Source: Actinomycetes bacterium (GTDB taxonomy: Bacteria > Actinomycetota > Aquicultoria > UBA3085 > Oleimmundimicrobiaceae). Taken from it: a stretch of 64,000 bases of DNA. The stretch lies in contig JAUWKI010000002.1 in the NCBI GenBank assembly GCA_030614255.1, forward strand, positions 4,449 through 68,448. Reading direction: 5' to 3'. Position numbers and translations under genes: made by a program. This document shows positions 1-64,000 of the stretch, in pieces. The stretch's first letter is position 1. Each line of letters opens with the position of its first letter. Under the pieces are notes generated by a model. It ran no database searches and was not told where the DNA came from. It worked only from the letters and a program-made list of their open reading frames with translations.

Positions 1-546
1 TCGCTTTACGCGCTGCAAGGCATTGTCCACTGATTTTACATGTCTGCTCAGATTATCAGCAATCTCCTGATATGGCCTTCCCTCAATGTAAAGCTTAACA
101 ACCTTTGATTCATAATCGCTCAGTATCTCTTTAAAGCTCTCATGCATATTTTTGAGCTCTTCGCCGTTAATTACTAAATTAACCGGGTCATGGGCCTGAT
201 TCCCCTGTATGGTATCTTCTAGAGTCCGTTCCGATTCTTCCTCATAATAAGCGGACCTATTCAAAGAAATATACGAATTCAGGGGAATATGTTTCTGTCT
301 GGTCGCCGTCTTTATGGCAGTTATCATCTGTCTTGTTACACAAAGCTCCGAAAAGGCCTTAAAGGATGTTTGCTTGTCGTCACAGTAGTCCCTGATTGCC
401 TTATAAAGCCCAATCATCCCTTCTTGAATGAGATCTTCTTTGTCGGCACCGATTAGAAAGTAGGAACGAGCTTTGATTTTAACAAAAATTTTGTACTTAT
501 CAAGAATATATTCCAACGCTGCCTTGTTGTTATTCTTCGCAGCCAT
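1..546 (-). CDS. sigH: Sigma-70 family sigma factor, SigH (Spo0H)-like; C-terminus cut by the window edge
   Basis: Minus-strand frame from the ATG at 546 runs off position 1. The translation MAAAKNNNKAALEYILDKYKIF...LSDYESKVVKLYIEGRPYQEIADNLSRHVKSVDNALQRVKR matches SigH regions 2 and 4. It follows yacP as in the Bacillus cysS-rlmB-yacP-sigH arrangement. Confidence 0.75.
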   Translation of the reverse strand, partial: MAAKNNNKAALEYILDKYKIFVKIKARSYFLIGADKEDLIQEGMIGLYKAIRDYCDDKQTSFKAFSELCVTRQMITAIKTATRQKHIPLNSYISLNRSAYYEEESERTLEDTIQGNQAHDPVNLVINGEELKNMHESFKEILSDYESKVVKLYIEGRPYQEIADNLSRHVKSVDNALQRVKR

Positions 547-802
547 TACTATGTCTGATTCTTTAAAATTTCCAAACGATAAAGTGTCTTTCCTTCGGAT
601 CTGCTTGCCATTAGACGAGTTTGAGCTCTTCGGTGCCTCAGGTACTGCGGATTCAATAATCAAAGATGTAGTTAGTTTAGTGTCTGAATGCAAAAAATAC
701 CGCCCCCAACATTTTTTGGAATGCCAGTCTTGGGTTCCAGACCATCATCCCAAAAAAACAGGTTCCAAACCGAAAAAATTATATAAGATACAAGATTAAG
801 AA

Positions 803-1306
803 TCAAGGATTACGAGTCAAACGCCTAAGGGATTCTCTCACTTTCTCATCAAGGCGGTCCTCCAGAAATATCCTTTTGGACTTAATCCTCTTCATTTTAG
901 AAGATTGATTTTTCGCCTCAAGAATATCGTTTACCATTTCTTTAGGCGTCTTACGCAAAACGCCCTCTCTAAAGATCGTCTTCTGCTGGTTATAATCGGC
1001 TGTTACCACCATCACTCTTTTATCCGGTTTCGCTTCATACACAAACTTTTCGATAAGAGAATCGGCCGTCTGCCCCCGTCTGGTAAAAAAAACATTGACC
1101 CCGAGAATATTTGCTTTTCTGTTAAAATTTTCCTGACTGACAAAGGCATCAAACACAACCACTACATCACAGCCCATCACCATGCTAAAGTTTGCCAAAT
1201 CTTCTACCAACTTGACTCTAGACGTTTCCAAATCATCCATAAGCTGCCTATATCTTGATTCTTGATTTATGACGTTGTAACCATCGACAATTATAAGTTC
1301 TTTCAT
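803..1306 (-). CDS. YacP/Rae1-like NYN-domain ribonuclease
   Basis: The ORF-track protein is called here from its internal MKELIIVDGYNVIN start, which sits 8 nt after an AAGAGG RBS. The N-terminal extension in the track lies over the repeat spacer. NYN/YacP-like sequence, located between rlmB and sigH. Confidence 0.7.
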   Translation of the reverse strand: MKELIIVDGYNVINQESRYRQLMDDLETSRVKLVEDLANFSMVMGCDVVVVFDAFVSQENFNRKANILGVNVFFTRRGQTADSLIEKFVYEAKPDKRVMVVTADYNQQKTIFREGVLRKTPKEMVNDILEAKNQSSKMKRIKSKRIFLEDRLDEKVRESLRRLTRNP

Positions 1307-1417
1307 AAAGTACCTCTTAAGTCGGTAGTTAACTAGGTGGTTAGTTGGCTGGTTTGTTAGTTGGTTTTTTACTCTTTTAACCTTCAACTTTCCACTTTTA
1401 ACTTTACCCTATACCCT
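1307..1417. repeat. Heptad-periodic low-complexity spacer (GTTNNNN units, then TTTACCCTATACCCTTTACCCTC). It contains the ACTACCGACTTAAGAGG word on the minus strand, placed 14 nt before the yacP start codon
   Basis: Direct reading of the sequence shows 7-bp periodicity: gtcggta gttaact aggtggt tagttgg ctggttt gttagtt. Confidence 0.6.
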
Positions 1418-2152
1418 TTACCCTCTTATCCTTTGTCTCCTAGCTTCGCACATCAAAATGGCTCCGGCGACAGCCACATTTAAGGAATTTACCTTACCGA
1501 ACATGGGTATTTTGATAAGAAAATCGCACTTTTCCAACAAGAGCCGGGCAATTCCCTTATCTTCTCCACCTAAGACCAAACCCAATTTCCCTGATAAATC
1601 GGCCTCATAATAATTTTTTTCAGCTGACGCATCGGCTCCGAATATCCAAAAACCGTTCTCTTTTAACCTTTCAACTGCCTGCACTAAATTGCTTACTTTA
1701 ACTATGGGAATGTGTTCAATGGCCCCTGCAGAAGTTTTATAAACAACCGGCGTCACTCCCACCGAGCGTTTTTTTGAAATGATGATTCCGCTAATTCCAC
1801 AAGTCTCGGCAGAGCGAATGAGAGAGCCAAAATTCTGAGGATCGGTAATCTCATCGAGAATTAAGACTATCGGTTCAGAAATTTTTTCGACTCTAACCAA
1901 AAAATCTTCGATGGACTGGCATCTAAAATCCTCTGCGTGAGCGATGACTCCCTGGTGAACTTCGATGTGGGAAAGAGATTCTATTTTTTCTCTGGGAAGC
2001 ACCTCGACAGGCACATGTCTTTCCCCCGCTAAAACTCTAATTTTTTTAATAACTTCGGTTTCCTTGAGCCCCTGAGCAATCAATATCTTTTTGACTTCGC
2101 GCTCTCCTCTTAGCAGCTCAAAAACCGGGTTACGTCCCTCGATGATATCCAC
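1418..2152 (-). CDS. rlmB: 23S rRNA (guanosine-2'-O)-methyltransferase RlmB (SpoU/TrmH family)
   Basis: Full-length ORF with SpoU methylase motifs. It lies between cysS and yacP, the conserved position. Confidence 0.85.
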   Translation of the reverse strand: MDIIEGRNPVFELLRGEREVKKILIAQGLKETEVIKKIRVLAGERHVPVEVLPREKIESLSHIEVHQGVIAHAEDFRCQSIEDFLVRVEKISEPIVLILDEITDPQNFGSLIRSAETCGISGIIISKKRSVGVTPVVYKTSAGAIEHIPIVKVSNLVQAVERLKENGFWIFGADASAEKNYYEADLSGKLGLVLGGEDKGIARLLLEKCDFLIKIPMFGKVNSLNVAVAGAILMCEARRQRIRG

Positions 2153-2155
2153 AAA

Positions 2156-3652
2156 TCATTTCCCCTCAAAAATTATCTGGCAACCTTGAGGTGTATCTTT
2201 CAACACAAAATATTGAGCGCTAAGCTTATCTCGAATCAGATCAGCTTTTGCCCAATCTTTATCTTTCCGAGCCTTCTCCCTGGCTTCTATCAAGACTTTT
2301 AATGCTTCGTTTTTGTCCTCAAAAGTGCGCCCAAAAATCTTTTCGGCAATGCCAATCAGAGCATCCGGCAGCTCTTCAACAGCTTTCTCTACCCCGAGCT
2401 CGATGCCCAAAACCGTCATAAACCCAATCAGTTTATCGCGCGCTTCCAACAGTAAGCATTTGGCACTCTCGCTTAAATTCTTCTGATTTTTCTCCAGAAA
2501 GAAGTTCATCTCTTTAACAAATTCGAAAATGACTCCCAGAGCGGAAGCTGTATTAAAATCATCGTCCATCGCCTCAAGAAATTTGCTCTCAACCCCCACA
2601 ACAACTTCCTTGAACCGCTTTTCTCCCAAATCATCTTGTTCTGTTTTCGCGCCCGACTCAACCAGATAATTAATATTATGAATCACGGTTTTTATTCTCT
2701 CAAGCGCCGAGGCGACAGCATTCAGATTTTCCTCGCTGTAATTTATTGGGCTACGATAATGTGTTGAAACAAAGAACATCCTAAGGACATTGGGGTCATA
2801 TTCTTTTAAAATTTCTCTTACTAAAATCACATTTCCGAGCGATTTGGCCATCTTTTCTTCCTTGATATTTACAAAACCGTTGTGAAGCCAGTACTTTACG
2901 AACGGCACCTTGCCTGCACAGGCTTCCGCTTGAGCAATTTCGTTCTCATGGTGGGGAAATATTAAATCATGGCCTCCTCCGTGGATATCGAACCCCATGC
3001 CAAGATATTTGGACGACATTACCGAGCATTCTATATGCCAGCCGGGTCGTCCTTTACCCCAAGGGCTATCCCAACTGGGCTCCCTCGATTTTGCTGCCTT
3101 CCAAAGAGCAAAGTCCATCGGATGACGTTTCTTCATATCTACATCCACTCTCTCTCCGGCCCTCATCTCCTCAATCGTCCGACCGGACAACTTCCCGTAA
3201 TCCCCAAATCTCTGAATCTCAAAGAAGACGTCACCGTCTACCTCATAGGCAAAACCTTTTCTAATTAGACAGTTAATTGTCTCAATCATCTCACTTATAT
3301 GTTCGGTTGCCTTTGGTTCAATCCGAGAAGATCTGTTGCCAAGGTTCTTCATATCTTTATGAAATGCCTTAATATATTTATCGGCAATTTCCTTGGTAGT
3401 TAATCCTTCCTTGTTTGCCCGTTTTATTATTTTGTCATCGATGTCCGTTAAGTTGCGAACGTAAGTGACATCATAGCCCTTATGCTGCAAATAGCGATAT
3501 ATAACATCGAAGGCTACATAGCAACGAGCATTGCCGATGTGAATATAGTTATAGACGGTGGGCCCACAAACATACATCGAAACTTTTCCTTTTTCGCGGG
3601 GAACAAACTTCTCCTTCTTTCTGGCCAGCGTGTTATAGACCCTAAGACTCAT
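2156..3652 (-). CDS. cysS: Cysteinyl-tRNA synthetase
   Basis: 498 aa with the HIGH motif (HIGNAR) and the KMSKS motif (KMAKS). N-terminus [16 protein letters not shown] is typical of CysS. Confidence 0.95.
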
Positions 3653-4292
3653 TTTTCTTCTTCATCTCCTCAACCAGATGTTCGAGCTTGTCTATTCGAC
3701 GATGCAAAGAGTTAAACGTTTCTGCCACGGGATCGGGGAGGCGCTCATGATGAAGATCCATAGTCGGAATTTTTTTGCCTTCCCTCTTTACAACCCTTCC
3801 CGGTATGCCGACAACCGTACTGTTTGGCGGAACGGGGTTAATTACCACGGCTCCTCCTCCAACAACAGAATTTTCACCAATAGTAATCGCTCCAAGAACC
3901 GTGGCACCAACACCGATTACAACGTTATCACCAATCGTCGGGTGGCGTTTCCCTTTCTCTTTCCCTGTTCCCCCTAAGGTCACACCTTGATATAGGGTAA
4001 CATTATCACCAATTTCGGTGGTCTCTCCAACGACTATACCCATCCCGTGATCAATGAAGAAACCTTTTCCAATCTTTGCTCCGGGGTGAATTTCAATAGC
4101 AGTTAAAAAACGACTAAGATGTGATATTAATCTGGCGAAAAGCTTTAAATCCCTTGCGTAAAACCAGTGAGCTACTCTATGGGACCTAAGAGCGTGAAAG
4201 CCCGGGTAGGTCAAGAATATCTCCAAGGTATTTCGCGCCGCAGGATCTCTATCTTTAACTGCCTGGAAATCACTTCTTAAGGTATCAAACAA
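3642..4292 (-). CDS. cysE: Serine O-acetyltransferase
   Basis: Hexapeptide-repeat left-handed beta-helix sequence ([24 protein letters not shown]). Sits between gltX and cysS. Confidence 0.9.
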
Positions 4293-5751
4293 GCTCCATT
4301 GCCTCCTCGATTCTCTCCAAACATTTCTCTTTCCCTAAAACCGAGATTACATAAAACAACTCCGGGCCGGATATCCTGCCGGTGAGAGCCGCACGAATAG
4401 GATGATAAGTTCCTTTTCCTTTAATATTTTTCATCTTCAATCTGCCGGCAACTTCCTTGAGAAGTACTTTTGCCATGTCAATATCGATTTTGTCCTCTTT
4501 CTCTAAAACTTCCTTGAGTATTTTAAGCACAGTTGGAATCTGCTCGCCTTTTAATATCTCTAAAGCATCCTCACTATAATCAAGCTTTTCTTCAAAGAAA
4601 AGCTTGGCACTCTTTACCACATCAGAGAGGGTCACAAGATTCGTCTGCACCGCTTCCACGACCTTTTCAATCCAAGCAATTTCTTCAATCGAAGGCTCAG
4701 ACGCAATATATCCTGCTTCCTTAAGATAGGGCAAAACCAAAGAAGTTAATTTTTTAAGCGGCAATCGTCTTATGTGCTGGCCGTTTATCCATTTAAGCTT
4801 ATCAATATCGAAGATAGCCGGACTTTTTGAAATCCTGTCTATTGAAAAAGCTTGAATTAGTTCTTGGGGAGTGAAAATCTCTCTACCATCACTGGACGAC
4901 CAACCAAGAAGAACAAGGTAGTTGACGAGCGCGCTTGGAAGAAATCCTTGTTTTCGATACTCTCCTATCGATGTCGCCCCGTGCCTCTTGCTAAGCTTCG
5001 CGTGATCCGGGCCTAAAGCCATCGAATTGTGAGCAAACTTTGGAACCGGATAACCCAATGCCTCAAAGAGAAGGATATGCCTAGCGGAGTTTGCGAGGTG
5101 ATCTTCTCCCCTTATGACATGGGTTATTTTCATGGTTGCATCGTCAATTACAACGGCGAAGTTGAAACTCGCCATTCCATCGGAGCGAATTAAAACGAAG
5201 TCTCCGATAACATCGCTATCGAATTCGACGTCGCCTTTGACCAAATCGTGAACCACAATTTTTCTTTTTGGAATTCTAAAACGTATGGTGGGTTTACGAC
5301 CTTCTGAGATTAAACGCTGCTCATCCTCAGGGGTTAAATTCCTGCAACGCCCATCATATTTCGGCATAACTCCCCGCTCAAGCGCTCCCTTGCGGTTCCT
5401 TTCAAGCTCATCCTCGGTGCAATAGCACCGATAAGCGAGCTCTTTTTCCAAGAGCTCGATGGCCATCTTTTTGTATAGTTCCCCACGTTTGCTCTGATAA
5501 TAAGGTCCGTAGTCGCCGCCAACCTCCGGCCCCTCATCCCAATTCAGCCCCAACCACTTAATATCTTCAATAATGGACTGCTCGTACTCAACAGCTGAAC
5601 GGCTGCGGTCTGTATCCTCAATTCGTAATATAAAAACACCGTTCTGACTCCTAGCAAAGAGCCAGTTAAATAAGACTGTTCTGGATGCCCCTATATGCAG
5701 ATGCCCCGTGGGACTCGGAGCAAACCTTACCCGAACATTTTTCAAAAACAC
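4285..5751 (-). CDS. gltX: Glutamyl-tRNA synthetase (copy 1)
   Basis: 488 aa with HIGH-type motif ([10 protein letters not shown]) and KLSKR. Probable GTG start preceded by an AAGGAG RBS. Confidence 0.95.
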
Positions 5752-5825
5752 ACACTCCTTATAGTCATCAGTTGACAGTCGGTAGTCGGGAGCACATTCT
5801 AATTAAAAAATAAAGTATAAGAATG

Positions 5826-5871
5826 CCCTGCCGGCAGGCAGGAAAAACGATATAGAAAAATTTAAAATGGA
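5826..5871 (-). repeat. Dispersed element R2 copy a: CCTGCC-NN-GGCAGG hairpin plus the 21-mer TATAGAAAAATTTAAAATGGA, in the gltX upstream region
   Basis: The 21-mer at 5851-5871 is identical to 41567-41587. A palindrome of the same type lies 8-13 nt to its left in both copies. Confidence 0.6.
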
Positions 5872-5965
5872 GCAAAATTCTTAAAAAGATCATCTAGAAA
5901 CTTTTTTAATTCTTAATTTTAGTTTTTCGCTTTTCATTCTCCATTTTTCACTTAACTTTACCCTT

Positions 5966-6439
5966 TTATTTTTCCTTTAACAAAACAACCGCTTGAGCGG
6001 CCATGCCTTCGCGTCGTCCGGTAAAACCCATTCCTTCTGTAGTCGTAGCCTTGAGACTTATTTGCGATTTATCAACTTTTAAAACCTTAGCAATTTTTTC
6101 TCTCATTTCCTCCCAATAAGGAGATAGTCTGGGCTCTTGTAAAATCACTGTAACATCCAAATTCTCAACCTTATACCCCTTTGAAAACATAAGCTTCGCA
6201 ATATTCGCAAGTAAGTCTAGACTATAAATGTTCTTATAGTTACTGGAGATATCCGGAAAATGCCGACCTATATCGCCCTCGGCAATAGCACCTAAAATTG
6301 CATCGATGGCCGCGTGGATCAAGACATCGGCATCCGAATGACCCTCCAGGCCTAGGTGATAGGGTATTTCAACCCCCCCTAAAACCAGAGGACGCCCTTC
6401 TATAAATCTATGCGCATCATAACCGATTCCAATCCTCAT
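5966..6439 (-). CDS. ispF: 2-C-methyl-D-erythritol 2,4-cyclodiphosphate synthase
   Basis: 157 aa. [12 protein letters not shown]...GHSDADV motifs are typical of IspF. Confidence 0.95.
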   Translation of the reverse strand: MRIGIGYDAHRFIEGRPLVLGGVEIPYHLGLEGHSDADVLIHAAIDAILGAIAEGDIGRHFPDISSNYKNIYSLDLLANIAKLMFSKGYKVENLDVTVILQEPRLSPYWEEMREKIAKVLKVDKSQISLKATTTEGMGFTGRREGMAAQAVVLLKEK

Positions 6440-7128
6440 TTTGTAAATCCCTTTTTTCTTAAAATCCCCTCTGCCACCTCTAAATCTTCTTGTGTAGTAA
6501 TCTTTATATTGTCGTACGAACCCATAATCATTCTCACCTTATAACCAAGTCTTTCAAGAAGCATAGAATCATCTGTCCCATAAATATTATCTCTCCTGGC
6601 TTTCCCGTGGGCCTCCTTTAAAACAGAGGTTAAAAATACCTGTGGCGTTTGAGCGCACCAAATACTTTCTCTAGGTAGAGTTTTGTCAATACTCTCACCG
6701 CCAACTATTTTCATCGTATCCTTCGCTGGAACGCCAACCACCACACCATCCCAGCCCTCAAGAGAGGATATCGCCTCAACTAGAATTTCTTGGGTTACAA
6801 GCGGCCTCGCCCCATCATGAACCAATACAACTTCCGCCGTTGGAGGAATGAAGCTTAATCCATTGCAAACCGAATCTTGCCTTTCCTCACCACCTTCTAT
6901 TATTTTAGAGACCTTTTTAAAACCATACTTCTCTACGACCTTTTCTCTACAAAACTCCACATCATCTACGTTAACCACAAGCATCACTTCGTCAACCGCG
7001 GAACAATCTTCAAAGACAGACAAGGTATGTGATAAGACCGATTTTCCCAACAAGGGTAGATATTGCTTACTACATCCTGATTTCATCCGGCTACTTTTCC
7101 CCGCCGCGACAATAATGGCTATTTTCAT
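6436..7128 (-). CDS. ispD: 2-C-methyl-D-erythritol 4-phosphate cytidylyltransferase
   Basis: 230 aa. [15 protein letters not shown] and the overlap with ispF are typical of ispD-ispF. Confidence 0.95.
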
Positions 7129-8198
7129 TTGTCCTTCGCCATGCCTTTTTCCTCGTTTTTTAGCTTTGTAAAGATCATTCTTCCCGCCGAAGTCTGTAAG
7201 ACACTCGTCACAAAAACCTTAACTTCTTCGCCTGTGTAAGCGCTTCCACTCTCGACAACTACCATAGTGCCATCCTCTAGATAACCTACTCCCTGGCCAA
7301 CCTCTTTGCCTTCTTTAACGACGTATACATTCATTTCCTCGCCAGGGAGAACCACAGGTTTTAAGGCATTTGAAAGCTCGTTTATGTTGAGAACCATGAC
7401 ACTCTGCAACCCTGCAACTTTATTTAAATTGAAATCATTCGTAATTATGGGCAAATTCATGTCTTTACCCATTTGGACCAATTTCTCGTCAACACCCGAA
7501 GCTTTCGGGTAATCTTTTTCTACTATCTTTACTTTTACGTTTGATCCTCCTTGTAGTTCATGGAGAACATCTAAACCTCGACGGCCTCTGCTCCTTTTTA
7601 GCGAATCTTCTGAATCAGCTATGGTTTGGAGCTCTCTTAAAACAAAAATGGGAACAATCAACTCCCCACTTATAAAACCGGTTTTACAAATATCGGCGAT
7701 GCGTCCGTCTATAATTACACTAGTATCAAGAATTTTTTTTCGGGGAATGAGTGTTTTCCCATGTGCTTTAGGCTGACTTAAGAACCTGAAACTCAAACCA
7801 ATATCTTCCCTCTTTCGCAGCCCAAGCCACATCCCAAGATAGCCTAATATTACAAAGACGAGTACCGCTAAGTAAGGTCCAAATACTGTAACTCTCCAAA
7901 GAGGTAACGATATGAGGGTTGCTAAAATTAACCCAATAATCAAACCGGTAATCCCCACAATAATATCTAGAAGGGGTACTTTTTGAATAGCCCCTTCCAT
8001 CCAATTCAAACCCTTGGCGATCCGTGTGCCGACCGTGCCTCCTATTAAATACCCTACTCCAGCGCCAATTATAATATATAATATGATGCCTATAAACGGT
8101 GACCCCGGGATAGGAAGTTTATAGAAGCTCGCCAGTTCGGCTCCACAAACTGCGCCAAGGAGAGTAAACACCAAACGGATAATAGTAACTAACATCAA
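7125..8198 (-). CDS. yacL: PIN/TRAM-domain membrane protein (YacL-like)
   Basis: N-terminal transmembrane segments followed by PIN-like and TRAM-like regions. Conserved position upstream of ispD. Confidence 0.75.
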
Positions 8199-8344
8199 AC
8201 TCTCCTCCTGCTAATAATCTTTTTTTATATTTTTTTCCTTGCCTCCTTTCTTAAGTTTTCTTAAAAAAATGATAACACAATCTTGAAAACACAGTCAAAA
8301 AGAACATTGTTTAATAAGGATATTTAACAGGGATTTTTTCTTTC

Positions 8345-8374
8345 TTGACAATCAAAATAAATAAAATCTATAAT
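8345..8374 (+). promoter_or_regulatory. Near-consensus sigma-A type promoter: TTGACA, 18 nt spacer, TATAAT
   Basis: ttgaca atcaaaataaataaaatc tataat, about 35 nt upstream of an AAGGGTGA RBS and the ATG at 8410. Confidence 0.7.
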
Positions 8375-8409
8375 GGTTTCAGTCTAAACTATCTATAATA
8401 AAGGGTGAC

Positions 8410-8808
8410 ATGATGAGCGATAGGGTATGTAAGGAATTTCAAGGCACCGTTTCTGATTACTTAATAAGACATAGAAGCATTCTCGATGTAATGTCGAAAC
8501 TTCAAGAAGCAACCGCTCACGTGAACAGAGCGATAACCAAAGCCGTGACCAGTTGTGGGTGTCTAAAAATTGAGGCCTCGAAACAACCAATTCCTAAAGA
8601 AGCAAACTTATCTGAAATAGCAGAATATGTGCGAACTCACCTGGAAGGAAACCTTTGTCCCAACTGCCTTGATACTATCGAGGCTGAATTGGGAAACACA
8701 ATGTTCTACGTAGCAGCCACATGTACCCTTTTAAATTTAGACCTCGAAAAAATTATTACTCATGAGAACGATCGAATTTCCACTCTGGGCGTTTACAGCC
8801 TAACTTAA
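8410..8808 (+). CDS. Small Cys-rich hypothetical protein (C-x41-CGC-x31-CPNC) encoded on the opposite strand inside the radA-disA-yacL-ispDF block
   Basis: 132 aa ORF with a strong promoter and RBS. Possible metal-binding Cys motifs. I do not recognise a family. Confidence 0.5.
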   Translation: MMSDRVCKEFQGTVSDYLIRHRSILDVMSKLQEATAHVNRAITKAVTSCGCLKIEASKQPIPKEANLSEIAEYVRTHLEGNLCPNCLDTIEAELGNTMFYVAATCTLLNLDLEKIITHENDRISTLGVYSLT

Positions 8809-8826
8809 GTCAGCTACCAGTCTTCC

Positions 8827-8875
8827 GCCATCAGCCATCTGCCACCAGCCATCTGCCATCTGCCATCAGCCATCT
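8827..8875. repeat. Perfectly phased heptanucleotide tandem repeat (GCCATCW)x7
   Basis: gccatca gccatct gccacca gccatct gccatct gccatca gccatct. It is flanked by further 7-periodic spacer (gttaaag gttgaaa gtggaaa ... on the minus strand) up to the disA stop. Confidence 0.85.
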
Positions 8876-8971
8876 AGTTTTTTTGACTCTTGACTAGCGA
8901 AGTGGTTGACTTTTGACTTTCCTTTTACCTTATACCCTTATCTTTACTTTCCACTTTCAACCTTTAACTAA

Positions 8972-10042
8972 TCAGATATATCTTTCCAAAACACTGTGGT
9001 CTCGGAGTCTTTTTAGTCCTTCCCAGATAGCTTTCGCTCTAACCTCACCTATACCCTCAACCTCATCTAAATCTTCTATACTCGCTTCGAGAATAGTCTG
9101 CAAGTCCCCGAATTTCTTTATGATTTTACTCACTATTGTTGCCGGAAGACGTGGAATCTGTCTAAGGAGACGATAACCCCTGGGATGAACAACCTTGTCC
9201 AGAATATTTACAGTATCGCCCTCATATCCAAGTATCCGACATATATTGGTTAAATCCAGCAATTCATCGGAAGAAAGTTCTCCAAGTTCTCTCCCGGTTT
9301 TTTCAGCCCGCCTGCTGTCCTTGCAATAATCTTTTAGAACCATCATATTGTCTTCCTCGACGTGAGCCATAAGCTCATCTAACTGCATCTTTATCAATCG
9401 ACCTTCGGAGCCAAGCTCGCTTATGTAGCGTTCTACTTCATCAGAAACCCTTTTCACCATTTCAAACCTTTGAATAATCGTCGTTACATCCAAGAGCGTT
9501 ACAAAATCCTGAAATTCAAGAGAATTCAAGTTGGAAGAGACCTGATTGAGTCTAACTTTATATTTCTCAAGTGTCTGCAAAGCCTGATTGGCCTTGGCCA
9601 AAAGCGCTCTGATATCTTCGAGCGCATATTTGTAATTGTTCCAATATAATGATATTGCATCCCGTCGCTGTGAAATTGAGACTACTAAAGCGTTGGTCTG
9701 CTTCGCCACCCGCTCAGCGGTTCTGTGTCGCATTCCGGTTTCATCCGTTGTAAGCGTTGGATCTGGCACAAGGTGAATATTTGCACCCAAAATTTTCTTC
9801 AAATCCTCATCTAATACAATGGCACCATCCATCTTGGTTAATTCAAAAAGCTTCTGAGGTTGGAACTCAACATCCAGTCTAAAACCACCATCACAAAGCT
9901 TCCCAACTGCTTCAACATCGCCAATAACAATTAAGGCTCCTGTTTTCGCGCTTATAATTTGCTCCAAAGCATCGCGCACTGCAGTGCCTGGAGCCACCTT
10001 CTTCAAAACATCAATTAAAGTCGTCTTCTTTTTACCGCTCAA
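8972..10042 (-). CDS. disA: DNA integrity scanning protein DisA (diadenylate cyclase)
   Basis: 356 aa with a DAC domain (N-terminal GALIVIG... region) and a C-terminal HhH region. Follows radA. Confidence 0.9.
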   Translation of the reverse strand: MSGKKKTTLIDVLKKVAPGTAVRDALEQIISAKTGALIVIGDVEAVGKLCDGGFRLDVEFQPQKLFELTKMDGAIVLDEDLKKILGANIHLVPDPTLTTDETGMRHRTAERVAKQTNALVVSISQRRDAISLYWNNYKYALEDIRALLAKANQALQTLEKYKVRLNQVSSNLNSLEFQDFVTLLDVTTIIQRFEMVKRVSDEVERYISELGSEGRLIKMQLDELMAHVEEDNMMVLKDYCKDSRRAEKTGRELGELSSDELLDLTNICRILGYEGDTVNILDKVVHPRGYRLLRQIPRLPATIVSKIIKKFGDLQTILEASIEDLDEVEGIGEVRAKAIWEGLKRLRDHSVLERYI

Positions 10043-10059
10043 ACTTCAAACCACCCCAA

Positions 10060-11415
10060 TCATTGATTTAAATATTCCAACGCTTCTTGAACGTTTCTCA
10101 CGGGCAAAAGCTCGATATCTAAACCTTTTTCTTCTATATCGGCATCTTGTGCCGGTAAGATTACCCTCTTAAATCCAAGGCCTGCCGCCTCGGCTAAACG
10201 CTTCTCAACCTGGCCTACAAATCTTACCTCTCCAGCTAACCCGATTTCACCAAAAGCAACTATATCAGCCGGCACCTTTTTATCGAGATAGGATGAGGCC
10301 ACAACAAGCGCAATCCCTAAATCCACCACTGGCTCCACAACTCTTATTCCCCCCGTGATATTCGCATAAACATCGCATTTTTCAAGGTGGAAACCCATTT
10401 TTTTCTCAAGGACCGCCAAAACTAAAGAGAAGCGATTAGAATCTAGCCCCGAGCAAAGACGTCGGGGAAAATTTAAATAAGAGTTAGATGTCAAACCTTG
10501 CAACTCAACAAGAAGAGGACGATTGCCTTCCATCGTAACAACCACAACAGAACCCGGCACATTGGTAGGCCTCTCGGCTAAAAAAAGCGCCGATGGATTT
10601 ACAACTTCCGTAAGACCCTTTGAAGTCATCTCAAATATACCGACTTCATTAGTTGAACCAAAACGATTTTTAACCGCTCTTATCACTCGATAGTTGCGAT
10701 GTGTATCCCCCTCAAAATATAGAACTGTGTCAACTACATGTTCTAATATCTTAGGTCCAGCTATAGAGCCATCTTTTGTTACGTGCCCGACAATAAAAGT
10801 TGGGAGACCCCTCGTCTTAGCCATTCTAAGTAGCCGTCCCGTAAATTCTCTTACTTGGCTTACACTTCCCGGAGCAGAAGAAATATCGGAACAAAACATC
10901 GTCTGGATCGAGTCGATAATGAGAAGTGTCGGATCTATCTCCTCAATCTGACTCGCAATATAGTCAAAATCGGTTTCACACAAAATAAACTGGTTGGGGG
11001 AGAGTTGTCCTAGTCTGTCCGCCCTCATCTTTATCTGTCTGGCCGATTCTTCACCTGACACAATTAAAATTCTATCACCAGATAGTGCCATGTTGTTAGC
11101 GACTTGAAGAAGAAGGGTGGATTTCCCTATACCAGGAATTCCGCCAAGCAATACCAGAGAACCGTTTACAATGCCTCCTCCTAAAACTCTATCAAGTTCC
11201 GGAATTTGCGTCGGGAGGCGCTTTTTCTCTGCACCTTTTACACTGGTTATATCCTGAGCAGGATTAAATGAATTAAAAGCATTGCCTTTTGGGGTCTCCA
11301 TGATGGGCTCTTCAACAATCGTGTTCCATCCTCCACACCCTGGACACCTTCCTAACCACTTCGAGGAAGTATAACCACATTCTTGGCAACGCATTATGGA
11401 TTGAACTTTACGCAT
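10060..11415 (-). CDS. radA: DNA repair protein RadA (Sms)
   Basis: 451 aa with an N-terminal Zn finger (CQECGY...CPGC), a Walker A motif (GGIPGIGKST) and a Lon-like C-terminus. Confidence 0.95.
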   Translation of the reverse strand: MRKVQSIMRCQECGYTSSKWLGRCPGCGGWNTIVEEPIMETPKGNAFNSFNPAQDITSVKGAEKKRLPTQIPELDRVLGGGIVNGSLVLLGGIPGIGKSTLLLQVANNMALSGDRILIVSGEESARQIKMRADRLGQLSPNQFILCETDFDYIASQIEEIDPTLLIIDSIQTMFCSDISSAPGSVSQVREFTGRLLRMAKTRGLPTFIVGHVTKDGSIAGPKILEHVVDTVLYFEGDTHRNYRVIRAVKNRFGSTNEVGIFEMTSKGLTEVVNPSALFLAERPTNVPGSVVVVTMEGNRPLLVELQGLTSNSYLNFPRRLCSGLDSNRFSLVLAVLEKKMGFHLEKCDVYANITGGIRVVEPVVDLGIALVVASSYLDKKVPADIVAFGEIGLAGEVRFVGQVEKRLAEAAGLGFKRVILPAQDADIEEKGLDIELLPVRNVQEALEYLNQ

Positions 11416-11426
11416 ATTGACTCTTT

Positions 11427-13871
11427 CTAGCTTAGCCCCACCTTTTCCTTCTCAGAATAAAACACTATCCTATCATCTTTGGCGTCAGCTTTAATCTTAT
11501 GCTCTCCTGCAAAATTTCCACGCAAAATCGCCTCTGAGAGGGGATCTTCAACCAAACGCTGAATTGCACGTCTAAGTGGCCTCGCTCCAAGAGCACGGTC
11601 ATATCCTTTTTTAGAAAGCAATGTCTTTGCTTTGTCGGTCAAGGTAATTGATATATTTTTCGTCCTAAGTTGTTCTTCAATCCGCTTAATCATCAAATTG
11701 ACAATGACCTTGATATCTTCTTCTCGAAGCCTATGAAAAACAATAATATCATCCACCCTATTTAAAAACTCGGGGCGAAAGGTGCGCTTAAGTTCGCCTA
11801 TCACTTTTTCCTTCATTTCGTTATAAGATAAGGATTCGTTTGATTCCTTCGAGAAACCAACCCGAACGGCCTTCTGAATCATCTTGGCGCCAAGGTTGGA
11901 TGTCATAATCACGATGGTGTTCTTAAAATCAACAGCGCGACCCTGAGCATCTGTCAACTTCCCATCCTCAAGTATCTGTAAAAGGATGTTGAAAACGTCC
12001 GGGTGGGCCTTCTCGATTTCATCAAACAAAACAACTGAGTACGGTTTACGCCTTACGGATTCGGTAAGTTGACCTCCCTCATCGTAACCAACATATCCAG
12101 GCGGGGAGCCAATCAACCTCGATGTGGTATGTTTTTCCATATATTCCGACATATCGAATTGCAAAAGAGCATCCTCGTTCCCGAAAAGATACTCAGCCAA
12201 AGTGCGGGCTAGTTCCGTTTTACCAACCCCTGAAGGACCGAGAAAAATAAATGAGCCCATTGGCCTCCGAGGATCCTTCAAACCAGCCTTGGTCCTTCGA
12301 ATAGCTTTGGAAATGGCTTTAACTGCTTCGTCTTGCGCAATGACCCTTTTGTGAAGAGCTTCCTCCATGCGAAGTAGTTTAGCTGATTCCTCTTCCGTTA
12401 TTTCTACTACAGGAATTCCCGTCCATACAGAAACGACTTCTGACACCTCTTTCTCTTCGACTTTTTCCGCACTCCTGAGTTTGGGATTCTTCCAATCTTC
12501 ATCAGCTTGTCTCTTTTTCTTAATTAGAGACTTTTCTTTATCACGTAAATCGGCGGCCTTCTCAAAATCCTGTTCCTTTACCGCTGCCGCCTTTTCTTTC
12601 CTTACTTGTTGTAATTCGTTCTCAATCTCCCTCAAACTGGAAGGAGCCGTCATCGACATCAATCTGACCTTAGATGCCGCTTCATCTATTAAATCAATAG
12701 CTTTATCAGGCAAAAACCTATCGGATATATATCTATCTCCAAGATGAGCCGCGGCAGAAATTGCGTCGTCGGTAATACTTACACGATGATAAGCTTCATA
12801 GCGATCTCTTAACCCTTTTAAAATATTTATCGTCTCATCGACAGTAGGTTCATCGACCATAATCTGTTGAAACCTGCGCTCCAAAGCGGAATCCTTCTCG
12901 ATATATTTCCTATACTCATTCAATGTGGTAGCACCAATAGTTTGGATTTCACCACGCGCAAGGGACGGCTTGAGTATACTAGCTGCATCGATGGCTCCTT
13001 CGGCTGCACCAGCTCCAACAAGAGTATGAAGTTCATCAATAAATATGATGACATCGCCTCTGTTTTGAATCTCTTTCATAACCTTTTTTAATCTTTCCTC
13101 AAACTCTCCACGATACTTAGAGCCAGCAATCAACGAGCCCAAATCCAACGCATATATCTGTTTACCCTTTAATGTCTCAGGAACCTCATTTTTGGCTATG
13201 AGCTGAGCTAAGCCCTCAACTATCGCTGTTTTGCCCACCCCGGGATCACCTATTAACACGGGGTTATTTTTGGTTCTTCTCGAAAGAATTTGCATCATTC
13301 TCTCTATCTCTTTTCGCCGGCCTACTGTGGGATCAAGCTTATTCTCTAAAGCATAACGAGTAAGATTTCTTCCAAACTCATCGAGAAGAACTTTCTTGCC
13401 TTTTACCGCCTGTGATTCTATCATTTTATCCTCATAGTGCCCACTTAGAAGTTGAACAGTCTGTTCCTGAACACTTTCAAAACTAACTCCTGACTCCTCA
13501 AGAATCCTCGCCGCAATCCCTTCCTTCTCCCTTATCAAGCCAAGCAAAATATGCTCGGTTCCAATATAGTTATGTCCAAGTTTTAAAGCTTCTCTTAGGG
13601 AAAGTTCCAAAACCTTTTTGGCGCGGGGCGTGAAGGGAATATGGCCAGTTAGCTCAGCAGACCCCATCTCAACTTCTTCTTCGACCCGCTCCCGAACATC
13701 GTCTAGACTAACACCCAAATTCTCCAACACTCTGACGGCAATGCTTTCACTCTCACGAATTGCCCCCAATAGAAGGTGCTCCGTCCCGACATAGTTCTGT
13801 TTTAGAGTCTTAGCTTCTTCTTGAGCAGAAACAATTGCTCTCCTAGCTCGTTCGGTAAATCTCTCAAACAT
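11427..13871 (-). CDS. clpC: ATP-dependent Clp protease ATP-binding subunit ClpC
   Basis: 814 aa with two AAA+ modules ([16 protein letters not shown]), a UVR-like middle region and an N-terminal Clp_N repeat. Confidence 0.95.
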
Positions 13872-14936
13872 TTAAATCGTCCCCTCCCGCAATTCAAATA
13901 GCTTGCGTTTTATAAGGTTCGCTCGAGCTATAGACTCCGAGTCTTCATCAACATCTTTCCCAATAAAATCACGAAGGTGCGCGGTTCCTATGAGCATCAT
14001 CAGTTTTGCTATCTGATTACGATTCAAGTTGGGCAAAATCTTAAGATCGATACCCAAGCGAATCATCGAAAGGTACTCGATTGCTTCCTCGAAAGAGATT
14101 AATTTTGCATGGGCAAGAACCCCCCATGATCTCGAAATCTCGTCTAGTAACCCGATTTTTCTCTCCTTCATCAAAATTTGCCTAGCGGCCCTTTCTCTCT
14201 CTATTATATTTTTCGACACGCTCTGCAAGTTATCGACAATTTCGTCCTCGGACTTACCCAGCATCACCTGACTGGACACCTGATAAAAATTCCCCGCCAT
14301 ATTGGTTCCCTCTCCAAAGAGTCCTCTCACAGTTATACTGGAACTCGATAAACTCGAGAACAATGATTCCACTTCCTCGTTAATTACCAAACCCGGTAAG
14401 TGCATCATGACTGAAGCCCTCATGCCAGTACCGATATTAGTTGGACACTCAGTCAAATATCCCCAGCGCGTAGAGAACGCATAAGGCAAACGCGAGCTCA
14501 ACTTACTATCTATTCCGTCCGCAATTTTTAGGGCCTTTTGAAGTTGGAACCCAGACAAGAATGCCTGGATGCGAAGATGATCTTCCTCGTTAACCATGAT
14601 ACATAAATTGCTGTTTTCCTCGCTTAAAATAACTGCCAGGCCCTTCTTGTCGCTATCGAAGCTCGAACTTATCAAGTGTTTTTCGACCAAGATATTCTTT
14701 TCTTGCGGGACAAGCTCTTCAGAAAAGATTAGGGTGAAACCATTAAGGTCTTGGTCACGACCAATGGCTTTTGAGATAAAATTGCGAACTTCGCTTAATT
14801 GAACTTCGGTCGCCCAATAAGGAAAGACAAAATTTTCTAAATTTCTAGCGATCCTTACCCTGCTGCTTACAACCACGTCCGAGTCAGAACTATCGCTCTC
14901 TATCCAATTGCCGAAATCTGATTTTAAAGTAATCAA
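13872..14936 (-). CDS. mcsB: Protein-arginine kinase McsB (ATP:guanido phosphotransferase family)
   Basis: 354 aa. Phosphagen-kinase-like sequence, positioned between mcsA and clpC. Confidence 0.9.
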   Translation of the reverse strand: MITLKSDFGNWIESDSSDSDVVVSSRVRIARNLENFVFPYWATEVQLSEVRNFISKAIGRDQDLNGFTLIFSEELVPQEKNILVEKHLISSSFDSDKKGLAVILSEENSNLCIMVNEEDHLRIQAFLSGFQLQKALKIADGIDSKLSSRLPYAFSTRWGYLTECPTNIGTGMRASVMMHLPGLVINEEVESLFSSLSSSSITVRGLFGEGTNMAGNFYQVSSQVMLGKSEDEIVDNLQSVSKNIIERERAARQILMKERKIGLLDEISRSWGVLAHAKLISFEEAIEYLSMIRLGIDLKILPNLNRNQIAKLMMLIGTAHLRDFIGKDVDEDSESIARANLIKRKLFELREGTI

Positions 14937-14937
14937 A

Positions 14938-15462
14938 TCAACCTACCCTTAGAGAACTGTGCTCCTCAATATCCTTAATTTCATCTCTTACTTTGGCGGC
15001 CCTTTCATACTCCTCTTCTTTGACACATACCTTCAAATCATGTCGCAGTCGCACCAGTTTCAATTCCAGCCTAGTTTGCTCATCTAAATGACTTGGAATC
15101 TTGCCCATATGTTCCCCTCTGCCATGGATTTTTTTAAGTAACGGAGAAAGTTTTTTCTCGAACGATTTATAACAATCACTACACCCCAGTCTCCCGCTCT
15201 TACGAAAATCGCTCAATTTTATACTGCACGTGGGACAAGTCATTTCACTCTCCTCCTCAAAATCTTCAAGAAGATAGCTCTCTCCAGGATCAAAGGCATT
15301 ACTTAAAAACTGAGGTAGTTTAGAGAATTCATCTAGAGATAAGAGACTATCCCAAAATTTCTTCGCACAGTCTTCGCATAAGTGAGTTTTTAAGACTCTC
15401 CCATTTATGACTTTAACCATATAAATATAGGGTTTGTTTATGTGACATTCATCGCAAAACAT
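14938..15462 (-). CDS. mcsA: McsA (zinc-finger/UVR-domain activator of McsB)
   Basis: N-terminal CDEC...CEDC and TCPTC...CSDC zinc-finger pairs and a C-terminal UVR-like segment. No ctsR gene or CtsR box lies upstream. Confidence 0.7.
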   Translation of the reverse strand: MFCDECHINKPYIYMVKVINGRVLKTHLCEDCAKKFWDSLLSLDEFSKLPQFLSNAFDPGESYLLEDFEEESEMTCPTCSIKLSDFRKSGRLGCSDCYKSFEKKLSPLLKKIHGRGEHMGKIPSHLDEQTRLELKLVRLRHDLKVCVKEEEYERAAKVRDEIKDIEEHSSLRVG

Positions 15463-15581
15463 GAATTATATCTCCCAAAAAAGTTATCTAAATTCATTCT
15501 ATCACCCGTCGCAGTTTTTAGCCACGCGGCTTCAGCTTAGAAAATTTACGGGTGTTAATGCAGAAATATTCCGACCAGAAT

Positions 15582-17060
15582 TTAACTTTCAGGCCGCATT
15601 TGAGGAAAGAAAATTACTTCCTGAATCGAGTGAGAGTTGGTTAAAAGCATAATCAATCTGTCAACTCCAATACCGAGACCCCCCGTCGGAGGCATCCCAT
15701 ACTCTAACGCCCGAAGAAAATCTTCGTCTATACGCTGGGCTTCCTCATCATCTTCGTTTAATTGTTGCTCAAACCGCTCCCTCTGCTCTAATGGATTTAT
15801 CAGTTCGGAAAAGGCATTGGCTATCTCTCTTCCGGCAACAATTAACTCAAATCTCTCGGTAAGATTCGGGTTATCGGGATGCTGTTTAGCTAATGGGGTT
15901 ATTTCAATCGGATAATCTTTTATAAAGGTGGGTTGAACAAGTTGTCCCTCGACAAGTTTCTCAAAAATTTCCGCAATTATCTTGCCCTTACCAAAACCAT
16001 CTTCTACTTTTATTTGGTGGCGTTTGGCAATAATCTTCAGCTCATCAATTTTCATCTCAAATGAGAGCTTTATCCCTGCAAATTTTTCAATTGCTTCAAG
16101 CATAGTATACTCTCGCCAACCATTGGAAAAATCAAGTTGATTGCCTTCGTACTCAACCATTGTAGATTCATACAACTCTTCAGCAACAGAGCTTATGAGC
16201 TCTCGTGTAAGCTTCATCATATCCTTATAGTCAGCATATGCTTGATATATTTCAAGCATTGTGAATTCGGGATTATGTTTTGAGGACATCCCTTCATTTC
16301 TAAAGTTCCTATTGAGCTCATATACCCTCTCAAGCCCGCCCACAATTAAACGTTTCAGGTAAAGCTCGGGCGCTATGCGAAGATAAAGATCCACATCTAA
16401 AGCATTATGATGAGTAACAAAAGGTTTCGCGGTTGCGCCTCCGGGAATGGGTTGCAACATGGGAGTTTCTACCTCCAGAAAACCTCTTTCATCCAAAAAG
16501 TTTCGTATGGATTTGATTATCTTATTTCGTTTGATAAATAGCTCTTTAACATCGGGGTTTACTACCAAGTCAACATAACGTTGACGATGCCTGATCTCGA
16601 TATCCTTTAGTCCGTGCCACTTTTCCGGAAGAGACCGAAGGGACTTGGATAAGAGTTCAAATTCATCAACCATGATAGATAGTTCTCCGCGACGAGTTTT
16701 AAATGTCAGGCCAGACAACCCAATCCAATCACCGATATCTAAATCGATGAAGAAACGGTATCTTTCTTCTCCCAGCTTGTCTACCGCCAAGTAGAGCTGT
16801 ATCTTTCCTGAGATATCGCTAAGGACAGCAAAACTTGCTTTGCCATGCTTCCGTAAAGCCATAATTCTGCCAGCTACACAAACTTTATCACTTGTATTCT
16901 CACCGGGTTGAATATCTTTGTGGGTCGATATAATCTCAGAAATGTAGTTCGCTCGCTCAAATTTGCCCTTGTAAGGGCTTAGGTTTGAGGAAATCAATTC
17001 TTGTAATTTACGCCGGCGTTGAAGCATTAGTTCATTAAGTTCGAGTTCATTCTCTTCCAT
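15582..17060 (-). CDS. lysS: Lysyl-tRNA synthetase (class II)
   Basis: 492 aa with an OB-fold N-terminus and class II motifs (GGLGIGVDRL). Confidence 0.95.
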   Translation of the reverse strand: MEENELELNELMLQRRRKLQELISSNLSPYKGKFERANYISEIISTHKDIQPGENTSDKVCVAGRIMALRKHGKASFAVLSDISGKIQLYLAVDKLGEERYRFFIDLDIGDWIGLSGLTFKTRRGELSIMVDEFELLSKSLRSLPEKWHGLKDIEIRHRQRYVDLVVNPDVKELFIKRNKIIKSIRNFLDERGFLEVETPMLQPIPGGATAKPFVTHHNALDVDLYLRIAPELYLKRLIVGGLERVYELNRNFRNEGMSSKHNPEFTMLEIYQAYADYKDMMKLTRELISSVAEELYESTMVEYEGNQLDFSNGWREYTMLEAIEKFAGIKLSFEMKIDELKIIAKRHQIKVEDGFGKGKIIAEIFEKLVEGQLVQPTFIKDYPIEITPLAKQHPDNPNLTERFELIVAGREIANAFSELINPLEQRERFEQQLNEDDEEAQRIDEDFLRALEYGMPPTGGLGIGVDRLIMLLTNSHSIQEVIFFPQMRPES

Positions 17061-17089
17061 CGTTGTCTCTCAACAACTCCTTAAGTTCA

Positions 17090-17557
17090 TTATTTAATTT
17101 CCGATATTAAGTACTCCAGCTCCCCGACGGGAACTTGAACCTTCACCTTTTCTCCTGCCTTTTTACCCATAATCGCCATTCCGACAGGAGATTCATTGGA
17201 AATTCTGTGCTCACTAGGGTCTGCCTCGGCGGAGCCAACCAACATGTACTCGATAGTTTCATCGAATTCCAAATCTCGCAAAACCACTAACGAACCCAAA
17301 TCCACTTCATCGGTTCTACTATTATCGCTTATAATTTTAGCATCCTTAAGGATATTCTCTACCTGTTTTATTCGACCTTCGAGAAAAGCCTGCTCATTTT
17401 TGGCATCTTCATACTCAGCATTTTCGCTGATATCTCCAAACTCTATTGCTTCCTTTATTCGTTTTGCAACTTCTCTACGTTTTTGAGTCACCAAATGATT
17501 CAACTCATCCTCAAGTTTTTGGTGGCCTTCTTTTGTCAAGACAACTTCTTTATCCAT
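17090..17557 (-). CDS. greA: Transcription elongation factor GreA
   Basis: 155 aa. The sequence DISENAEYEDAK...VSLVS is typical of GreA. Confidence 0.95.
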   Translation of the reverse strand: MDKEVVLTKEGHQKLEDELNHLVTQKRREVAKRIKEAIEFGDISENAEYEDAKNEQAFLEGRIKQVENILKDAKIISDNSRTDEVDLGSLVVLRDLEFDETIEYMLVGSAEADPSEHRISNESPVGMAIMGKKAGEKVKVQVPVGELEYLISEIK

Positions 17558-17611
17558 CGAGTTATCATTCTCCTTTAACAGTTAATTAATAGAAAATAGC
17601 ACTGCATAGCA

Positions 17612-17630
17612 GTGCCAATATAAGTTACTA
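17612..17630 (-). terminator. Hairpin GCACTGC-ATA-GCAGTGC followed by T-rich sequence on the minus strand, downstream of the AAR-like operon
   Basis: A perfect 7-bp inverted repeat lies 80 nt after the stop at 17709. Confidence 0.5.
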
Positions 17631-17708
17631 GTTAAAGTTGTATTATAGAAAAATACTGCCTACCTGTCAAAATAAATCAACCTATCAAGAAAATGACCCG
17701 GAAGAATT

Positions 17709-18851
17709 CTAGCCTAGCTCGGAATATTTCAACATTCGACGCACTCGATAAAACCACTTTTTGTCGCTATTCAAGGCGGCATTCTTTCTTATTTCCTTGA
17801 TTTTTTCCCTGGTAATCTTCTCACCAAAACAGCGAAAGCCAGCTAGCTTAAACCCATGTTTCTTAGCAAGTTTAAAGATCTCCTCTACATTAGAGATTCG
17901 AACACTTCCCAAGTCAAAATTCTTTTGCACCCCTTCAAGACATAGAATCATGGTCTCAGCCATACACGCATAAGCATATTTATCAGGCTTCAACCTGAAG
18001 TCATAATCAAAACACGGTTTCCTTTTCACCCTCATCCCGGGTATTCTTATGATGCCCCCATCAAAAACTAAAATATCGTTTCTCTTTTTTAAAACAGAGT
18101 TAGATACATCGGGTGGTTGGGCAACATCGCAAACCACCGTCCCAGGCTCAAGATCAATAACATCAATTATAGTGTTGGCATCACTGGTAGCTGATATAAC
18201 AAGGTCCGTGTCTTTCAAAGCCTTCTTTACATCTGTAGAGACGCTAATCTCCGTAAATTTTTTCAATTTATCCGCTTGAAGTTTAAGAGCCTCTTGACGT
18301 CTTCCTACCAAAACCATCTCAGCAACCTCTGGTGCAAGAATTTCACTGCAAGCTCTTCCAATTGAACCAGTAGCGCCTACGACCACCAACTTAGCTTTAG
18401 AGATACGTATTCCCATCAATCTTGCCGCTTTTTTTATTCCCTCTACTGCAGCAGCAACCGTATAACTATTTCCGGTCGTAATCGGAAGGGTGGCTTGTTT
18501 CGCTATCGTCAACCCGCCGTTTACAGTGATAGATGTGAAACCACCTAACCCTACTATGCTGGCACCCAGCTCTTTACTTATGTCTATGGCCTCAAGAATT
18601 TTCCTTCGCGCAAGTTCGGGATGCTCTCTCATCTGCTCCGGTAAAAGGGGTACAGTTACAAACCATCCTTCAGCTTTCCTACCCGTTTTTGAGGTAAGGC
18701 CAGTAATATGCGACCCGATAAAAGGCGGCCTTTCGCACATCCAAAGGAGCAGTTTTTTTATCAGCACTATGGACTTACCAGCAGCCTTCTTCTCGAAGCT
18801 GATAACATCATCTAAGTCTAACGGATGGATTAAAAAAGCAAACTTTCTCAC
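17709..18851 (-). CDS. Acyl-ACP reductase (AAR)-family NAD(P)-dependent oxidoreductase
   Basis: Blocks LGGFTSI, TTGNSYTV, VVGATGSIG and CMAETMILCLEGVQKNFDLGSVRISNVEEIFKLAKKHGF align with the cyanobacterial AAR blocks LGGFTSI, TTGNTHTA, VVGATGDIG and [41 protein letters not shown]. Confidence 0.7.
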   Translation of the reverse strand: MRKFAFLIHPLDLDDVISFEKKAAGKSIVLIKKLLLWMCERPPFIGSHITGLTSKTGRKAEGWFVTVPLLPEQMREHPELARRKILEAIDISKELGASIVGLGGFTSITVNGGLTIAKQATLPITTGNSYTVAAAVEGIKKAARLMGIRISKAKLVVVGATGSIGRACSEILAPEVAEMVLVGRRQEALKLQADKLKKFTEISVSTDVKKALKDTDLVISATSDANTIIDVIDLEPGTVVCDVAQPPDVSNSVLKKRNDILVFDGGIIRIPGMRVKRKPCFDYDFRLKPDKYAYACMAETMILCLEGVQKNFDLGSVRISNVEEIFKLAKKHGFKLAGFRCFGEKITREKIKEIRKNAALNSDKKWFYRVRRMLKYSELG

Positions 18852-18856
18852 TCACA

Positions 18857-19300
18857 TCACCCTGTAGGTCTTTCCATCTTCGCCTTCATTCCTTTGAGCA
18901 TCATCTCCGAGTTCTCTTTCACCTTTAGCTCTAAAACAGGTCCGAGAAGATCTTCCATGTTAGGCATACCAAAATCGAAATCGACGGTCAAAGTGACTTT
19001 AGTATTTCCAGATATATCCTCAAATCTCCACTCTCCCTCAAACTTATCCAGATCACCCTCGACCAGCTCATACTTAATGAGATGATTCTCATCATCTAAT
19101 AATTCTTTTTCGGTCCAAGTTATGGCAACACCGTCAATATCGGTTACCCATTCTGTGACGGTCTCATTTTTCTCCTTCTTAATGAACCTTACTTCTTTTA
19201 CGTCCCTCATAAAGTCCGGAAACTTTTCCATATTCTTGGCTAACTCATAGACTTCTTTTTTTGGAGACTTAATCTCTATGGAACTCTTAATATAAGGCAT
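18857..19300 (-). CDS. SRPBCC (Bet v1/START-like, polyketide-cyclase-like) small protein
   Basis: 147 aa with SRPBCC-like composition. Placed tightly between the AAR-like gene and the aminotransferase. Confidence 0.6.
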   Translation of the reverse strand: MPYIKSSIEIKSPKKEVYELAKNMEKFPDFMRDVKEVRFIKKEKNETVTEWVTDIDGVAITWTEKELLDDENHLIKYELVEGDLDKFEGEWRFEDISGNTKVTLTVDFDFGMPNMEDLLGPVLELKVKENSEMMLKGMKAKMERPTG

Positions 19301-20593
19301 TTAATTTCCTCCTTCAATTTTAAACAATCGAGCATACATGGACTGTGCCTTCTCAACAGTCCCTTCAACTATCTTTAAAACTTTGTTTAACTGGTTTTCA
19401 GTAATAACAAGTGGTGGCTCAAATCTGATTACTCTTGGATTATTTAACGTATAAACGGCGGTTATTCCTCTCTTTGCCATCTCGGGAATAATAATTCCGC
19501 CAAGGCCCTCCTTGGTCAGCTCAAGGCCTATCATCAATCCTCTCCCTCTAACTTCGGAAATGATGTCAGGGTAATTTGCTTGCACACCTTTTAAACCAGC
19601 CACTAAATAATTTCCAAGATAGACGGCCCGCTCGCAGAGACCCTCTTCTAGAACAACCTCAATCATAGCTTTGGCCGCTACACAAGCCAGAGGATTTCCA
19701 CCAAAAGTCGAAGTGATAATGAGTGGGTTAGAACGAAAAACCTTCCAGACCTCAGGAGTCCCAATGAATGCCCCGATTGGGATAACCCCTCCGCTTAAAC
19801 CCTTCGCAAGCGTAATTATATCCGGAGCGACATTGTAGTGATCCACGGCAAACATCTCCCCGGTTCGCCCAAGACCAGTTTGAATTTCATCGGCTATTAA
19901 AAGAGCACCTGATTTATTACAGATATTTCTCAGCTTCGGCAGATAGTCCTCAGGAGGAATGATAATGCCTCCTTCACCTTGAATCGGCTCGACGATAACC
20001 GCCGCGGTGTTTTCACAGATTATTTCCCGAACTGCTTCAGCATCCCCAAACGGCACATGAGTAAAATCCCCCACTAGAGGCTTGAACGGGTCGCGGTAGA
20101 TATCCTTTCCGGTTGCAGATAAAGCTCCGAACGTCTTCCCATGAAAAGCATTGTGGGTTGAGATAATTTCAGTTCTACCTGTAGCCACTCGAGCGAGTTT
20201 CAAAGCTCCCTCAACGGCTTCAGCACCGCTGTTACATAAAAAAGAGTACTGAAGATTGCCCGGCGTTATCTCGGCCAAAAGTTCAGCCAAATCCGCAAGA
20301 GGCCTATTTAAAAACACTTTCGAAGATAAGGACATTTTTCCCAGTTGATTCCGGACAGCCTTTACGACTTTCGGATGACTATGCCCTATATTAAAAACGC
20401 CATACCCACCGGCACAATCTATGTACTCTTTGCCAAAAACATCGGCAATGATCGCTCCATGAGCCTCCCACTCGACGGTGTCGTACCCTGTTACCTTAAG
20501 GAGCCGAGTAAGGGATGGGTTGTGATAATTTTTCGTTTTTCGGAAAGTCTCTTCCGTTATTCTTTTTGCTGTCTCATCTTTGATATCTTCCAC
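19301..20593 (-). CDS. Class-III PLP-dependent aminotransferase (acetylornithine/omega-amine aminotransferase family)
   Basis: 430 aa. The segment DEIQTGLGRTG...TLAKGLSGG with the PLP lysine is characteristic of class III aminotransferases. Confidence 0.85.
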   Translation of the reverse strand: MEDIKDETAKRITEETFRKTKNYHNPSLTRLLKVTGYDTVEWEAHGAIIADVFGKEYIDCAGGYGVFNIGHSHPKVVKAVRNQLGKMSLSSKVFLNRPLADLAELLAEITPGNLQYSFLCNSGAEAVEGALKLARVATGRTEIISTHNAFHGKTFGALSATGKDIYRDPFKPLVGDFTHVPFGDAEAVREIICENTAAVIVEPIQGEGGIIIPPEDYLPKLRNICNKSGALLIADEIQTGLGRTGEMFAVDHYNVAPDIITLAKGLSGGVIPIGAFIGTPEVWKVFRSNPLIITSTFGGNPLACVAAKAMIEVVLEEGLCERAVYLGNYLVAGLKGVQANYPDIISEVRGRGLMIGLELTKEGLGGIIIPEMAKRGITAVYTLNNPRVIRFEPPLVITENQLNKVLKIVEGTVEKAQSMYARLFKIEGGN

Positions 20594-20601
20594 CCCATCA
20601 C

Positions 20602-21525
20602 CTAATTGAGCTCAATTATTCTGGGTCTAAATTTAAGCTTTTCAAGAAGATTAAGATAGTCATCTGACCTAATTTCATCCACTGGCTTTCCTAAAATCGC
20701 AACCATCGTGGCCTCCATAACATTGGTCCCAAAAGACCGGCCCTGTAATTCTGGGGTAGTTGTAATTAGTAACTTCACTCCCCGAGATTTCATATCTTCA
20801 ATATCACTGCCTGTTATCGTGTTTGTTAATATCCACTTACCCTCCATGCTCTGGGGCATATACTTTCGAATAAATAAATAATCTCCGGCAATTATATCCG
20901 CCTCTTCATAATATTTTGTATACTTCGGGTCCGGTTTCTCCTCTTGCTTCTCCCCTGTAGGATAAAGCTTTTCAAACCGCATCCTCACTACAAATGGCAA
21001 AGTGATTGAGGCTATAAGATTAAAAGTTGAAAGAGATCTGATAGCAATGGGAATATCCAATCCAAAGATGAGGTCACCAAATACCATTTCACACCCCGCC
21101 GCGTCCAGAGCTTCGGCCATTCCAAAGCGGTCAACTGCGCTCACCATCAAAACCTTTTTGCCCTTTAAGGACAAGCCTGCATCGTCAACAAGGTAGTGGA
21201 CAACTTCTTTTTCTAAGGTATTTTTTAAGCCACTCCCATCCGCAATGGGTGTCTTTTTGACGGCTTCTTTAAGCTTTTTTGCATCCTTTATTTCATATCT
21301 TCTTCCACCGGCGTAAAGATAGAGGTCTATCCCACCCAAACCAATGGCATCCACCTTGCCATCAAGCTCTTTAAGCATCTCTATGGCTTTGTCGAAGTCT
21401 CCATCGGTGCCAACTCTGCTTATACTAAACTCTTCCTCTAATAACTTTACTTTTACCCGATGATTTCTTTTTGAAGACCCAAGACTTACGCTTACGATTT
21501 TTTTCAATTCGCTTGCTCCCTTCAA
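20602..21525 (-). CDS. Conserved hypothetical protein (family not recognised)
   Basis: 307 aa ORF in the same operon. Its N-terminus overlaps the upstream regulator ORF by about 100 nt. Confidence 0.4.
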   Translation of the reverse strand: MKGASELKKIVSVSLGSSKRNHRVKVKLLEEEFSISRVGTDGDFDKAIEMLKELDGKVDAIGLGGIDLYLYAGGRRYEIKDAKKLKEAVKKTPIADGSGLKNTLEKEVVHYLVDDAGLSLKGKKVLMVSAVDRFGMAEALDAAGCEMVFGDLIFGLDIPIAIRSLSTFNLIASITLPFVVRMRFEKLYPTGEKQEEKPDPKYTKYYEEADIIAGDYLFIRKYMPQSMEGKWILTNTITGSDIEDMKSRGVKLLITTTPELQGRSFGTNVMEATMVAILGKPVDEIRSDDYLNLLEKLKFRPRIIELN

Positions 21526-22045
21526 TGCCGATAATATTTTCTAGAAGACCTCTAAGTTCCTCCACATCCACTTTCTTATCAGTCTTTAGTGGAGATTTAC
21601 CCAAAGAAATTCCAATTACTTCGCCATTTAAAATTTTCTCTAAAGACTCAACTCTTCTATCAGATGCTAAAAATATGACTGTGTCGAAACCCTGGAGCTC
21701 GGCAAGAACATCCAGAACTTCATTGAAGACAAAGGTTCCACCTTTCTCAACAAAAGAGAGCCGCTCCTTTTCGCTCAACAAGTAGATAAAATCGACGCCG
21801 CATTCCTTGACAACTTTCTTAACCTCTCTTTTGTTCTTCACTGGAAATCCGACGAGGGCGATTCTCTTCCCTCTTCTGACCTCTCCAAGACTTTCAAGGT
21901 GGGAAACGAAAGAGCGCTCAACACCAACTTCTGATGCAATCTCAGCTTGAGTAGCCCCACCAGAACGCTTCTTTAAGATTTCTCCCACTAAATCCATAAG
22001 TTTTTCGCGGCTTACCACTTTACTGCCGATACGAATTAACTCCAT
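21425..22045 (-). CDS. HTH-domain transcriptional regulator (putative operon regulator)
   Basis: Start taken at MELIRIGSKV. The N-terminal HTH-like segment is QAEIASEVGVERSFVSHL. It is the first gene of the 5-gene minus-strand operon. Confidence 0.5.
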   Translation of the reverse strand: MELIRIGSKVVSREKLMDLVGEILKKRSGGATQAEIASEVGVERSFVSHLESLGEVRRGKRIALVGFPVKNKREVKKVVKECGVDFIYLLSEKERLSFVEKGGTFVFNEVLDVLAELQGFDTVIFLASDRRVESLEKILNGEVIGISLGKSPLKTDKKVDVEELRGLLENIIGIEGSKRIEKNRKRKSWVFKKKSSGKSKVIRGRV

Positions 22046-22140
22046 GTTGGCCTTTCTTAAGAAGGGTGTACAAACTTGTGTACATTTTAGCACAGCTAAA
22101 AGAGGGCCTCAATAAAGATTAATTGCCAAGTTGGGAATAG

Positions 22141-22169
22141 AACAAGCCCCGCCTATGGCGGGGCTTGTT
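22141..22169. terminator. Perfect GC-rich hairpin AACAAGCCCCGCC-TATG-GGCGGGGCTTGTT between convergent/tandem units
   Basis: 13-bp stem with a 4-nt loop. It is a member of the CCCGCC-N4-GGCGGG hairpin family seen four times in the window. Confidence 0.6.
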
Positions 22170-22205
22170 CTATAGATTCACGAAGAAAAATTACCTTACT
22201 TTAAT

Positions 22206-24044
22206 TTACTGAAATGTTATATATGCAAATTTTGAAGTCCCGTCATCTAATTCTATTCTCAATCGCCAGGTTCCCCTCGTAAGATCTTTTGTCCTGAGTT
22301 TGTAAAAATATTTATTGACAAAGCTATTATAATCAAACTCGTTGTCAGTTACCTTCGAGCTACTTGAGGTAGCCGCTATCTCTTCGCCAAAAGTACCGTC
22401 GATGTTCTTCTTCGCTAACCAGAGCTTGGCAGATGCATCGGTAACAAAATCACCATTAGCATCCCACAACTGGAATTTTACGGATAAGCCACTGCCCAAT
22501 TTAAAAACACTGCTTCCATCGCTTCTAATGGGTGGAAAAACACCACTATAAACATAACGAACATAATAAGTTCTCGTCTCTATTGTTTGGTTTCCGGCTT
22601 TATCCACCGCAACCACACTAAAAGTCTTTTCACCAACCGTAGCTGTGTCAATTACTCCCCCGTCAGGAATAGTTGCCGTCACCGAAGCTATCCCCGAAAG
22701 CGAATCATCGGCCAGCCAGCCAGCTAAAGCCGGCTCGTTCAATATATACTCAGCTCCATCAACCGGTGTAATTATTGAGACCTCTGGCGCTGTATTATCT
22801 ATTAATATATCAACTTCATTACTGGTTATTACACTTTCCAAATCGAAGTCGAACTTCTGGATTCGGTCGTTGTCTGTGTCGGCCACATAAACATTGCCGC
22901 TTGAATCAACGGTTATACCTATTGGATTCCGGAACTCGCCATCGTATAAGAAGCCGTAACTTCCCCATTTCCCAAGGAAAATGCCGTTTGAGTCGAACTT
23001 CTGGATTCGATGGTTAGAAAAATCGACTACATAAACATTGCCGCTTGAGTCGACGGCTATACCTATTGGATTCCGGAACTCGCCATCGTATAAGAAGCCG
23101 TAACTTCCCCATTCGCCAAGAAACTTGCCGTCTGAGTCGAATTTCTGGATTCGGTCGTTATTACAGTCAGCCACATAAACATTGCCGTCTGAGTCGACGG
23201 TTACACCAGTGGGGCAATCAAACTCACCTTTATCCGTACCGTAACTTCCCCATTCGGTGAGGGAATCACCATCTGAGTCGAACTTCTGGATTCGGTGGTT
23301 ATTACAGTCAGTCACATAAATATTGCCGCTTGAGTTGACAGTTACACCGAACGGGTCAAATGGGCCGTCGAGTGTACCATAACTTCCCCATTCGGTGAGG
23401 AAATTGCCATCCGAGTCGAACTTCTGGATTCGGTGGTTGCCCCGATCAGCCACATAAATATTGCCGCTTGAGTCGACGGCTACACCAGTGGGACAGTTAA
23501 ACTGGCCATCGTCTATGTCAAGACTTTCCCATTCGAAGAAATTGCCATTTGAGTCAAATTTCTGGATTCGGTGATTGTACGTGTCGGCCACATAAACATT
23601 GCCGCTTGAGTCAACTACTATGTCATATGGGCGGTTAAATTGGTCGTCGAGTGTACCAGAACCTTCCCATTTCAGAGTAAACTTATAACTTCCAATAGAA
23701 ACATTGAGTCTGGAGACGTAGTCCCCTTCATTAACTGAACCGCCATCATCGTCTGTCCCGTCCCAGATGATGCTATGAGTTCCACTGTTTTGAACACCAC
23801 CGTTGACAGTTCTGATAGGCTCACTTTCCAAATCATAATCCGAATCATAAATTTCAAGCGAAACATTGCCATCGTCAACATCGATTAAAGTGTAATTTAT
23901 GCTGGTGCTACCCGTCTCTGAATTAAAAGCATAAGGATCTACGACAATGTCAATTATAGCTGAATTACCAGATGCTAACGAAGTTGGTAGTAAAAGGGCT
24001 AAAAATAAAACCACAACTGTAAAACTTGTAACTATTTTCTTCAT
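22206..24044 (-). CDS. Secreted NHL-repeat beta-propeller protein
   Basis: Signal peptide MKKIVTSFTVVVLFLALLLPTSLASG. At least 6 NHL-type repeats (GxFxxPxGVAVDSSGNIYVAD..NHRIQKFD). The DNA also carries about 130 bp tandem repeats from 22850 to 23620. Confidence 0.85.
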   Translation of the reverse strand: MKKIVTSFTVVVLFLALLLPTSLASGNSAIIDIVVDPYAFNSETGSTSINYTLIDVDDGNVSLEIYDSDYDLESEPIRTVNGGVQNSGTHSIIWDGTDDDGGSVNEGDYVSRLNVSIGSYKFTLKWEGSGTLDDQFNRPYDIVVDSSGNVYVADTYNHRIQKFDSNGNFFEWESLDIDDGQFNCPTGVAVDSSGNIYVADRGNHRIQKFDSDGNFLTEWGSYGTLDGPFDPFGVTVNSSGNIYVTDCNNHRIQKFDSDGDSLTEWGSYGTDKGEFDCPTGVTVDSDGNVYVADCNNDRIQKFDSDGKFLGEWGSYGFLYDGEFRNPIGIAVDSSGNVYVVDFSNHRIQKFDSNGIFLGKWGSYGFLYDGEFRNPIGITVDSSGNVYVADTDNDRIQKFDFDLESVITSNEVDILIDNTAPEVSIITPVDGAEYILNEPALAGWLADDSLSGIASVTATIPDGGVIDTATVGEKTFSVVAVDKAGNQTIETRTYYVRYVYSGVFPPIRSDGSSVFKLGSGLSVKFQLWDANGDFVTDASAKLWLAKKNIDGTFGEEIAATSSSSKVTDNEFDYNSFVNKYFYKLRTKDLTRGTWRLRIELDDGTSKFAYITFQ

Positions 24045-24349
24045 ACATTTTCACCTCATATAAGATTTCGTTAAGTTCAAATCGCCCCTCTACTTTTAAA
24101 TGCCCTTGATTTAAATGTTAAATTGCTTCTACTCGAGAAAAAATGCACCTGAACAGTAAAGATTTTCTTTATATTACAGCTATCATTCAAGACTTTTTTT
24201 GATGAATAGAACAAATTTCATAAACGATGCAGGTAATCCTATCTTTTTTATGGAAATTTTCTTTAAGTTTACCTTCATATAGTATTTTAGTGTACCTGGT
24301 GTGAGTCGAAAAGTCCACTATTTACTTAAATTCACACAGAAATGAGAAA

Positions 24350-25114
24350 TTAACAATTCATCTCAAAAATCTTCTTGAGCCCTTGAAGAGTTAGCGTTAA
24401 ATTTACTTCATCTACAAATTCACACTTGCTAGCAAACAAGCCGGCTAACCCTCCGGTAGCCACAACGGTTGAATTTTCTTCCATCTCTCCCTTAATCAAG
24501 CTAACAATTTTATCAACCTGGCCAACAAAACCAAGCATTATCCCAGATTGCAGGCTTTCTGTTGTATTTTTTCCGATAGCTTTTGAGGGTACTTTTAAAT
24601 CGACTTGCGAAAGTTTTGCCGCCATTTCAAAAAGAGCCTCAGCAGATGTTTCGATACCGGGGGCAATAGCTCCCCCAAGATATTCACCTTTACTCGAGAT
24701 AGCATCAAAGGTAGTAGCTGTCCCAAAATCAACGACGATAACAGGTCCACCGTAAATATCATAAGCGGCTACAGCGTTTGCAATTCTATCGGCGCCGACC
24801 TCATGAGGATTATCATAAAGAATAGGAATCCCGGTTTTTGTCCCAGGACCAACCACTATTGCTTCCAATTTGAAGATACTTTTAGCCATCTCAATTAAAG
24901 AAGCAGTACAATGAGGAACCACTGAGGAGATTATAATCGCATCGATATCTTTTAATTTTAAACCCTGTAAATTTAATAGATTGGTCAAGGTTACAGCCAG
25001 CTCATCGGCCGTTTCTTCTTTATTTGTAGAAATTCGCCAACTGCAACAAAGTTCATCCCCATCAAATACACCAAAACTCGTCTGAGTATTTCCAACATCA
25101 ACAGCAAGAAGCAT
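24350..25114 (-). CDS. coaX: Type III pantothenate kinase
   Basis: 254 aa. The MLLAVDVGNTQTSFGVF N-terminus is typical of CoaX. Confidence 0.9.
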   Translation of the reverse strand: MLLAVDVGNTQTSFGVFDGDELCCSWRISTNKEETADELAVTLTNLLNLQGLKLKDIDAIIISSVVPHCTASLIEMAKSIFKLEAIVVGPGTKTGIPILYDNPHEVGADRIANAVAAYDIYGGPVIVVDFGTATTFDAISSKGEYLGGAIAPGIETSAEALFEMAAKLSQVDLKVPSKAIGKNTTESLQSGIMLGFVGQVDKIVSLIKGEMEENSTVVATGGLAGLFASKCEFVDEVNLTLTLQGLKKIFEMNC

Positions 25115-25353
25115 CTTAATCCTCCATTGATATATTTATTATAAACATGGATAAATTATAACAGATACCGATTAATGAATTGAGTATAGAAGAAGAAACA
25201 AAAGTTAGGAGTCAAAAATTAAGATTAAGAAGAGATAATCATGGAAGTCATTGCGAGAGGTAAGGGCAGAATAATTTCGCCGGTAAACGCAGCTTCCTGT
25301 ACCAGGAAGAGATTACCTCACTTTGTTCACAATGATTTTTATTATAAATAAGG

Positions 25354-25794
25354 TTACAGAAGAGACCAGCCGCGCTTCAAACCCTCTTCACAATAACCTA
25401 AATTTTCCCATTCACAATCTCTGCAGATGCTCTTCATAAAATTTAAATTTATGCGTTCCTTAATCAAAGCCATCGCCCGATTGAATTGAACAACAGCTCC
25501 CGATGATATCCCCAGTTTCTCCAATAAATTTAAATCCATCGTCGTGGGTGAATTTTCGGCGAAGCTGTTGTTCTTTTGGCAACTTCCCCCTATATTATGG
25601 GGACAATATTTGCATACATCATCACACTGATGAATGAGTATAACCTCACGACTTTCATCGGCACGAAAAACTGTGATTATTTTTTTCAAGTTTGCCACAA
25701 ATTCCTCGCTATAACCTAAACCGCAAAATCCTAAAATGCAAAGAAGGTGATGAGCACGAATCTCTATGACTTCCGTTTTATCCTTTAAGAACAT
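25354..25794 (-). CDS. Cys-rich DUF1284-like protein
   Basis: 146 aa with multiple conserved Cys/His residues (HHLLCILGFCG, CKYCPH, CRDCEWENLGYC). Confidence 0.55.
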   Translation of the reverse strand: MFLKDKTEVIEIRAHHLLCILGFCGLGYSEEFVANLKKIITVFRADESREVILIHQCDDVCKYCPHNIGGSCQKNNSFAENSPTTMDLNLLEKLGISSGAVVQFNRAMALIKERINLNFMKSICRDCEWENLGYCEEGLKRGWSLL

Positions 25795-26315
25795 AAAGGT
25801 TTTACCCTTTGGATTAAGAATGAAGCCAGGGCGGCCTTAACCAGATCCACTCCAATAAAGGGAAGGACCCCAACAAGAAGTGCTTTTGAAAAACTTAATT
25901 TTGCAACGACCATAAGTTGTAAAGCTCCAATTAAATATATAAATAAAACGCCTATTATCAAGACTAAGAATATCCGAAGATAATGTAATTTGGGCTTATC
26001 CTCAGTCATTTTTCCTATAACATATGCAGCTAAGATGAAACCAAATATATAACCCCCCGTTGGGCCAATTAAAACCCCAAAACCGGAAGTTCCTCCCGCA
26101 AAAACGGGAAGCCCCAGGCAACCGAGAAGAACGTAAATTATTTGACTCAAAGCTCCCAATCTACTACCCAACAAAGCTCCAGAAAGCAACACAAAAAGAA
26201 CTTGAAGTGTGATGGGGACAGGGCTAAATGGAAGCGGAATTACCATAAGAGCCCCAACCGCCGTCAATGCTGCAAATAAAGCAACTAAAATCATACTTTT
26301 TACATCAATTTTCAT
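25785..26315 (-). CDS. bioY: Biotin transporter BioY
   Basis: 176 aa multi-pass membrane protein. The PITLQVLFVLLSGALLG segment is typical of BioY. A BirA operator lies upstream. Confidence 0.9.
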   Translation of the reverse strand: MKIDVKSMILVALFAALTAVGALMVIPLPFSPVPITLQVLFVLLSGALLGSRLGALSQIIYVLLGCLGLPVFAGGTSGFGVLIGPTGGYIFGFILAAYVIGKMTEDKPKLHYLRIFLVLIIGVLFIYLIGALQLMVVAKLSFSKALLVGVLPFIGVDLVKAALASFLIQRVKPLCS

Positions 26316-26327
26316 AAAATTTCTCCT

Positions 26328-26358
26328 TTGTTAACCAAATTTTTAAATAGGTTAACAA
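26328..26358. promoter_or_regulatory. BirA operator (bioO) palindrome TTGTTAACC-N13-GGTTAACAA
   Basis: Inverted repeat ttgttaacc aaatttttaaata ggttaacaa lies between birA and bioY, matching the Firmicutes BirA box TGTTAACC...GGTTAACA. Confidence 0.8.
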
Positions 26359-26387
26359 TTATAACAAAATAAAAACTTGATGTAAAA

Positions 26388-27362
26388 TCATTTTTTAATA
26401 ACTACATCCCCAGAGTAAATTGTACGCATTTCGCCAGAGAATAACTTCAATAATAATCCCCCATGTTCATCAATATCAAAGACCTCCCCTTCAATTTCAC
26501 CGTCCAGAACCGAAATCTTCACGTTTTTACCTAACATGTCGCAGAAATTTTTCCACTCCGACAGCACCTTCTTAAAACCACCCTCTTTTAAAGGAAAATA
26601 AACTTTTTCGAACTCTTTTAATATGGCTTTAATCAAAATCACCCTATCTACTTCAGCTCCCAATAATTCCTTCAAGGTAGTTACTTTGCCTTGCAACTCT
26701 TCGGGGAAAGCCATCAAACCAAAGTTAGTATTCACTCCCAGTCCAACCACAACAAAATTTATTTTATCGGTCTCGGCGCTCATCTCGGTTAAGATGCCGG
26801 CAACTTTTTTACTATCGATAAGAACATCGTTTGGCCACTTAAGTTGAACTTTTAATCCGGTTTCAATCTCAATAGCTTTCGCGACAGCAACTCCCGCAAG
26901 AATTGTTATCTTGGAAGCATCGATTGGTGAAATTTCAGGGCGTAAAATCATAGAAAGCCATATTCCTCCGCATGGGGAAATCCATTTTCTTCCAAGTCTA
27001 CCCTTGCCTGCAACTTGCTTTTCTGCTATAACAAGCGTCCCTTCCGAGACCCCTTTAACAGCATAAGTTTTAGCTACATCATTTGTCGAACCAACTTCAT
27101 CAAAATGATAGATCTCTTTGTTAAAAAAGGTTGTTTTTAATTTGTATCGTATTTCAGAGGGTAAAAGTTTACTGGATAATTCAATCAATCTATATCCCTG
27201 CCCTGGAACAGCTTCTATAAGATAACCCTCTTTTTTTAAATTCTGGATACTCTTCCAAATAGCAGTCCTTGATAAAGAAAGACTCCGAGAAATTTCTTCT
27301 CCTGAGACAAGCTCGCCAAAATTATCCCTTAAAAAAAATAAAACAGCTTCTTTTGAAGACAC
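26388..27362 (-). CDS. birA: Bifunctional biotin-[acetyl-CoA-carboxylase] ligase / biotin operon repressor BirA
   Basis: 324 aa with an N-terminal HTH, a BPL catalytic core (GRGRLGRKW) and a C-terminal SH3-like domain. Confidence 0.9.
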   Translation of the reverse strand: MSSKEAVLFFLRDNFGELVSGEEISRSLSLSRTAIWKSIQNLKKEGYLIEAVPGQGYRLIELSSKLLPSEIRYKLKTTFFNKEIYHFDEVGSTNDVAKTYAVKGVSEGTLVIAEKQVAGKGRLGRKWISPCGGIWLSMILRPEISPIDASKITILAGVAVAKAIEIETGLKVQLKWPNDVLIDSKKVAGILTEMSAETDKINFVVVGLGVNTNFGLMAFPEELQGKVTTLKELLGAEVDRVILIKAILKEFEKVYFPLKEGGFKKVLSEWKNFCDMLGKNVKISVLDGEIEGEVFDIDEHGGLLLKLFSGEMRTIYSGDVVIKK

Positions 27363-27586
27363 CCTATTCCCCCTTACGTTTTCTGCGATATAGATAAATT
27401 GGAAGCAAAAAGACGACTATTAACGTGCAAGCTCCCCAAAAAAAGAATGGTTTCTCCTGGAACAATTAACCCTAAAAAAATACATTTTCCAATAAGAGGG
27501 CAAAAAAGAATGTAGCACCCGTAAATTTTAAAATAGGTAAAAACTACATCTAGAATCCCTGACCCCATAAATCCATCTCTTAACAA

Positions 27587-28441
27587 TCAATCTGAGACAA
27601 GTTCAATGGAGATATTTAAGGGCGTCGAAGCCTGGGTTATCGCTCCAACAGAAATCCTGTCTATACCAGTTTTTGCCACCTCTTCAACATTGTTCAGATT
27701 TATGCCCCCCGAAGCTTCAAGAACCGCTCGTTTGCCAATAATCTCAACTGCTTCTCGTATTATCTCAATATCCATGTTATCCAACATTATAATATCAGCG
27801 CCTGTTTCTAGTGCTTCCTGGACTTGACTCAAGTTTTCGGTTTCAACTTCGATTTTTGCCTGTGGAAGAGATATCTTAACGAGCTCTATAGCCCGCTTTA
27901 TTCCTCCGGCACCAGCAATGTGATTATCCTTTATCAAAACAGTATCATATAAACCCATCCGGTGATTGCAACCTCCGCCAACTACAACAGCATACTTTTC
28001 AACCAACCTCAAACCCGGAGTCGTTTTTCTTGTGTCATAAATATCAACCCCATGTGGTCTTGCCCTCTTTACAAATTCAGATGTTAAGGTAGCTATACCA
28101 GAAAGGTGTTGAAGAAAATTAAGAGCTACTCTCTCAGCGGCCAAAACCTTAGAAACATCACCCTCTAACTCGGCAATTACCCCTTTTTCTTTGATAGTAT
28201 CGCCATCTTTGAACTTGGCCTTAAGAGTCGTGGATTCATCCACTATCTCAAATACCTTCGCGGCAACCTTAACGCCCGCCAATATGCCTCGGTCCTCACA
28301 CCGGATAAATCCCTTAATCCTCTTGGGTGCAGAGAAAATCGCATCCATGGTGATATCACCATGAACTCCTAGGTCTTCCTTAAGAGCATTCCTTATTATT
28401 CTTTCCAATTCTTCTCCGAATATCTCAACCATTTTTGCCAC
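27587..28441 (-). CDS. nadC: Nicotinate-nucleotide pyrophosphorylase (quinolinate phosphoribosyltransferase)
   Basis: 284 aa QPRTase sequence, in a nadA-nadB-nadC block. Confidence 0.9.
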   Translation of the reverse strand: MAKMVEIFGEELERIIRNALKEDLGVHGDITMDAIFSAPKRIKGFIRCEDRGILAGVKVAAKVFEIVDESTTLKAKFKDGDTIKEKGVIAELEGDVSKVLAAERVALNFLQHLSGIATLTSEFVKRARPHGVDIYDTRKTTPGLRLVEKYAVVVGGGCNHRMGLYDTVLIKDNHIAGAGGIKRAIELVKISLPQAKIEVETENLSQVQEALETGADIIMLDNMDIEIIREAVEIIGKRAVLEASGGINLNNVEEVAKTGIDRISVGAITQASTPLNISIELVSD

Positions 28442-30072
28442 TAAACCTCCAGATATATGGGTAATTCAAGATCTCGCTTCAAAATTATATGTTTTTTCCA
28501 CTTTAAATCATCGGTTTTGGGAAAATCGCTTCGAAAGTGCGCTCCTCTACTCTCTTCGCGCATCAGCGCAGATTGTGTTACTAATCTGGCAACAATGAGC
28601 ATATTTTGAAGCTCGAATTCCTCAACCCTATCAAATTTGGTCGCAAGAACTTCGCTGCTTAAATCAGAAATTTTATTAAGAGTCATCCTTAGTTCATCTT
28701 GTGTACGTATAACTCCGACGAAAGAGACCATTGCCTCACGCAATACTCTTTTACATTTGGAGATGTCGATATACTTTTTCTCTCCAACAAAATCATAACT
28801 CACATCAATGCCTGAAATGCCCTCCTTGGGCATTTCCTCAAAATCTTCCTTTAAAACATCACATATTCGCTTACTGAAAACCAATCCTTCTAAAAGGGAA
28901 TTGCTGGCCAATCTGTTTGCGCCGTGAATGCCCGAGCAAGTTACCTCACCGCTAGCATGCAAGCCGGGTAAACTTGTCCTTCCAAAAACATCCGTTTTAA
29001 CTCCCCCCATCATATAATGAGCGGCAGGCGAAACAGGTACTAAATTCTTGCTGAGGTCGTAACCATCTTCTTTACACCTATCCCAAATCATCGGAAATCT
29101 TTTCCTCAATTTCTCGGCCGGGATATGGGTAGCATCCAGATAGACATGGTCTTCTCCACAGCGCTTCATTGCTTTAACAATTTCCCTTACAACAATATCC
29201 CTCGGAGCAAGTTCGGCCATGGGATGGACTCCCACCATAAATCTCTTGTTCGCACAATCTCTTAAATAAGCACCCTCCCCCCTCAGCGCCTCCGTGATTA
29301 AAAAACGGGGACTTTTTTTGTCGCTTAAAGCAGTTGGGTGAAACTGTATAAACTCCATATCACAAACTTCTGCCCCCGCGCGGTAAGCCATTGCTACGCC
29401 ATCACCCGTTGCTATCAATGGACTGGTCGTAATATCATAAAGTTGCCCACATCCTCCCGCAGCCAAAATAACTGCTTTAGCAAAGTAAGCAACGAGTTTC
29501 TTTTCCTTGGAGTCAAATACCAAAACTCCGACGCAACGATTTTTATAGGTTAAAAAGTCTAGAGCGAAGACGTTTTCTTTAACTTGAATGCCCGGACATG
29601 ACTTCATGTTCGCAACCAGGGTCGATAAAATCTCAGCACCAGTAGAATCTCCCGAGTGAAGAACCCTCGATAAAGAATGACCACCCTCACGCCCGAGTTT
29701 AATCTCACCACTAAGGGCTCTGTCAAAATCGACACCAAGACTTATCAAATTTTCGATGGAATCACGAGCTTCATTTACAAGTACTTTAACGGCTTCAGAG
29801 TCGCATAACCCAGCACCCGCTTGCATTGTGTCTCGATAGTGAAGTTCGGGGGAGTCCTCTTTGCTCATCGCAGTCGCAACTCCACCCTGAGCATACCAAG
29901 TTGTCGTATCTTTAAGTTCGCCCTTGGTAAGAAGGATAACTTTATACTTTTGACAACATTTAAGAGCCATCGTCAACCCAGCGATTCCGCTTCCGATTAT
30001 CAACAAGTCGGATAACTGTCGCGACAGATTTCTGGTATTAAAGCTAGCTAAATAACGTGGGGTATCTTTCAA
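28441..30072 (-). CDS. nadB: L-aspartate oxidase
   Basis: 543 aa with a FAD-binding GSGIAGL motif and a succinate-dehydrogenase-like flavoprotein fold. Confidence 0.9.
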   Translation of the reverse strand: MKDTPRYLASFNTRNLSRQLSDLLIIGSGIAGLTMALKCCQKYKVILLTKGELKDTTTWYAQGGVATAMSKEDSPELHYRDTMQAGAGLCDSEAVKVLVNEARDSIENLISLGVDFDRALSGEIKLGREGGHSLSRVLHSGDSTGAEILSTLVANMKSCPGIQVKENVFALDFLTYKNRCVGVLVFDSKEKKLVAYFAKAVILAAGGCGQLYDITTSPLIATGDGVAMAYRAGAEVCDMEFIQFHPTALSDKKSPRFLITEALRGEGAYLRDCANKRFMVGVHPMAELAPRDIVVREIVKAMKRCGEDHVYLDATHIPAEKLRKRFPMIWDRCKEDGYDLSKNLVPVSPAAHYMMGGVKTDVFGRTSLPGLHASGEVTCSGIHGANRLASNSLLEGLVFSKRICDVLKEDFEEMPKEGISGIDVSYDFVGEKKYIDISKCKRVLREAMVSFVGVIRTQDELRMTLNKISDLSSEVLATKFDRVEEFELQNMLIVARLVTQSALMREESRGAHFRSDFPKTDDLKWKKHIILKRDLELPIYLEV

Positions 30073-30079
30073 ACCATCA

Positions 30080-30991
30080 TCAACTTATCTTTATCATTTT
30101 ATTTACCGCTTCTTCGGCCTTCACCCTAACTTCTTTGGGAACGACAACTCTGGTTCCCAGATTTTTAAGGGATTTTTCTATTCTATCGAGCGTAATAATT
30201 TTCATATCTTTGCAGATCGCTCCCTCAATTTTCACGAATTTTTTTTCAGGATTCTCTTTTTGCAAACGATATATCATGCCTTCTTCCGTACCCACAATTA
30301 TTTCCTTAGCAGAAGTTTCTTTTGCAAACCTAACCATTCCTGAGGTGCCCAATACCTCATCGGCCAAGTTGAGAACATCCGGGCGACATTCCGGGTGAGC
30401 TATAAAAACCGCGCCGGAGTAACTTTCTTTGAGTTTTTCAACTTGCCCCGGTTCTATATCATCATGAACAGGACAATACCCGTCCCAAAGAATTATCTCT
30501 TTACCCGTCATAGAAGCAACATAACTTCCGAGATTTTTATCCGGCACAAAGATAACTTTGTCAAAACCGTTTAAGGAATTTACCACCGCCAAAGCGTTAG
30601 CAGAAGTACAACAAATATCGCTTTCAGCTTTTACGGCCGCGGGAGAATTTACATAGCAGACTACAGCAGCATCGGGGTACTTTTTTTTCTTCTCTTTTAG
30701 AGCTTCAACGGTAATCATGTCTGCCAATTGACATCCTGCATGAGCATTCGGAAGCAATGTAATTTTTTCCGGGCTTAGAATATTGGCCGTTTCCGCCATA
30801 AAATAAACTCCGCAAAACACTATAATTTCAGCATCAACCTCTACGGCCTTGCGAGAGAGATCTAATGAATCGCCAACAAAATCGGAGATGTCTTGAATTT
30901 GAGAGGGCTGATAGTTATGCGCGAGTATAATTGCGTTTCTCTCTTTTTTGAGTCGTTTGATACGCTCTTCCAACCATCTACCTCCTAGCAA
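30080..30991 (-). CDS. nadA: Quinolinate synthase A
   Basis: 303 aa NadA-type sequence with conserved Cys ligands. Confidence 0.9.
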
Positions 30992-31368
30992 GCATCATAA
31001 GTAGCTTTATAATCCTCGACATCAACTATATGATTTTTTTCGTCTACATGAACAATTTTAGGCACCAGCTTCTTAACTTCCTCATCATCAACAAGCACAT
31101 AAGATAGAACGATTACCTTATCTCCTTTATGCACCAAATGTGCCGCGGCGCCGTTTACGCATATGACCCCCGAGCCAGCCGGGCCAGCGATGGCATAAGT
31201 CTCAAGCCGCGACCCATTGGTGATGTCCATAACTTGAACCTTTTCATGATTTAAAATGTCGGCGGCTTTCAGTAAATTTTCGTCGACAGTTATGCTCCCT
31301 ACGTAATCGAGGTTAGCTTCTGTAACAATCGCTCTATGTATCTTTCCTTTCAATATCACCCTGAACAT
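30985..31368 (-). CDS. panD: Aspartate 1-decarboxylase
   Basis: 127 aa. [29 protein letters not shown] is a classic PanD sequence. Confidence 0.95.
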
Positions 31369-31378
31369 AAACTAACAC

Positions 31379-32227
31379 CTAATTTCCTTTAATTAAAATA
31401 TTATCGATTAACCTTGCTTTGCCCACTCTAGCAGCCAAGGCAATCAAGGCTTCTCTTTTTATTATAGTCAGTTCTCGTAACGAAATAGTATCACAGATGG
31501 ACAGGTATTCTAAATTAACTAAGGGTTCTTTTTTAATTAACCTTATCATTGACTCTCTTATTTCCCCTGGATTTTTTTCACCGTTTTCTACCATTTCTGA
31601 TGCCAATCTAAGCGATTTACTTAAAACAAGCGCCGCTTTTCTTTCTTCGGAACTGAGATACCTATTGCGGGAACTCATAGCCAAACCATCTTCTTCTCTT
31701 ACTGTTGAAACACCGACCACTTGAAGATCAAAATTTAGGTCTTTAGCCATCCTCTTTACGACCATCAACTGTTGATAATCCTTTTCACCAAAGTACGCAA
31801 AATCAGGATTTACCATATTAAAGAGTTTGGAAACAACCGTGGCAACTCCTTGAAAATGACCGATTCTGCAAGCTCCGCAGAGAACATCGGTTATCTTCTC
31901 AACGTTAACATGAGTTAAGTTTTCCTCCGGATACATCTCTTCCACAGAAGGAGCAAAGAGATAATCGACTCCGACTTTCTCGGCCATCTTTGAATCACTT
32001 TTCAAGTCTCTAGGATAAGCTTCAAAATCTTCGGAGGGACCAAACTGAGTCGGATTTACAAAGATGCTGGTTACAGTAACATCGCACTCTTCTTTTGCCC
32101 TCCGCATTAGAGCAAGATGACCTTCGTGGAAACAACCCATCGTCGGGACTAACCCTATAGTTTTATCGCCTCTTCTTTCCTGCTTTAAGATTGCCTTAAT
32201 CTCTTTTATGGTTGTAACTATTTTCAT
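31379..32227 (-). CDS. panC: Pantoate--beta-alanine ligase
   Basis: 282 aa with PTMGCFHEGHLALM (HIGH-like) motifs. The ACTACCGACTTAAGGGTG word lies 13 nt before the start codon. Confidence 0.95.
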   Translation of the reverse strand: MKIVTTIKEIKAILKQERRGDKTIGLVPTMGCFHEGHLALMRRAKEECDVTVTSIFVNPTQFGPSEDFEAYPRDLKSDSKMAEKVGVDYLFAPSVEEMYPEENLTHVNVEKITDVLCGACRIGHFQGVATVVSKLFNMVNPDFAYFGEKDYQQLMVVKRMAKDLNFDLQVVGVSTVREEDGLAMSSRNRYLSSEERKAALVLSKSLRLASEMVENGEKNPGEIRESMIRLIKKEPLVNLEYLSICDTISLRELTIIKREALIALAARVGKARLIDNILIKGN

Positions 32228-32235
32228 AAAACACC

Positions 32236-32290
32236 CTTAAGTCGGTAGTATGCCTAGCTTCCAGCCCCCAGTCTCCAGCCGCCAGCATAA
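32236..32290. repeat. Heptad-periodic spacer (CTTCCAG CCCCCAG TCTCCAG CCGCCAG) between panB and panC, including the GTCGGTAGT word
   Basis: Direct reading shows 7-bp phasing of CCAG. The unit CCCCAGT is identical to cyanobacterial STRR1. Confidence 0.7.
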
Positions 32291-32461
32291 AAATTAATAA
32301 ATAAGAATGAAAAACCATAATATAAAATTAAAAATGCTTTTGTACTATTTTTGTTTTTTACTCTTTACCACTTGCCAGATTCTTATTCATACATCATTTG
32401 TTTTTCCTGGTAGCTAACGACTGATAACTGGTGGCTTCCTTCCTCTTTACCCTTTCTTTTA

Positions 32462-33265
32462 CTAACAAAACTCGTGCTCTTTGGTGGGAAACTTTTCTTT
32501 CTTTACTTCGGATATATAATCCGAAACCGCTCTCTTAATATCATTACTTAACTTCGCGTATTGTTTAACAAACTTTGGCACAAATTTATCGTACATCCCT
32601 AAAAGATCCTGAGTGACAAGAACCTGCCCATCACATTCACACCCAGCGCCAATTCCAATAGTAGGAATCGAAACCGCCCTGGTTATGTCCGCCGCAAGAC
32701 TTTTCGGGATACACTCCAGTACAATTGAAAAAACCCCTGCATCCTCAAGAATTTTTGCATCTTTAAGTAATTTTTTCTTTTGTTTATCCTCTTTGCCCTG
32801 AACCTTAAAACCTCCCATTTGGTGTACCGACTGAGGAGTAAGCCCCAAGTGTCCCATCACAGGAATTCCGGCTTTTACAATCTTATCGACTTTATCCGCC
32901 ACTTCTTCACCACCCTCGAGTTTTACCGCATGAGCGCCCGCTTCCTGTAGAAACCTACCCGCATTTCTAAGAGCTTCGTCCGCATTTACTTGATATGACA
33001 TAAAAGGCATATCCCCAATAACCATGCTCGATTTCACACCTTTAGATACCGCTTTCGTATGATGAAGCATATCATCCATAGTGACAGCCAGTGTAGTATC
33101 ATAACCAAGCACAACCATGCCCAAAGAGTCACCAACCAAAATCAAATTCACACCCAGCTCATCTAGAAGTTTTGCGGTCAAATAATCATATGCAGTTAAC
33201 ATGGTGATTTTATCGCCCTTTTGCTTCATTTCTGCAAGCTTAGTGACGGTGACTTTCTCTTTCAT
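32462..33265 (-). CDS. panB: 3-methyl-2-oxobutanoate hydroxymethyltransferase
   Basis: 267 aa PanB/KPHMT sequence. Confidence 0.95.
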
Positions 33266-33268
33266 CTT

Positions 33269-34141
33269 CTACTCCTTTTTAAAAAGTTGTTTAAGTTCCT
33301 TTGCGTTTTTCTCATCTACGCTTCCTTTTTCTATCGCCACATCGACCGTATAATGGCCCATTTCCTTATAGATTCCTGTAGCATCAGGCAACTTTGACTC
33401 GAAAGCCAACAGATGTTTTTTTATGGTATCCACATCACCGCGAGCAATGGGTCCGGTAAGCGCCTTAGAGGTACCTTTTTCTTTTATGTTCTTGAGTGTC
33501 CCCTCAATTAAGGGCCACACCGCTCTCAAGGAAATCTCGTTCGATATGCCGATATTGGAATAGATTTCTTGAGCAAGATATAGAAGAGCCACCAAATAGT
33601 TTGAGACTACACATGCAGCTGCATGATAAAGAGGCCTGTCTTCATCTTTTACTGCGATAGGTACTCCACCAAGGTCTTTGACTAGTTCAAAAACGAGGGG
33701 CTGAATTTCCTCCTCAGCCGTAACTCCAAAATAAGTTCCGGGCAGCTGCTCTATTGCCAAGTCAATATCGGCAAACGATTGTATTGGATGAATGCTCGCA
33801 ATAGATGCCCCCGCTCCTTTAGCGCTATTCAGCACCTCGACCGAGAGCACGCCACTCATGTGCAAAACCACATCGCCAGCCTTAAAACCACTTTCACGAG
33901 CAATTTTCTCACAAACCTTTTCGACCTGGTCGTCTCGAGTAGTAATAAAAATTAAATCTCCCAAATTTGCGGCTTTGACAACATCAGTCGTAAGCAATCC
34001 TGCCATATAAGAATAAGCTCTAGTGAGGGAGTCTTGACTTCTACTACCAACAGCCACCACCTCATATCCCTTAGTCTTCAATATATATGCGACGGCCGTT
34101 CCCACAATCCCAGCACCAATGATAGAAACTTTTTTGCTCAT
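33269..34141 (-). CDS. Rossmann-fold DUF2520-type protein, candidate ketopantoate reductase (PanG-like)
   Basis: 290 aa with an N-terminal GAGIVGTA dinucleotide-binding motif. Its position at the head of panB-panC-panD fits the PanG (alternative KPR) role described for DUF2520 proteins. Confidence 0.6.
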   Translation of the reverse strand: MSKKVSIIGAGIVGTAVAYILKTKGYEVVAVGSRSQDSLTRAYSYMAGLLTTDVVKAANLGDLIFITTRDDQVEKVCEKIARESGFKAGDVVLHMSGVLSVEVLNSAKGAGASIASIHPIQSFADIDLAIEQLPGTYFGVTAEEEIQPLVFELVKDLGGVPIAVKDEDRPLYHAAACVVSNYLVALLYLAQEIYSNIGISNEISLRAVWPLIEGTLKNIKEKGTSKALTGPIARGDVDTIKKHLLAFESKLPDATGIYKEMGHYTVDVAIEKGSVDEKNAKELKQLFKKE

Positions 34142-34286
34142 TTTTTACTCCAAAAATAAAAAAATCTTCTGACCAGCAGAAGATAAAGACTTTTAGCCAT
34201 CTTCCGTCCCGGTCACATTAGATCCAAGCGGTTTTACAGCAGTAGCCATAAAAATTTTGTACTATTTTAGCTTAGAATTATACCAC

Positions 34287-34778
34287 CTAGTCGTCCACCC
34301 TTCCAATTGATTTAACTTCAACACTGGTAAGTTTGTCAAAAAAGTGTCTCACGGGAACCCCTGAGGGAAGTTTCACGTTCGGTGCTATCTCTAAAAGAGG
34401 GACCAGAACAAAGTTTCGCTCGCACAATAAAGGATGAGGAATTTTTAGACCCTCCTCATCTATTTTGTCTCCATTGTAGATTAAGATATCCAAATCTATG
34501 GTTCTTGGTCCCCACTTAATATCCCTTTCTCTCTTCAACAACCCCTCAATAAAGTTGCAAATCTTTAATAGATCTTTTGGGGCAAGTGAGGTCTCAAGCT
34601 CCAAAACCAAATTGTAAAATTTCCGCTGTTTGATATAACCCTCGGGTTCCGTTTCATAAACGAACGATATCTTTCCAATTTCGATGTCTTTATGTTTCCC
34701 TAACAATCTTATCGCCGCACGTAAGTAAGCTTTTCTGTCACCGATGTTGGAGCCCAGACTTAAATAAGTTTTTGCCAC
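34287..34778 (-). CDS. folK: 2-amino-4-hydroxy-6-hydroxymethyldihydropteridine pyrophosphokinase
   Basis: 163 aa HPPK sequence (GPRTIDLDIL). Confidence 0.9.
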   Translation of the reverse strand: MAKTYLSLGSNIGDRKAYLRAAIRLLGKHKDIEIGKISFVYETEPEGYIKQRKFYNLVLELETSLAPKDLLKICNFIEGLLKRERDIKWGPRTIDLDILIYNGDKIDEEGLKIPHPLLCERNFVLVPLLEIAPNVKLPSGVPVRHFFDKLTSVEVKSIGRVDD

Positions 34779-34794
34779 TTAAACACCCCTGTTA

Positions 34795-34978
34795 TTAGCT
34801 ACCAGTCACCAGCTTACAGCCACCAGGATAAAGTGCAAGACTTGAAATTCAGAGAATGGATTTGTGGTTAGAAAGTTTGGTTTGCCGGATTATTGGTTGG
34901 ATAGTTTTCCCCATACTCCAACATTCTGCTCTATTTTTAGTTTTGCTGAAAGCTGAGAGCTGGAGGCTGACGGCTAAA
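34795..34978. repeat. Heptad-periodic spacer between folP and folK (TAGCTAC CAGTCAC CAGCTTA CAGCCAC; GCTGAAA GCTGAGA GCTGGAG GCTGACG)
   Basis: Two phased 7-mer arrays flank a GTTTGGT/GTTGGAT-rich middle. The 200 bp gap sits inside a presumably co-transcribed folate operon. Confidence 0.7.
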
Positions 34979-36187
34979 TTATCCTCTAACCATCGCATCG
35001 GTCATCCTGGCAACGCGAACCATCTCTCTTACATCATGAACCCGAACGATATTTGCACCCTGAGTTATGGAATAAGCAACGGTTGCGGCGGTTCCTTCAA
35101 TTCTCTCTTCAACAGGCAAATCTAGAGTTTCCCCGATGAAAGATTTCCTAGAGGTGCCCATCAAAATTGGATATCCTAAACTCTTTAATTCAGACAATCT
35201 TCTTGCTATCTCAAGGTTGTGCTCTCTCGTCTTACCAAAACCAATTCCCGGGTCAATAATGATTTTATCTTCTTGAACACCCGCTTTTAGAGCCACCTCC
35301 GCTTGTTCTCGCAGAAAAGATATAATTTCACCTATCAAGCAATCATAATGGGGATTATCCTGCATTATCTGGGGAGCCCCCTGCATATGCATAATAATCA
35401 CGGGGGCACCGGCTGTGGCAACAAGTTTCGGCATATCTTTATCTACTCGAAGTCCGCTTATATCATTTATTATTGTTGCGCCTGCCTCCAGTGCTCTCTT
35501 GGCAACTTTGGCCTTATAAGTATCAATTGATATGGGGCAATCGACCTTGGAAGTAAGCTCTTCTATAATCGGAATCACCTTTTTTAGCTCCTCCTCCAAG
35601 CTGACTGGCTTTGCTCCTGGACGTGACGATTCTCCGCCGACATCTATGATATCTGCCCCATCCTCAAACATTGAGACACCATGAGAGATAGCAGCTGATA
35701 TTTCAAGATAACTACCTCCATCATAAAAAGAATCGGGAGTGGCATTTAAGATGCCCATAACATGCGTGCGCTCGCTCAGATCAAGCTCAGACTTACCGGC
35801 TTTAATGATATGCGGCTTCATATCAAAATTTTTGAGAACCTCGCCTATCTCCTTCGAGATTCCCTTTAAACCAAAGGGCTGGCTCGTCAATCTCTCGCGA
35901 ACTCTATTAAGCTGCACGATTGTCCCCATTAAAATCGCATTCGTAAAACCGCGGACCGTTTTGGAGATGGCTACCTCTCCACCACAAACCGACATCTCTT
36001 GCTTTAAAATATTGGCCTGACACACGTCTAAGCCCTCGATTTTGACGACCCTAAGCATTGCATTTGGAGCCATAATATCTATACCTGCGGGGTCGACACC
36101 CGCTTTATTAAAAACCTTTTCTATATCTTTAAACGTCTTTAAGACTAAAATCCCGACGTTATGGAGCAACTTAGTACCTCCTGGCAT
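34979..36187 (-). CDS. folP: Dihydropteroate synthase with a ~150 aa N-terminal extension domain
   Basis: The C-terminal ~270 aa form a pterin-binding DHPS domain ([17 protein letters not shown]...[15 protein letters not shown]). The N-terminal domain is not recognised. Confidence 0.85.
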
Positions 36188-36755
36188 GAATCAACGATAA
36201 AGCTTCCTGACGAGAGACATCATTTGTTAGGAAAATCCCCCGTACGGCAGATGTCACAGTCAGTGTCCCTGGCTTTTGAACACCTCTCATACTCATACAG
36301 AGATGCTCGGCCTCCACAACAACAAAAACACCCAAGGGATTCAATGCTTTTATGAGACTATCTGCAATAACCGTCGTCAATCTCTCTTGAACTTGAGGAC
36401 GTTTTGAGACAACATCAACAACTCTGACCAACTTGCTGATTCCAGTTATCTTTCCATTTTCACCTGGTATATAAGCAACGTGAGCTCTTCCAATAAAGGG
36501 CATAAGATGATGTTCGCAAACCGAATATAGAGGAATATCTTTGACCAAAACCATTTCGTCATGATTTTCGGCAAACATTACTTGAATTACTTCTATAGGA
36601 TCCTTGTTCATCCCACAGAAAATTTCCTCATACATTCTCGCTACCCTAAAGGGCGTACCTTTTAATCCTTCTCTATTTAAGTTTTCGCCAATTCCTTCTA
36701 AGATAAGACGCACTCCCTGTTCAATTTTCCCCTTGTCCAAACATCCCACCTCCAT
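36171..36755 (-). CDS. folE: GTP cyclohydrolase I
   Basis: FolE core sequence. Start called at [10 protein letters not shown] (36755), because the ORF-track start at 36824 would overlap the upstream terminator hairpin. Confidence 0.85.
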
Positions 36756-36810
36756 CAATACTAAATTAGAAGTAATATAATCAAATATAATAGCTCTATT
36801 CCCCCAAAAT

Positions 36811-36841
36811 AACAAAAAGGCCACCCGATTAACAGCGGCCC
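36811..36841 (-). terminator. Intrinsic-terminator-like hairpin (GGCCGC...GGGTGGCC followed by TTTTTGTTATTTT) about 50 nt upstream of the folE start. Candidate attenuator or riboswitch expression platform
   Basis: On the minus strand: gataagGGCCGCtgttaatcggGTGGCCtttttgttattttggggg. The hairpin plus U-tract sits inside the 5' leader of folE. Confidence 0.55.
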
Positions 36842-36965
36842 TTATCTTGCCGACTTAAGTCGGCCCTGGTTTTAGTTATCATCATAAGGCCAATGCTTAG
36901 GATGCTATATTATTAAACCAATCACCGGCTCTCATCCTCCAGGAAAATCAAAAATAAAAGCTTTT

Positions 36966-37258
36966 TATTGGTTTTTTAAAACCCGAGTGGGTTGGGTAGA
37001 CAGCGACCCACCTCCGACACTCCGTCGGGCAGGCTCTCCAGAGGCGGGGTTTCGACTGAAGCTATCTATTGTTTTTAGTTTTTAAAACTCGGTGGGTCGG
37101 ACAAATCGAAACTTGAGGCCGCCCCGATGAAACGAGTGGAAGGCTGGAAAGTGAACAAAGTGAGTGTCCAAGAATCTGTCTGAGCGTAAGCGAGTTATTC
37201 TCGGCCCGCCCGGAGCGAGTAAAGTCGCGGATACGGCCGAGTGTGGAGCATATTCGAC
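36966..37258. other. GC-rich, highly structured ~290 bp non-coding island with a 105-nt-spaced direct repeat (TTTTAAAACYCGRGTGGGTYGG), many local hairpins and a long-range GTGGGTCGG/CGACCCAC complement. Possible structured RNA or regulatory leader of the fol operon
   Basis: Local GC content is far above the ~40% background. No ORF with a homolog. It lies between the ftsH terminator and the folE attenuator. Confidence 0.35.
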
Positions 37259-37369
37259 CCACAAAAAAGAAATAACTAATTAAACAAACAATAACAAATC
37301 AGCTGTTAAGATTAAAAACGAGATTACTTCGCCGTGCCTACAGGATAAACCGGCGGTTTATAGCACTAA

Positions 37370-37400
37370 CAAAAAGGCCACCCGTCAAACGAGTGGCCTT
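37370..37400 (-). terminator. Rho-independent terminator of ftsH (GGCCACTCGTTTGACGGGTGGCC + TTTTTGTT on the minus strand)
   Basis: Perfect 8-bp GC stem followed by a U-run, 20 nt after the ftsH stop. Confidence 0.8.
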
Positions 37401-37421
37401 TCTTACAGATAAATGTCCTGC

Positions 37422-39341
37422 TTAGTTTTCCGCGGGTCTGATTTTCCCTGGAATATCGATAATTCCCTTTTTCTTAAACGTTTTTGCTTTCTTATCACTC
37501 TTACTTTTTTCTTTAACATCTCCTTTGACCTTCGGAGGAGTCCGTCTCCGTCTCTTACCCTCCAGCAACTCCTTCAACTCGCCCTTCTCAAGAGTTTCTT
37601 TTTCAATTAAAGACTTGGCTATTTTATCCAGTTTTTTCCTGTACTTCGTGAGTATCTCTCTGGCCTCATCGTACGCTTCATCAACCATGCGCCTTATTTC
37701 TTTGTCAATTACATATGCTATTTCCTCGCTATAATCGGGGTGAGAAGCAAAATCGCGTCCTAAAAACACCTGTCCTTGCTTCTGGCCCAGGGTCAAAGGC
37801 CCGATTTTATCACTCATTCCATACTCGCAAACCATCTTGCGAGCTATCTTGGTTGTCCTTTCCAAGTCATTCTGAGCACCCGTAGTCACATCTCCAAACA
37901 GCATCTCTTCAGCAACCCGGCCACCCAACAACATGGCTAACTCATCTAACAGCTCGGACTTGCTCACTAAATACTTATCTTCCGTAGGCAAGGTTAGTGT
38001 GTAACCCAACGCCATCCCCCGTGAAATTATGGATATCTTATGCACCGGATCCGTGTTAGGCAAAGTGTGGGCCACCAATGCATGCCCGGCCTCATGGTAA
38101 GCTACAATCTCCTTCTCTTTATCGCTAATTAACCTGGTTTTTCTCTCAGGACCAGCAATAACCCTATCAATTGCCTCCTCGAGCTCAAGCATATCTATTT
38201 TCTTTTTGTCGTGACGAGCTGCGAGCAGCGCAGCTTCATTGACCATATTAGCCAAGTCGGCACCGGTAAACCCGGGCGTCCGCCTCGCAAGAACATCTAA
38301 ACTAATATCTTTCATCAAGGGCTTCCCATGCGTGTGGACCTTAAGAATTGCCTCGCGCCCTCTCAAATCGGGCCTATCCACAACGATCTGGCGGTCAAAT
38401 CTACCCGGCCTTAAAAGAGCAGGATCAAGAATATCAGGGCGGTTGGTCGCCGCGATGAGAATCACATTATCTTTTACATCGAAGCCATCCATCTCGACCA
38501 ACAACTGGTTGAGTGTCTGTTCCCTTTCATCGTGCCCTCCGCCTAAGCCAGCTCCTCGATGCCGCCCCACGGCATCTATCTCGTCCATGAAAATAATCGC
38601 GGGGGCATTTGCTTTAGCTTGTTCAAAGAGATCTCTCACCCTGGAGGCACCAACACCGACAAACATTTCAACAAAATCGGAACCGCTAATCGAAAAGAAT
38701 GGTACATTCGCTTCTCCGGCAACAGCTCGCGCTAGAAGTGTTTTGCCTGTACCTGGTGGGCCATAGAGAAGAACACCTCTGGGTATCTTGGCTCCCATTG
38801 CTTGAAACTTAGATGGGTTAGCAAGGAATTCCTCAATTTCTTTGAGCTCTTCCACGGCCTCATCGACACCGGCAACATCTTTGAAGGTTACCTTGGATTG
38901 ATCTTGGCTCAACCTTTTGGCTCGACTCTTGCCGAAAGACATCACTCGGTTGCCGCCTCCCTGCATTTGGTTCATCATGAACAACCAAATCCCGATAATT
39001 AATATAAAGGGAAACAAATTTATGAGGGCAATAAGCCAAACTGATTCCTTTTGTGGATCAACTTTAGTGCTTACATCTTTGTCGATTAATTTTTCGGTTA
39101 TATTATAATTCTCTTCATAAGTAACTGTAAATTTTTCGCCGTTTTTTAACTCTCCCTCGACTATGTGATCCTTGTTCTTAATTAGAACCTCGCTTACCTC
39201 TCCCGCGTCCAATTTCTTAAGAAAAGTATTGAGAGCATACTCTTTTGGTTCTGGCTGATTTCCTAAAAAGCTCTGTGCCAAAAATAGTACGAGAATCAAA
39301 ATCAGGAAGTAAAAACCAGCGCTCCTGATTACTTTCTTCAA
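37422..39341 (-). CDS. ftsH: ATP-dependent zinc metalloprotease FtsH
   Basis: 639 aa with two N-terminal TM segments, an AAA module (GPPGTGKT) and the HEAGHA zinc-protease motif. Confidence 0.95.
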
Positions 39342-39418
39342 CCCATTTCCTCCTCAAAATAGATTTATTTTACCACCTAAATCGTAGCACAATTTAAGAT
39401 AGGGAACAATTTAAGTAA

Positions 39419-39973
39419 TTAATCTTCGATATAAAGTCCGGGCTTAAGCATGCAAACACAAGGAAGGTTCCGATACTTCTCATCCCAGTCCAAACCATAT
39501 CCTACAAGAAATTTATCTGGAACATCAAATCCACAATAATTGACATCCAAAGATAACTGCTGTTTGCTCTCCTTTTTCAAGAGAGAACAAACTTTTAAAC
39601 TCGCCGGTTTGCGAGATTTTAAGTTCTTGAGAAGATACTTAAGAGTCAACCCGGTATCGATAATATCCTCAACGATAAGAACGTCTTTCCCTTTAATATC
39701 CGTGTCTAAATCCTTTAAAATTCTAACAACACCCGATGTCTTCGTCGAAGAACCATAACTTGAGACAGCCATGAAATCTATTTCCATCGGCACCTTAATT
39801 TCACGCACTAAATCCGCCAAAAAAATTACCGCTCCTCGCAATATTCCTATAAGCAATAGTTTTCTATCTTTATAATCCTCAGAAATACTTTCACCCAGCT
39901 CTTTTACGCGCTTCCGTATCTCCTTTTCACCAATTAAAACCTGTTCCAGATCCTCGTTCATAACTCCCTCCAA
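39419..39973 (-). CDS. hpt: Hypoxanthine-guanine phosphoribosyltransferase
   Basis: 184 aa with a PRTase motif (VLIVEDIIDTGLTL). Conserved tilS-hpt-ftsH order. Confidence 0.9.
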   Translation of the reverse strand: MEGVMNEDLEQVLIGEKEIRKRVKELGESISEDYKDRKLLLIGILRGAVIFLADLVREIKVPMEIDFMAVSSYGSSTKTSGVVRILKDLDTDIKGKDVLIVEDIIDTGLTLKYLLKNLKSRKPASLKVCSLLKKESKQQLSLDVNYCGFDVPDKFLVGYGLDWDEKYRNLPCVCMLKPGLYIED

Positions 39974-39974
39974 G

Positions 39975-41357
39975 CTATTTTTTAAATCGAGCCCTAATTT
40001 TGAGAATACGCTGTGTCTTTTTGGTCACCTTAAACCTGTCATCAATTCTATGTCCGACAACCCAAACTATCTCTCCTCCGGATACAACTATGGGAACGTA
40101 ATCCCTCAACCGCTCGGGCAATTTTGCGTCCACGAAATAGTCTTGTAGTTTTTTTTCACCCTTTAAGCCGAGTGGATAAAATTTATCACCGGGTAAACGA
40201 CTACGAATGTTGATAGGGAAACGTGCCTTGTCAGCATCCAAACATTCAACAAGGACTCCCCCTCTTTCCGCCAAACGAGATTCTTTTTTTGAAATATCTT
40301 CTCTTATAAACAAATCTTCTTTTTTTTCTATCACGTTCATCTCAAGTTTAATATTTAACTCCGGTACTTCAATCTTTCCCGGCTCATCGAGAATAACCTC
40401 AACATATTTTTTTCTTTCAAGCAAACCTCGTCTTACTAGAACGAGTTCATTATACTCCCTAATGATGGAGAGATGACCCGGAATATCCCGTCTAAATTTT
40501 GGCATCTTCTCCGCATCCAATAATATATCTTTTATATGCTTAAACTCAACTGCCTCAAGGTCTCCTTTTAAAACTTTGAGTCCTATGCGCAATACCCTGC
40601 GCCTTATTGCCAAAGGAAGTGATTTTAAATCTTTGAGCGAAAATCTAATCAAGCCATTTTCAATCAAGGATAGACGATTAAACTCCCGGGAAGCAGTTTC
40701 ATCTAAAAATTGTTCATCATCGCTAATAACTTCAATGGTCTGTAAAGTTGTCTCTCTAAGGTTTGGGTTGTATTTTTCCAGATAGGGAATCAAATCGTAG
40801 CGAACCTTGTTACGAAGATAGGTAAGGTCAAAATTTGAAGCATCCACCCTGAATTTAATTCCTTGAGCTTTACAATATTCTTCAATTTCCTTTCTTGAAA
40901 TTTCAATTAAAGGACGAACAAATATATCTCTCACAGGAGGAATAGCGCTTAGTCCTTTGAGTCCGCTTCCTCTTAAAAGACGCATCAAAAAGGTCTCCGT
41001 TTGATCATCGGCCGTATGCCCCAACGCTATCTTGTCCACACCTATCTCGTCCGCTACTTTCTTGAAGAGCATATAGCGAACCTCCCGCGCGCCATCTTCC
41101 ACGGAAAGGTTTTTCTCGGTAACATATGATGGAACATCGAAAGAGAGAATCGTCGAGGGCAAACTCTCTTTTTTAGCCAGCGCCTCTACAAACTGCGCGT
41201 CTTTCTTTGAAGCATCTCCTCGAAGCATGTGGTCTAAATGAAAAATATGCAGACTCAAATTAAAGTTATTTCTAAGTTGGAGTAAAAAATGAAGTAAGGC
41301 AACCGAATCTTGACCACCAGATACGGCAATCAATACTTTATCGCCGCGCTTTAACAT
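39975..41357 (-). CDS. tilS: tRNA(Ile)-lysidine synthetase
   Basis: PP-loop SGGQDS near the N-terminus. Start called at MLKRGDKVLIAVSGGQDS; the longer ORF-track N-terminus is probably an extension. Confidence 0.85.
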   Translation of the reverse strand: MLKRGDKVLIAVSGGQDSVALLHFLLQLRNNFNLSLHIFHLDHMLRGDASKKDAQFVEALAKKESLPSTILSFDVPSYVTEKNLSVEDGAREVRYMLFKKVADEIGVDKIALGHTADDQTETFLMRLLRGSGLKGLSAIPPVRDIFVRPLIEISRKEIEEYCKAQGIKFRVDASNFDLTYLRNKVRYDLIPYLEKYNPNLRETTLQTIEVISDDEQFLDETASREFNRLSLIENGLIRFSLKDLKSLPLAIRRRVLRIGLKVLKGDLEAVEFKHIKDILLDAEKMPKFRRDIPGHLSIIREYNELVLVRRGLLERKKYVEVILDEPGKIEVPELNIKLEMNVIEKKEDLFIREDISKKESRLAERGGVLVECLDADKARFPINIRSRLPGDKFYPLGLKGEKKLQDYFVDAKLPERLRDYVPIVVSGGEIVWVVGHRIDDRFKVTKKTQRILKIRARFKK

Positions 41358-41538
41358 ATTGTATTTTAAAACGGTGTCTTTAACCCTTTTAAATAGATTA
41401 TCGGTTGATATAGAAATCCACTCCCATAAAGCGGTTAATAGATAATAGTAATTCCGTTTAACTTCCACATTACTTTTATCCTTTTAACTGTCAGCCATCA
41501 GCAAATTAAAAAATAAAAGTGAAAAAAGAAAAACTACC

Positions 41539-41587
41539 TACCTGCCAACAGGTACAATAGACACAGTATAGAAAAATTTAAAATGGA
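41539..41587 (-). repeat. Dispersed element R2 copy b (TACCTG-TTGG-CAGGTA hairpin plus TATAGAAAAATTTAAAATGGA) in the tilS upstream region
   Basis: Its 21-mer is identical to the one at 5851-5871. Confidence 0.6.
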
Positions 41588-41687
41588 AATTTCTTTAAGG
41601 TAATGCTCATCATAAAATCAACATCTATTTCTCGGGTAAACTATGCTTGGAAATCATTTTTATTTTTTCATTATCGTTTTACATTCT

Positions 41688-41748
41688 TCATTTTTCATTT
41701 TTTCGTAAGACCAGGCAACCCTGTACCAGGTATCTGGCATTTAACTTC
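41688..41748 (-). repeat. Dispersed ~60 bp element R1 copy 1 (TTTTCGTAAGACCAGGCAACCCTGTACCAGGTATCTGGCATTTAACTT)
   Basis: About 90% identical to 51971-52036. Contains a CCAG-ATAC-CTGG mini-hairpin. Lies downstream of the amidase gene and upstream of tilS. Confidence 0.6.
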
Positions 41749-41759
41749 ACTCTATATCC

Positions 41760-42851
41760 TTACTTAAGGTATTTAACTATCCCGTTAAACAACCCCCGAG
41801 CCGCTTTATTCTGGAACGATTCGTCATTTAAGAGGGTATCTTCTTCGGGGTTGCTCAAAAAACAAATCTCAGACAGAACAACTGGAACCTGCGACCAATT
41901 AAAGCCCGTAATATCTCCTCTTGCAATTATTCCTTTATTTGCCCGCCCGCAAGCGATGACCATCTCCCGCTGAATAAGTTGAGCAGCTTTCCGGCTTTCA
42001 TCGTATATAGACCCACACCATTCATTTCTGGAAGGATAAAGAGTCATGATACCATTTGATGAAGTGCTTGAACTGCCATTACAATGAATTCGGACAAACA
42101 AGTCGGCCTTTGCCTCGTTGGCAATTTGAGCTCTTTCAGAGTTACTAATGTTTACATCGTTAGTAGTCCGAACCATCACAACCTTAATCCCTTCACTTTC
42201 AAGCATTTTCTTCAATTTTAACCCTATCTGTAAAACTATCTCATATTCGGGAGTTCTTGAATTTACTCCGGTTCCTCCTCCTCTGCATCTCTCTTTCGTT
42301 GTGGTAGAACCCGGTCCGATAGATTCTGGAGAGTTATCTGCATGCCCCTGATGACCTGGGTCTATACAGACTATAAACTCAAACGATGTTACCTTTAAGT
42401 CCTCAAAATCTTCGGAGTCCTCCTCGAATGCCTCAGGGGTAGCTTCCCCAAGCCCTTCGGAAAGATCAGTTTCAACATCTGTTGGAACTTCCTTAGCAGA
42501 TGTTCTCTCTGCCCCTTTGCTCACCGATATGACGATTAACTTGCCTCTTTTTACTCGACTTCCTGAGTCAGGTTTTTGAGAAATAACAGTTCCCTCGGGT
42601 AAATCGCTGAATTTTTCTGAAACTTCAAGATCAAACCCACTTTGGGAAACCAGACCTTTTGCTTCTTCTAAATTTTTTCCAACCAAATTCGGGACGACCT
42701 CGGAAACAATAACGTTTGTATAGATATAATAAAAACCAAGAATCAAAAGTATCAGTAGAAAGAAAACGCTGAGAAGTCCCCGCTTTCGGCGTTTTCTGTA
42801 AATTACGATGCCGTGTTTTAGTTTAACTTTTGGAGTAAAATTTCGCTTCAC
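41760..42851 (-). CDS. Membrane-anchored PASTA-domain / N-acetylmuramoyl-L-alanine amidase (Amidase_3) fusion protein
   Basis: N-terminal TM segment, then a PASTA-like domain (VPNLVGKNLEEAKGLVSQSGFDLEV), then a C-terminal amidase_3 core (CIDPGHQGH...NGSSS...). Confidence 0.7.
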   Translation of the reverse strand: MKRNFTPKVKLKHGIVIYRKRRKRGLLSVFFLLILLILGFYYIYTNVIVSEVVPNLVGKNLEEAKGLVSQSGFDLEVSEKFSDLPEGTVISQKPDSGSRVKRGKLIVISVSKGAERTSAKEVPTDVETDLSEGLGEATPEAFEEDSEDFEDLKVTSFEFIVCIDPGHQGHADNSPESIGPGSTTTKERCRGGGTGVNSRTPEYEIVLQIGLKLKKMLESEGIKVVMVRTTNDVNISNSERAQIANEAKADLFVRIHCNGSSSTSSNGIMTLYPSRNEWCGSIYDESRKAAQLIQREMVIACGRANKGIIARGDITGFNWSQVPVVLSEICFLSNPEEDTLLNDESFQNKAARGLFNGIVKYLK

Positions 42852-42860
42852 GCGAACCCC

Positions 42861-43463
42861 TTAAGTATTCCACCGCCTATAAAGATTGTGTTCTAAGCCA
42901 AGCACATCATAGACCCGGCCAACTACAAAACAGACCAAATCGTCAATGCTTCCCGGCCGATGATAAAAACCCGGCACAGCTGGAACAATAAAGGCACCAG
43001 CTCTGTGTAGAGAAAGCATATTTTTCAAATGAATTTCATTTAACGGAGTCTCCCTTGGCACAACAACCAGGGGACGTCTCTCTTTTAAAGTTACATCTGC
43101 CGCTCTCTCTAAAAGATTTGACGACATACCGGATTTAACCGCCGCCAATGTTGCCATAGAGCAAGGAACGATAATCATGCCATCAACTTTGTAAGAACCA
43201 CTGCAAATAGACGAATTTAAATCAGAAATCTCAATATATTCAAGACACTCATTTGCAGAATCGAGCCCAATCCACTCTCTTAGTTGCTTCTGCGCCTCTT
43301 CCCGTTTTCCTTCTAATTTAAAATCAAGCTCATGCGCCATAATACTCTTTGCCGCATCTGTAATAAGAAGCTTTACCTCGTGGTCGCCCAATAAAAGCTC
43401 TCTTAAAAGACACTCAGCATAGACAACCCCGCTTGCCCCGGTTATCCCCACAATAAATCTCAA
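42861..43463 (-). CDS. ubiX: Flavin prenyltransferase UbiX-type (prenyl-FMN synthase)
   Basis: 200 aa. MRFIVGITGASGVVYA flavoprotein sequence. Partner of the UbiD-like decarboxylase. Confidence 0.9.
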   Translation of the reverse strand: MRFIVGITGASGVVYAECLLRELLLGDHEVKLLITDAAKSIMAHELDFKLEGKREEAQKQLREWIGLDSANECLEYIEISDLNSSICSGSYKVDGMIIVPCSMATLAAVKSGMSSNLLERAADVTLKERRPLVVVPRETPLNEIHLKNMLSLHRAGAFIVPAVPGFYHRPGSIDDLVCFVVGRVYDVLGLEHNLYRRWNT

Positions 43464-44296
43464 ATCGCCACCCCTTTAACCATAAAATCCAGCAAAGTAA
43501 AGACAAATATAACGATGCTTATCCCCCCATTCATTACAAAGAAAGCGTCGTTGAGCTTGGAAAGATCATCCGGCGACACCAGTCTGTTCTCATATAAAAG
43601 AAGGAGAGATACAATCACCAGACCAAAAAAGTAAGTTAAACCAAGGTTCGCCAAGATTCCAACCAATAGGAGTATTCCAACTGAAAATAGATGAAAAACC
43701 CCCGCGGTTCTGAGAGCTTTTTCTATCCCAAACTCCGCCGGAATTGAATAAATATTTTGCTCCCTATCGATTCGAACATCCTGGCAAGCATAAATGACAT
43801 CAAAACCCGCCACCCAAAAACAGACAGCAGCTCCCAGTAGAATAGCTGCTAAGGAAACAGAATTTTCTATCGCAATCCATGCTCCAACCGGCGCAAGTCC
43901 CAGGCATATGCCCAAAAAAAGGTGGCAGAACCAGGTGAATCTTTTCGTATAGGAATAGATTGCGAGAGGTAAAACAAAAAAGGGCCAAAGCCAACGACAA
44001 AGTGGAGCCAAACTATAAACGGCGATAAGAAAAACAACCAGTGAAATTAAACTAAAGATTACAACATCTTTCTCCGACAACAACTTCTTCGGTAAAGCCC
44101 TGTTTCTAGTGCGCGGATTTTTTTCGTCTATTTCTTTGTCAATTAACCGATTTAAACTCATAGCAAGATTTCTTGCTCCCACCATAGCCATCGTTATCCA
44201 AAAAAATTGCCAAAAAGTAGGAACTCCTTTGGCCGCCAAGATTACTCCCATATAGGCAAATGGAAGAGCAAAAATTGAGTGTTCAAATTTTATCAT
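43460..44296 (-). CDS. UbiA-family polyprenyltransferase (MqnP-like in futalosine context)
   Basis: Multi-pass membrane protein with a UbiA-like DxxxD region. Start called at MIKFEHSIFALPFAY. Confidence 0.75.
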   Translation of the reverse strand: MIKFEHSIFALPFAYMGVILAAKGVPTFWQFFWITMAMVGARNLAMSLNRLIDKEIDEKNPRTRNRALPKKLLSEKDVVIFSLISLVVFLIAVYSLAPLCRWLWPFFVLPLAIYSYTKRFTWFCHLFLGICLGLAPVGAWIAIENSVSLAAILLGAAVCFWVAGFDVIYACQDVRIDREQNIYSIPAEFGIEKALRTAGVFHLFSVGILLLVGILANLGLTYFFGLVIVSLLLLYENRLVSPDDLSKLNDAFFVMNGGISIVIFVFTLLDFMVKGVAI

Positions 44297-44315
44297 CTTA
44301 AAAATGATAGCAATC

Positions 44316-45770
44316 TTATTCAATATTATAGTTTGACCACCTATCATCAACCAACCTCTTTGTTTTATCATCCATTACGATATCGTTTGGCCACTCTCTG
44401 GGATATCCTTCTTCCTTCCATTTCTTTGTGGCATCAATGCCAATCTTTGACCCATAACACGAAGTGTTTGAAGAGTGATCTAAAACATCCAAGGGCCCCT
44501 TGATAAAGACCATGTCTCTTTTGGGATCAACGTTATTGAACACCTTCCAGGCAACTTCGGAGCAATCATGAACATTCACATTTTCATCTACCACCACAAT
44601 CATCTTCGAAAACATCATTTGACCCATGCCCCATATAGCATTCATGATCTTATTAGCATGCAAAGGATAACTCTTGTTGATTGAGACAACCACGCAGTTA
44701 TGAAAAACTCCCTCAAACGGCAGATTGATGTCAACTATTTCAGGATACATCAGCTGAATTAAGGGAAGAAATATTCGTTCCGTGGCTTTGCCGAAATAAC
44801 AATCTTCCATTGGAGGCCGACCCACTATGGTTGCGGGATAAATTGGATTTTTCCTATGAGTAATACATTGAATATGAAAAACAGGATATTCATCGGCAAG
44901 AGAATAATAACCGGTATGGTCCCCAAAGGGACCTTCTCTGCGAAGCTCGTTCAAATCTACATACCCTTCCAAAATAATTTCCGCGCAAGCCGGAACCTTT
45001 AAGTCTACGGTCTTACACTTAACAATGTTCACAGGCTCCTTCCGGAGAAATCCGGAAAATATCAGCTCGTTAATCCCTTTTGGAAGCGGCGCGGTAGCCG
45101 AATAAATAGTTGCCGGGTCTGCTCCTAGAGCAACTGCGACCTCAAACTTATCCTTGCCCTCAATGGCCTTGCGGTAATTTTCCGCACCATCATGATGAGT
45201 ATGCCAATGCATCCCGGTTGTTTTTTTATCGAAAACCTGCATCCGATACATGCCTATATTTTGCTGACCCGTTACAGGGTCCTTTGTTATAACCAGCGGA
45301 AGAGTGATAAATTTTCCGGCATCACCGGGCCAACATTTGAGAATGGGGAAATCATCCAAGCTAAAATTCTCGGTTAAAACCACTTCCTGGCAAGGTGCTT
45401 TTTTAACAAGTTTTGGCGCATAGTTCGCAAAATCTTTAAGTTTTATAAGTGTGCTCAGTTTCTCAATTAAATTTCCGGGAAGATTGGCGGCTACTATTTT
45501 TCTTATCTGATTGGCAATTTCATCGAGATTATCTACCCCCAAAGACCAGCTCATGCGGTCAAAAGAACCGAAGGCATTGATAAGAACAGGGAGATTAGAA
45601 CCTTTAACATTTTCAAATAAAAGAGCAGGACCATTTTTCTTCGATATCCTATCAGTTATTTCAGTTATTTCTAAAACTGGGTCTACCTCGGTCCTTATCC
45701 TCTTTAGCTCGCCTTTTTCTTCGAGAAACTCAATAAATTCTCTTAAGTCTTTAAACGTCAAACAACTCAC
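44316..45770 (-). CDS. UbiD-family decarboxylase (MqnL-like)
   Basis: 484 aa UbiD-fold sequence adjacent to ubiX and the UbiA-like gene. Confidence 0.85.
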   Translation of the reverse strand: MSCLTFKDLREFIEFLEEKGELKRIRTEVDPVLEITEITDRISKKNGPALLFENVKGSNLPVLINAFGSFDRMSWSLGVDNLDEIANQIRKIVAANLPGNLIEKLSTLIKLKDFANYAPKLVKKAPCQEVVLTENFSLDDFPILKCWPGDAGKFITLPLVITKDPVTGQQNIGMYRMQVFDKKTTGMHWHTHHDGAENYRKAIEGKDKFEVAVALGADPATIYSATAPLPKGINELIFSGFLRKEPVNIVKCKTVDLKVPACAEIILEGYVDLNELRREGPFGDHTGYYSLADEYPVFHIQCITHRKNPIYPATIVGRPPMEDCYFGKATERIFLPLIQLMYPEIVDINLPFEGVFHNCVVVSINKSYPLHANKIMNAIWGMGQMMFSKMIVVVDENVNVHDCSEVAWKVFNNVDPKRDMVFIKGPLDVLDHSSNTSCYGSKIGIDATKKWKEEGYPREWPNDIVMDDKTKRLVDDRWSNYNIE

Positions 45771-45845
45771 CTCAAATTAAATAATAACTAAATACCCTAT
45801 GATATAATATCACCTGTTAATCAACTTTGGCAAAGCGAGGGAAAA

Positions 45846-46940
45846 GTGCAAGAAGCAACTGAGGAATCGGCTTTAATTAATATCCGAGAAAAAGTTCTGC
45901 ATGACAAGCGTCTCACAAAAGAAGATGGGATAACTCTTATCAACTGTAACAATATATTGTTTTTAGGAAACCTCGCAAGAAACATAAAAAATAAAAAAAC
46001 GACCGATTACGTCTACTTTAACGTAAACCGCCATATAAATCTCACAAACATTTGCATATCACGCTGCAAGTTTTGTGCCTTCAGTTGTAACAAAGATGAC
46101 TCTGACGCTTATACAATGACAGTCGATGAGGCGGTAAAGACCGCTCTTGAGTCGCCGAAGAATATGACGGAGCTTCATATTGTGAGCGGACTGCATCCGG
46201 ATAAACCATTCGACTACTATGTAAGCGTCGTGAAGGCTTTAAAGAAAGAGCTGCCAAATATCCACATTAAAGCATTTACGGCAGTAGAAATCGATTACTT
46301 CTCGAAAATTTCGAGCTTAAGTACAAAAGAGGTCATTCAGATCTTAAAAGATGCAGGGGTTAGTTCTCTACCTGGTGGAGGAGCCGAGATTTTTAATACT
46401 GAGGTGAGAGGAAAGGTGTGTCCAAGAAAAGCTACCACCAAAGAATGGCTTGACGTTGTTCGTACCGCTCATAAACTCGGCCTCAAATCCAACGCAACCA
46501 TGCTTTATGGTCATATTGAAACCCTTGAGGACAGAATAGACCACCTTATAAAAGTAAGAGAGCTTCAGGACGAAACAGGCGGCTTCCAAACTTTCATACC
46601 CCTTCCCTTCCATTCGGACAATACAGAGCTCTCTTATATTAAAAAACCAACAGCCGTTGAGAACCTCAAAATGATAGCAATATCTAGATTAATGCTTGAT
46701 AATTTCGACCATATAAAAGCTTACTGGATAATGATTGGACCCAAGGTCGCTCAGTTATCTCTTGATTTTGGCGCCGATGACATCGATGGAACCATAACCG
46801 AAGAAAAAATCACACATGCCGCAGGAGCTCAGACTGACAAATTCATCGAGAAAAACGAACTGATAAAGATGATAAAAGAGATGGGAAGAGTCCCGGTTGA
46901 AAGAGATACGCTTTATAATGTTGTAAGATTGTATGAATAA
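45846..46940 (+). CDS. Radical SAM menaquinone-biosynthesis enzyme of the MqnC/MqnE family (paralog 1)
   Basis: CxxxCxxC (CISRCKFC) radical SAM cluster motif and a TIM-barrel radical SAM core. 45% identical in spots to the paralog at 47928. Confidence 0.8.
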   Translation: MQEATEESALINIREKVLHDKRLTKEDGITLINCNNILFLGNLARNIKNKKTTDYVYFNVNRHINLTNICISRCKFCAFSCNKDDSDAYTMTVDEAVKTALESPKNMTELHIVSGLHPDKPFDYYVSVVKALKKELPNIHIKAFTAVEIDYFSKISSLSTKEVIQILKDAGVSSLPGGGAEIFNTEVRGKVCPRKATTKEWLDVVRTAHKLGLKSNATMLYGHIETLEDRIDHLIKVRELQDETGGFQTFIPLPFHSDNTELSYIKKPTAVENLKMIAISRLMLDNFDHIKAYWIMIGPKVAQLSLDFGADDIDGTITEEKITHAAGAQTDKFIEKNELIKMIKEMGRVPVERDTLYNVVRLYE

Positions 46941-46953
46941 ATAGCTGATGTTT

Positions 46954-47015
46954 GCCCGCCTCCCCGCCTGCCTACGCCTATGATGCCGTTAGGCATTGGC
47001 GGGCAGGTGGCGGAG
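46954..47015. terminator. Extended GC-rich inverted repeat (GCCCGCCTCCCCGCCTGCC ... GGCGGGCAGGTGGCGGAG) downstream of the radical SAM gene
   Basis: Member of the CCCGCC/GGCGGG hairpin family, with an inner GCCTA/TAGGC hairpin. Confidence 0.5.
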
Positions 47016-47033
47016 TTTATGACTAAAATAGTT

Positions 47034-47110
47034 ATTGGTCATTGGTTCTTGGTTATTAGCTGGGGGCTGAAGACTGGAAGCTGGAAGCTGCGCTATCGAC
47101 TAATTGGGGT
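47034..47110. repeat. Eleven phased heptamers upstream of mqnA (ATTGGTC ATTGGTT CTTGGTT ATTAGCT GGGGGCT GAAGACT GGAAGCT GGAAGCT GCGCTAT CGACTAA TTGGGGT)
   Basis: Direct reading. The TTGGTCA unit equals cyanobacterial STRR2. Confidence 0.8.
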
Positions 47111-47116
47111 GTAAAA

Positions 47117-47941
47117 ATGAGACCGAAAGTAGGACATATACAATTTTTAAACTGTTTCCCACTCTATCACGGATTGGTGACTAACAACGGACTTCTGGGG
47201 ATAGAATTAATTAAGGGTACTCCAACTGAGCTCAATAAAATGCTTGTTCAAGACGAGCTCGATGTGAGCCCTATTTCGGCAATGGAATACGGCCGTCACA
47301 GTAATAAACTTTATCTGTTACCTAATCTGACCGTAAGTTCAGATGACGAAGTAAAAAGTATTCTTCTAATAAGCAAGGTTCCACCAAATGAGTTAAATGA
47401 GAAGAAGGTCGCTTTAACAAATACCTCAGCTACCTCACAAGTGTTGGTACAAATAATTTTGAAAGATAAATATGGGGTAACTCCTGAGTATTTCCCTTGC
47501 CCGCCTGACCTGCCCCAGATGTTTCTCGAAGCAGACGCTGCTCTCCTAATCGGAGACGATGCGCTAAGAGCCCTATATAATCCCCAGGGTTTTCACATTA
47601 TCGACCTTGGTCAAGAGTGGAAAAATCTAACTGGCCAAAAAATGGTCTATGCAGTTTGGTGCGCAAGGAAAAAATTTGCTAAAGAAAATCCACACCTTTT
47701 AAAAGAAGTCTATGACACCCTTCAAAAATCCATGGAGTATAGTTTAAAAAACGTCGACGAAATATCCTTGGCCGCCTCGAAATGGGAGATATTTACCGCT
47801 GACTTTTTGAAGGATTATTTCCTTTCATTAAACTTTACTTTCGATGAGAATTATCAAGCAGGGCTTAAATGTTTCTTTAACAAAGCAAAAGAGCACGGAT
47901 TCTTAAAGAAGGTGCCGGAACTCAAGTTTGTGGAGGTATAG
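47117..47941 (+). CDS. mqnA: Chorismate dehydratase MqnA-like (futalosine pathway)
   Basis: 274 aa MqnA/MqnD-fold protein. N-terminus MRPKVGHIQFLNCFPLY. Confidence 0.75.
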   Translation: MRPKVGHIQFLNCFPLYHGLVTNNGLLGIELIKGTPTELNKMLVQDELDVSPISAMEYGRHSNKLYLLPNLTVSSDDEVKSILLISKVPPNELNEKKVALTNTSATSQVLVQIILKDKYGVTPEYFPCPPDLPQMFLEADAALLIGDDALRALYNPQGFHIIDLGQEWKNLTGQKMVYAVWCARKKFAKENPHLLKEVYDTLQKSMEYSLKNVDEISLAASKWEIFTADFLKDYFLSLNFTFDENYQAGLKCFFNKAKEHGFLKKVPELKFVEV

Positions 47942-49013
47942 ATTGAAAGCAACGGAGAATATTTTAAAAAAATCTCTTTCTGGAAAAAGAATTACAGAAA
48001 ACAAGGCACTCACCCTATTGAAAGAAGGCAAGCTAATTCAATTGGGAGAAGCTGCAAACGAATTGCGCAAAAAATTTCACCACGAAGGCATTGTCACATT
48101 TGTCATCGATAGAAACATAAATTACACCAACATATGCGAGAGTAAATGTAAGTTCTGCGCCTTCTATAGAGAAAAAACTGACCCGGACGCTTACGTTCTC
48201 GACAAAGATGAAATATTTTCAAAGATAGATGAGGCATTAGAGCTAGGCGGAACTCAAATTATGCTACAAGGAGGGCTTAACCCCGACTTAAAAATAGACT
48301 ATTACACAGATTTGCTTTCAGCTATAAAATCAAATTACAAGATACACATCCACTCCTTTTCCCCCCCGGAAATTGCTCACATCTCTAAAAACTCAGGACT
48401 TTCACTAAGAGAAACTCTTTCGGAGTTAAAGAAAGCGGGGCTTGATTCTTTACCCGGTGGAGGTGCCGAGATCTTAGTTGACCACATTAGACATCAGATA
48501 AGCCCAAACAAAATCGGAGCCGAACTCTGGCTTAAGGTTATGGAAGAAGCTCACAACGTTGGTCTTCGAGCAACCGCAACCATGATGATGGGAAGTTTGG
48601 AAACATTGGAGGAAAGAATCTCTCATCTCTCCAAATTAAGAGCTCTGCAAGATAAAACAGGAGTTTTCAGGGCCTTTATCCCCTGGACATTTCAACCCGG
48701 GCACACAGAACTAGGTGGGGAGAAAACAACGGGGGTTGAATATCTAAAAATGCTTAGCGTCTCGAGGATATTTTTAGATAATTTTGAGCATGTGCAGGGT
48801 TCATGGCTTACCCAGGGCAAAAAAATTGGGCAAATTGCTCTTCATTTCGGGGCAAACGACTTGGGAAGCATAATGATAGAGGAAAATGTCGTCGCCTCAA
48901 CAGGCGTCTGTTACAAGATGTCAAAGGACCAGATAATCAATATGATTAATAAAGCGGGTTTTATCCCGGCCCAAAGAAACACCAAATATGAAATTTTAGA
49001 AACCTTTAGTTAA
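47928..49013 (+). CDS. Radical SAM MqnC/MqnE family enzyme (paralog 2)
   Basis: CxxxCxxC (CESKCKFC). Colinear with paralog 1. Confidence 0.8.
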   Translation: MWRYRLKATENILKKSLSGKRITENKALTLLKEGKLIQLGEAANELRKKFHHEGIVTFVIDRNINYTNICESKCKFCAFYREKTDPDAYVLDKDEIFSKIDEALELGGTQIMLQGGLNPDLKIDYYTDLLSAIKSNYKIHIHSFSPPEIAHISKNSGLSLRETLSELKKAGLDSLPGGGAEILVDHIRHQISPNKIGAELWLKVMEEAHNVGLRATATMMMGSLETLEERISHLSKLRALQDKTGVFRAFIPWTFQPGHTELGGEKTTGVEYLKMLSVSRIFLDNFEHVQGSWLTQGKKIGQIALHFGANDLGSIMIEENVVASTGVCYKMSKDQIINMINKAGFIPAQRNTKYEILETFS

Positions 49014-49122
49014 TTGTAAGTCCGTGTTCACTTAATCAATGCTTCTAAGTTAAAAATTTACACTTGGACTTCTGCGAAAAATAAAAAACTTTTACTTTCA
49101 ACAAAGAACAGGCAGAAGCACC

Positions 49123-49956
49123 TTAAGCAATAAAATCCTCGCGGTAAGTTTTAAATATTTTCTTTTCATATCCCATTTTTAGCAAATATTTGATGGCCTC
49201 AATTCCTTCTTCCCCAAGGTCTATACTAAACCGGTTTACATAAAGCTCTATATGTTGTTTAATAACATCGTCCTCAAGCTCCTGCGCATATTCTTTTATA
49301 TACTCCATTGATTCTTCTCGATGTAGAAATGCATATTCAACGCTTTTTTTAATACAGGAATCAATTCTTCCGATAGTTTCTTTTCCCAAGCTCCTTTTGG
49401 CAAAAATTCCTCCAAGCGGGATGGGCAATCCCGTTGTCTCCTCCCACCAGTTACCAAGGTCAATCACCTTAAATAAACCCTCTTTTTTGTAGGTAAATCG
49501 ACCTTCGTGGATTATGACTCCGGCATCAACAATTCCTTCTTTTATGGCAGGCATTATCTTCTCAAAACCCATCTCTACTAAATTTTTACATTGGTTATTG
49601 TATAGTTTAAAAAGCATAGCAGCAGTTGTATGCTTTCCAGGTATAGCTATTTTTTTATCAGTGAGTTCTTCTGGCGCAAAAGGATGATGGGAAACAAGCA
49701 GCGGCCCACAACCTCGACCAAGAGCACTTCCGCTCCTAAGAAGTACATAATCGTTTACAAGATGGCCAAATGCCTGGTATGAAAGCTTGGTAACGTCGAA
49801 TTTACAATTAAAAGCAGCTTTATTTAACGTTTCAACATCAGCAAGAGTTTCGACAAAATTTAACTCACAATCATTTACCTTTTTCTTCATTAGCGGGTAA
49901 AAGATAAATGTATCGTTTGGACAAGTAGAAAAACCAATTGTGATGGGTTTCATCAA
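49123..49956 (-). CDS. mqnD: 1,4-dihydroxy-6-naphthoate synthase MqnD-like
   Basis: 277 aa MqnA/MqnD-fold protein. N-terminus MMKPITIGFSTCPNDTFIFYPL. Confidence 0.75.
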   Translation of the reverse strand: MMKPITIGFSTCPNDTFIFYPLMKKKVNDCELNFVETLADVETLNKAAFNCKFDVTKLSYQAFGHLVNDYVLLRSGSALGRGCGPLLVSHHPFAPEELTDKKIAIPGKHTTAAMLFKLYNNQCKNLVEMGFEKIMPAIKEGIVDAGVIIHEGRFTYKKEGLFKVIDLGNWWEETTGLPIPLGGIFAKRSLGKETIGRIDSCIKKSVEYAFLHREESMEYIKEYAQELEDDVIKQHIELYVNRFSIDLGEEGIEAIKYLLKMGYEKKIFKTYREDFIA

Positions 49957-50594
49957 AACACCTCAGGTAAAAGTTTTTTTAAAACCCTTGTGCCTTTATC
50001 TATCGCCTCATTTAATTTCCATTTTGACTTGTCACGATCTTCAACCATATTACTTACGCATCGAAGCTCAATCATAGGCACACGGTAAAGTTCACAAATA
50101 CGGGCTACGGCTGCGCCCTCCATATTTTCACAAATAGCGCCAAATTTATCCCGCAAGAAATTTCCTCTTTGAAGTGTTCCACTGCAAGAATTTACAGTAA
50201 CGAAGTTGCCAATTTTGTAGGGTATTTTAAGAACATTTAACTTGTTTTCAACTTTATCAAGCAAGTTGTTTCTTAAATTAAAGATGCGCTTGTTCTTCAG
50301 GGCATCATCGGTAAAATATTCCACCTCATTGCCCATTGCAACCCCAAGGTCACCAAAGTACTCCTTTTCAGCGAGGCATATGTCGAGAATATCTACACCC
50401 GTGTTTGAATATGCTCCCCCGACACCAAACAAAATCAGACCTTCCACTTCTCTTTCTGCAAATAATCTTGCGAGCGAAATCGCACTTTCCACCATTCCAA
50501 CGTTAGTGGTAAGAAAGTTGAAATCCCTCTCAAGCTCTTTGCTCTTTCTTAATTGGCCTATCTCTATCTCCGTAGAACTTACAATAAGATACAT
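49953..50594 (-). CDS. mqnB: Futalosine hydrolase MqnB (MTA/SAH-nucleosidase fold)
   Basis: 213 aa PNP/UDP-phosphorylase-like nucleosidase sequence overlapping mqnD. Confidence 0.75.
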   Translation of the reverse strand: MYLIVSSTEIEIGQLRKSKELERDFNFLTTNVGMVESAISLARLFAEREVEGLILFGVGGAYSNTGVDILDICLAEKEYFGDLGVAMGNEVEYFTDDALKNKRIFNLRNNLLDKVENKLNVLKIPYKIGNFVTVNSCSGTLQRGNFLRDKFGAICENMEGAAVARICELYRVPMIELRCVSNMVEDRDKSKWKLNEAIDKGTRVLKKLLPEVF

Positions 50595-50689
50595 ATAATG
50601 GCATTAAACTCCAGTTTGTTATTTGCGTCAATCCTTCTATGCTTTTGTTTGCCACTAAACTTTACTATAAGATTCGAGCTTCAGCATAG

Positions 50690-50780
50690 GTTTTCAGAAG
50701 AACAAAAGAAATTTAACCCAGCGAGTTTTATCCTCGCCAGAAGAAACACCAAATATAAAATCCTGGAGACTCTCAGTTAG
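50690..50780 (+). pseudogene. 3'-terminal fragment of a MqnC/E-like gene (relic duplication)
   Basis: 50719-50780 aligns at about 75% nucleotide identity with 48952-49013. The peptide ...ASFILARRNTKYKILETLS* matches the paralog-2 C-terminus ...AGFIPAQRNTKYEILETFS*. No radical SAM core precedes it. Confidence 0.5.
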
Positions 50781-50976
50781 TAAGTAAACTACCACCGGCC
50801 ACAGGGCTGGTGGCTTTCCTACCCCCGATGCAGGCGATATCATTGCTATAAGGGACCTTTTGGGATTAATTATTCACTGGGAAGAGAAAACCGAGTAAAA
50901 AAACAGAGTCATCGTTGCAGGGACCCTAAGATACACTGAGCTCAAACCGCACCTATAATTACCCAACCGGTTATCC

Positions 50977-51867
50977 CTAAACGTTTCCAAGATGGACATG
51001 TTTTAACTTCTTAAGTGCAATTTCCTCGGCCATCCTCAATGTTTTAAGAGACGTCGGCGGTTCCGAGTATTCAAGATAAGGAAAATAACGGCTAAAATGC
51101 AAGGGGGTTTCCTTGCCAACTTTAGATGCTACCCACTCAACAAGCTTTTCAATCTCCTCTCTTGAATCATTTAAGCCCGGAACTAATAAATTAGTCAATT
51201 CAACGTGACATTTTTTACTGGCAATTTCAACAGTGCGCAACACCGGAGCGAGCTTTCCACCAAGTTTTCTGTAAATCTCATCGGAAAATCCTTTCACGTC
51301 GATATTCATAGCATCAATATATGGCAACAACTTTTTAAGAGGTTCTTCATTAACATAACCGTTGGTGACCAAAACATTCTTCAGTCCGTTTTCGCGAGCA
51401 AGCTTGGCGGTTTCATAGACATACTCAAACCAGACAAACGGCTCATTGTACGTATATGCCAAACCAATATTATCATTTTTAAGATAAGCTAAGGCGAGGT
51501 CAACCGCCTGTTTTGGAGACAAAGAATCGGTCACCCTGGAGACAACCTTCTCCATATCCTCACCGGGGAAAACTTCACGAGGTTGAGCAATTTGCCAATT
51601 TTGACAGAAGGGACATGCCAAATTACAGCCAATGCTTCCCAAAGATAAAATCATTGTTTTGGGATGAAAATGATAAAGCGGCTTCTTTTCTATGGGGTCG
51701 AGATTGCAAGAGCAGATTCTACTGTAAGTCAACGCAACAAGAGTTCCGTCGATATTCTTTCTGATACAGCATATCCCTGTTTTACCAGGAGAAATTACAC
51801 ATTTATGGGGACAAAGAAGACACTTTACTTTCTTATCAGGCCTCTTTTCATAGAATTTAGCTTCCAT
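50977..51867 (-). CDS. Radical SAM enzyme, AmmeMemoRadiSam-system (AmrS) / PFL-activase-like
   Basis: N-terminal Cys cluster (CLLCPHKC...GIC) plus the CNLACPFCQNW radical SAM motif. 296 aa. Confidence 0.7.
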   Translation of the reverse strand: MEAKFYEKRPDKKVKCLLCPHKCVISPGKTGICCIRKNIDGTLVALTYSRICSCNLDPIEKKPLYHFHPKTMILSLGSIGCNLACPFCQNWQIAQPREVFPGEDMEKVVSRVTDSLSPKQAVDLALAYLKNDNIGLAYTYNEPFVWFEYVYETAKLARENGLKNVLVTNGYVNEEPLKKLLPYIDAMNIDVKGFSDEIYRKLGGKLAPVLRTVEIASKKCHVELTNLLVPGLNDSREEIEKLVEWVASKVGKETPLHFSRYFPYLEYSEPPTSLKTLRMAEEIALKKLKHVHLGNV

Positions 51868-51970
51868 GAACCACGCCCCCTTACCTCTCGATACAATTAT
51901 AACGTAAGTGCCCTTAATAAGACTTCAATTTTTCAACACAGGCATCAACTATAGATAAAACTTCCTTATG

Positions 51971-52036
51971 ATTTTCATTCTCCACTTTTTCGTAAGACCA
52001 GGCAACTCTGTGCCAGGTATTTGGCATTTAACTTTA
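51971..52036 (-). repeat. Dispersed ~60 bp element R1 copy 2
   Basis: About 90% identical to 41688-41748. Lies about 100 nt upstream of the AmrS-like gene start. Confidence 0.6.
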
Positions 52037-52039
52037 CCC

Positions 52040-52260
52040 ATTACCCTATACCAACCAGTCGGTAGTTTCTTAGTGGGAAGTCGGCAGTTTGCCGGCCAAA
52101 TTACTGATTTTACTATATTCCATATTCTATACTCTATATTCCATTCACCATCTGCTATCTGCCCCGCCAAAGGCGGGCAAGCATCTGCTATCAGCTATCT
52201 AGTCGGTAGTCCGTAGTCTGGAGTCGGTAGTTTGTTGGCTAGATTGCTGGTCTTACTATA
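52040..52260. repeat. 220 bp spacer built from phased heptamers (ATAYTCY units; AGTCGGT AGTCCGT AGTCTGG AGTCGGT) plus four GTCGGYAGT words and a CCCGCC-AAAG-GCGGG hairpin
   Basis: Direct reading. Lies between tRNA-Arg and the AmrS-like gene. Confidence 0.75.
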
Positions 52261-52262
52261 CT

Positions 52263-52338
52263 CTATACTGTTTGGCGCGCTCGACGGGATTCGAACCCAC
52301 GACACCAGGCTCCGGAGGCCTGTGCTCTATCCACTGAG
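52263..52338 (-). tRNA. tRNA-Arg (anticodon CCG)
   Basis: 76 nt cloverleaf GCGCTCGTAGCTCAGTGGATAGAGCA...CAGGC-CTCCGGA-GCCTG...GGTTCGAATCC...CGAGCGCGCCA with CCA encoded. Confidence 0.85.
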
Positions 52339-52446
52339 CTACGAGCGCATAAAACCAGTTAACAATAAGTAGTTGGTGGTTAATAGCAAGTGATGGTGAC
52401 CGTTTCTTCTATCTTTACTACTTATTTATTATGCTCGTACAATTAA

Positions 52447-53154
52447 TTAAAATAAATTGCTCTCAATTAACTCAAATAGGTTCTTGATTACCAAACAATC
52501 AGGGTCTTTGGAATTTAAATCACTCTTGCGACTAATAAGAACCGGCATAATGCCAACGTTTCTCGCACCCAAAACATCGGCATAGTAATGATCTCCAACA
52601 TGAACAACTTGAGCCGGCTCAATTCCTATTTTTTCGAGCCCAAGCTCAAAAATTTCGGGTTGAGGTTTAATGCTCCCGACAAGAGCTGAAGAAATTATAA
52701 ACTCCATGTACTTAGAGAGACCGAGCTCTTGGCAAAGCTCAGGCAACCTTCTATCCCAGTTTGAAATTATCCCAAGTTTAATCCCCTTCGATTTAAACTC
52801 CTTAAACGCGGGAACAACATCTGAGTAAGACTTCCATCTCTCTCTCCTCCCAAACTCATCGTAGATTGCTCGGGCTATCACCCGAGCATCGCCGTCAACA
52901 CCCACTTCGCGAAGGAGAAGCTCGTAAAAGTCCTCCCACATAGTAACGGCCTCTTTTTCGTTCATCCAGAAAGAGTCATCTTTTTCATATCTTTGCTCAT
53001 AATATTCATCGGCCATTTGCAAAGCCCTTGAAATCTCATCCAAGCTTGCCTTGTAACCATATCTGCACATAACCTCAAGACAAACTGCCCCAACAGAAGG
53101 ATGGGGATATAGTAACGTATTCCCTGCATCGAAAAAAACTGCTTTATAGCCCAT
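52447..53154 (-). CDS. HAD-superfamily phosphatase
   Basis: 235 aa. The FDAGNTL N-terminal motif I (DxG) is typical of HAD hydrolases. Confidence 0.8.
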   Translation of the reverse strand: MGYKAVFFDAGNTLLYPHPSVGAVCLEVMCRYGYKASLDEISRALQMADEYYEQRYEKDDSFWMNEKEAVTMWEDFYELLLREVGVDGDARVIARAIYDEFGRRERWKSYSDVVPAFKEFKSKGIKLGIISNWDRRLPELCQELGLSKYMEFIISSALVGSIKPQPEIFELGLEKIGIEPAQVVHVGDHYYADVLGARNVGIMPVLISRKSDLNSKDPDCLVIKNLFELIESNLF

Positions 53155-54420
53155 TTATTCGCTTCCCGCCTGTTCTCTTTCGGCTTTTGCCCATCTTCTC
53201 AAAAGATACGGCTTCATTCTCTCAAAAATGCTCGCCACTCCCCCGACAACAGCATCTGCTAACTCCTCAGAAACAACACTCGCTTCTAAAGCAAAGGCAG
53301 CCGTTCTTCCGTAATAAAGAGGTATTAAGCTCATCAATATTTTATCTTCATCTCCATCAAAACAATACGCAACGGCAAAATCGTAAACTATTCTTGCCCA
53401 TAAATCGGCAGGAAAATTAAAACCGTCGTTCTTAAGCCGCGCGAGATGATTCACCTGGCGAAAATTCCTATCGGAAAGAATCTCTTTCCATAATTCTCTA
53501 TACTGGAAGCTCCCTTGTCTAAATTTTTCAATCAACTCAGGGGTAGCCACCTTTATTTCTTCAAGCTCAACAAAGTGGAACTTGCCTATAACTCTTACTT
53601 CCGTACTTGCCTTAACCAGCTCCCACTTCATTTTATATCTTCTCATTAAACTAAAAAGGGTGCCGGTAACCTGTTTAAACATCGGGCTAATGTCTTTACC
53701 GGGGTCTCTCGCATCGTGAACCTTGGCTCCAAGAGATGCCTGGCAAATCCTAAACCCTTCAGTAATAGCTGTGGTGGTCATCCATATATCTATACCAAAT
53801 CTTGAAACATCGGTGTCATAATTCCATAAACGCTGATGATTAAGCGCGGTGATTAATCCACCGGAGAGGCCAAAATCGCCTCCGATTGGCTGTCTTATCC
53901 TTAAACCATATAGAGCTTGAGTAAGCGGGTAGACAAGTGAATTTGTTATCGTGGCGTCATGCTTATCCCTTAAATAATAAGGGGCAACATAGCCATAGCT
54001 GTGAAGATAGATGGGTTCAGCCAACGCTCTCACCCAAGCGGGAGTTATGCTACGAGTATCAGCATCCATCGTCAAGCACATCTTTGCCCCTAATCTTTCC
54101 GAAATCTCAAAAACGGTTCTCAAAGCGCTGCCTTTCCCCGGTATCCCCTTGTAACAAGTAGTAATCTTATCTATTCCGTCTGCAACGGGTGTTTTTAAGA
54201 ATATTTCACGCGTCCTATCTTTAGAGCCACCATCCGAATTAACAATAACCGCCTTAAGATCGGGGTAATAAGTAGTCAAACCTTTTCCAATGGCAGTCAC
54301 AACTTTGTTAATCGTTCTTTCGTTGTAATAACTTGGGATTCCAACGACAATATCGGCCCTATCTATCTTCTTAACTTTTGATGCGACTTCTTCGTGAAGA
54401 ATATCTGATTTCATAAGCAA
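53155..54420 (-). CDS. GT-A fold glycosyltransferase (glucosyl-/mannosyl-3-phosphoglycerate-synthase-like)
   Basis: 421 aa with an N-terminal IVVGIPSYYNE nucleotide-sugar-binding start and a DAD motif. Its pairing with a HAD phosphatase suggests a two-step glycoside (compatible solute) synthesis. Assignment is tentative. Confidence 0.5.
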   Translation of the reverse strand: MLMKSDILHEEVASKVKKIDRADIVVGIPSYYNERTINKVVTAIGKGLTTYYPDLKAVIVNSDGGSKDRTREIFLKTPVADGIDKITTCYKGIPGKGSALRTVFEISERLGAKMCLTMDADTRSITPAWVRALAEPIYLHSYGYVAPYYLRDKHDATITNSLVYPLTQALYGLRIRQPIGGDFGLSGGLITALNHQRLWNYDTDVSRFGIDIWMTTTAITEGFRICQASLGAKVHDARDPGKDISPMFKQVTGTLFSLMRRYKMKWELVKASTEVRVIGKFHFVELEEIKVATPELIEKFRQGSFQYRELWKEILSDRNFRQVNHLARLKNDGFNFPADLWARIVYDFAVAYCFDGDEDKILMSLIPLYYGRTAAFALEASVVSEELADAVVGGVASIFERMKPYLLRRWAKAEREQAGSE

Positions 54421-55241
54421 CTCCTTTTAGAAATTTTAATAGCTACCTTATCTCCTTCTTTTAAGCCAAAAAAACTGGCAGCATTACCTCCATTGATAGC
54501 TAAGCTAAGATAATTGGTAGAGTCAATCAAAACTAAAGAGCTACAAGTTAAAACATCCCCGAAGGTACGACAAAAAGGTATTACCGCACTTTCCTCCCGC
54601 CATGAAATTTCAATAATTGCCCCGTAAGATAAACCCAGTTCAACCAATTTTTTGCCTGAAATATTTAAATGGATTGTCCCAAATTTATCAATATCTACAA
54701 TCTCACACTCAATTTTGCCTTCTCTTGAAGCAACCGTTTCTTTCCATGGCGCCTGGCTCAAACTATTACTTGATATCTCGACTCCAATATCCTCCAAGTT
54801 TACACCATTAGCCAAATGACCGGCGACAGGAGCAAATATATCTCTCGCATGAAAAGTAGGGCAAGTAGGTTTGAGGATATATTCATCATTGCTAATTTCA
54901 ATTGCTCTAGCCACTCCCCCCAGTCCTTCCGCTACAGGAATTAAGAGTCCGTTGTCCGGCCCAACCAGATAATCGCCGCGCGCAACTTCTAAAACGATAG
55001 AACGTCTTTCGGTACCAACTCCCGGGTCCACGACCGCCAAATGGACACCTAGCGGCATAAAGGGAAGACTGGAAGACAGAACAAAAGAAGCTTTTTTGAT
55101 ATTGAAATTTGGGATACCGTGACTTATATCGATTATTTGAGCACCCGGCGCTATATTTAAGATGACACCCTTACAAACGCCGACCCATCCATCTTCAAAA
55201 CCAAAATCCGAGGTAAAACTGATAAATTTCTTCATTTCCAT
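54411..55241 (-). CDS. SAM hydroxide adenosyltransferase family protein (DUF62, fluorinase/chlorinase-like fold)
   Basis: 276 aa. The sequences SDFGFEDGWVGVCKGVI and DISHGIP are typical of DUF62 SAM-cleaving enzymes. Confidence 0.7.
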   Translation of the reverse strand: MEMKKFISFTSDFGFEDGWVGVCKGVILNIAPGAQIIDISHGIPNFNIKKASFVLSSSLPFMPLGVHLAVVDPGVGTERRSIVLEVARGDYLVGPDNGLLIPVAEGLGGVARAIEISNDEYILKPTCPTFHARDIFAPVAGHLANGVNLEDIGVEISSNSLSQAPWKETVASREGKIECEIVDIDKFGTIHLNISGKKLVELGLSYGAIIEISWREESAVIPFCRTFGDVLTCSSLVLIDSTNYLSLAINGGNAASFFGLKEGDKVAIKISKRSCL

Positions 55242-55420
55242 TAATCTTAAATTAACAGAGAAAATTTGACAAGGAAGAAGTAAAAAGGAGAGGTGATAAT
55301 TTACTTAAATGGTTATTAGTATTCAATTGTTACCGTCCTAGTAGCAGAATCCCAGCCAATGCCCTCTTCATCAATGCCAAGTGAAAAGACGATGTGTCTA
55401 CTTTTTAATTAGTAAATTTT

Positions 55421-55999
55421 CTAAATCAATCCTAACCGATATTCTTTCACTTTTGACCTAAGGGCCTTCGCGCCCCCAACAAACTTATCCAACTCTACCC
55501 AAAAGCTCTTGCTATGATTCTTTATTTTTAAATGAACAAGCTCGTGAAGGATTACATAATCAATTAATTCGTCTGGCAGATACACCAGTTTCATATTAAG
55601 ATTGATGTTGTTTTTGGAAGAGCAACTGCCTAACCGGGTCCTTTGATTCCGAATAAATACCTTGTTATAGATAAAACCATGTTTCTCTGCCAGCTCATTT
55701 AATCTATTGATAAGCATTTCCTTTGCTTTAACCCTGTCAATACTGATAGAGTTGTTTAAAAAAGAGATGTGCTCCTGCTCCACCTGTTTCATCTTATTCA
55801 GATGCTTTTGTATCCAGGTGACTCTGGAATAAACAATCTTCTCAGCTCTTCTGAAGGATAAACCATAAGGAATTGCGACCCGAACCCCTTTAAATGGCTT
55901 TACTGTAATATTTAAATGTTTGGCCCGCTTACTTCGCTCAAAAAGCACGGGGCCTATGCCATCAATCTCAATGGTTGTGGATTTAACCATTAGAAACAT
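55421..55999 (-). CDS. YgjP-like zinc metallo-hydrolase (DUF45, HExxH)
   Basis: 192 aa with HELVHL near the C-terminus. Confidence 0.65.
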   Translation of the reverse strand: MFLMVKSTTIEIDGIGPVLFERSKRAKHLNITVKPFKGVRVAIPYGLSFRRAEKIVYSRVTWIQKHLNKMKQVEQEHISFLNNSISIDRVKAKEMLINRLNELAEKHGFIYNKVFIRNQRTRLGSCSSKNNINLNMKLVYLPDELIDYVILHELVHLKIKNHSKSFWVELDKFVGGAKALRSKVKEYRLGLI

Positions 56000-56263
56000 C
56001 CTTTCCTCCTCCCTCAGAATAACGTAAAATCGCCATTTAGATAATAGAAATTATTAAAAGGGTAAGGAAACGAAGAGGCCTTTGGATTCGTTTGCAAAAA
56101 CTCAGGTTCTAAACATGAACTAATACTTTAGCAAAGGATAGTTTACCATTCGAAGCTCGAATTCATAAAATTAGCCCTTCTTCACTCTTACGAGTTACGG
56201 AAGGGCATTCTTCGCCTCAAGTATGATAAATTGGCTTACCATGAGCGAACAAAGTGAGCCGAA

Positions 56264-56340
56264 TGGTGGCGCATACGGGGCTCGAACCCGTGATCTCCGC
56301 CTTGAGAGGGCGGTGTCCTAGGCCACTAGACGAATGCGCC
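56264..56340 (-). tRNA. tRNA-Glu (anticodon CTC)
   Basis: 77 nt GGCGCATTCGTCTAGTGGCCTAGGACA-CCGCC-CTCTCAA-GGCGG...ACGGGTTCGAGCCCCGTATGCGCCACCA with a Glu-type D-arm and CCA encoded. Confidence 0.8.
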
Positions 56341-56512
56341 ACTAACTGCACTTTTACTTCCAAAGATTAACCCAATTTTATGGAGGGATGATATCTTGAA
56401 AGAAATTACAACGAAAAGTATAACTTTTTAAAGAATAATTGACAACTTCATTCGTCCTCGATATTTAAACGGAGCTCATAGTAAATCCAGTTCCTTAGAT
56501 TTCAAAATTTCT

Positions 56513-56809
56513 TTAGTCTTTCTTCTTTTTTAAGTTCCTTTGACTTTCTTCCAACTCTTTCTCTTTTCTATCATGTTCCGTCGAGTGCTTATTTAAAAAA
56601 TAAGCGGCTGCCAAGGCCGACAGCAAAACTGCTAAAAGCAATAAGAGATTGAATAAATCAACCAAGAAAATTCTTATCGACTCATATCCTCCACTCTTTG
56701 CCGCCTGGAACATGCCAAACGCACCTAAGAAAATTATTGCTATACTTAGAAAAATACCGACTCTGAACACATAATTTTTATAGCCATCGCTCACATTAAA
56801 TCTCCCCAA
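56513..56809 (-). CDS. Small hypothetical membrane protein
   Basis: 98 aa ORF with two hydrophobic helices and a Lys/Glu-rich tail. No homology recognised. Confidence 0.3.
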   Translation of the reverse strand: MGRFNVSDGYKNYVFRVGIFLSIAIIFLGAFGMFQAAKSGGYESIRIFLVDLFNLLLLLAVLLSALAAAYFLNKHSTEHDRKEKELEESQRNLKKKKD

Positions 56810-57208
56810 AAATACATAATTACTCGCTAATTATACTTTTATTTCAAAGCACTTTTTTCTATTTAAACTCTAATCACCTTTATGCTCTCAGCTTTTCATT
56901 TTACCACTTTATTAAACTTGGACTTAAACACCTAAAACTATTGAAACTTACTGAATATATCCTTTTGGGAAATTCCATCGAGAAAAGTTGTTGGCTCTCA
57001 CGAGGAACTCCTAAAAGAGAAATTTTTAAATTTGCCAATCAGCCAGATAATTATTAAATGAGATTTTCCACTTATGACATAATTAAACCTTTTAACTTCA
57101 ATAATAACCACTTGCTGATTTTCTCTTTATTTTGCTATTGTTATAAGCTAACTTTATCGCAACATTTTAAATCTTAAGCTCATTTATATTAACAGAAAGG
57201 GGATTTTC

Positions 57209-58444
57209 ATGAGTTCTAGCTTTTCCAAAAATCGAGGTTGGACCGTCACCCTGGCAGGTACTGGAATTAACCTGGCTCTCGGTGTCTTATATACTTGGAG
57301 CATCATCGCCAAAAAAATGACAACTGACTGGGGTTGGTCTTCATCAAACGCTTCTATGCCCTACGCGATTGCCTGTGGTGTTTTTGCAATAATGATGGTT
57401 TTTGCCGGTCGCGCGCAGGATAAATTGGGTCCGCGCATTGTCGCCTCCGTTGGTGGCGCCCTAACAGGCCTTGGCATGATTCTTGCCAGTTTTGCCACAA
57501 AAGGTAATATGACCTTGATGATTTTTGGTTTTGGAATTCTAGCGGGCACGGGCATCGGTCTTGGATATGCTTCTGCAACACCAGCGGCAATCAAGTGGTT
57601 CCCGCCAGCTAAAAAAGGTCTTATCACGGGGATAGTGGTTAGCGGCTTTGGTCTTGCTTCCGTTTATATTGCTCCCGTCACCGAAGCTCTGTTGAAGAAT
57701 TTCGGCATCAACCAAACTTTTTTGATTCTCGGTATCGCTTTCTTCATCATAACAGTTGGATTATCTCAATTTTTAAACAATCCCCCATCTGGATACATTC
57801 CTGCCGGTATGTCAGCTTCTTCGGCTTCAACCACGGCTAGCTCTAAAAAACACGAGTATGACTGGCACGAAATGATTAAGACTCCCCAATTCTACTTACT
57901 ATGGTTAATGTATGCCTTCGCTGCATTTGCGGGCCTTATGATTATTGGTCACTTGGCCAAAATCTCCGCTGCTCAACTACCCGGTGTTAATCTAGGATTC
58001 CTCTTGGTTGCCATCTTGGCCATTGGTAACGCTTCCGGTCGAATCATCGTTGGCAGTGTTTCTGATAAACTAGGCCGTACCCGCACAATGCTTCTGGTTT
58101 TTCTGTTTCAAGCGCTGATGATGGGGGTCTTGGCCATATCAACCACATCAATCCTTTTAATTGTTTCCGCTACTTTAATCGGCTTTAACTACGGCGCCAA
58201 TTTATCATTGTTCCCCGCAGCTACCGCAGACTACTTTGGCACTAAGAATCTTGGCGTCAACTATGGCCTAGTCTTTACAGCCTGGGGCGTTGGAGGCGTA
58301 TTCGGCTCACTGGTTGCGGGAAAAATTGTCGATGCTACCGGTTCTTACTCAACGGCTTACTTGATTGCAGCAGTTCTTTGTATTATTGCTTCAGGAATAA
58401 CCTTTATTACTAAAGCTCCAAAGGAAGTCTGTGCTAAAGCATAA
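57209..58444 (+). CDS. MFS transporter (oxalate:formate antiporter-like family)
   Basis: 411 aa, 12 predicted TM helices, MFS signature. Confidence 0.8.
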   Translation: MSSSFSKNRGWTVTLAGTGINLALGVLYTWSIIAKKMTTDWGWSSSNASMPYAIACGVFAIMMVFAGRAQDKLGPRIVASVGGALTGLGMILASFATKGNMTLMIFGFGILAGTGIGLGYASATPAAIKWFPPAKKGLITGIVVSGFGLASVYIAPVTEALLKNFGINQTFLILGIAFFIITVGLSQFLNNPPSGYIPAGMSASSASTTASSKKHEYDWHEMIKTPQFYLLWLMYAFAAFAGLMIIGHLAKISAAQLPGVNLGFLLVAILAIGNASGRIIVGSVSDKLGRTRTMLLVFLFQALMMGVLAISTTSILLIVSATLIGFNYGANLSLFPAATADYFGTKNLGVNYGLVFTAWGVGGVFGSLVAGKIVDATGSYSTAYLIAAVLCIIASGITFITKAPKEVCAKA

Positions 58445-58558
58445 GCGGTAGGGACTACATGAACCACAAACTAAAATATTATTTTCATATGAATTTTCCA
58501 GCTAGATTTCGCCAAAGCGATAGAGTAATTTCATTTTTCATTGAGGATTAAAGAATGT

Positions 58559-58632
58559 TGGCTGGGGAGGAAGGATTCGAACCCTCGCAACGGGATCCAG
58601 AGCCCCGTGTCCTACCACTAGACGACTCCCCA
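58559..58632 (-). tRNA. tRNA-Gln (anticodon CTG) with a U1-A72 first pair
   Basis: 74 nt TGGGGAGTCGTCTAGTGGTAGGACA-CGGGG-CTCTGGA-TCCCG...GAGGGTTCGAATCCTTCCTCCCCAGCCA. The CCCCAGCCA 3' end and U1-A72 pair are tRNA-Gln hallmarks. Confidence 0.75.
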
Positions 58633-58679
58633 CTATAACCAAGTATAAATATTATCATAAAATTAAGTTCCAAGTCCTT

Positions 58680-58916
58680 CTTGAGATTGCCGCGTCGCCT
58701 AACGGCTCCTCCCGCCAGAGGCGGGCAGGCATAATGACGGGGAAGTGTTGCTCTAATCTCTCTACTTGATTTCTACTGAGTGTTGATATTGAAATTAATG
58801 GTAATTCATTGAAACTAATAGTAATTTATGGTAACTAACTGAAATTTCCACCAATTACCACTTAATCTCCACTTAATTACAACTTAATTTCTATTTAATC
58901 CTTACCCCTATCCCCT
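58680..58916. repeat. Heptad-periodic spacer between the gltX copy 2 stop and tRNA-Gln (TTAAT/GGGTAAW units), with a CCCGCC-AGAG-GCGGG hairpin
   Basis: Minus strand reads GGGTAAT GGGTAAA GGGGATA GGGTAAG GATTAAA ... in phase for more than 150 nt. Confidence 0.7.
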
Positions 58917-60404
58917 TTACCCATTACCCTCTCGCTCTTCAGTTGCCTCTTGTGCCAATTCTATTCTCTTTAATGTCTTTTCTTTTCCAAGCACTTCAAT
59001 TGTTTCAAAAAGCGGAGGGCTTACTGTTCTTCCGGTTACGGCAACCCGAATCGGTTGAAAGACAAGTTTCGGCTTTACATCAAGCTCTGCAGGAATAGAG
59101 CGCAAGGCGGCTTCCACATTCTCGGTATCAAATTTTTCAAGTTCCTTTAACTTTTCATGCGCGGCTTCAAGCACTTTCGAAACTTCCGGGTTCTTTAATA
59201 CCTTATCTGCTGTTTTAGGATCAATTCCAATCTCCTCTTTAAAGAAGAAGTCTGTAAGTTCCAAAACATCTGTTAAACACTTTATCCGCTCTTGCACCAA
59301 AGCAGTTATCGTTTTAAGATTACCAATCCCGAAATCAGAGGGTTTTGCAAAAAAGCCGGCATCAACCCAGATTGGAATCAGCAAATCCATCAACTTATCA
59401 ACCGATAATTCACGAATATAACATCCGTTCATCCACTGAAGTTTGATATTATCAAAAATAGCGGGGTTTTTAGTAATTTTATCAAGTGTAAATTTTTCTA
59501 TTAAATCTTGGACTGAGAATATGGTCGTCTTCTCATCGTAAGACCAGCCCAAGAGAGCAAGATAGTTTAGTATCGCCCCCGGCAAATAGCCATCTTTCTT
59601 ATATTCCTCCACCGATGTGGCTCCGTGGCGTTTACTTAAAGGTTTTCCATCGGAACCCAAGATCATCGGCAGATGAGTAAAGACCGGAACTGATAAACCG
59701 AGCGCTTCATATAGAAGAATTTGTTTCGGTGTATTTGTTAGATGGTCAACACCTCTTATTATATGTGTTATTTTCATGGCGGCGTCATCGATAACGGCAG
59801 CGAAATTATATGTTGGAAGACCGTTTGCCCTGACGAGAATGAAATCCTCTAAAACAGTATTCTGAAAGACAACGTCCCCTCTTATGGTATCCGAGACAAT
59901 TGTTTCCCCTTCTTTCGGGCAAGCGAAGCGGATGGCACATTTTCGCCCTTCCTCTTCATAATCTTTTTGCTCCTTTTCAGTAAGTTTTCTGCACCGACCA
60001 TCATAGCCCGGAGGTTTGCCCGATTTTAAAGCCAACTTTCTCCGCTCTTCTAATTCCTCCGGGCTACAATAACATTTATAAGCCATCCTCGCCTTAAGCA
60101 ATTCAGCAACAGCTTCTTCATAAAAAGACAGACGTTCCGTTTGATGATAAGGCCCATAGGAGCCCCCGACCTCAGGGCCTTCGTCCCAATCCAGTCCCAG
60201 CCATTTAAGAGACGAAATGATTGCACTAGTGGCCTCTTCCGTAGAACGGCTTCTGTCAGTATCCTCTATCCTTAAGATAAACTTGCCACCGTGATGCCTG
60301 GCAAAAAGCCAGTTATAAAGAGCAGTTCTTGCCCCCCCGATGTGCAATACTCCGGTAGGGCTCGGAGCAAAACGAACCCGTATTTTTTTACTCAAAACAA
60401 TCAC
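58917..60404 (-). CDS. gltX: Glutamyl-tRNA synthetase (copy 2), candidate tRNA-Gln-charging non-discriminating GluRS
   Basis: 495 aa with HIGH-type motif (PSPTGVLHIG) and KLSKR. Paralog of the gltX at 4285. Lies immediately upstream of tRNA-Gln on the same strand. Confidence 0.9.
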   Translation of the reverse strand: MIVLSKKIRVRFAPSPTGVLHIGGARTALYNWLFARHHGGKFILRIEDTDRSRSTEEATSAIISSLKWLGLDWDEGPEVGGSYGPYHQTERLSFYEEAVAELLKARMAYKCYCSPEELEERRKLALKSGKPPGYDGRCRKLTEKEQKDYEEEGRKCAIRFACPKEGETIVSDTIRGDVVFQNTVLEDFILVRANGLPTYNFAAVIDDAAMKITHIIRGVDHLTNTPKQILLYEALGLSVPVFTHLPMILGSDGKPLSKRHGATSVEEYKKDGYLPGAILNYLALLGWSYDEKTTIFSVQDLIEKFTLDKITKNPAIFDNIKLQWMNGCYIRELSVDKLMDLLIPIWVDAGFFAKPSDFGIGNLKTITALVQERIKCLTDVLELTDFFFKEEIGIDPKTADKVLKNPEVSKVLEAAHEKLKELEKFDTENVEAALRSIPAELDVKPKLVFQPIRVAVTGRTVSPPLFETIEVLGKEKTLKRIELAQEATEEREGNG

Positions 60405-60931
60405 CTTTAAACCAATTATTACAACCTAAACAAATAGTTCACGCTGCTTGTGGATGCTAAATTACCTCATATCTAACCATGTGTCGTCAAAATAAGATAA
60501 CACAACTCAAATAATATTGACATGTTGGCATAGACAGTTCAGGTCTTTTATAAAATTTTCAAATTTCATTTTTTTTACCGAGAATCCACAACATCTTGTA
60601 TGTTGTCACAATTCTCTTGACATATTTTGTGTTTAAGCTAATATTGAAAATAACTTAGACTGGTTAGGAGGAGCGCAGATAACTCACTGGCCAAGATCGG
60701 GGATATTGATAATTTTCTTCTCCATTTTCCTCATTTCGAGGATGGTGGAAGTTTTATTTCCTAAATTATGTTCGGGACTAGGCGGTCTTTATATTGGGCC
60801 CCCTCAGATTAAAACAATTTCGTTCTTAAAAATTCATCCAACAACACATTTGATAGCAGTAGCCCGGTAAATGAATTGTAACTACAATTTATTGCTCAGC
60901 GCAAAACATTTCGCAAAATGGAGGATGAGAA

Positions 60932-61705
60932 GTGGAAACGTTTAAGCCGCAAAACGAGTGGAGTCAATATAAAGTATGTGGAGATAAAGACGCTCGCGAA
61001 AGATTAATTGTACAATACATGCCACTAGTTAAATACGTAGTTGAACGAACGGGGAGAACGTTGCCTTCTGATATCGAGGAAGATGACCTTTTAAGCTACG
61101 GAATTATTGGTTTGATAGATGCTATAGAAAAATTTGATTATAACAGGGGAATTAAGTTCGGAACATACGCAATACCCCGCATAAGAGGAGCTATCATAGA
61201 TGAACTGAGAATAAGCGACCACGCCCCTCGCTCTTTCAGACAAAAAGCAAAAAAAATGATGGGAGCATATGCAGAAGTAGAAAAACGCCTGGGACACGCC
61301 CCAAAAAATGAGGAAGTGGCCAAAGAGCTTGGTATGGATATGAAAGATTTTAATAATTTGCTTTGCGAGATAAGCAAAATATCGTTGCTCTCGCTTGAAA
61401 GTTTTGTAATTAAAGATGAGGGATCTAAGGTTACTATAGGAGAAAAGCTGAAGAACAAAGAGGCAGATAGACCTTCTAATGCCATAGAGCTAAAAGATAT
61501 CAAGGATGCTCTTGCAAAAAGTATCGAACATCTCACGGAGCAAGAGCAAATTGTTATAGCGCTCTATTATTATGATGGGCTTACACTGAAAAAAACGAGT
61601 AAAGTTTTAAATCTCTCAGAATCAAGAGTATCTCAAATACGCACAAAAGCTGTTTTACGATTGCGAGAACAACTAGACCATTTACATAAAGAAGATGCAC
61701 TTTAG
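60932..61705 (+). CDS. fliA: Flagellar/motility sigma factor FliA (sigma-28, SigD/WhiG family)
   Basis: 257 aa. YAIPRIRGAIIDELRISDHAPRSFRQ matches FliA region 2.4/3. Has a region-4 HTH. Confidence 0.8.
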   Translation: METFKPQNEWSQYKVCGDKDARERLIVQYMPLVKYVVERTGRTLPSDIEEDDLLSYGIIGLIDAIEKFDYNRGIKFGTYAIPRIRGAIIDELRISDHAPRSFRQKAKKMMGAYAEVEKRLGHAPKNEEVAKELGMDMKDFNNLLCEISKISLLSLESFVIKDEGSKVTIGEKLKNKEADRPSNAIELKDIKDALAKSIEHLTEQEQIVIALYYYDGLTLKKTSKVLNLSESRVSQIRTKAVLRLREQLDHLHKEDAL

Positions 61706-61722
61706 AAAAGAAAGAGGACTAT

Positions 61723-62103
61723 TTAACATTTACTCTCTTCTAGCACCTGGTAAACAGTTGTAACCAACGTATCAGTATCAAAGGGTTTTTTAAGATATCT
61801 TACCGCTCCTAGTTGCAATCCTTTAAACTCCTCAGCTATATAACCTAAGGCGGTTAGCATTATTATCGGTATATCTTTGCTCTCAGGTTTTGCTTTTAAC
61901 TTTTCACATACCTCCCAACCATCCATCTTCGGCATGCTTATATCCAAAATTATTAAATCGGGCTTATCCTCAGCGACCTTTTTGAGAGCTTCTTCCCCAT
62001 CCCCGGCCCCGATTACCTTAAAACCTTCATTTGCGAGTTTTAATGTAATCAATCTAACTATGTCTACTTCATCATCTACAACAAGAATCTTTTCTTTTTC
62101 CAT
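61723..62103 (-). CDS. Single-domain CheY-like response regulator receiver protein
   Basis: 126 aa with a phosphoacceptor Asp context (ILVVDDE...DLIILDISMP). Confidence 0.8.
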   Translation of the reverse strand: MEKEKILVVDDEVDIVRLITLKLANEGFKVIGAGDGEEALKKVAEDKPDLIILDISMPKMDGWEVCEKLKAKPESKDIPIIMLTALGYIAEEFKGLQLGAVRYLKKPFDTDTLVTTVYQVLEESKC

Positions 62104-62267
62104 AATAACTCTATCCCCCTCATAGCTAACTACTCTACTACTTTATATATCTTTACAAGTGATATTCTTCAAAAAAAAAAGTTTTCCTGCCACATCCCGC
62201 TAATTAAAAAATTTTTGAACAAGAGTTTATATTTCCATATCGCATTTACTAATAATGGGGAAGAAAT

Positions 62268-62636
62268 ATGAAACAATTTACTGAAATTAGAACCAGCAAC
62301 GCTCAGTTTGCACACTTGGTAAAGACAAAACAATTGGAATTCCAAATTGGGGAAATGGTCATAACTATCAAGTGCACAATAAGAAATTCCAAAATATTTG
62401 AAGTCATCTCCTTTAAACAGTATGACAAATTTATCATAGAAACTGAAGTAAAAATAAGACATCGGCTTATAGGAAAACATGACAAAAATTTAGATAGCCT
62501 TTTAAGGCCGATAAAGAATGAAACAAGCCAACTGTGTGGCCCACTTGAAGAATATAGATATATCAATGACTTCAAGGGGGTCATTGAGAAAGGAATGGGT
62601 TTTCTGGGAGAGACAGGTTTTTTAAAATTTGCTTGA
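62268..62636 (+). CDS. Hypothetical protein
   Basis: 122 aa ORF with no recognisable family. Weak call. Confidence 0.3.
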   Translation: MKQFTEIRTSNAQFAHLVKTKQLEFQIGEMVITIKCTIRNSKIFEVISFKQYDKFIIETEVKIRHRLIGKHDKNLDSLLRPIKNETSQLCGPLEEYRYINDFKGVIEKGMGFLGETGFLKFA

Positions 62637-62682
62637 TGTCCAATTTAATTTTTTACACAACTTTTCCTCGAATACCGACCCA

Positions 62683-63822
62683 CTAAACCTTCCTCAATTT
62701 ATTTTTGGCTTTCCTTAAAACTTCTGTTTCGCAATCTAAAAGTTGCATGGCAAGACGCGGCGGGAGAACAGCGGTTTTTAAACAACCATTTTCTTTGCAG
62801 ATTAAGAAACGCATGTTCTTATGAGAAACTGCCCTCCATTTTAGCTTGTACTTCTCCCCGCCTCTTAAAAAATCGAAATAAGAAAACTTCTTTGCTATTG
62901 AATCACGGATTGCTTCACCTGTAAGAAATGTCCCTATACTTAAATGCTCCCAACGTGGATCGAATCCACCAAGATAATAATAGAAACGGCCATCGTACTC
63001 GAAACCATATAATGAAGCCGCCGCTTCATCGTCCAGCTTCAAAAGATATAAGGCCAACCAACCTTTCTTATAAAAATGACTTGCTATATCAGAATGAAAA
63101 GCTCGATATCGCTTGCTCCAAAAAAGCCCCGGTAATTTTCTTGCTCGCCATCTCTTCTGGTGAAGATTAAAAAGAACATTCATCCCAAAAACAACGTCAT
63201 CGGCTCTTTCGTTTAAGTTGTAGATATCGACCTTGTGCTCTTTAAAAATACGTCTGGAGCAATAACTTAAGTTATGTCGAAACTTTTTACTTAATGTCCC
63301 CGCAAGCTCATCCCAATTGGATGGCAGTGAAAGCGTGAGTGAATCATCCTGAAAAAGTCCCACCTCCCCAAAACCACTCCCTTTAATTAAAGATTTAAAG
63401 AGATCAACATAGGGCAAATCTTCCGGTAGTTGTTGTAAGTCCACAACGTCCCAATTTACATATGTTGTGGAAAGATGTTTGAGCAACTCCTCGATAAACC
63501 TTTCTTTCTTTTCAGGCAAGACAATAAATCCTCCATAATCTGAAGGACCGGTTCCTAAAAGAGAAAGCACCTTAATTGGCAATCCATAATATGACTTACT
63601 CAAGCAAAAAGGAGCTATGCCGACTAAATCCTTCTCCGTAGCAACTAATATATATAACTTTTTATCTCTAGCATAATATTTCCACCACGACCATTGCCAT
63701 TCCCAGGTTTGGAATATATTCCCTCCGCTATTAGCAAGCAAAGCACCCCATCTCTCTCTAATAGCTTCAAATTCTTTTTTGGTAGTAATGACATCGATTT
63801 TCATTTCTCTTTGTTCCCCCAA
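62683..63822 (-). CDS. GNAT-fold acyltransferase of the CelD/BioF2-like (FemAB-related) family
   Basis: 379 aa with a C-terminal GNAT-like region (YYYLGGFDPRWEHLSIG). Tentative. Confidence 0.5.
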   Translation of the reverse strand: MGEQREMKIDVITTKKEFEAIRERWGALLANSGGNIFQTWEWQWSWWKYYARDKKLYILVATEKDLVGIAPFCLSKSYYGLPIKVLSLLGTGPSDYGGFIVLPEKKERFIEELLKHLSTTYVNWDVVDLQQLPEDLPYVDLFKSLIKGSGFGEVGLFQDDSLTLSLPSNWDELAGTLSKKFRHNLSYCSRRIFKEHKVDIYNLNERADDVVFGMNVLFNLHQKRWRARKLPGLFWSKRYRAFHSDIASHFYKKGWLALYLLKLDDEAAASLYGFEYDGRFYYYLGGFDPRWEHLSIGTFLTGEAIRDSIAKKFSYFDFLRGGEKYKLKWRAVSHKNMRFLICKENGCLKTAVLPPRLAMQLLDCETEVLRKAKNKLRKV

Positions 63823-63888
63823 AAAAACAAAAAGAAGATCAAAAATTGATCTTCTTTTTAAAATCTATGTAGGTTTTTTTGCTAAACT

Positions 63889-64000
63889 TCCTTTCCGGTC
63901 ACCCCAATATCTTCGTTATGTTTTATAAAGACCGGACAATCTTCGCAACTCGAATAAACCTTACACAAACAGCCATTTCTCTCTTCCCAGCAATTCTTCC
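63889..64000 (-). CDS. C-terminal fragment of a Cys-rich protein (runs off the window)
   Basis: The minus-strand frame ...CWEERNGCLCKVYSSCEDCPVFIKHNEDIGVTGKEV* ends at about 63889. Confidence 0.3.

Follow-up and report, generated by a model that had tools for sequence, protein, structure and literature searches.

A length-variable heptanucleotide array between disA and a small Cys-rich ORF belongs to a family of AG-phased intergenic repeats in an actinomycete lineage

The heptanucleotide array that separates disA from a convergent small Cys-rich ORF changes its length in whole heptads, both between near-identical strains and between species, and all of it lies in non-coding DNA past the two stop codons. 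We consider it probable that this array is a heptanucleotide simple sequence repeat (SSR), a recently amplified AGCCATC/TGCCATC stretch within (AGY-N4)n arrays that occur across the lineage next to gene boundaries. It combines a head-to-tail unit within the 1–11-nt range, a length beyond chance and whole-unit length polymorphism in close strains, the features by which SSRs are recognized. All positions refer to the window, by which we mean the whole stretch of 64,000 nucleotides that was analysed. The window comes from the lineage Actinomycetota; Ca. Aquicultoria; Ca. Subteraquimicrobiales, and the DisA that it encodes is 83% identical to that of Ca. Oleimmundimicrobium americanum UBA3085 (L001) and 80% identical to that of an Actinomycetota MAG (L002).

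The core of the array (8827–8875, + strand) consists of seven in-phase heptads, GCCATCA GCCATCT GCCACCA GCCATCT GCCATCT GCCATCA GCCATCT. A preliminary description had presented it as a perfect (GCCATCW)x7 repeat; its coordinates, the seven in-phase copies and the 49-bp length stand, but the array is one base short of perfection, as copy 3 (8841–8847) is GCCACCA and thus six of the seven units, or 48 of 49 bases, fit GCCATCW. TRF detected the core at period 7 (6.9 copies, score 68) and at periods 14 and 21 (score 84), the top scores of the window once the 138–279-nt coding repeats at 22847–23673 are set aside. The 14-mer GCCATCWGCCATCW, with up to two mismatches allowed, matches the window 8 times where 1.1 matches are expected, with six of the 8 hits falling inside the core. 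At least six tandem heptad units would arise by chance with a probability of ~1e-18 by an iid estimate, and none of the shuffles reaches the observed count; a chance origin is excluded. Two degenerate leading heptads, AGCTACC (8812–8818) and AGTCTTC (8819–8825), are in phase with the core and begin 3 nt past the TAA of the small ORF, so that the array is longer than first noted, with nine units. Both recur elsewhere, AGCTACC at 32413 (−) and 34797 (+) and AGTCTTC in the array at 47059 (−).

Both flanking genes are as the preliminary description had named them, a convergent pair of disA and a small Cys-rich gene. The latter is a conserved ORF of 131 aa on the + strand (8413–8808, TAA stop at 8806–8808) that public assemblies call from the second Met. 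It has 342 homologues in Actinomycetota MAGs, almost all of 130–134 aa; its Pfam match to DUF1573 is below the cut-off, and NCBIfam gave no match. On the − strand, disA (8972–10042, stop codon 8972–8974) carries the DAC, DisA-linker and HHH domains. The wider gene order is ispF, ispD, a PIN/TRAM gene, the small ORF facing disA, radA, clpC, mcsB, mcsA and lysS. A promoter-like TTGACA-18 nt-TATAAT with 12/12 matches to consensus lies upstream of the small ORF (8345–8374, +), and a transcript from this site would run straight into the array.

The spacer between the two genes measures 163 nt in the window and shows heptad periodicity throughout. In agreement with the initial observation that degenerate heptads extend up to the disA stop, the segment 8876–8971 has a lag-7 self-match of 0.52, a value that 0 of 20,000 shuffles reach, compared to 0.22–0.39 at the remaining lags between 1 and 21. 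Its contents are, in order, TTGACTC TTGACTA, then TTGACTT TTGACTT, then CCTTTTA CCTTATA CCCTTAT, and further degenerate units. Directly 3' of the array is a T7 tract (8878–8884, +), which is not preceded by a stable stem and thus is not a canonical intrinsic terminator. The two TTGACTN heptad pairs (8883–8896 and 8906–8919) read AGTCAAN on the − strand, that of disA, and so have the AGY-N4 form. Further degenerate heptads (8918–8971, −) are pyrimidine-rich on the + strand and purine-rich in the disA sense. Within this tract, GGTATAAGGTA (8926–8936) belongs to a second heptad family, GGTAWWG in the sense of minus-strand genes, which has 6 matches in the window compared to 0.72 expected, and the segment 8942–8967 (CTTTACTTTCCACTTTCAACCTTTAA) is conserved in the relatives L002 and L033.

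No ORF of at least 30 aa crosses the array, which rules out a coding repeat. A consensus scan found no promoter-like site in the spacer, and for the four TTGACT motifs both the scan and a reading by eye gave no acceptable −10 at 16–18 nt. A scan for intrinsic terminators in the spacer was negative, and neither strand of the spacer has a significant fold (z = +0.35 and +0.28 compared to shuffles), so that no intrinsic terminator or structured RNA was found there. Across the whole window, a search for known RNA families at the gathering threshold returned three tRNAs only.

We retrieved the same locus from independent assemblies through exact-protein look-ups, and the strain comparison upheld the earlier suggestion of a length-variable spacer. 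The spacers of contigs L012 (SRR14865926), L013 (ERZ4219663) and L014 (SRR12623519) are base-for-base the window allele, and the finding of one allele in three independent assemblies means that the locus, over short periods, is not hypermutable. The spacer of L015 (ERZ23499000), on the other hand, is 142 nt long, exactly three units (21 nt) shorter than that of the window, with only 2 substitutions in 1297 bp outside the tract (99.85% identity). Its tract reads ACTACCA GCCATCT GCCATCA GCCATCT GCCATCT GCCATCT, compared to GCTACCA GTCTTCC GCCATCA GCCATCT GCCACCA GCCATCT GCCATCT GCCATCA GCCATCT in the window, and the order of the units implies at least two indel events plus substitutions within 63 nt. 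Because the window allele lacks the junction ACTACCAGCCATCT of L015, L015 represents a separate haplotype rather than a collapsed assembly. The array had also been called prone to slipped-strand mispairing; its whole-unit length changes between near-identical strains are observed, whereas slippage is the mechanism that we infer for them.

Between species, the spacer ranges from 56 nt in L002 and L033, which are identical, to 101 nt in L023 and ~103 nt in L001, and reaches 142 nt and 163 nt in L015 and the window. A conserved core, CTT(T)ACTTTCCACTTTCA(G/A)CCTTTAA, adjoins the disA stop across species, and the added length is made of heptads. One more contig, P0004, is of the same species as L002 and gave no further allele. 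No length variation was seen at six other arrays of the window in the samples compared, which were mostly ERZ4219663 and SRR12623519, with ERZ4219663 and SRR12623522 for the array at 5763 and ERZ23499000 only for that at 47059; in samples near-identical to the window these arrays had not changed at all. The shorter, degenerate arrays at 47031–47090 show only substitutions in the variant strain ERZ23499000, which is expected if slippage depends on the purity of the run.

The focal array is a member of an AG-phased heptad family in which one unit type has been amplified locally. In the intergenic DNA of the window the self-match rises to 0.318 at lag 7, echoed at lags 14 and 21, compared with ~0.28 for the remaining lags and 0.245 for coding DNA. 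When all spacers of the window were read heptad-wise, many degenerate arrays became visible, most of them sharing AG at a fixed phase. Four consecutive AGY-N4 units have 12 matches in the window compared to 0.07 expected. Runs of at least four in-phase AGY units occur seven times at period 7, all intergenic, and never at periods 5, 6, 8, 9 or 10; with at least three units there are eight intergenic runs, one at a gene edge and none in coding DNA. An unbiased scan of all 16 dinucleotides gave AG (complement CT) as the top phased dinucleotide at period 7 and at no other period.

Thirty-four units from seven loci, the focal array left out, define the consensus AGYYNNC, that is, (AGY-N4)n. A pyrimidine is found at position 3 in 33/34 units, at position 4 in 30/34 and at position 7 in 29/34 (C 21, T 8), and positions 5 and 6 are random; the invariance of the in-phase AG is a product of how the arrays were selected. 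Including the focal array there are eight AG-phased loci in the 64 kb, alongside other heptad families, and none is in coding DNA. In the phase of the family the focal tract reads AGCTACC AGTCTTC cGCCATC AGCCATC tGCCACC AGCCATC tGCCATC tGCCATC AGCCATC, with the position-1 A replaced by T or C in four of the seven core units.

Four of the other arrays precede genes. AGTCATC AGTTGAC AGTCGGT AGTCGGG AGC (5763–5793, +) lies 11 nt upstream of the gltX start and in the mRNA sense is an (ACT-N4)n array abutting the RBS. AGCTTCC AGCCCCC AGTCTCC AGCCGCC AGC (32256–32286, +) is located 28 nt upstream of the panC start, AGCTACC AGTCACC AGCTTAC AGC (34797–34820, +) 18 nt upstream of the folK (HPPK) start, and AGCTTCC AGCTTCC AGTCTTC AGCCCCC AGC (47059–47089, −) 27 nt upstream of a + strand mqnA-like (VitK2_biosynth) gene. 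Two arrays follow stop codons in the sense orientation, AGCCACC AGTTATC AGTCGTT AGC (32413–32436, −) 25 nt downstream of panB and AGCCGTC AGCCTCC AGCTCTC AGCTTTC AGC (34945–34975, −) 3 nt downstream of folP. The remaining one, AGTCGGT AGTCCGT AGTCTGG AGTCGGT AGT (52201–52231, +), is part of a dense heptad cluster (52036–52260) adjoining a tRNA-Arg gene, in which units related to those of the focal array, GCTATCA GCTATCT and ACCATCT GCTATCT, are also found (52147–52200). A MITE-like element with heptad termini was considered and rejected, the cores of the spacers 32228–32461 and 34779–34978 being without similarity. Identical units did not recur across loci more often than a column-composition null allows, with five shared pairs compared to a mean of 3.5 (p = 0.27); the two leading units of the focal locus were mis-indexed in this count, which is therefore not taken as evidence on a shared vocabulary.

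Relatives of the window genome (Ca. Oleimmundimicrobium and kin) have the same lag-7 excess and AG-phased arrays. Arrays orthologous to that at 5763 are found in the gltX leaders of four species (L001, L023, L026 and L033). Right after the stop of the small ORF, L001 has AGTAGAT AGTTCTT AGTCGGA AGTTTGT and L002 has AGTAATC AGTCGGT AGTGCGA AGTTGGT AGTTTGT. In L001, GCTATCT GCCATCT adjoins the disA stop.

The arrays close to genes appear to share an orientation. In all seven arrays within 30 nt of a gene boundary, a cut chosen after the data had been seen, the AGY strand reads from the gene end into the spacer. Those after stops, at 8812 (the focal array), 32413 and 34945, are in the sense orientation, and those just before an RBS, at 5763, 32256, 34797 and 47059, are antisense and thus (RCT-N4)n in the sense of the gene. 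Over all nine arrays of the window the rule fits 7/9 (one-sided p ~0.09), both exceptions (52072–52231) being located near tRNA-Arg in a spacer of complex make-up. In the part of the focal spacer that borders disA, the units AGTCAAN and AGTGGAA/AGTAAAG also point away from that gene, and two further arrays, in L024 and L026, are consistent with the rule. We regard this regularity, read from array positions and strands, as suggestive only. Opposed arrays flanking one spacer pair with each other in predicted folds, the 32413 array with the 32256 array between panB and panC (z = −2.53) and the two arrays between folP and folK (z = −0.88). The focal spacer contains no opposed partner array and no significant fold.

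That AG holds its phase within arrays, with positions 5 and 6 free, hints at constraint. However, this hint is not borne out by orthologues, in which AGY is not favoured over the filler. Compared to L001, L023 has AAT in place of one AGT and GGT in place of another, the fillers being unaltered, and in the gltX leader ~5/15 ACT positions vary compared to ~11/20 filler positions, a difference that is not significant. Purifying selection on AGY across species was accordingly rejected, these small-sample orthologue comparisons being mixed or negative.

We suggest that slipped-strand mispairing at replication would produce the length changes of the focal array, and that as the longest and purest heptad run it would be the most mutable. 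Neither disA nor the small ORF would be switched by copy number. The most that the array may do is to give the small-ORF transcript a 3' untranslated tail that is unstructured, rich in C and poor in G, and to keep the two convergent transcription units a variable distance apart. As the spacer lacks an intrinsic terminator, transcription probably ends there in a factor-dependent (Rho-type) manner; we infer this for the locus at hand, and it is probably not a conserved function. On our reading, a mutational process would make and resize the heptads, and their orientation may be filtered near starts and stops. Slippage alone, with neutral decay after it, gives no obvious reason for the in-phase AG, the pyrimidines at positions 3 and 4 and the mostly C at position 7, nor for the common orientation of the seven boundary arrays.

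These last features could reflect a periodic binding platform, in which arrays with AG every 7 nt are read by an oligomeric protein that binds RNA or single-stranded DNA and thereby marks or insulates gene boundaries, with copy number setting occupancy. In its favour are the pyrimidines at positions 3, 4 and 7, not all of which were selected for in choosing the arrays, next to random positions 5 and 6. The specificity of the signal for period 7 and for AG, the co-orientation of the seven boundary arrays, to which L024 and L026 add two more, and the recurrence of arrays with differing filler in the orthologous spacers of species with ~80% DisA identity all point the same way, and a partner has also been proposed for the heptamers of Beggiatoaceae (PMC4679880) and Nostoc (10.1101/2022.06.06.494920). 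We nevertheless consider this platform unlikely. AGY is no better conserved than the filler in the L023/L001 and gltX-leader comparisons, the orientation rule falls to 7/9 when all arrays are counted, the sharing of units can be explained by column composition, the position-1 A is replaced in four of the seven core units of the focal array, and no candidate protein was identified. The broadest form of the idea, that (AGYYNNC)n is a lineage-spanning boundary element whose AG is read every 7 nt by an oligomeric factor on outgoing transcripts or single-stranded DNA, seems to us distinctly unlikely. If it were true, every array would face away from its gene and into the spacer, arrays of opposite orientation could pair with each other across that spacer, and the focal array would be a high-copy site at which copy number tunes occupancy between convergent genes; the same logic would then lie behind the cyanobacterial STRRs and the TAACTGA repeats of Beggiatoaceae. 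A selected Rho-loading (rut) site, which would stop the small-ORF transcript before it runs antisense into disA and whose efficiency would be tuned by copy number, draws on the composition of the spacer. On the + strand C and G make up 44% and 14% of the core array and 31% and 12% of the spacer, there are 30 YC dimers compared to 6 on the − strand, and the focal spacer has the strongest C-over-G skew among 28 after-stop regions of the window. This composition, together with the lack of a significant fold, agrees with the C-rich, G-poor and unstructured RNA of about 60–80 nt after the stop that a rut site calls for. The small ORF has a perfect consensus promoter, yet no fold or intrinsic terminator follows it, and the convergent layout might make read-through costly. 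We doubt this explanation strongly, since the orthologous arrays of L001, L002 and L023 are G/T-rich (AGTCGGT, AGTGCGA, AGTTGGT) rather than C-rich, indicating that a rut function is not conserved at this spacer, and the other after-stop arrays of the family are mixed in composition. A general C-richness after stops, as a genome-wide rut logic would have it, was rejected, the mean skew after stops in the window being −0.064.

The preliminary description had also raised the possibility of a contingency locus, at which slippage of the array reversibly switches or tunes the expression of disA or the small gene. Copy number does differ in whole units between strains, and intergenic SSRs can act via UTRs in some pathogens (PMC12721329). 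The focal array resembles the phase-variable SSRs of Haemophilus and Neisseria in having short tandem units whose copy number is changed by slippage, but those loci sit in ORFs, promoters or 5' UTRs of the genes they control, usually surface or restriction-modification genes, whereas the focal array follows two stop codons. Because no ORF or promoter-like site overlaps it there, 7-nt steps cannot shift a frame or the spacing of a promoter. Its neighbours, disA and the conserved 131-aa protein, are housekeeping or conserved genes and not surface, restriction-modification or host-interaction targets, and the identical allele in three independent assemblies (SRR14865926, ERZ4219663 and SRR12623519) also argues against switching. 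Equivalent arrays adjoin many unrelated housekeeping genes (gltX, panC, folK and the mqnA-like gene), which indicates a genome-wide habit rather than a locus-specific switch. Thus the contingency proposal did not survive, and we judge it very improbable. Short reads can mis-assemble tandem repeats, and an assembly or sequencing artefact would then account for the array; this can practically be dismissed, since the array is present in contigs from four samples made by different assemblers (Logan SRR14865926 and SRR12623519; ENA ERZ4219663 and ERZ23499000), and three of these four independent contigs equal the window over the whole spacer. We therefore retain the slippage-prone SSR within a family of AG-phased arrays as the best explanation.

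Dispersed heptanucleotide repeats have been known for decades in cyanobacteria, xanthomonads and giant sulfur bacteria. To our knowledge, neither what they do nor how they arise has been established. The same phenomenon is now seen in an unrelated, uncultured anaerobic actinomycete lineage, for which we found no report, the name Oleimmundimicrobium being absent from the literature searched. This provides an independent lineage in which slippage bias can be tested against selected binding sites, with three useful traits: the AG-every-7-nt signature, the suggestive orientation rule and the whole-unit length change seen directly between strains. What most merits genome-wide attention is the AG-phase signature together with the regularity in orientation. 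The focal locus itself is not a gene switch, and in metagenomes of this group the arrays are places where strains can be expected to differ in length.

As in the STRR and TAACTGA types of repeat, 7-nt tandem units are present at many intergenic sites of the window. An AGT core is likewise present in the STRR units CCCCAGT and CAACAGT. Among long SSRs, those with heptanucleotide units are the most frequent class in many bacteria, and polymerase slippage has been invoked to explain them (PMC4679880; PMC4692102). In the survey of Mrazek, Guo and Shah (2007), as it is summarized in PMC4679880, three Actinobacteria are included in the top ten genomes for repeats of 5–11 nt. The long 7-nt SSRs of that survey (summarized in PMC4679880 and PMC4692102) resemble the arrays described here in being over-represented, intergenic, present at many loci and changed by whole units, with slippage proposed as the cause, but they form a statistical class without a shared motif, whereas the arrays of Ca. 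Aquicultoria share AGYYNNC.

The TAACTGA repeats (MacGregor 2015, PMC4679880) of marine Beggiatoaceae and some Cyanobacteria and Bacteroidetes occur as 2–6 direct copies at many intergenic sites, mostly a few nucleotides before start codons, and close Cyanothece strains differ mostly through indels in 7-nt increments (PMC4679880), a property that the focal array shares with repeats of the TAACTGA type. The reverse complement of TAACTGA is TCAGTTA, which read in tandem gives AGTTATC, a literal unit of the 32413 (−) array, and the gltX-leader arrays, being (ACT-N4)n in the mRNA sense and abutting the RBS, resemble the TAACTGA repeats in placement. The placement of the BOGUAY repeats, before start codons and in the forward orientation, likewise fits the arrays at 5763, 32256, 34797 and 47059 but not the focal array, which lies after stops and has the unit GCCATCW. 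Another difference is that BOGUAY has a single fixed heptamer as its dominant repeat and few related heptamers (PMC4679880), whereas here the filler varies.

The heptamers GGGGA(C/T)T and GGGAATC of Nostoc and Xanthomonas (Rehm 2015, PMC4692102) vary strongly in array length and sequence between close relatives, sometimes occur as inverted pairs in one spacer and have no link to pathogenicity genes, and in Nostoc such heptamers alter the expression of recF and recO reporters, for which a partner has been proposed (10.1101/2022.06.06.494920). Like these repeats and the STRRs, the arrays described here are dispersed, intergenic, of several unit families per genome and at times inverted with respect to each other within one spacer. 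The host, however, is an anaerobic actinomycete lineage rather than a cyanobacterium or xanthomonad, and in contrast to the G-rich, quadruplex-prone units of Nostoc and Xanthomonas the focal unit contains no G3 tracts, its opposite strand having nothing longer than GG.

A further likeness is to RNA sites with a triplet or dinucleotide at fixed spacing and free filler. HutP reads (UAG-N4)3, whose period is also 7 nt, and TRAP reads spaced GAG/UAG triplets. These sites are single regulatory leaders with a cognate protein and a terminator, whereas the arrays described here are dispersed and occur in both orientations.

The small Cys-rich protein encoded by the 131-aa ORF at 8413-8808 (+) belongs to a tightly conserved family of 130-134 residues that occurs in MAGs of Ca. 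Aquicultoria, Geothermincolia and Anoxymicrobiaceae, and its gene usually lies convergent with disA. Neither Pfam nor NCBIfam gave a match above cut-off for this protein, whose naming is inconsistent between sources: DUF1573 in some, an NTP pyrophosphohydrolase family in others. Two relatives carry insertions within this block, which is otherwise syntenic (L024, 1255-1890, and L033, 4916-5471). In L024, a DUF1287 gene is inserted between the small ORF and disA, and the new spacer beside it contains opposed arrays of the AG-phased heptad family, (AGY-N4)n. In L033, the inserted genes lie upstream of the small ORF and encode a toxin-antitoxin pair, VapBC.

Two spacers of 200-234 nt within the window, 32228-32461 and 34779-34978, separate panB from panC and folP from folK, gene pairs that are usually contiguous. 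Both have opposed AG-phased arrays at their limits, which in the predicted folds would pair together (z = -2.53 for 32228-32461 and -0.88 for 34779-34978). Comparison of their AT-rich cores found no similarity.

Contigs from four samples (L019-L022) begin inside the spacer at 46955-47116, at 46955, 46984 (two samples) and 47013, and these starts fall within or beside a GC-rich hairpin and heptad arrays. The same 162-nt spacer holds four of the five substitutions that the variant strain shows over 1685 bp. At least five distinct heptad arrays (ACCCATT/ACCCTAT, AGTCGGT, CTATATT/CCATATT, GCTATCW and AGTCGGT/AGTCCGT) are packed together at 51868-52446, just downstream of tRNA-Arg (52273-52348, -), and cluster around a small GC hairpin, CCCGCCAAAGGCGGG, at about 52162-52180. 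A Logan contig from SRR14865926 ends at exactly 52115, the start of one of these arrays.

A second heptad family, GGGTAWA/GGTAWWG, is found in the mRNA sense directly after the stop codons of minus-strand genes, at 1383-1426, 5962-5965, 8926-8936, 32438-32461, 52035-52052 and 58895-58928. The motif GGTANNNGGTA has six matches in the window compared with 0.72 expected, all six on the minus strand.

Two copies of a 74-nt intergenic element, 85% identical, lie at 41687-41760 and 51974-52047 and include TTTTCGTAAGACCAGGCAACyCTGTrCCAGGTATyTGGCATTTAACTT; a core resembling CCTGGTACAGG recurs near 25297-25310. The element has no Rfam match at the gathering threshold; a role as an operator or as a regulatory RNA is conceivable. 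A further stretch of 597 nt at 36825-37421 has no ORF and a G+C of 0.46, unusually high among the spacers here. Rfam returned only a chance-level match for it (Phe_leader, E = 0.63). The stretch may represent the remains of a gene or a non-coding RNA of a kind not yet described.

Tandem repeats are also present within a coding region, at 22847-23673 in the ORF at 22206-24044 (-), with a unit of about 138-144 nt. They correspond to six NHL beta-propeller repeats of a 612-residue product, an ordinary repeat protein in which a FlgD-Ig-like domain is present as well. Finally, 20-22-nt tandem repeats, ATTGAAACTAATAGTAATTC (2.5 copies) and AATTACAACTTAATCTCCACTT (2.1 copies), occupy 58788-58900, between tRNA-Gln and the stop codon of the gene at 58917-60404.

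What the first reader, a model, noticed from the sequence alone, without database searches (positions are those of the whole stretch)
17709..22045. Five-gene operon pairing a cyanobacterial-type acyl-ACP reductase (AAR) homolog with a class-III aminotransferase, an SRPBCC lipid-binding-type protein, an unknown protein and an HTH regulator
The 380 aa product of 17709-18851 aligns block-by-block with AAR of alkane-producing cyanobacteria (LGGFTSI, TTGN.H/YT, VVGATGxIG, C-terminal CxAExMxLxxEG...NF). No aldehyde-deformylating oxygenase is present. Instead the gene abuts an SRPBCC (hydrophobic ligand-binding) protein and a PLP aminotransferase. An acyl-ACP to fatty aldehyde to fatty amine route is a plausible, to my knowledge uncharacterised, function. 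That route is inference only. The uncharacterised 307 aa protein and a dedicated HTH regulator complete the unit, and a terminator hairpin follows at 17612.
Basis: partly seen in the sequence, partly recalled or inferred. Interest (0 to 1): 0.7.

Follow-up and report, generated by a model that had tools for sequence, protein, structure and literature searches.

The report
Split thioester-reductase/transaminase amine-forming operon
This is a real five-gene operon whose reductase and aminotransferase are the separated halves of a known enzyme type that turns a carrier-bound acid into an aldehyde and then an amine; what is new is that they come with two undescribed conserved partner proteins in many anaerobic bacteria.

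Summary
Five tightly packed minus-strand genes (22045-17709) encode an XRE-type HTH protein (g5), a 301-aa protein with no family model (g4), a class-III aminotransferase (g3), an SRPBCC protein (g2) and an AAR-type reductase (g1).

g1 has the AAR catalytic Cys and NAD(P)H loop. However, it matches the thioester-reductase domain of PigE better than cyanobacterial AAR, and it fails the AAR equivalog cutoff. g3 matches the PigE transaminase domain and E. coli putrescine aminotransferase. So g1+g3 is a split PigE/TamH-type pair. The thioester to aldehyde to amine chemistry is already characterised for the fused enzymes, so it is not new.

Three things appear to be new:
- AT-SRPBCC-reductase is a fixed trio across at least four phyla, seen in 19 of 19 SRPBCC-centred metagenome loci.
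- The g5-g4-g1 core occupies a conserved slot between coaX and greA-lysS.

The substrate and product are unknown. I rate this a new variant of a known kind, with moderate interest.

The parts
21425..22045 (-). g5: a 206-aa XRE-type HTH protein. It has an N-terminal helical HTH (about residues 13-53), a Rossmann/flavodoxin-like alpha/beta domain (about 60-150) and a disordered basic C-tail encoded in the overlap with g4. It is the putative local regulator.
22084..22112 (-). Promoter-like site (TTGAGG, 17 nt, TG-TAAAAT) upstream of g5. It lies just downstream of the terminator of the preceding NHL-repeat gene.
   Evidence: This is a consensus match only and is not proof of function.
20602..21507 (-). 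g4: a 301-aa protein of a large, highly conserved family with no Pfam or NCBIfam model. Databases call it 'quinate 5-dehydrogenase'. Its predicted fold is AAR-like but lacks a conserved Cys and a GxGxxG loop. It is an obligate partner of g1.
19301..20593 (-). g3: a 430-aa class-III (omega) aminotransferase of the YgjG/PigE-TA type. The PLP lysine is K264 in TLAKG.
   Evidence: PF00202 scores 387 bits. NCBIfam gives putrescine aminotransferase 505 bits (below the 612 cutoff) and PigE model positions 369-735 at 404 bits. Against the PDB, YgjG gives E 2e-119 and PigE 8.6e-85.
18857..19300 (-). g2: a 147-aa SRPBCC/START-fold protein. It always lies between the aminotransferase and the reductase when those two are separate genes.
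   Evidence: PF03364 at 5e-22. PDB TTHA0849 (2d4r) at 5e-21. All 19 close relatives in metagenome contigs lie in AT-SRPBCC-g1 wherever the contig allows. The AT~g1 fusion locus L071 has no SRPBCC gene.
17709..18851 (-). g1: a 380-aa AAR-superfamily thioester reductase. It carries the NAD(P)H loop G159-A-T-G-S-I-G165, an Arg-rich beta2 loop (VGRR at 182), the catalytic Cys296 in YACMAET, and a clade-specific amphipathic basic C-tail (KKWFYRVRRMLKY).
   Evidence: NCBIfam PigE model positions 50-358 score 211 bits and AAR TIGR04058 scores 128 bits. PDB 4ppm gives 1.5e-34 and 6jzq gives 2e-27, with the Cys motif aligned. Invariant motifs across 25 family members are shown. The tail has a hydrophobic moment of 0.81.
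17588..17617 (-). Terminator-like hairpin (9-bp stem plus T-tract), 92 nt after the g1 stop codon. It stops operon read-through but lies inside the greA leader.
17642..17670 (-). Perfect sigma-70 consensus promoter (TTGACA, 17 nt, TATAAT) for greA, between the g1 stop and the hairpin. It marks the 3' boundary of the operon.
   Evidence: It scores 12 of 12 matches. The sequence is shown.

Best explanation
The operon encodes a split, PigE/TamH-type reductive amination module embedded in a broader conserved g5-g4-g1 unit.

Proposed steps:
1. g1 takes an acyl group from a phosphopantetheine thioester (acyl-ACP or acyl-CoA) onto Cys296. It reduces it with NAD(P)H to a free aldehyde. NADPH is the likely cofactor, because the beta2 loop carries Arg rather than an acidic residue.
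2. g2, an SRPBCC hydrophobic-ligand binder, takes up the aldehyde and passes it on. It does the job that covalent fusion does in PigE and TamH.
3. g3, a YgjG/PigE-like omega-transaminase, converts the aldehyde into a primary amine, probably with glutamate as the donor.
4. g4, which has an AAR-like fold but no Cys or dinucleotide loop, works in a complex with g1. It may bind the substrate or carrier, or act as a regulatory subunit.
5. g5 is the local XRE-type regulator.

What is shown here: the family assignments, the catalytic motifs, the conserved order, and the gene fusions. What is inferred: the acyl chain is aliphatic and hydrophobic, the direction of flux, the hand-over role of g2, and the roles of g4 and g5.
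For: - g1 best matches the PigE reductase domain and AAR over its full length, with the catalytic Cys and the GATGSIG loop invariant in the family.
- g3 matches the PigE transaminase domain and YgjG.
- The literature shows this enzyme pair performs thioester to aldehyde to amine: PigE (PMC8341465) and TamH with C12-ACP (PMC9594044). The Thermincola and Thermaerobacter TAm-AAR fusions transaminate aliphatic aldehydes with L-Glu (PMC10829540).
- A 911-aa AT~g1 fusion occupies the same slot after g5-g4 in L071.
- The AT-SRPBCC-g1 order is fixed in Aquicultoria, Eremiobacterota, Armatimonadota and Bacillota MAGs. It also holds in 19 of 19 SRPBCC-centred metagenome loci.
- AT-linked g1 proteins form their own clades with a distinct motif, QPP or LPH against RPR in AT-less g1.
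- g4 and g1 are adjacent in at least 33 species with a catalytically intact g1, and they are fused in 5 representative proteins.
- The hydrophobic-ligand fold of g2 and the amphipathic tail of g1 point to a lipophilic substrate.
Against: - No acyl carrier protein, acyl-activating enzyme or fatty-acid synthase gene is in the operon, so the substrate is unidentified.
- The closest characterised relative of g3 is a catabolic diamine transaminase (YgjG), not a fatty-amine synthase.
- Most g4-g1 loci lack AT and SRPBCC, so amine formation is not the core function of the wider module.
- In about 12 Firmicutes loci the g1-like gene has lost its Cys and GxGxxG. The g4 partnership therefore does not always need g1 catalysis.
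- The reductase halves of PigE and the thermophile fusions were not cleanly reconstituted in vitro (PMC8341465, PMC10829540).
- No experiment exists for any member of this cassette.
Confidence: 0.6

Rival explanations
1. The core g5-g4-g1 unit has a housekeeping role of its own. It might supply an aldehyde for a lipid, ether-lipid, alcohol or cofactor pathway in anaerobic Terrabacteria. On this reading the AT+SRPBCC pair is a lineage-specific add-on that diverts or detoxifies the aldehyde, so the amine is not the primary product.
For: - g5-g4-g1 without AT is the majority arrangement and always sits between coaX/dus and greA-lysS.
- g4 is more conserved (53-82% identity) than g1 (about 45%).
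- The g4~g1 fusion P0353 is followed by an extended SDR with a NAD_binding_4 hit, as expected for aldehyde-to-alcohol reduction.
- A close g1 relative is followed by gpsA and glycosyltransferase genes.
Against: - AT-linked g1 proteins form separate, basal-looking clades with their own motif, not a recent add-on within the AT-less clade (NJ tree only).
- The SRPBCC type is found only inside the AT-SRPBCC-g1 trio.
- No downstream aldehyde-using enzyme is conserved next to the core.
Confidence: 0.2
2. The flux is catabolic, in the reverse direction. g3 deaminates an amine such as putrescine, cadaverine or an alkylamine to an aldehyde. g1 then runs as a CoA- or ACP-acylating aldehyde dehydrogenase, conserving the energy as a thioester in an anaerobe.
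For: - The nearest characterised relative of g3 is the catabolic putrescine aminotransferase YgjG, at 402 bits against 288 bits for PigE.
- A phosphate acyl/butyryl-transferase gene lies directly upstream of the trio in the Armatimonadota locus L088.
- Aldehyde oxidation to a thioester is thermodynamically favourable (general knowledge).
Against: - Every characterised AAR-superfamily enzyme (AAR, PigE, TamH) works reductively.
- No kinase, transporter or further catabolic gene is in the window operon.
- The PTA_PTB neighbour was seen in only one locus.
- The cassette sits in a biosynthetic and housekeeping neighbourhood: pan, nad, birA, coaX, greA, lysS.
Confidence: 0.12
3. g1 is a true cyanobacterial-type AAR feeding an alkane or alcohol pathway.
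For: g1 shares the fold, the Cys and the NADPH loop with AAR, and aligns at full length.
Against: - TIGR04058 scores 128 bits against a cutoff of 449.7.
- The PigE domain scores higher.
- No aldehyde-deformylating oxygenase lies among the identified neighbours.
- The host is an Aquicultoria-class actinobacterium, not a cyanobacterium.
Confidence: 0.02
4. g1 and g4 are shikimate/quinate or amino-acid dehydrogenases, as the databases annotate them, and the operon is unrelated to thioester reduction.
For: Source names include 'shikimate dehydrogenase', 'quinate 5-dehydrogenase' and 'predicted amino acid dehydrogenase'. Pfam Shikimate_DH scores 43 bits on g1.
Against: - The Pfam hit covers only the NAD-binding domain, residues 143-256.
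- NCBIfam shikimate dehydrogenase scores only 19 bits.
- g1 has the AAR/PigE-specific N- and C-terminal domains and the catalytic Cys.
- g4 matches no shikimate dehydrogenase model and lacks a dinucleotide loop.
Confidence: 0.03

Closest known systems
PigE (prodigiosin MAP biosynthesis; NF053554; PDB 4ppm)
   Same: PigE combines an AAR-type thioester-reductase domain with a class-III transaminase domain and performs thioester to aldehyde to amine. g1 aligns to the reductase part (211 bits; E 1.5e-34 against 4ppm) and g3 to the transaminase part (404 bits).
   Different: Here there are two separate genes with an SRPBCC gene between them. The gene order is the reverse of the PigE domain order (AT first). 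There is no prodigiosin or PKS cluster. The cassette sits in a housekeeping neighbourhood and has the extra partners g4 and g5. The combined score is below the PigE equivalog cutoff of 850.
TamH (tambjamine YP1) and the PP_2782/KecF, Thermincola and Thermaerobacter TAm-AAR fusions
   Same: These have the AT-then-reductase order and an AAR-type Cys/GxxGxxG reductase. They make aliphatic amines from carrier-bound acyl chains (PMC9594044) and transaminate aliphatic aldehydes with L-Glu (PMC10829540). A fusion of this type fills the same slot after g5-g4 in L071.
   Different: They are covalent fusions without an SRPBCC. TamH and KecF lie in secondary-metabolite clusters that have their own ACP. 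The AT part of the L071 fusion is only about 38% identical to g3.
Cyanobacterial acyl-ACP reductase (AAR; TIGR04058; PDB 6jzq)
   Same: It has the same fold, catalytic Cys (C294, equivalent to C296 here) and NADPH loop. It carries out ping-pong acyl-enzyme reduction of acyl-ACP to a fatty aldehyde.
   Different: g1 scores 128 bits against a cutoff of 449.7. There is no ADO partner. The phylum and the pathway partners are different.
E. coli putrescine aminotransferase YgjG/PatA (NF008570; PDB 4uox, 5h7d)
   Same: It is the closest characterised relative of g3 (E 2e-119). It is an omega-transaminase acting on terminal amines and aldehydes.
   Different: g3 is below the equivalog cutoff (505 bits against 612). 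YgjG is catabolic and is not linked to a thioester reductase or an SRPBCC protein.
GluTR-GSAM pair (HemA-HemL)
   Same: It is an analogous two-enzyme logic. A Cys-dependent NADPH reductase of an activated ester hands an aldehyde to a class-III PLP enzyme. The PigE paper notes this parallel (PMC8341465).
   Different: g1 scores only 38 bits on the hemA model. The substrate there is Glu-tRNA, and GSAM is an aminomutase.
TabE/TabA (tambjamine BE-18591, Streptomyces)
   Same: It uses separate reductase and transaminase genes to convert a C12 acyl-ACP into a fatty amine.
   Different: TabE is ALDH/LuxC-like, not AAR-fold (bioRxiv 10.1101/2025.08.11.669332). The resemblance is an analogy only.

Membership tests
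Cyanobacterial long-chain acyl-ACP reductase (TIGR04058 equivalog) | Score at or above the curated equivalog cutoff (449.7 bits) | tested here: not met
   128.1 bits
Cyanobacterial long-chain acyl-ACP reductase (TIGR04058 equivalog) | Catalytic Cys (C294 in SeAAR) in the ACxAE motif, and the GxTGxIG NADPH loop | tested here: met
   C296 in YACMAET aligns with FACFAEAM of 6jzq. GATGSIG lies at 159-165. Both are invariant in 25 family members.
Cyanobacterial long-chain acyl-ACP reductase (TIGR04058 equivalog) | Genomic pairing with aldehyde-deformylating oxygenase | tested here: not met
   All operon genes and flanking genes have other identities. The whole window was not scanned against Pfam.
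AAR/PigE-N/TAD superfamily (COG5322) thioester reductases | Full-length alignment to solved members, including the N-terminal, Rossmann and C-terminal Cys-bearing domains | tested here: met
   4ppm residues 47-357 give E 1.5e-34. 6jzq residues 33-335 give E 2e-27. The carmabin TAD 9e4x gives 1.6e-11.
AAR/PigE-N/TAD superfamily (COG5322) thioester reductases | NAD(P)H-dependent reduction of an acyl-thioester to an aldehyde | not testable with these tools
   This needs an enzyme assay.
PigE equivalog (NF053554) | Single bifunctional polypeptide scoring at least 850 bits, in a prodigiosin cluster | tested here: not met
   g1 scores 211 bits and g3 scores 404 bits as separate proteins. No pig genes are nearby.
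Class-III aminotransferase (PF00202) | Pfam gathering score, and a PLP-binding lysine | tested here: met
   387 bits against a cutoff of 30.5. K264 lies in TLAKG.
Putrescine aminotransferase equivalog (NF008570 / TIGR03372) | Score at or above the curated cutoffs (612 and 658.65 bits) | tested here: not met
   504.8 and 434.4 bits
SRPBCC / Polyketide_cyc (PF03364) | Pfam gathering score over the full domain | tested here: met
   78.9 bits against a cutoff of 23.4, covering residues 13-132. PDB 2d4r gives E 5e-21.
XRE-type HTH transcription regulator | HTH_3 or HTH_31 domain above the gathering score | tested here: inconclusive
   The window protein scores 18.7 bits against a cutoff of 27. HTH_31 hits 12 of 28 relatives and HTH_3 hits 11 of 28, with a best E of 4e-6. 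The AF2 model shows a helical N-terminal unit. DNA binding was not tested.
Shikimate/quinate dehydrogenase (database name for g1 and g4) | Match to the substrate-binding N-terminal domain and to AroE equivalog models | tested here: not met

The most novel reading that the evidence does not exclude
g4 defines an undescribed enzyme or subunit family with an AAR-like fold and no redox motifs. Together with an AAR-type reductase it forms a two-subunit machine, sometimes as a single chain, that is widespread in anaerobic Terrabacteria. In Aquicultoria, Eremiobacterota and Armatimonadota lineages this machine is coupled through a dedicated SRPBCC carrier to a transaminase. The product would be a primary-metabolic lipophilic amine, such as a fatty amine or long-chain base for an unknown membrane lipid. 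This would be a housekeeping pathway, not a secondary-metabolite one. The fusion of g4 to an alpha-oxoamine-synthase-like PLP enzyme (P0409) would fit a general role for g4 in presenting acyl-thioesters to amine-forming enzymes.
Probability: 0.25. Interest if true: 0.8.

Novelty: new variant of a known kind. Interest (0 to 1): 0.55.

Why it matters
The reductase-transaminase chemistry is known from pigment and alkaloid clusters and is sought after for biocatalytic amine synthesis. Here the same logic appears as a split, SRPBCC-bridged cassette in a conserved housekeeping slot of uncultured and anaerobic lineages. That implies a physiological amine, or an aldehyde in the AT-less majority, that nobody has looked for.

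The work also re-annotates two large mis-named families ('shikimate dehydrogenase' and 'quinate 5-dehydrogenase'). It identifies g4 as an uncharacterised, highly conserved partner of AAR-type reductases, with 1289 clusters at 50% identity, supported by gene fusions.

This gives a clear and testable entry point: co-expression of g4 and g1 may be what earlier in-vitro work on PigE and the thermophile fusions was missing.

Tried and rejected
1. Beta-alanine supply (malonyl-thioester to malonate semialdehyde to beta-alanine), suggested by the coaX/panBC neighbourhood. Rejected because panD is present at 30985-31368 with its YVGS processing motif.
2. g4 as a sequence paralogue of g1. hhalign gives probability 0.3%, so only fold-level similarity can be claimed.
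3. g4 sequence against the PDB. Nothing was found.
4. A search for a common theme in stand-alone g4 contexts (Carboxydothermus, Desulfofundulus). No theme emerged.
6. Rfam scan of the operon and its leaders. Nothing reached threshold.
7. The afdb50 fold library was unavailable.
8. Literature searches for the cassette ('quinate 5-dehydrogenase' with AAR; thioester reductase with transaminase and SRPBCC; non-cyanobacterial AAR homologues). No description was found.
9. TabE as a homologue. Rejected because it is ALDH/LuxC-like.
10. The 334-aa gene upstream of the AOS~g4 fusion and the 320-aa gene upstream of g5 in Thermosediminibacter. Neither is related to g1 or g4.


Full report
OBSERVATION

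The five co-directional minus-strand ORFs exist as described.
- g5 starts at the ATG at 22045 (RBS AAGAAAGG). A promoter-like TTGAGG-17-TGnTAAAAT lies at 22112-22084, just after the terminator of the upstream NHL-repeat gene.
- The longest ORF for g4 begins at 21525. Homologues are 300-302 aa, and a GGGAG RBS precedes the TTG at 21507, so g4 is 301 aa and overlaps the g5 stop by 83 nt.
- The remaining junctions are 8, 0 and 5 nt. This is a tightly packed operon.
- The hairpin at 17617-17597 is real (9-bp stem plus T-tract). It lies downstream of a perfect TTGACA-17-TATAAT promoter (17670-17642) and upstream of the greA RBS. It can stop operon read-through, but it is physically part of the greA leader.

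IDENTITY OF THE FIVE PROTEINS

g1 (reductase). In Pfam, g1 matches only the NAD-binding domain of Shikimate_DH (43 bits, residues 143-256). In NCBIfam its best hit is the N-terminal 50-358 of the 837-position PigE model (211 bits, E 2.6e-62). AAR TIGR04058 comes next (128 bits, cutoff 449.7) and hemA is far behind (38 bits). Against solved structures, PigE 4ppm (E 1.5e-34) beats SeAAR 6jzq (2e-27), and the AAR catalytic-Cys motif is aligned. In a 25-member alignment the motifs GLGxFTS, TtGNSyT, GAxGSIG, an Arg in the beta2 loop and A-C-M-x-E-T are invariant. g1 is therefore a bona fide AAR-superfamily Cys-dependent NAD(P)H thioester reductase. It is not the cyanobacterial equivalog.

g3 (aminotransferase). 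g3 is a class-III aminotransferase (387 bits). It is closest to putrescine aminotransferase (505 bits, below the 612 cutoff; PDB YgjG E 2e-119) and to the transaminase part of PigE (404 bits; 4ppm 8.6e-85). K264 in TLAKG is the PLP lysine.

g2 (SRPBCC). g2 is an SRPBCC/START protein (PF03364, 5e-22). Its nearest solved structure is TTHA0849, of unknown function.

g5 (regulator). g5 has a weak XRE-type HTH that is corroborated at family level. It also has a generic alpha/beta domain.

g4 (unknown partner). g4 matches no Pfam or NCBIfam model and no PDB sequence.

WHAT THE LITERATURE ALREADY KNOWS

- PigE is now regarded as bifunctional. An N-terminal AAR-like thioester reductase makes 3-acetyloctanal, and the C-terminal class-III transaminase aminates it (PMC8341465).
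- PtTamH is a TA plus AAR-type TR fusion. With TamA it converts a C12 acid, via the ACP thioester and the aldehyde, into the C12 amine in vitro (PMC9594044).
- PP_2782/KecF and fusions from Thermincola ferriacetica and Thermaerobacter are TAm-AAR fusions. Their TAm parts prefer aliphatic aldehydes and L-Glu (PMC10829540).
- TabE/TabA is an analogous split pair, but TabE is ALDH-like.

COMPARATIVE GENOMICS

The identical g1 protein occurs on a 129-kb contig. The nearest named relatives are Ca. Oleimmundimicrobium (Actinomycetota, class Ca. Aquicultoria).

In 80 species loci centred on g4, the common order is bioY-coaX-...-g5-g4-[g1]-greA-lysS.
- A catalytically intact g1 follows g4 in 33 loci.
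- About 12 Firmicutes loci carry a degenerate g1-like ORF lacking the Cys and GxGxxG.
- AT is present in only 7 of the 80 loci, and SRPBCC in 4.

Where AT is present the arrangement is strict. It is either g5-g4-AT-SRPBCC-g1 (Aquicultoria type, as in this window) or AT-SRPBCC-g1-g4-greA-lysS. The second type occurs in Eremiobacterota, Armatimonadota, a Bacillota MAG and another lineage. I predicted this second set of contexts from a g1 sequence motif (LPHDVS, against ARPRDVS in AT-less g1 and AQPPDVS in the window clade), and the prediction was confirmed. An NJ tree places AT-linked g1 proteins in separate clades from a single AT-less clade.

In L071, a 911-aa AT~g1 fusion follows g5-g4 and there is no SRPBCC gene.

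I ran an independent test centred on g2. All 19 close SRPBCC relatives in metagenome contigs (43-71% identity) have g1 downstream wherever the contig allows. All but one (L110) also have AT upstream.

THE g4 PARTNER

g4 is more conserved than g1. It keeps 53-57% identity even to Thermosediminibacter, Tepidanaerobacter and Eremiobacterota, and has about 60 invariant, mostly polar positions.

An exhaustive profile search finds 1289 clusters at 50% identity. Among the best 150:
- Five are full-length g4~g1 fusions. Three of these have intact reductase motifs.
- One is a class I/II (alpha-oxoamine-synthase-like, judged from the GGFSKAFG motif) PLP enzyme fused to g4.

Adjacency in dozens of species plus repeated fusion make a physical and functional g4-g1 partnership the best-supported new inference. 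The activity of g4 remains unknown.

MECHANISM

The most likely scheme has five parts:
1. g1, working with g4, reduces an acyl-thioester to an aldehyde.
2. g2 binds the hydrophobic aldehyde and delivers it.
3. g3 aminates it.
4. g5 regulates the operon.
5. The substrate is probably aliphatic and lipophilic.

The role of g2 is inferred from two facts. It is always encoded between AT and the reductase when they are separate, and it is absent when they are fused. The hydrophobic nature of the substrate is inferred from four observations:
- the SRPBCC fold of g2;
- the clade-specific amphipathic C-tail of g1 (hydrophobic moment 0.81);
- the aliphatic preference of the related fusions;
- a gpsA neighbour of a close g1 relative.

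A beta-alanine-supply role was considered because of the pan/coaX context. It was rejected because panD is present.

Two alternatives cannot be excluded:
- A catabolic, reverse-direction reading (YgjG-like g3; a PTA_PTB neighbour in L088).
- A reading in which the core g5-g4-g1 has its own aldehyde-centred housekeeping role.

VERDICT

The chemistry is a split version of a known bifunctional enzyme type.

The novelty lies in three features:
- the SRPBCC-bridged trio;
- the unrecognised g4 family as a partner of AAR-type reductases;
- the conserved housekeeping synteny across several Terrabacteria phyla.

Neither the substrate nor the product is known, and nothing here is experimentally tested. 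Novelty: new variant of a known kind. Interest: 0.55.

Noticed in passing
window 17588-17670 (minus strand): A perfect sigma-70 consensus promoter (TTGACA-17-TATAAT) is followed within about 25 nt by a terminator-like hairpin with a T-tract. Both lie upstream of the greA RBS and ATG (17557). This may be a greA leader attenuator or short leader transcript. From memory, it is reminiscent of the E. coli greA leader (GraL).
   Followed up: partly
window 21425-21507: g5 and g4 overlap out of frame by 83 nt. The overlap encodes a basic, disordered C-tail of g5 (RKSWVFKKK...). The tail is conserved in Aquicultoria-type relatives and absent from the 173-176-aa Firmicutes g5 proteins. Its conservation may simply mirror the conserved g4 N-terminus in the other frame.
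   Followed up: partly
L018 323-2739; L094; L095; L031 6964-8900: Some Actinomycetota loci carry two g4 copies, either flanking g5 (g4-g5-g4-AT-SRPBCC-g1) or in tandem.
   Followed up: no
L025, L033, L038, L049, L073, L078, L082, L083 (gene after g4): About 12 Firmicutes loci carry a degenerate g1-like ORF after g4. It is 230-330 aa, has 'WEEGNLG' instead of GATGSIG, and has no catalytic Cys. The slot is kept but catalysis appears to be lost.
   Followed up: partly
P0353, P0393, P0461, P0448, P0480, P0409 (L091, L092): There are natural g4~g1 fusion proteins of 687-827 aa. There is also one alpha-oxoamine-synthase-like class I/II aminotransferase fused to g4 (762 aa). In L091 the g4~g1 fusion is followed by an extended SDR gene (3Beta_HSD/NAD_binding_4).
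   Followed up: partly
window 17709-17770 (g1 residues 361-380): g1 has a clade-specific basic amphipathic C-terminal tail (KKWFYRVRRMLKY, hydrophobic moment about 0.8). It is conserved only in the window clade of g1 (at least 64% identity). It may be a membrane-association helix.
   Followed up: partly
window 22206-24044 (minus strand): A 612-aa secreted NHL-repeat protein with its own terminator is inserted between coaX and the operon. Relatives usually have dus or other genes at this position.
   Followed up: no
window 25354-39341: The upstream block is a run of cofactor and housekeeping genes on the same strand: ftsH, folP, a DUF2520 Rossmann protein, panB, panC, panD, nadA, nadB, nadC, birA, bioY, DUF1284 and coaX. 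The coaX...greA-lysS synteny is shared with Firmicutes.
   Followed up: partly
L001 4495-5457; L003 3269-4228: In Thermosediminibacter and Tepidanaerobacter a conserved 320-aa protein with no Pfam domain lies between dus and g5. It is unrelated to g1 and g4 by HMM.
   Followed up: partly
L110 1-2217: This is the only SRPBCC-centred metagenome locus with no aminotransferase hit in the 2.2 kb upstream of SRPBCC-g1.
   Followed up: no

Follow-up and report, generated by a model that had tools for sequence, protein, structure and literature searches.

Two copies of a short non-coding sequence, which we call R1, stand in the spacers upstream of tilS and of an AmmeMemoRadiSam radical SAM gene, and we favour the view that the pair is an ordinary by-product of rearrangement. 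DNA from the tilS spacer was probably copied into the gap left by the deletion of a neighbouring gene, a reading to which we assign a probability of roughly 55%. The DNA analysed is a single stretch of 64,000 nucleotides (the window). Its closest proteins are those of Ca. Oleimmundimicrobium sp. (72% identity for TilS, 84% for the radical SAM protein), which is placed in the Actinomycetota, Ca. Aquicultoria, Ca. Subteraquimicrobiales. A few metagenomes hold contigs that are identical or 99.9% identical to it.

A gapped alignment of the two copies, over the extents given in Table 1, matched 77 of 89 aligned positions (87%) across some 90-97 nt; the copies differ by one 7-nt indel, equal to one heptad, and by two 1-nt indels. 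An ungapped repeat search of the window returned the pair 41687-41760 and 51974-52047 (74 nt, 85% identity). The 39-nt centre of the repeat, GACCAGGCAACYCTGTRCCAGGTATYTGGCATTTAACTT, has two exact matches in the window and none in 100 dinucleotide shuffles, and both half-patterns, searched with up to three mismatches, matched only the two R1 sites in the window. The copies lie 10,287 nt apart in direct orientation, and their gene-sense strand is the minus strand. The two-copy, same-orientation repeat claimed in the initial annotation is therefore present by repeat search, gapped alignment and exact match of the centre; both of its sites were correctly placed, with edges that were a few bases off.

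In this part of the window the minus strand carries nearly all genes, and R1 proved, as had been proposed, to be non-coding and to lie upstream of two of them, tilS and the AmrS-like gene. Pfam domains and the annotations of relatives agree with both names. The tilS product has domains PF01171 and PF11734 and is called tRNA lysidine(34) synthetase in relatives, where the product of the radical SAM gene (50977-51867, minus strand) goes by "AmmeMemoRadiSam system radical SAM enzyme". Read on the gene-sense strand, copy 1 starts 17 nt past the stop of a gene with PASTA and Amidase_3 domains (41760-42851) and lies about 220-330 nt upstream of tilS, whose longest ORF runs from 41468 and whose called start is at about 41357. 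For copy 2 the neighbours are the ATG of the radical SAM gene (51867), which follows after 107 nt, and tRNA-Arg(CCG), which precedes it by 225 nt. Copy 2 is unchanged in another strain (L055), with 6 SNPs in 5.6 kb and 0 in R1, an uninformative count; the contig of a 99% strain (L043) begins downstream of copy 1.

Table 1. Coordinates (window positions) of R1 and of the features used to interpret it.
Feature	Coordinates	Strand	Remarks
R1 copy 1, full similarity to copy 2	41667..41763	-	In the PASTA/Amidase_3-tilS spacer; by alignment; putative donor, ancestral on comparison
R1 copy 2, full similarity to copy 1	51962..52051	-	Flanked by the tRNA-Arg spacer and the radical SAM gene; putatively derived
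Part of copy 1 not aligning with the L045 spacer, TGCCAGATACCTGGTACAGGGTTGCCTGGTCTTACGAAAAAATGAAAAATGAAGAAT	41683..41739	-	BLAST breakpoints and alignment
Conserved non-coding leader, from copy 1 to tilS	41401..41682	-	Outside the repeat; sets the right boundary of copy 1
Copy 2 core with A-rich right flank	51974..52026	-	At the place of the deleted Inositol_P gene body, by alignments
Inositol_P remnant, last ~20 codons and stop (ENHKEVLSIVDACVEKLKSY, then stop)	51914..51976	-	Directly downstream of R1
TATAAT box before the radical SAM gene	51896..51901	-	Conserved in 6/6 species compared, R1 present or not
tRNA-Arg(CCG), upstream neighbour of the copy 2 spacer	52273..52348	-	Kept in all relatives
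Sigma-54-like TGGTACAGGGTTGC, copy 1	41715..41728	-	9 nt from GG to GC; L061 orthologue without the -24 half
Sigma-54-like TGGCACAGAGTTGC, copy 2	52002..52015	-	9 nt from GG to GC; L058 counterpart TGATATAGTGCTGC
Paralogous spacer module, left flank GGGTAAAGTTAAGTG joined directly to right flank AAAAATGGAGAATGAAAA	5931..5963	-	Without core

The 74-nt form of R1 is a composite of a left flank, GGGTAAAGTTAAATG, a core, and an A-rich right flank, GAAAAATG-A-AATGAA. Further occurrences in the window are at 1409 and 5963 for the left flank and at 5949 for the right, which leaves the core of about 34 nt, CCARATACCTGGYACAGRGTTGCCTGGTCTTACG, as the sole part of R1 unique to the two loci. Because a third spacer joins the two flanks with no core between them, we regard the flanks as generic spacer sequence. 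Period-7 arrays were detected by TRF in many spacers, one of them abutting copy 1 (41654-41702) and two lying near copy 2. When the spacers were pooled, their autocorrelation peaked at lags of 7, 14 and 21, a peak that is not seen in coding DNA; in seven spacers the values at those lags were 0.39-0.58, against about 0.28 at other lags, and the R1 core itself retains a weak period-7 signal. Generic flanks in spacers that are so strongly period-7 offer a source of homeology for rearrangement. A GC hairpin, TGCCCGCCTYTGGCGGGGCA, is another short module that moves between spacers in these genomes.

Heptamer repeats between genes are known from other bacteria, the STRR sequences of cyanobacteria being among them. 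Direct repeats of the intergenic heptamer TAACTGA have also been described in Beggiatoaceae, Cyanobacteria and Bacteroidetes (PMC4679880). The spacers that host R1 are similar in having period-7 tandem repeats, often beside start codons, but they use many different heptamers and not one, and they belong to an actinomycetotal lineage outside the list given in that paper. The flanks of R1 are heptads of this sort, whereas R1 itself is a segment of unique sequence and not a tandem array.

The orthologous loci of related genomes bear on copy 2. In four of them (L060, L061, L045 and L046) the gene order is HAD, tRNA-Arg, Inositol_P (inositol-monophosphatase family, 313 aa, PF00459), about 40 nt of spacer and then the radical SAM gene; the Inositol_P gene is absent from the window and from L058. 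The remnant of this gene that is left in the window shares 11 of 18 residues with the outgroup C-terminus, ELHKKVLKEVDSGIEKLK (tblastn, E = 7e-4), and its DNA is identical to that of L060 at 40 of 53 positions (75%), equal to the coding divergence of the intact genes. To the left of the copy 2 core, the spacer aligns with the outgroups up to the region of the Inositol_P ribosome-binding site and start, GGAGGTTAATATG. That the core might be a decayed piece of Inositol_P was considered and rejected, since neither of its strands resembles the DNA of the gene to a significant degree and an N-terminal protein comparison, made by eye, was unconvincing. With the ribosome-binding region on one side, the last ~20 codons on the other and a core unlike the gene between them, copy 2 replaces the gene body. 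Judged from these alignments and gene orders, the Inositol_P gene was lost in the lineage from which the window and L058 descend.

At the time of this loss, a segment of about 90 nt from the tilS spacer, 10.3 kb away on the same strand, would have acted as template or recombination partner. Such an event could have proceeded by template switching, by ectopic (homeologous) gene conversion, or by duplication and subsequent deletion. Both junctions would fall in A-rich, heptad-like sequence that is alike in donor and recipient: the left junction reads GTTAA(A/T)ATG and the right AATG(T)AAAA..ATAA.GAA. Both are low-complexity sequence, and homeologies so short and of such low complexity are suggestive and not proof. 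At each end the similarity between the copies gives way gradually to sequence that is also like the ends of the deleted gene. Copy 2 occupies a deletion junction defined by the outgroups, and its putative donor is near, in direct orientation and, on the comparisons given below, older than the recipient. The R1 copy is probably functionless in itself; the radical SAM gene still has a conserved TATAAT box of its own, and tilS still has its conserved leader.

This arrangement resembles templated (filler) insertions and ectopic conversions at deletion junctions (microhomology-mediated template switching, MMBIR/FoSTeS type), in which a short, same-strand copy of a nearby donor likewise lies exactly at a gene-deletion junction; the short imperfect homology in which both R1 junctions would fall, and the apparently ancestral state of the R1 donor, agree with such events. 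R1 differs from these in that the event is reconstructed from comparative genomics only, duplication followed by deletion giving the same product, and in that its homeologies consist of low-complexity heptad sequence.

The age of the event was considered from the closest relative, L058. At the corresponding place in its radical SAM spacer, L058 has TGATATAGTGCTGCC-GGTCTTATAAAAAAATGGAG, and one of 500 shuffles scored as well. This element is consistent with a decayed long form that then suffered a deletion between two similar 11-mers, AAAAAGTGGAG and AAAAATTGAAG. It can alternatively be aligned colinearly with the 3' remnant of Inositol_P, and these two possible alignments make it uncertain that copy 2 is older than the split between the window and L058. 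The long form of R1 may nonetheless predate that split.

Other relics are found in the same 10-kb block: BON is missing, and there is a remnant that matches part of the DUF1622 gene of relatives. A fragment of the 3' end of a CofH-like (CofH_C radical SAM) gene, at 50720-50771, is 88% identical to L061 as against 77% to the window's own gene. A further repeat, D7 (50713-50779), was evaluated as a second templated patch and rejected, being the 3'-end relic of the CofH-like gene and so of a different kind.

The spacer of copy 1, between the amidase gene and tilS, has taken several forms among the relatives. L061 carries, in the orthologous spacer (L061 positions 19515-19544) and in the same orientation, a short form, AATGCCAGGTAT/TGGTCTTACGAAAAAATG, of which 18 nt match copy 1 exactly. 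Missing from it are 16 nt, CCTGGTACAGGGTTGC, which duplicate the CCTGGT arm in the long form; the window has this long form, and so, probably, does its closest relative L058. Conserved in L045 are the amidase gene end with GTGAAGTTAAA and then the stretch from GTAAAACGATAATG as far as tilS; between these anchors lies an unrelated 145-nt cassette made up of heptads and a GC hairpin. The L061 spacer has the same architecture as that of L045, plus the retained short unit. The short hairpin-containing unit, ATGCCAG-RTA-YTGGTCTTACGAAAAAATG, is decayed in L045, and in L046 it is inverted and nearer tilS, with 19 of 23 positions matching. In L044 and L058 a deletion has taken most of the amidase gene along with the greater part of the spacer before tilS, and only the 5' end of the gene is left. 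By its position in these orthologous spacers, the short unit has long been present between the amidase gene and tilS in this family. Its long, short, inverted, decayed and deleted states across species mark it as old but dispensable, and as structurally labile in that spacer. On this comparison copy 1 is the ancestral copy, the direction of copying being set by one outgroup sequence, that of L061, which has the short form.

The same comparisons bear on the possibility that R1 is a cis-regulatory site acting at the DNA level (an operator, an activator site or a promoter element) through which one regulator couples tilS-hpt-ftsH to the AmmeMemoRadiSam radical SAM gene. We consider this unlikely, although of the alternatives it is the foremost. 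Both copies lie upstream of same-strand genes, the core has short inverted and direct repeats centred on CCWGG, and a weak sigma-70-like element (TTGCCT-17-AAAAAT/GAGAAT, 8/12) falls below the scan threshold. The window and L061 agree at every position of the TGGTCTTACGAAAAAATG part, as against only ~76% identity in coding DNA, and the 18-nt identity between these two, being higher than the coding identity of 74-80%, could reflect selection on the unit. The downstream tilS spacer is similarly conserved, however, so this high identity is not specific to R1. In the outgroups, moreover, the radical SAM gene appears to be expressed from its ~40-nt spacer with the same TATAAT and without R1. The unit of the tilS spacer is long, short, inverted and relocated, or decayed depending on the species, whereas the leader is largely invariant, and in L044 and L058 the whole copy 1 region is deleted. 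The distance to the downstream gene also differs, at 107 nt in one case and more than 220 nt in the other.

The tilS leader is 86% identical to that of L045 over 213 nt, compared with 74-80% for the flanking genes; in a three-way alignment with L045 and L061, inspected by eye, it is higher than the flanking genes over most columns. One proposal, which we treat as a long shot, is that tilS-hpt-ftsH in Ca. Aquicultoria has a lineage-specific regulatory module composed of the short unit and the leader of about 280 nt. The unit would then be a candidate protein-binding hairpin site, recruited to a place before the AmmeMemoRadiSam gene at the loss of the inositol-phosphatase gene. As for the hairpin, the CCAG-ATAC-CTGG structure described in the initial annotation is intact in copy 1, but the sense strand of copy 2 reads CCAA-ATAC-CTGG.

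A resemblance to a sigma-54 -24/-12 element had also been pointed out, and the sequence TGGYAC-N4-TTGC, with 9 and not 10 nt from GG to GC, is indeed present in both copies and at no other site in the window, where 0.13 occurrences are expected by chance. We give next to no credence to R1 as a sigma-54 promoter even so. The shared TGGCAC and TTGC blocks are spaced one base short, and correctly spaced sites occur in the window at chance level (2 found, 2.3 expected). The motif is also not conserved in orthologues: the closest relative, L058, reads TGATAT...CTGC and has lost the GG, and L061 is without the entire -24 half. To our knowledge, Actinomycetota generally have no rpoN.

We also evaluated R1 as a small RNA or structured leader, another possibility raised at the outset and one that we now find very unlikely. 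The sequence is non-coding and repeated, a terminator-like hairpin with a T-run follows copy 1 by about 130 nt (41554-41539), and two of the three core substitutions preserve G-U pairs on the plus strand. No structural signal was obtained, however: fold z-scores were between -0.1 and -1.5 on either strand, and the minimum-energy structures differ from one copy to the other. Rfam identified three tRNAs at the gathering threshold and nothing in R1, and relaxing the search to E<=10 added only chance matches. The sequences downstream of the two copies are unrelated, and the 16-nt indel and the inversion among orthologues show no compensating pattern.

A small peptide, either MP(D/N)TW(Y/H)RVAWSYEK... 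on the minus strand or ...HFFVRPGN(P/S)VPGIWHLT on the plus strand, is more improbable still. Five frames are open across the core, none of the six substitutions is at a second codon position, and the minus-strand ORF of copy 2 continues in frame into the C-terminal remnant of Inositol_P. The substitution pattern is not significant, though (p ~0.1 per frame, calculated by hand), and R1 is without a ribosome-binding site of the GGAGG type, unlike real genes here. The 16-nt indel of the L061 orthologue shifts every frame. A peptide query from all five open R1 frames found no homologue among 5.8 billion proteins, and no called ORF over other copies.

The initial annotation had suggested a miniature repeat as well, and copy number was the most direct way of evaluating this. 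The contig was extended beyond the window by means of its edge proteins, by 8.1 kb and 3.9 kb; the window and these ~12 kb of flanking contig, ~76 kb of the genome in total, hold no third copy, and the syntenic loci of five related species (~130 kb) contain no further one. Among GTDB representative genomes, the pattern CCAGGCAACNCTGTNCCAGG had 40 matches, all of them attributable to chance and none extending past the pattern. An R1 27-mer had one chance match in JGI metagenomes, inside a 1036-aa ORF, and three R1 patterns searched in IMG/VR gave no match or one by chance. A blastn search of plasmids and phages with R1 gave no match, and nhmmer searches of ~210 kb with core, family and short-form models recovered only the sequences from which the models were built. 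Within these accessible data (~76 kb of the genome, the relatives and the collections), R1 amounts to two copies with no covariation, which are the copy-number and covariation parts of the outcome (two copies, no covariation, no expression) named beforehand as speaking against a conserved element. The count of two refers to the ~76 kb, and tens of copies genome-wide would still be compatible with it.

A REP-like or miniature mobile repeat, commoner elsewhere in the genome and inserting after GTTAAA in heptad-rich spacers, strikes us as rather improbable, and no dispersed family emerged from the sequences scanned. GTTAAA does precede both copies, species differ in the orientation of the unit, and the orthologous sites of sister species are without the element or have a replacement. 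Other short modules, the GC hairpin included, move between spacers, and Logan contigs break within these spacers. R1 has no terminal inverted repeats, however, and its stems, of the CCAG/CTGG type, reach only 4-6 bp. There is no clear target duplication, the sole candidate (TTAA/TTAC) being imperfect, and at both R1 sites the relatives lack the core and have other sequence in its place, which is not a clean empty site. In the ~76 kb searched, the only two copies both lie within 10.3 kb. The profile models matched nothing else in ~210 kb, the public collections yielded nothing further, and the six-frame peptide query found no called ORFs over other copies in the 5.8 billion proteins.

Like REP and BIME elements (repetitive extragenic palindromes), R1 is extragenic, has a length of the order of ~30-45 nt in its unit, contains small imperfect palindromes, varies in orientation from species to species, and lies within mosaics made up of other short spacer motifs. 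It differs from them in having two copies (in ~76 kb), stems of 4-6 bp where theirs are at least 10 bp, and no conserved head of the GTAG type; no RAYT transposase is known here. The copies were also considered as the att sites of an integrated island. The menaquinone (futalosine/Ubi-type) genes of the 10.3-kb interval between them keep their synteny in all relatives, and since this is conserved housekeeping synteny the att reading was rejected; no recombinase was seen, and the repeat lies 225 nt from the tRNA.

Read as a by-product of rearrangement, R1 illustrates how a two-copy motif, short and well conserved, may stand upstream of unrelated operons as the scar of a rearrangement, and how the choice between such a scar and a regulatory element can be made from orthologous loci. 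Its context is of more interest than R1 itself: spacers with a period of 7 and reusable short modules in an uncultured actinomycetotal lineage. The tilS leader, far more conserved than the genes that surround it, is a more interesting lead than R1.

The non-coding leader of tilS, the stretch between the gene and the copy of the R1 repeat upstream of it, was largely invariant in a three-way alignment of the window with L045 and L061, two outgroup loci syntenic with it. Identity to L045 was 86% over 213 nt, while coding DNA reached only 74-80%; the flanking genes were less conserved than the leader. The leader gave no match in Rfam and contained no conserved ORF, and no covariation was found because its sequences vary too little. 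It does contain a terminator-like hairpin followed by a T-run.

For tilS itself, gene callers place the start at an internal ATG (MLKRGD...), and about 16 codons ahead of it, ISTDNLFKRVKDTVLKYN, are kept in all relatives, as is the Shine-Dalgarno-like GGGAGTGG. Any 5' extension is bounded in L045 by an in-frame stop farther upstream. Translation may really begin at a non-canonical codon, ATA or ATT.

A 21-nt box, TCCATTTTAAATTTTTCTATA, is identical upstream of tilS and upstream of a glutamyl-tRNA-synthetase-type gene (4285-5751). After the box, both sites have a CCTG...CAGG hairpin and then a T-run; the two stems differ in sequence but share the same shape.

Coordinates of features in the window, with counterparts in syntenic loci of related species
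Feature	Window position	Strand	Counterparts
tilS leader	41401-41682	minus	L045 9694-9990; L061 19575-19875
Terminator-like hairpin and T-run	41539-41554		
tilS 5' region	41357-41420	minus	
TCCATTTTAAATTTTTCTATA box	41567-41587; 5851-5871	minus	L045 9789
TGCCCGCCTYTGGCGGGGCA hairpin	52160-52179; 58708-58727		L045 9669, 4352; L046 15844; L058 about 9680
Period-7 spacers (examples)	1374-1424; 8816-8875; 32256-32286; 34945-34970; 41654-41702; 47031-47090; 52115-52144; 52200-52231		
Spacer with two relics	50595-50976		
DUF1622 relic	50838-50891		L044, L058
CofH-like relic	50720-50771		L061
612-aa ORF	22206-24044	minus	
Tandem 138-144-nt units	22847-23673		

Two gene relics lie in the spacer that separates the radical SAM gene from a PNP_UDP_1-family gene (49953-50594). 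One matches part of the relatives' DUF1622 gene (94% identity to L044 and L058), and the other is a 3'-end fragment of a CofH-like (CofH_C radical SAM) gene, whose identity is 88% with L061 but just 77% with the corresponding gene end in the window, at 48953-49021. BON, a gene that relatives carry, is absent. Elsewhere, a long ORF contains a tandem array of a 138-144-nt unit, with five to six copies, and this arrangement suggests that its predicted product is a repeat-domain protein.

The GC-rich hairpin TGCCCGCCTYTGGCGGGGCA, flanked by GATAGCW/GATGGCW heptads, was found repeatedly in non-orthologous spacers of several species, with 95% identity between the window and L045 across one 38-nt stretch. 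Such a module could be REP-like or a terminator. Many intergenic spacers of the window are made up of tandem repeats with a period of 7, and the heptamers are of several kinds (GCCATCA, TAGTCGG, TACCCTA, TCATTTT, and others). Autocorrelation of the spacers peaks at lags of 7, 14, and 21, a pattern that coding DNA lacks. In two different samples, Logan contigs break off within heptad-rich spacers (about 5862, 46984, and 52093-52115). These breaks suggest that the low-complexity modules have further copies, identical at the 31-mer level, elsewhere in the genome or in the community. The period-7 spacers resemble the heptamer repeats known in Cyanobacteria and Beggiatoaceae (PMC4679880); the host here belongs to an actinomycetotal lineage.
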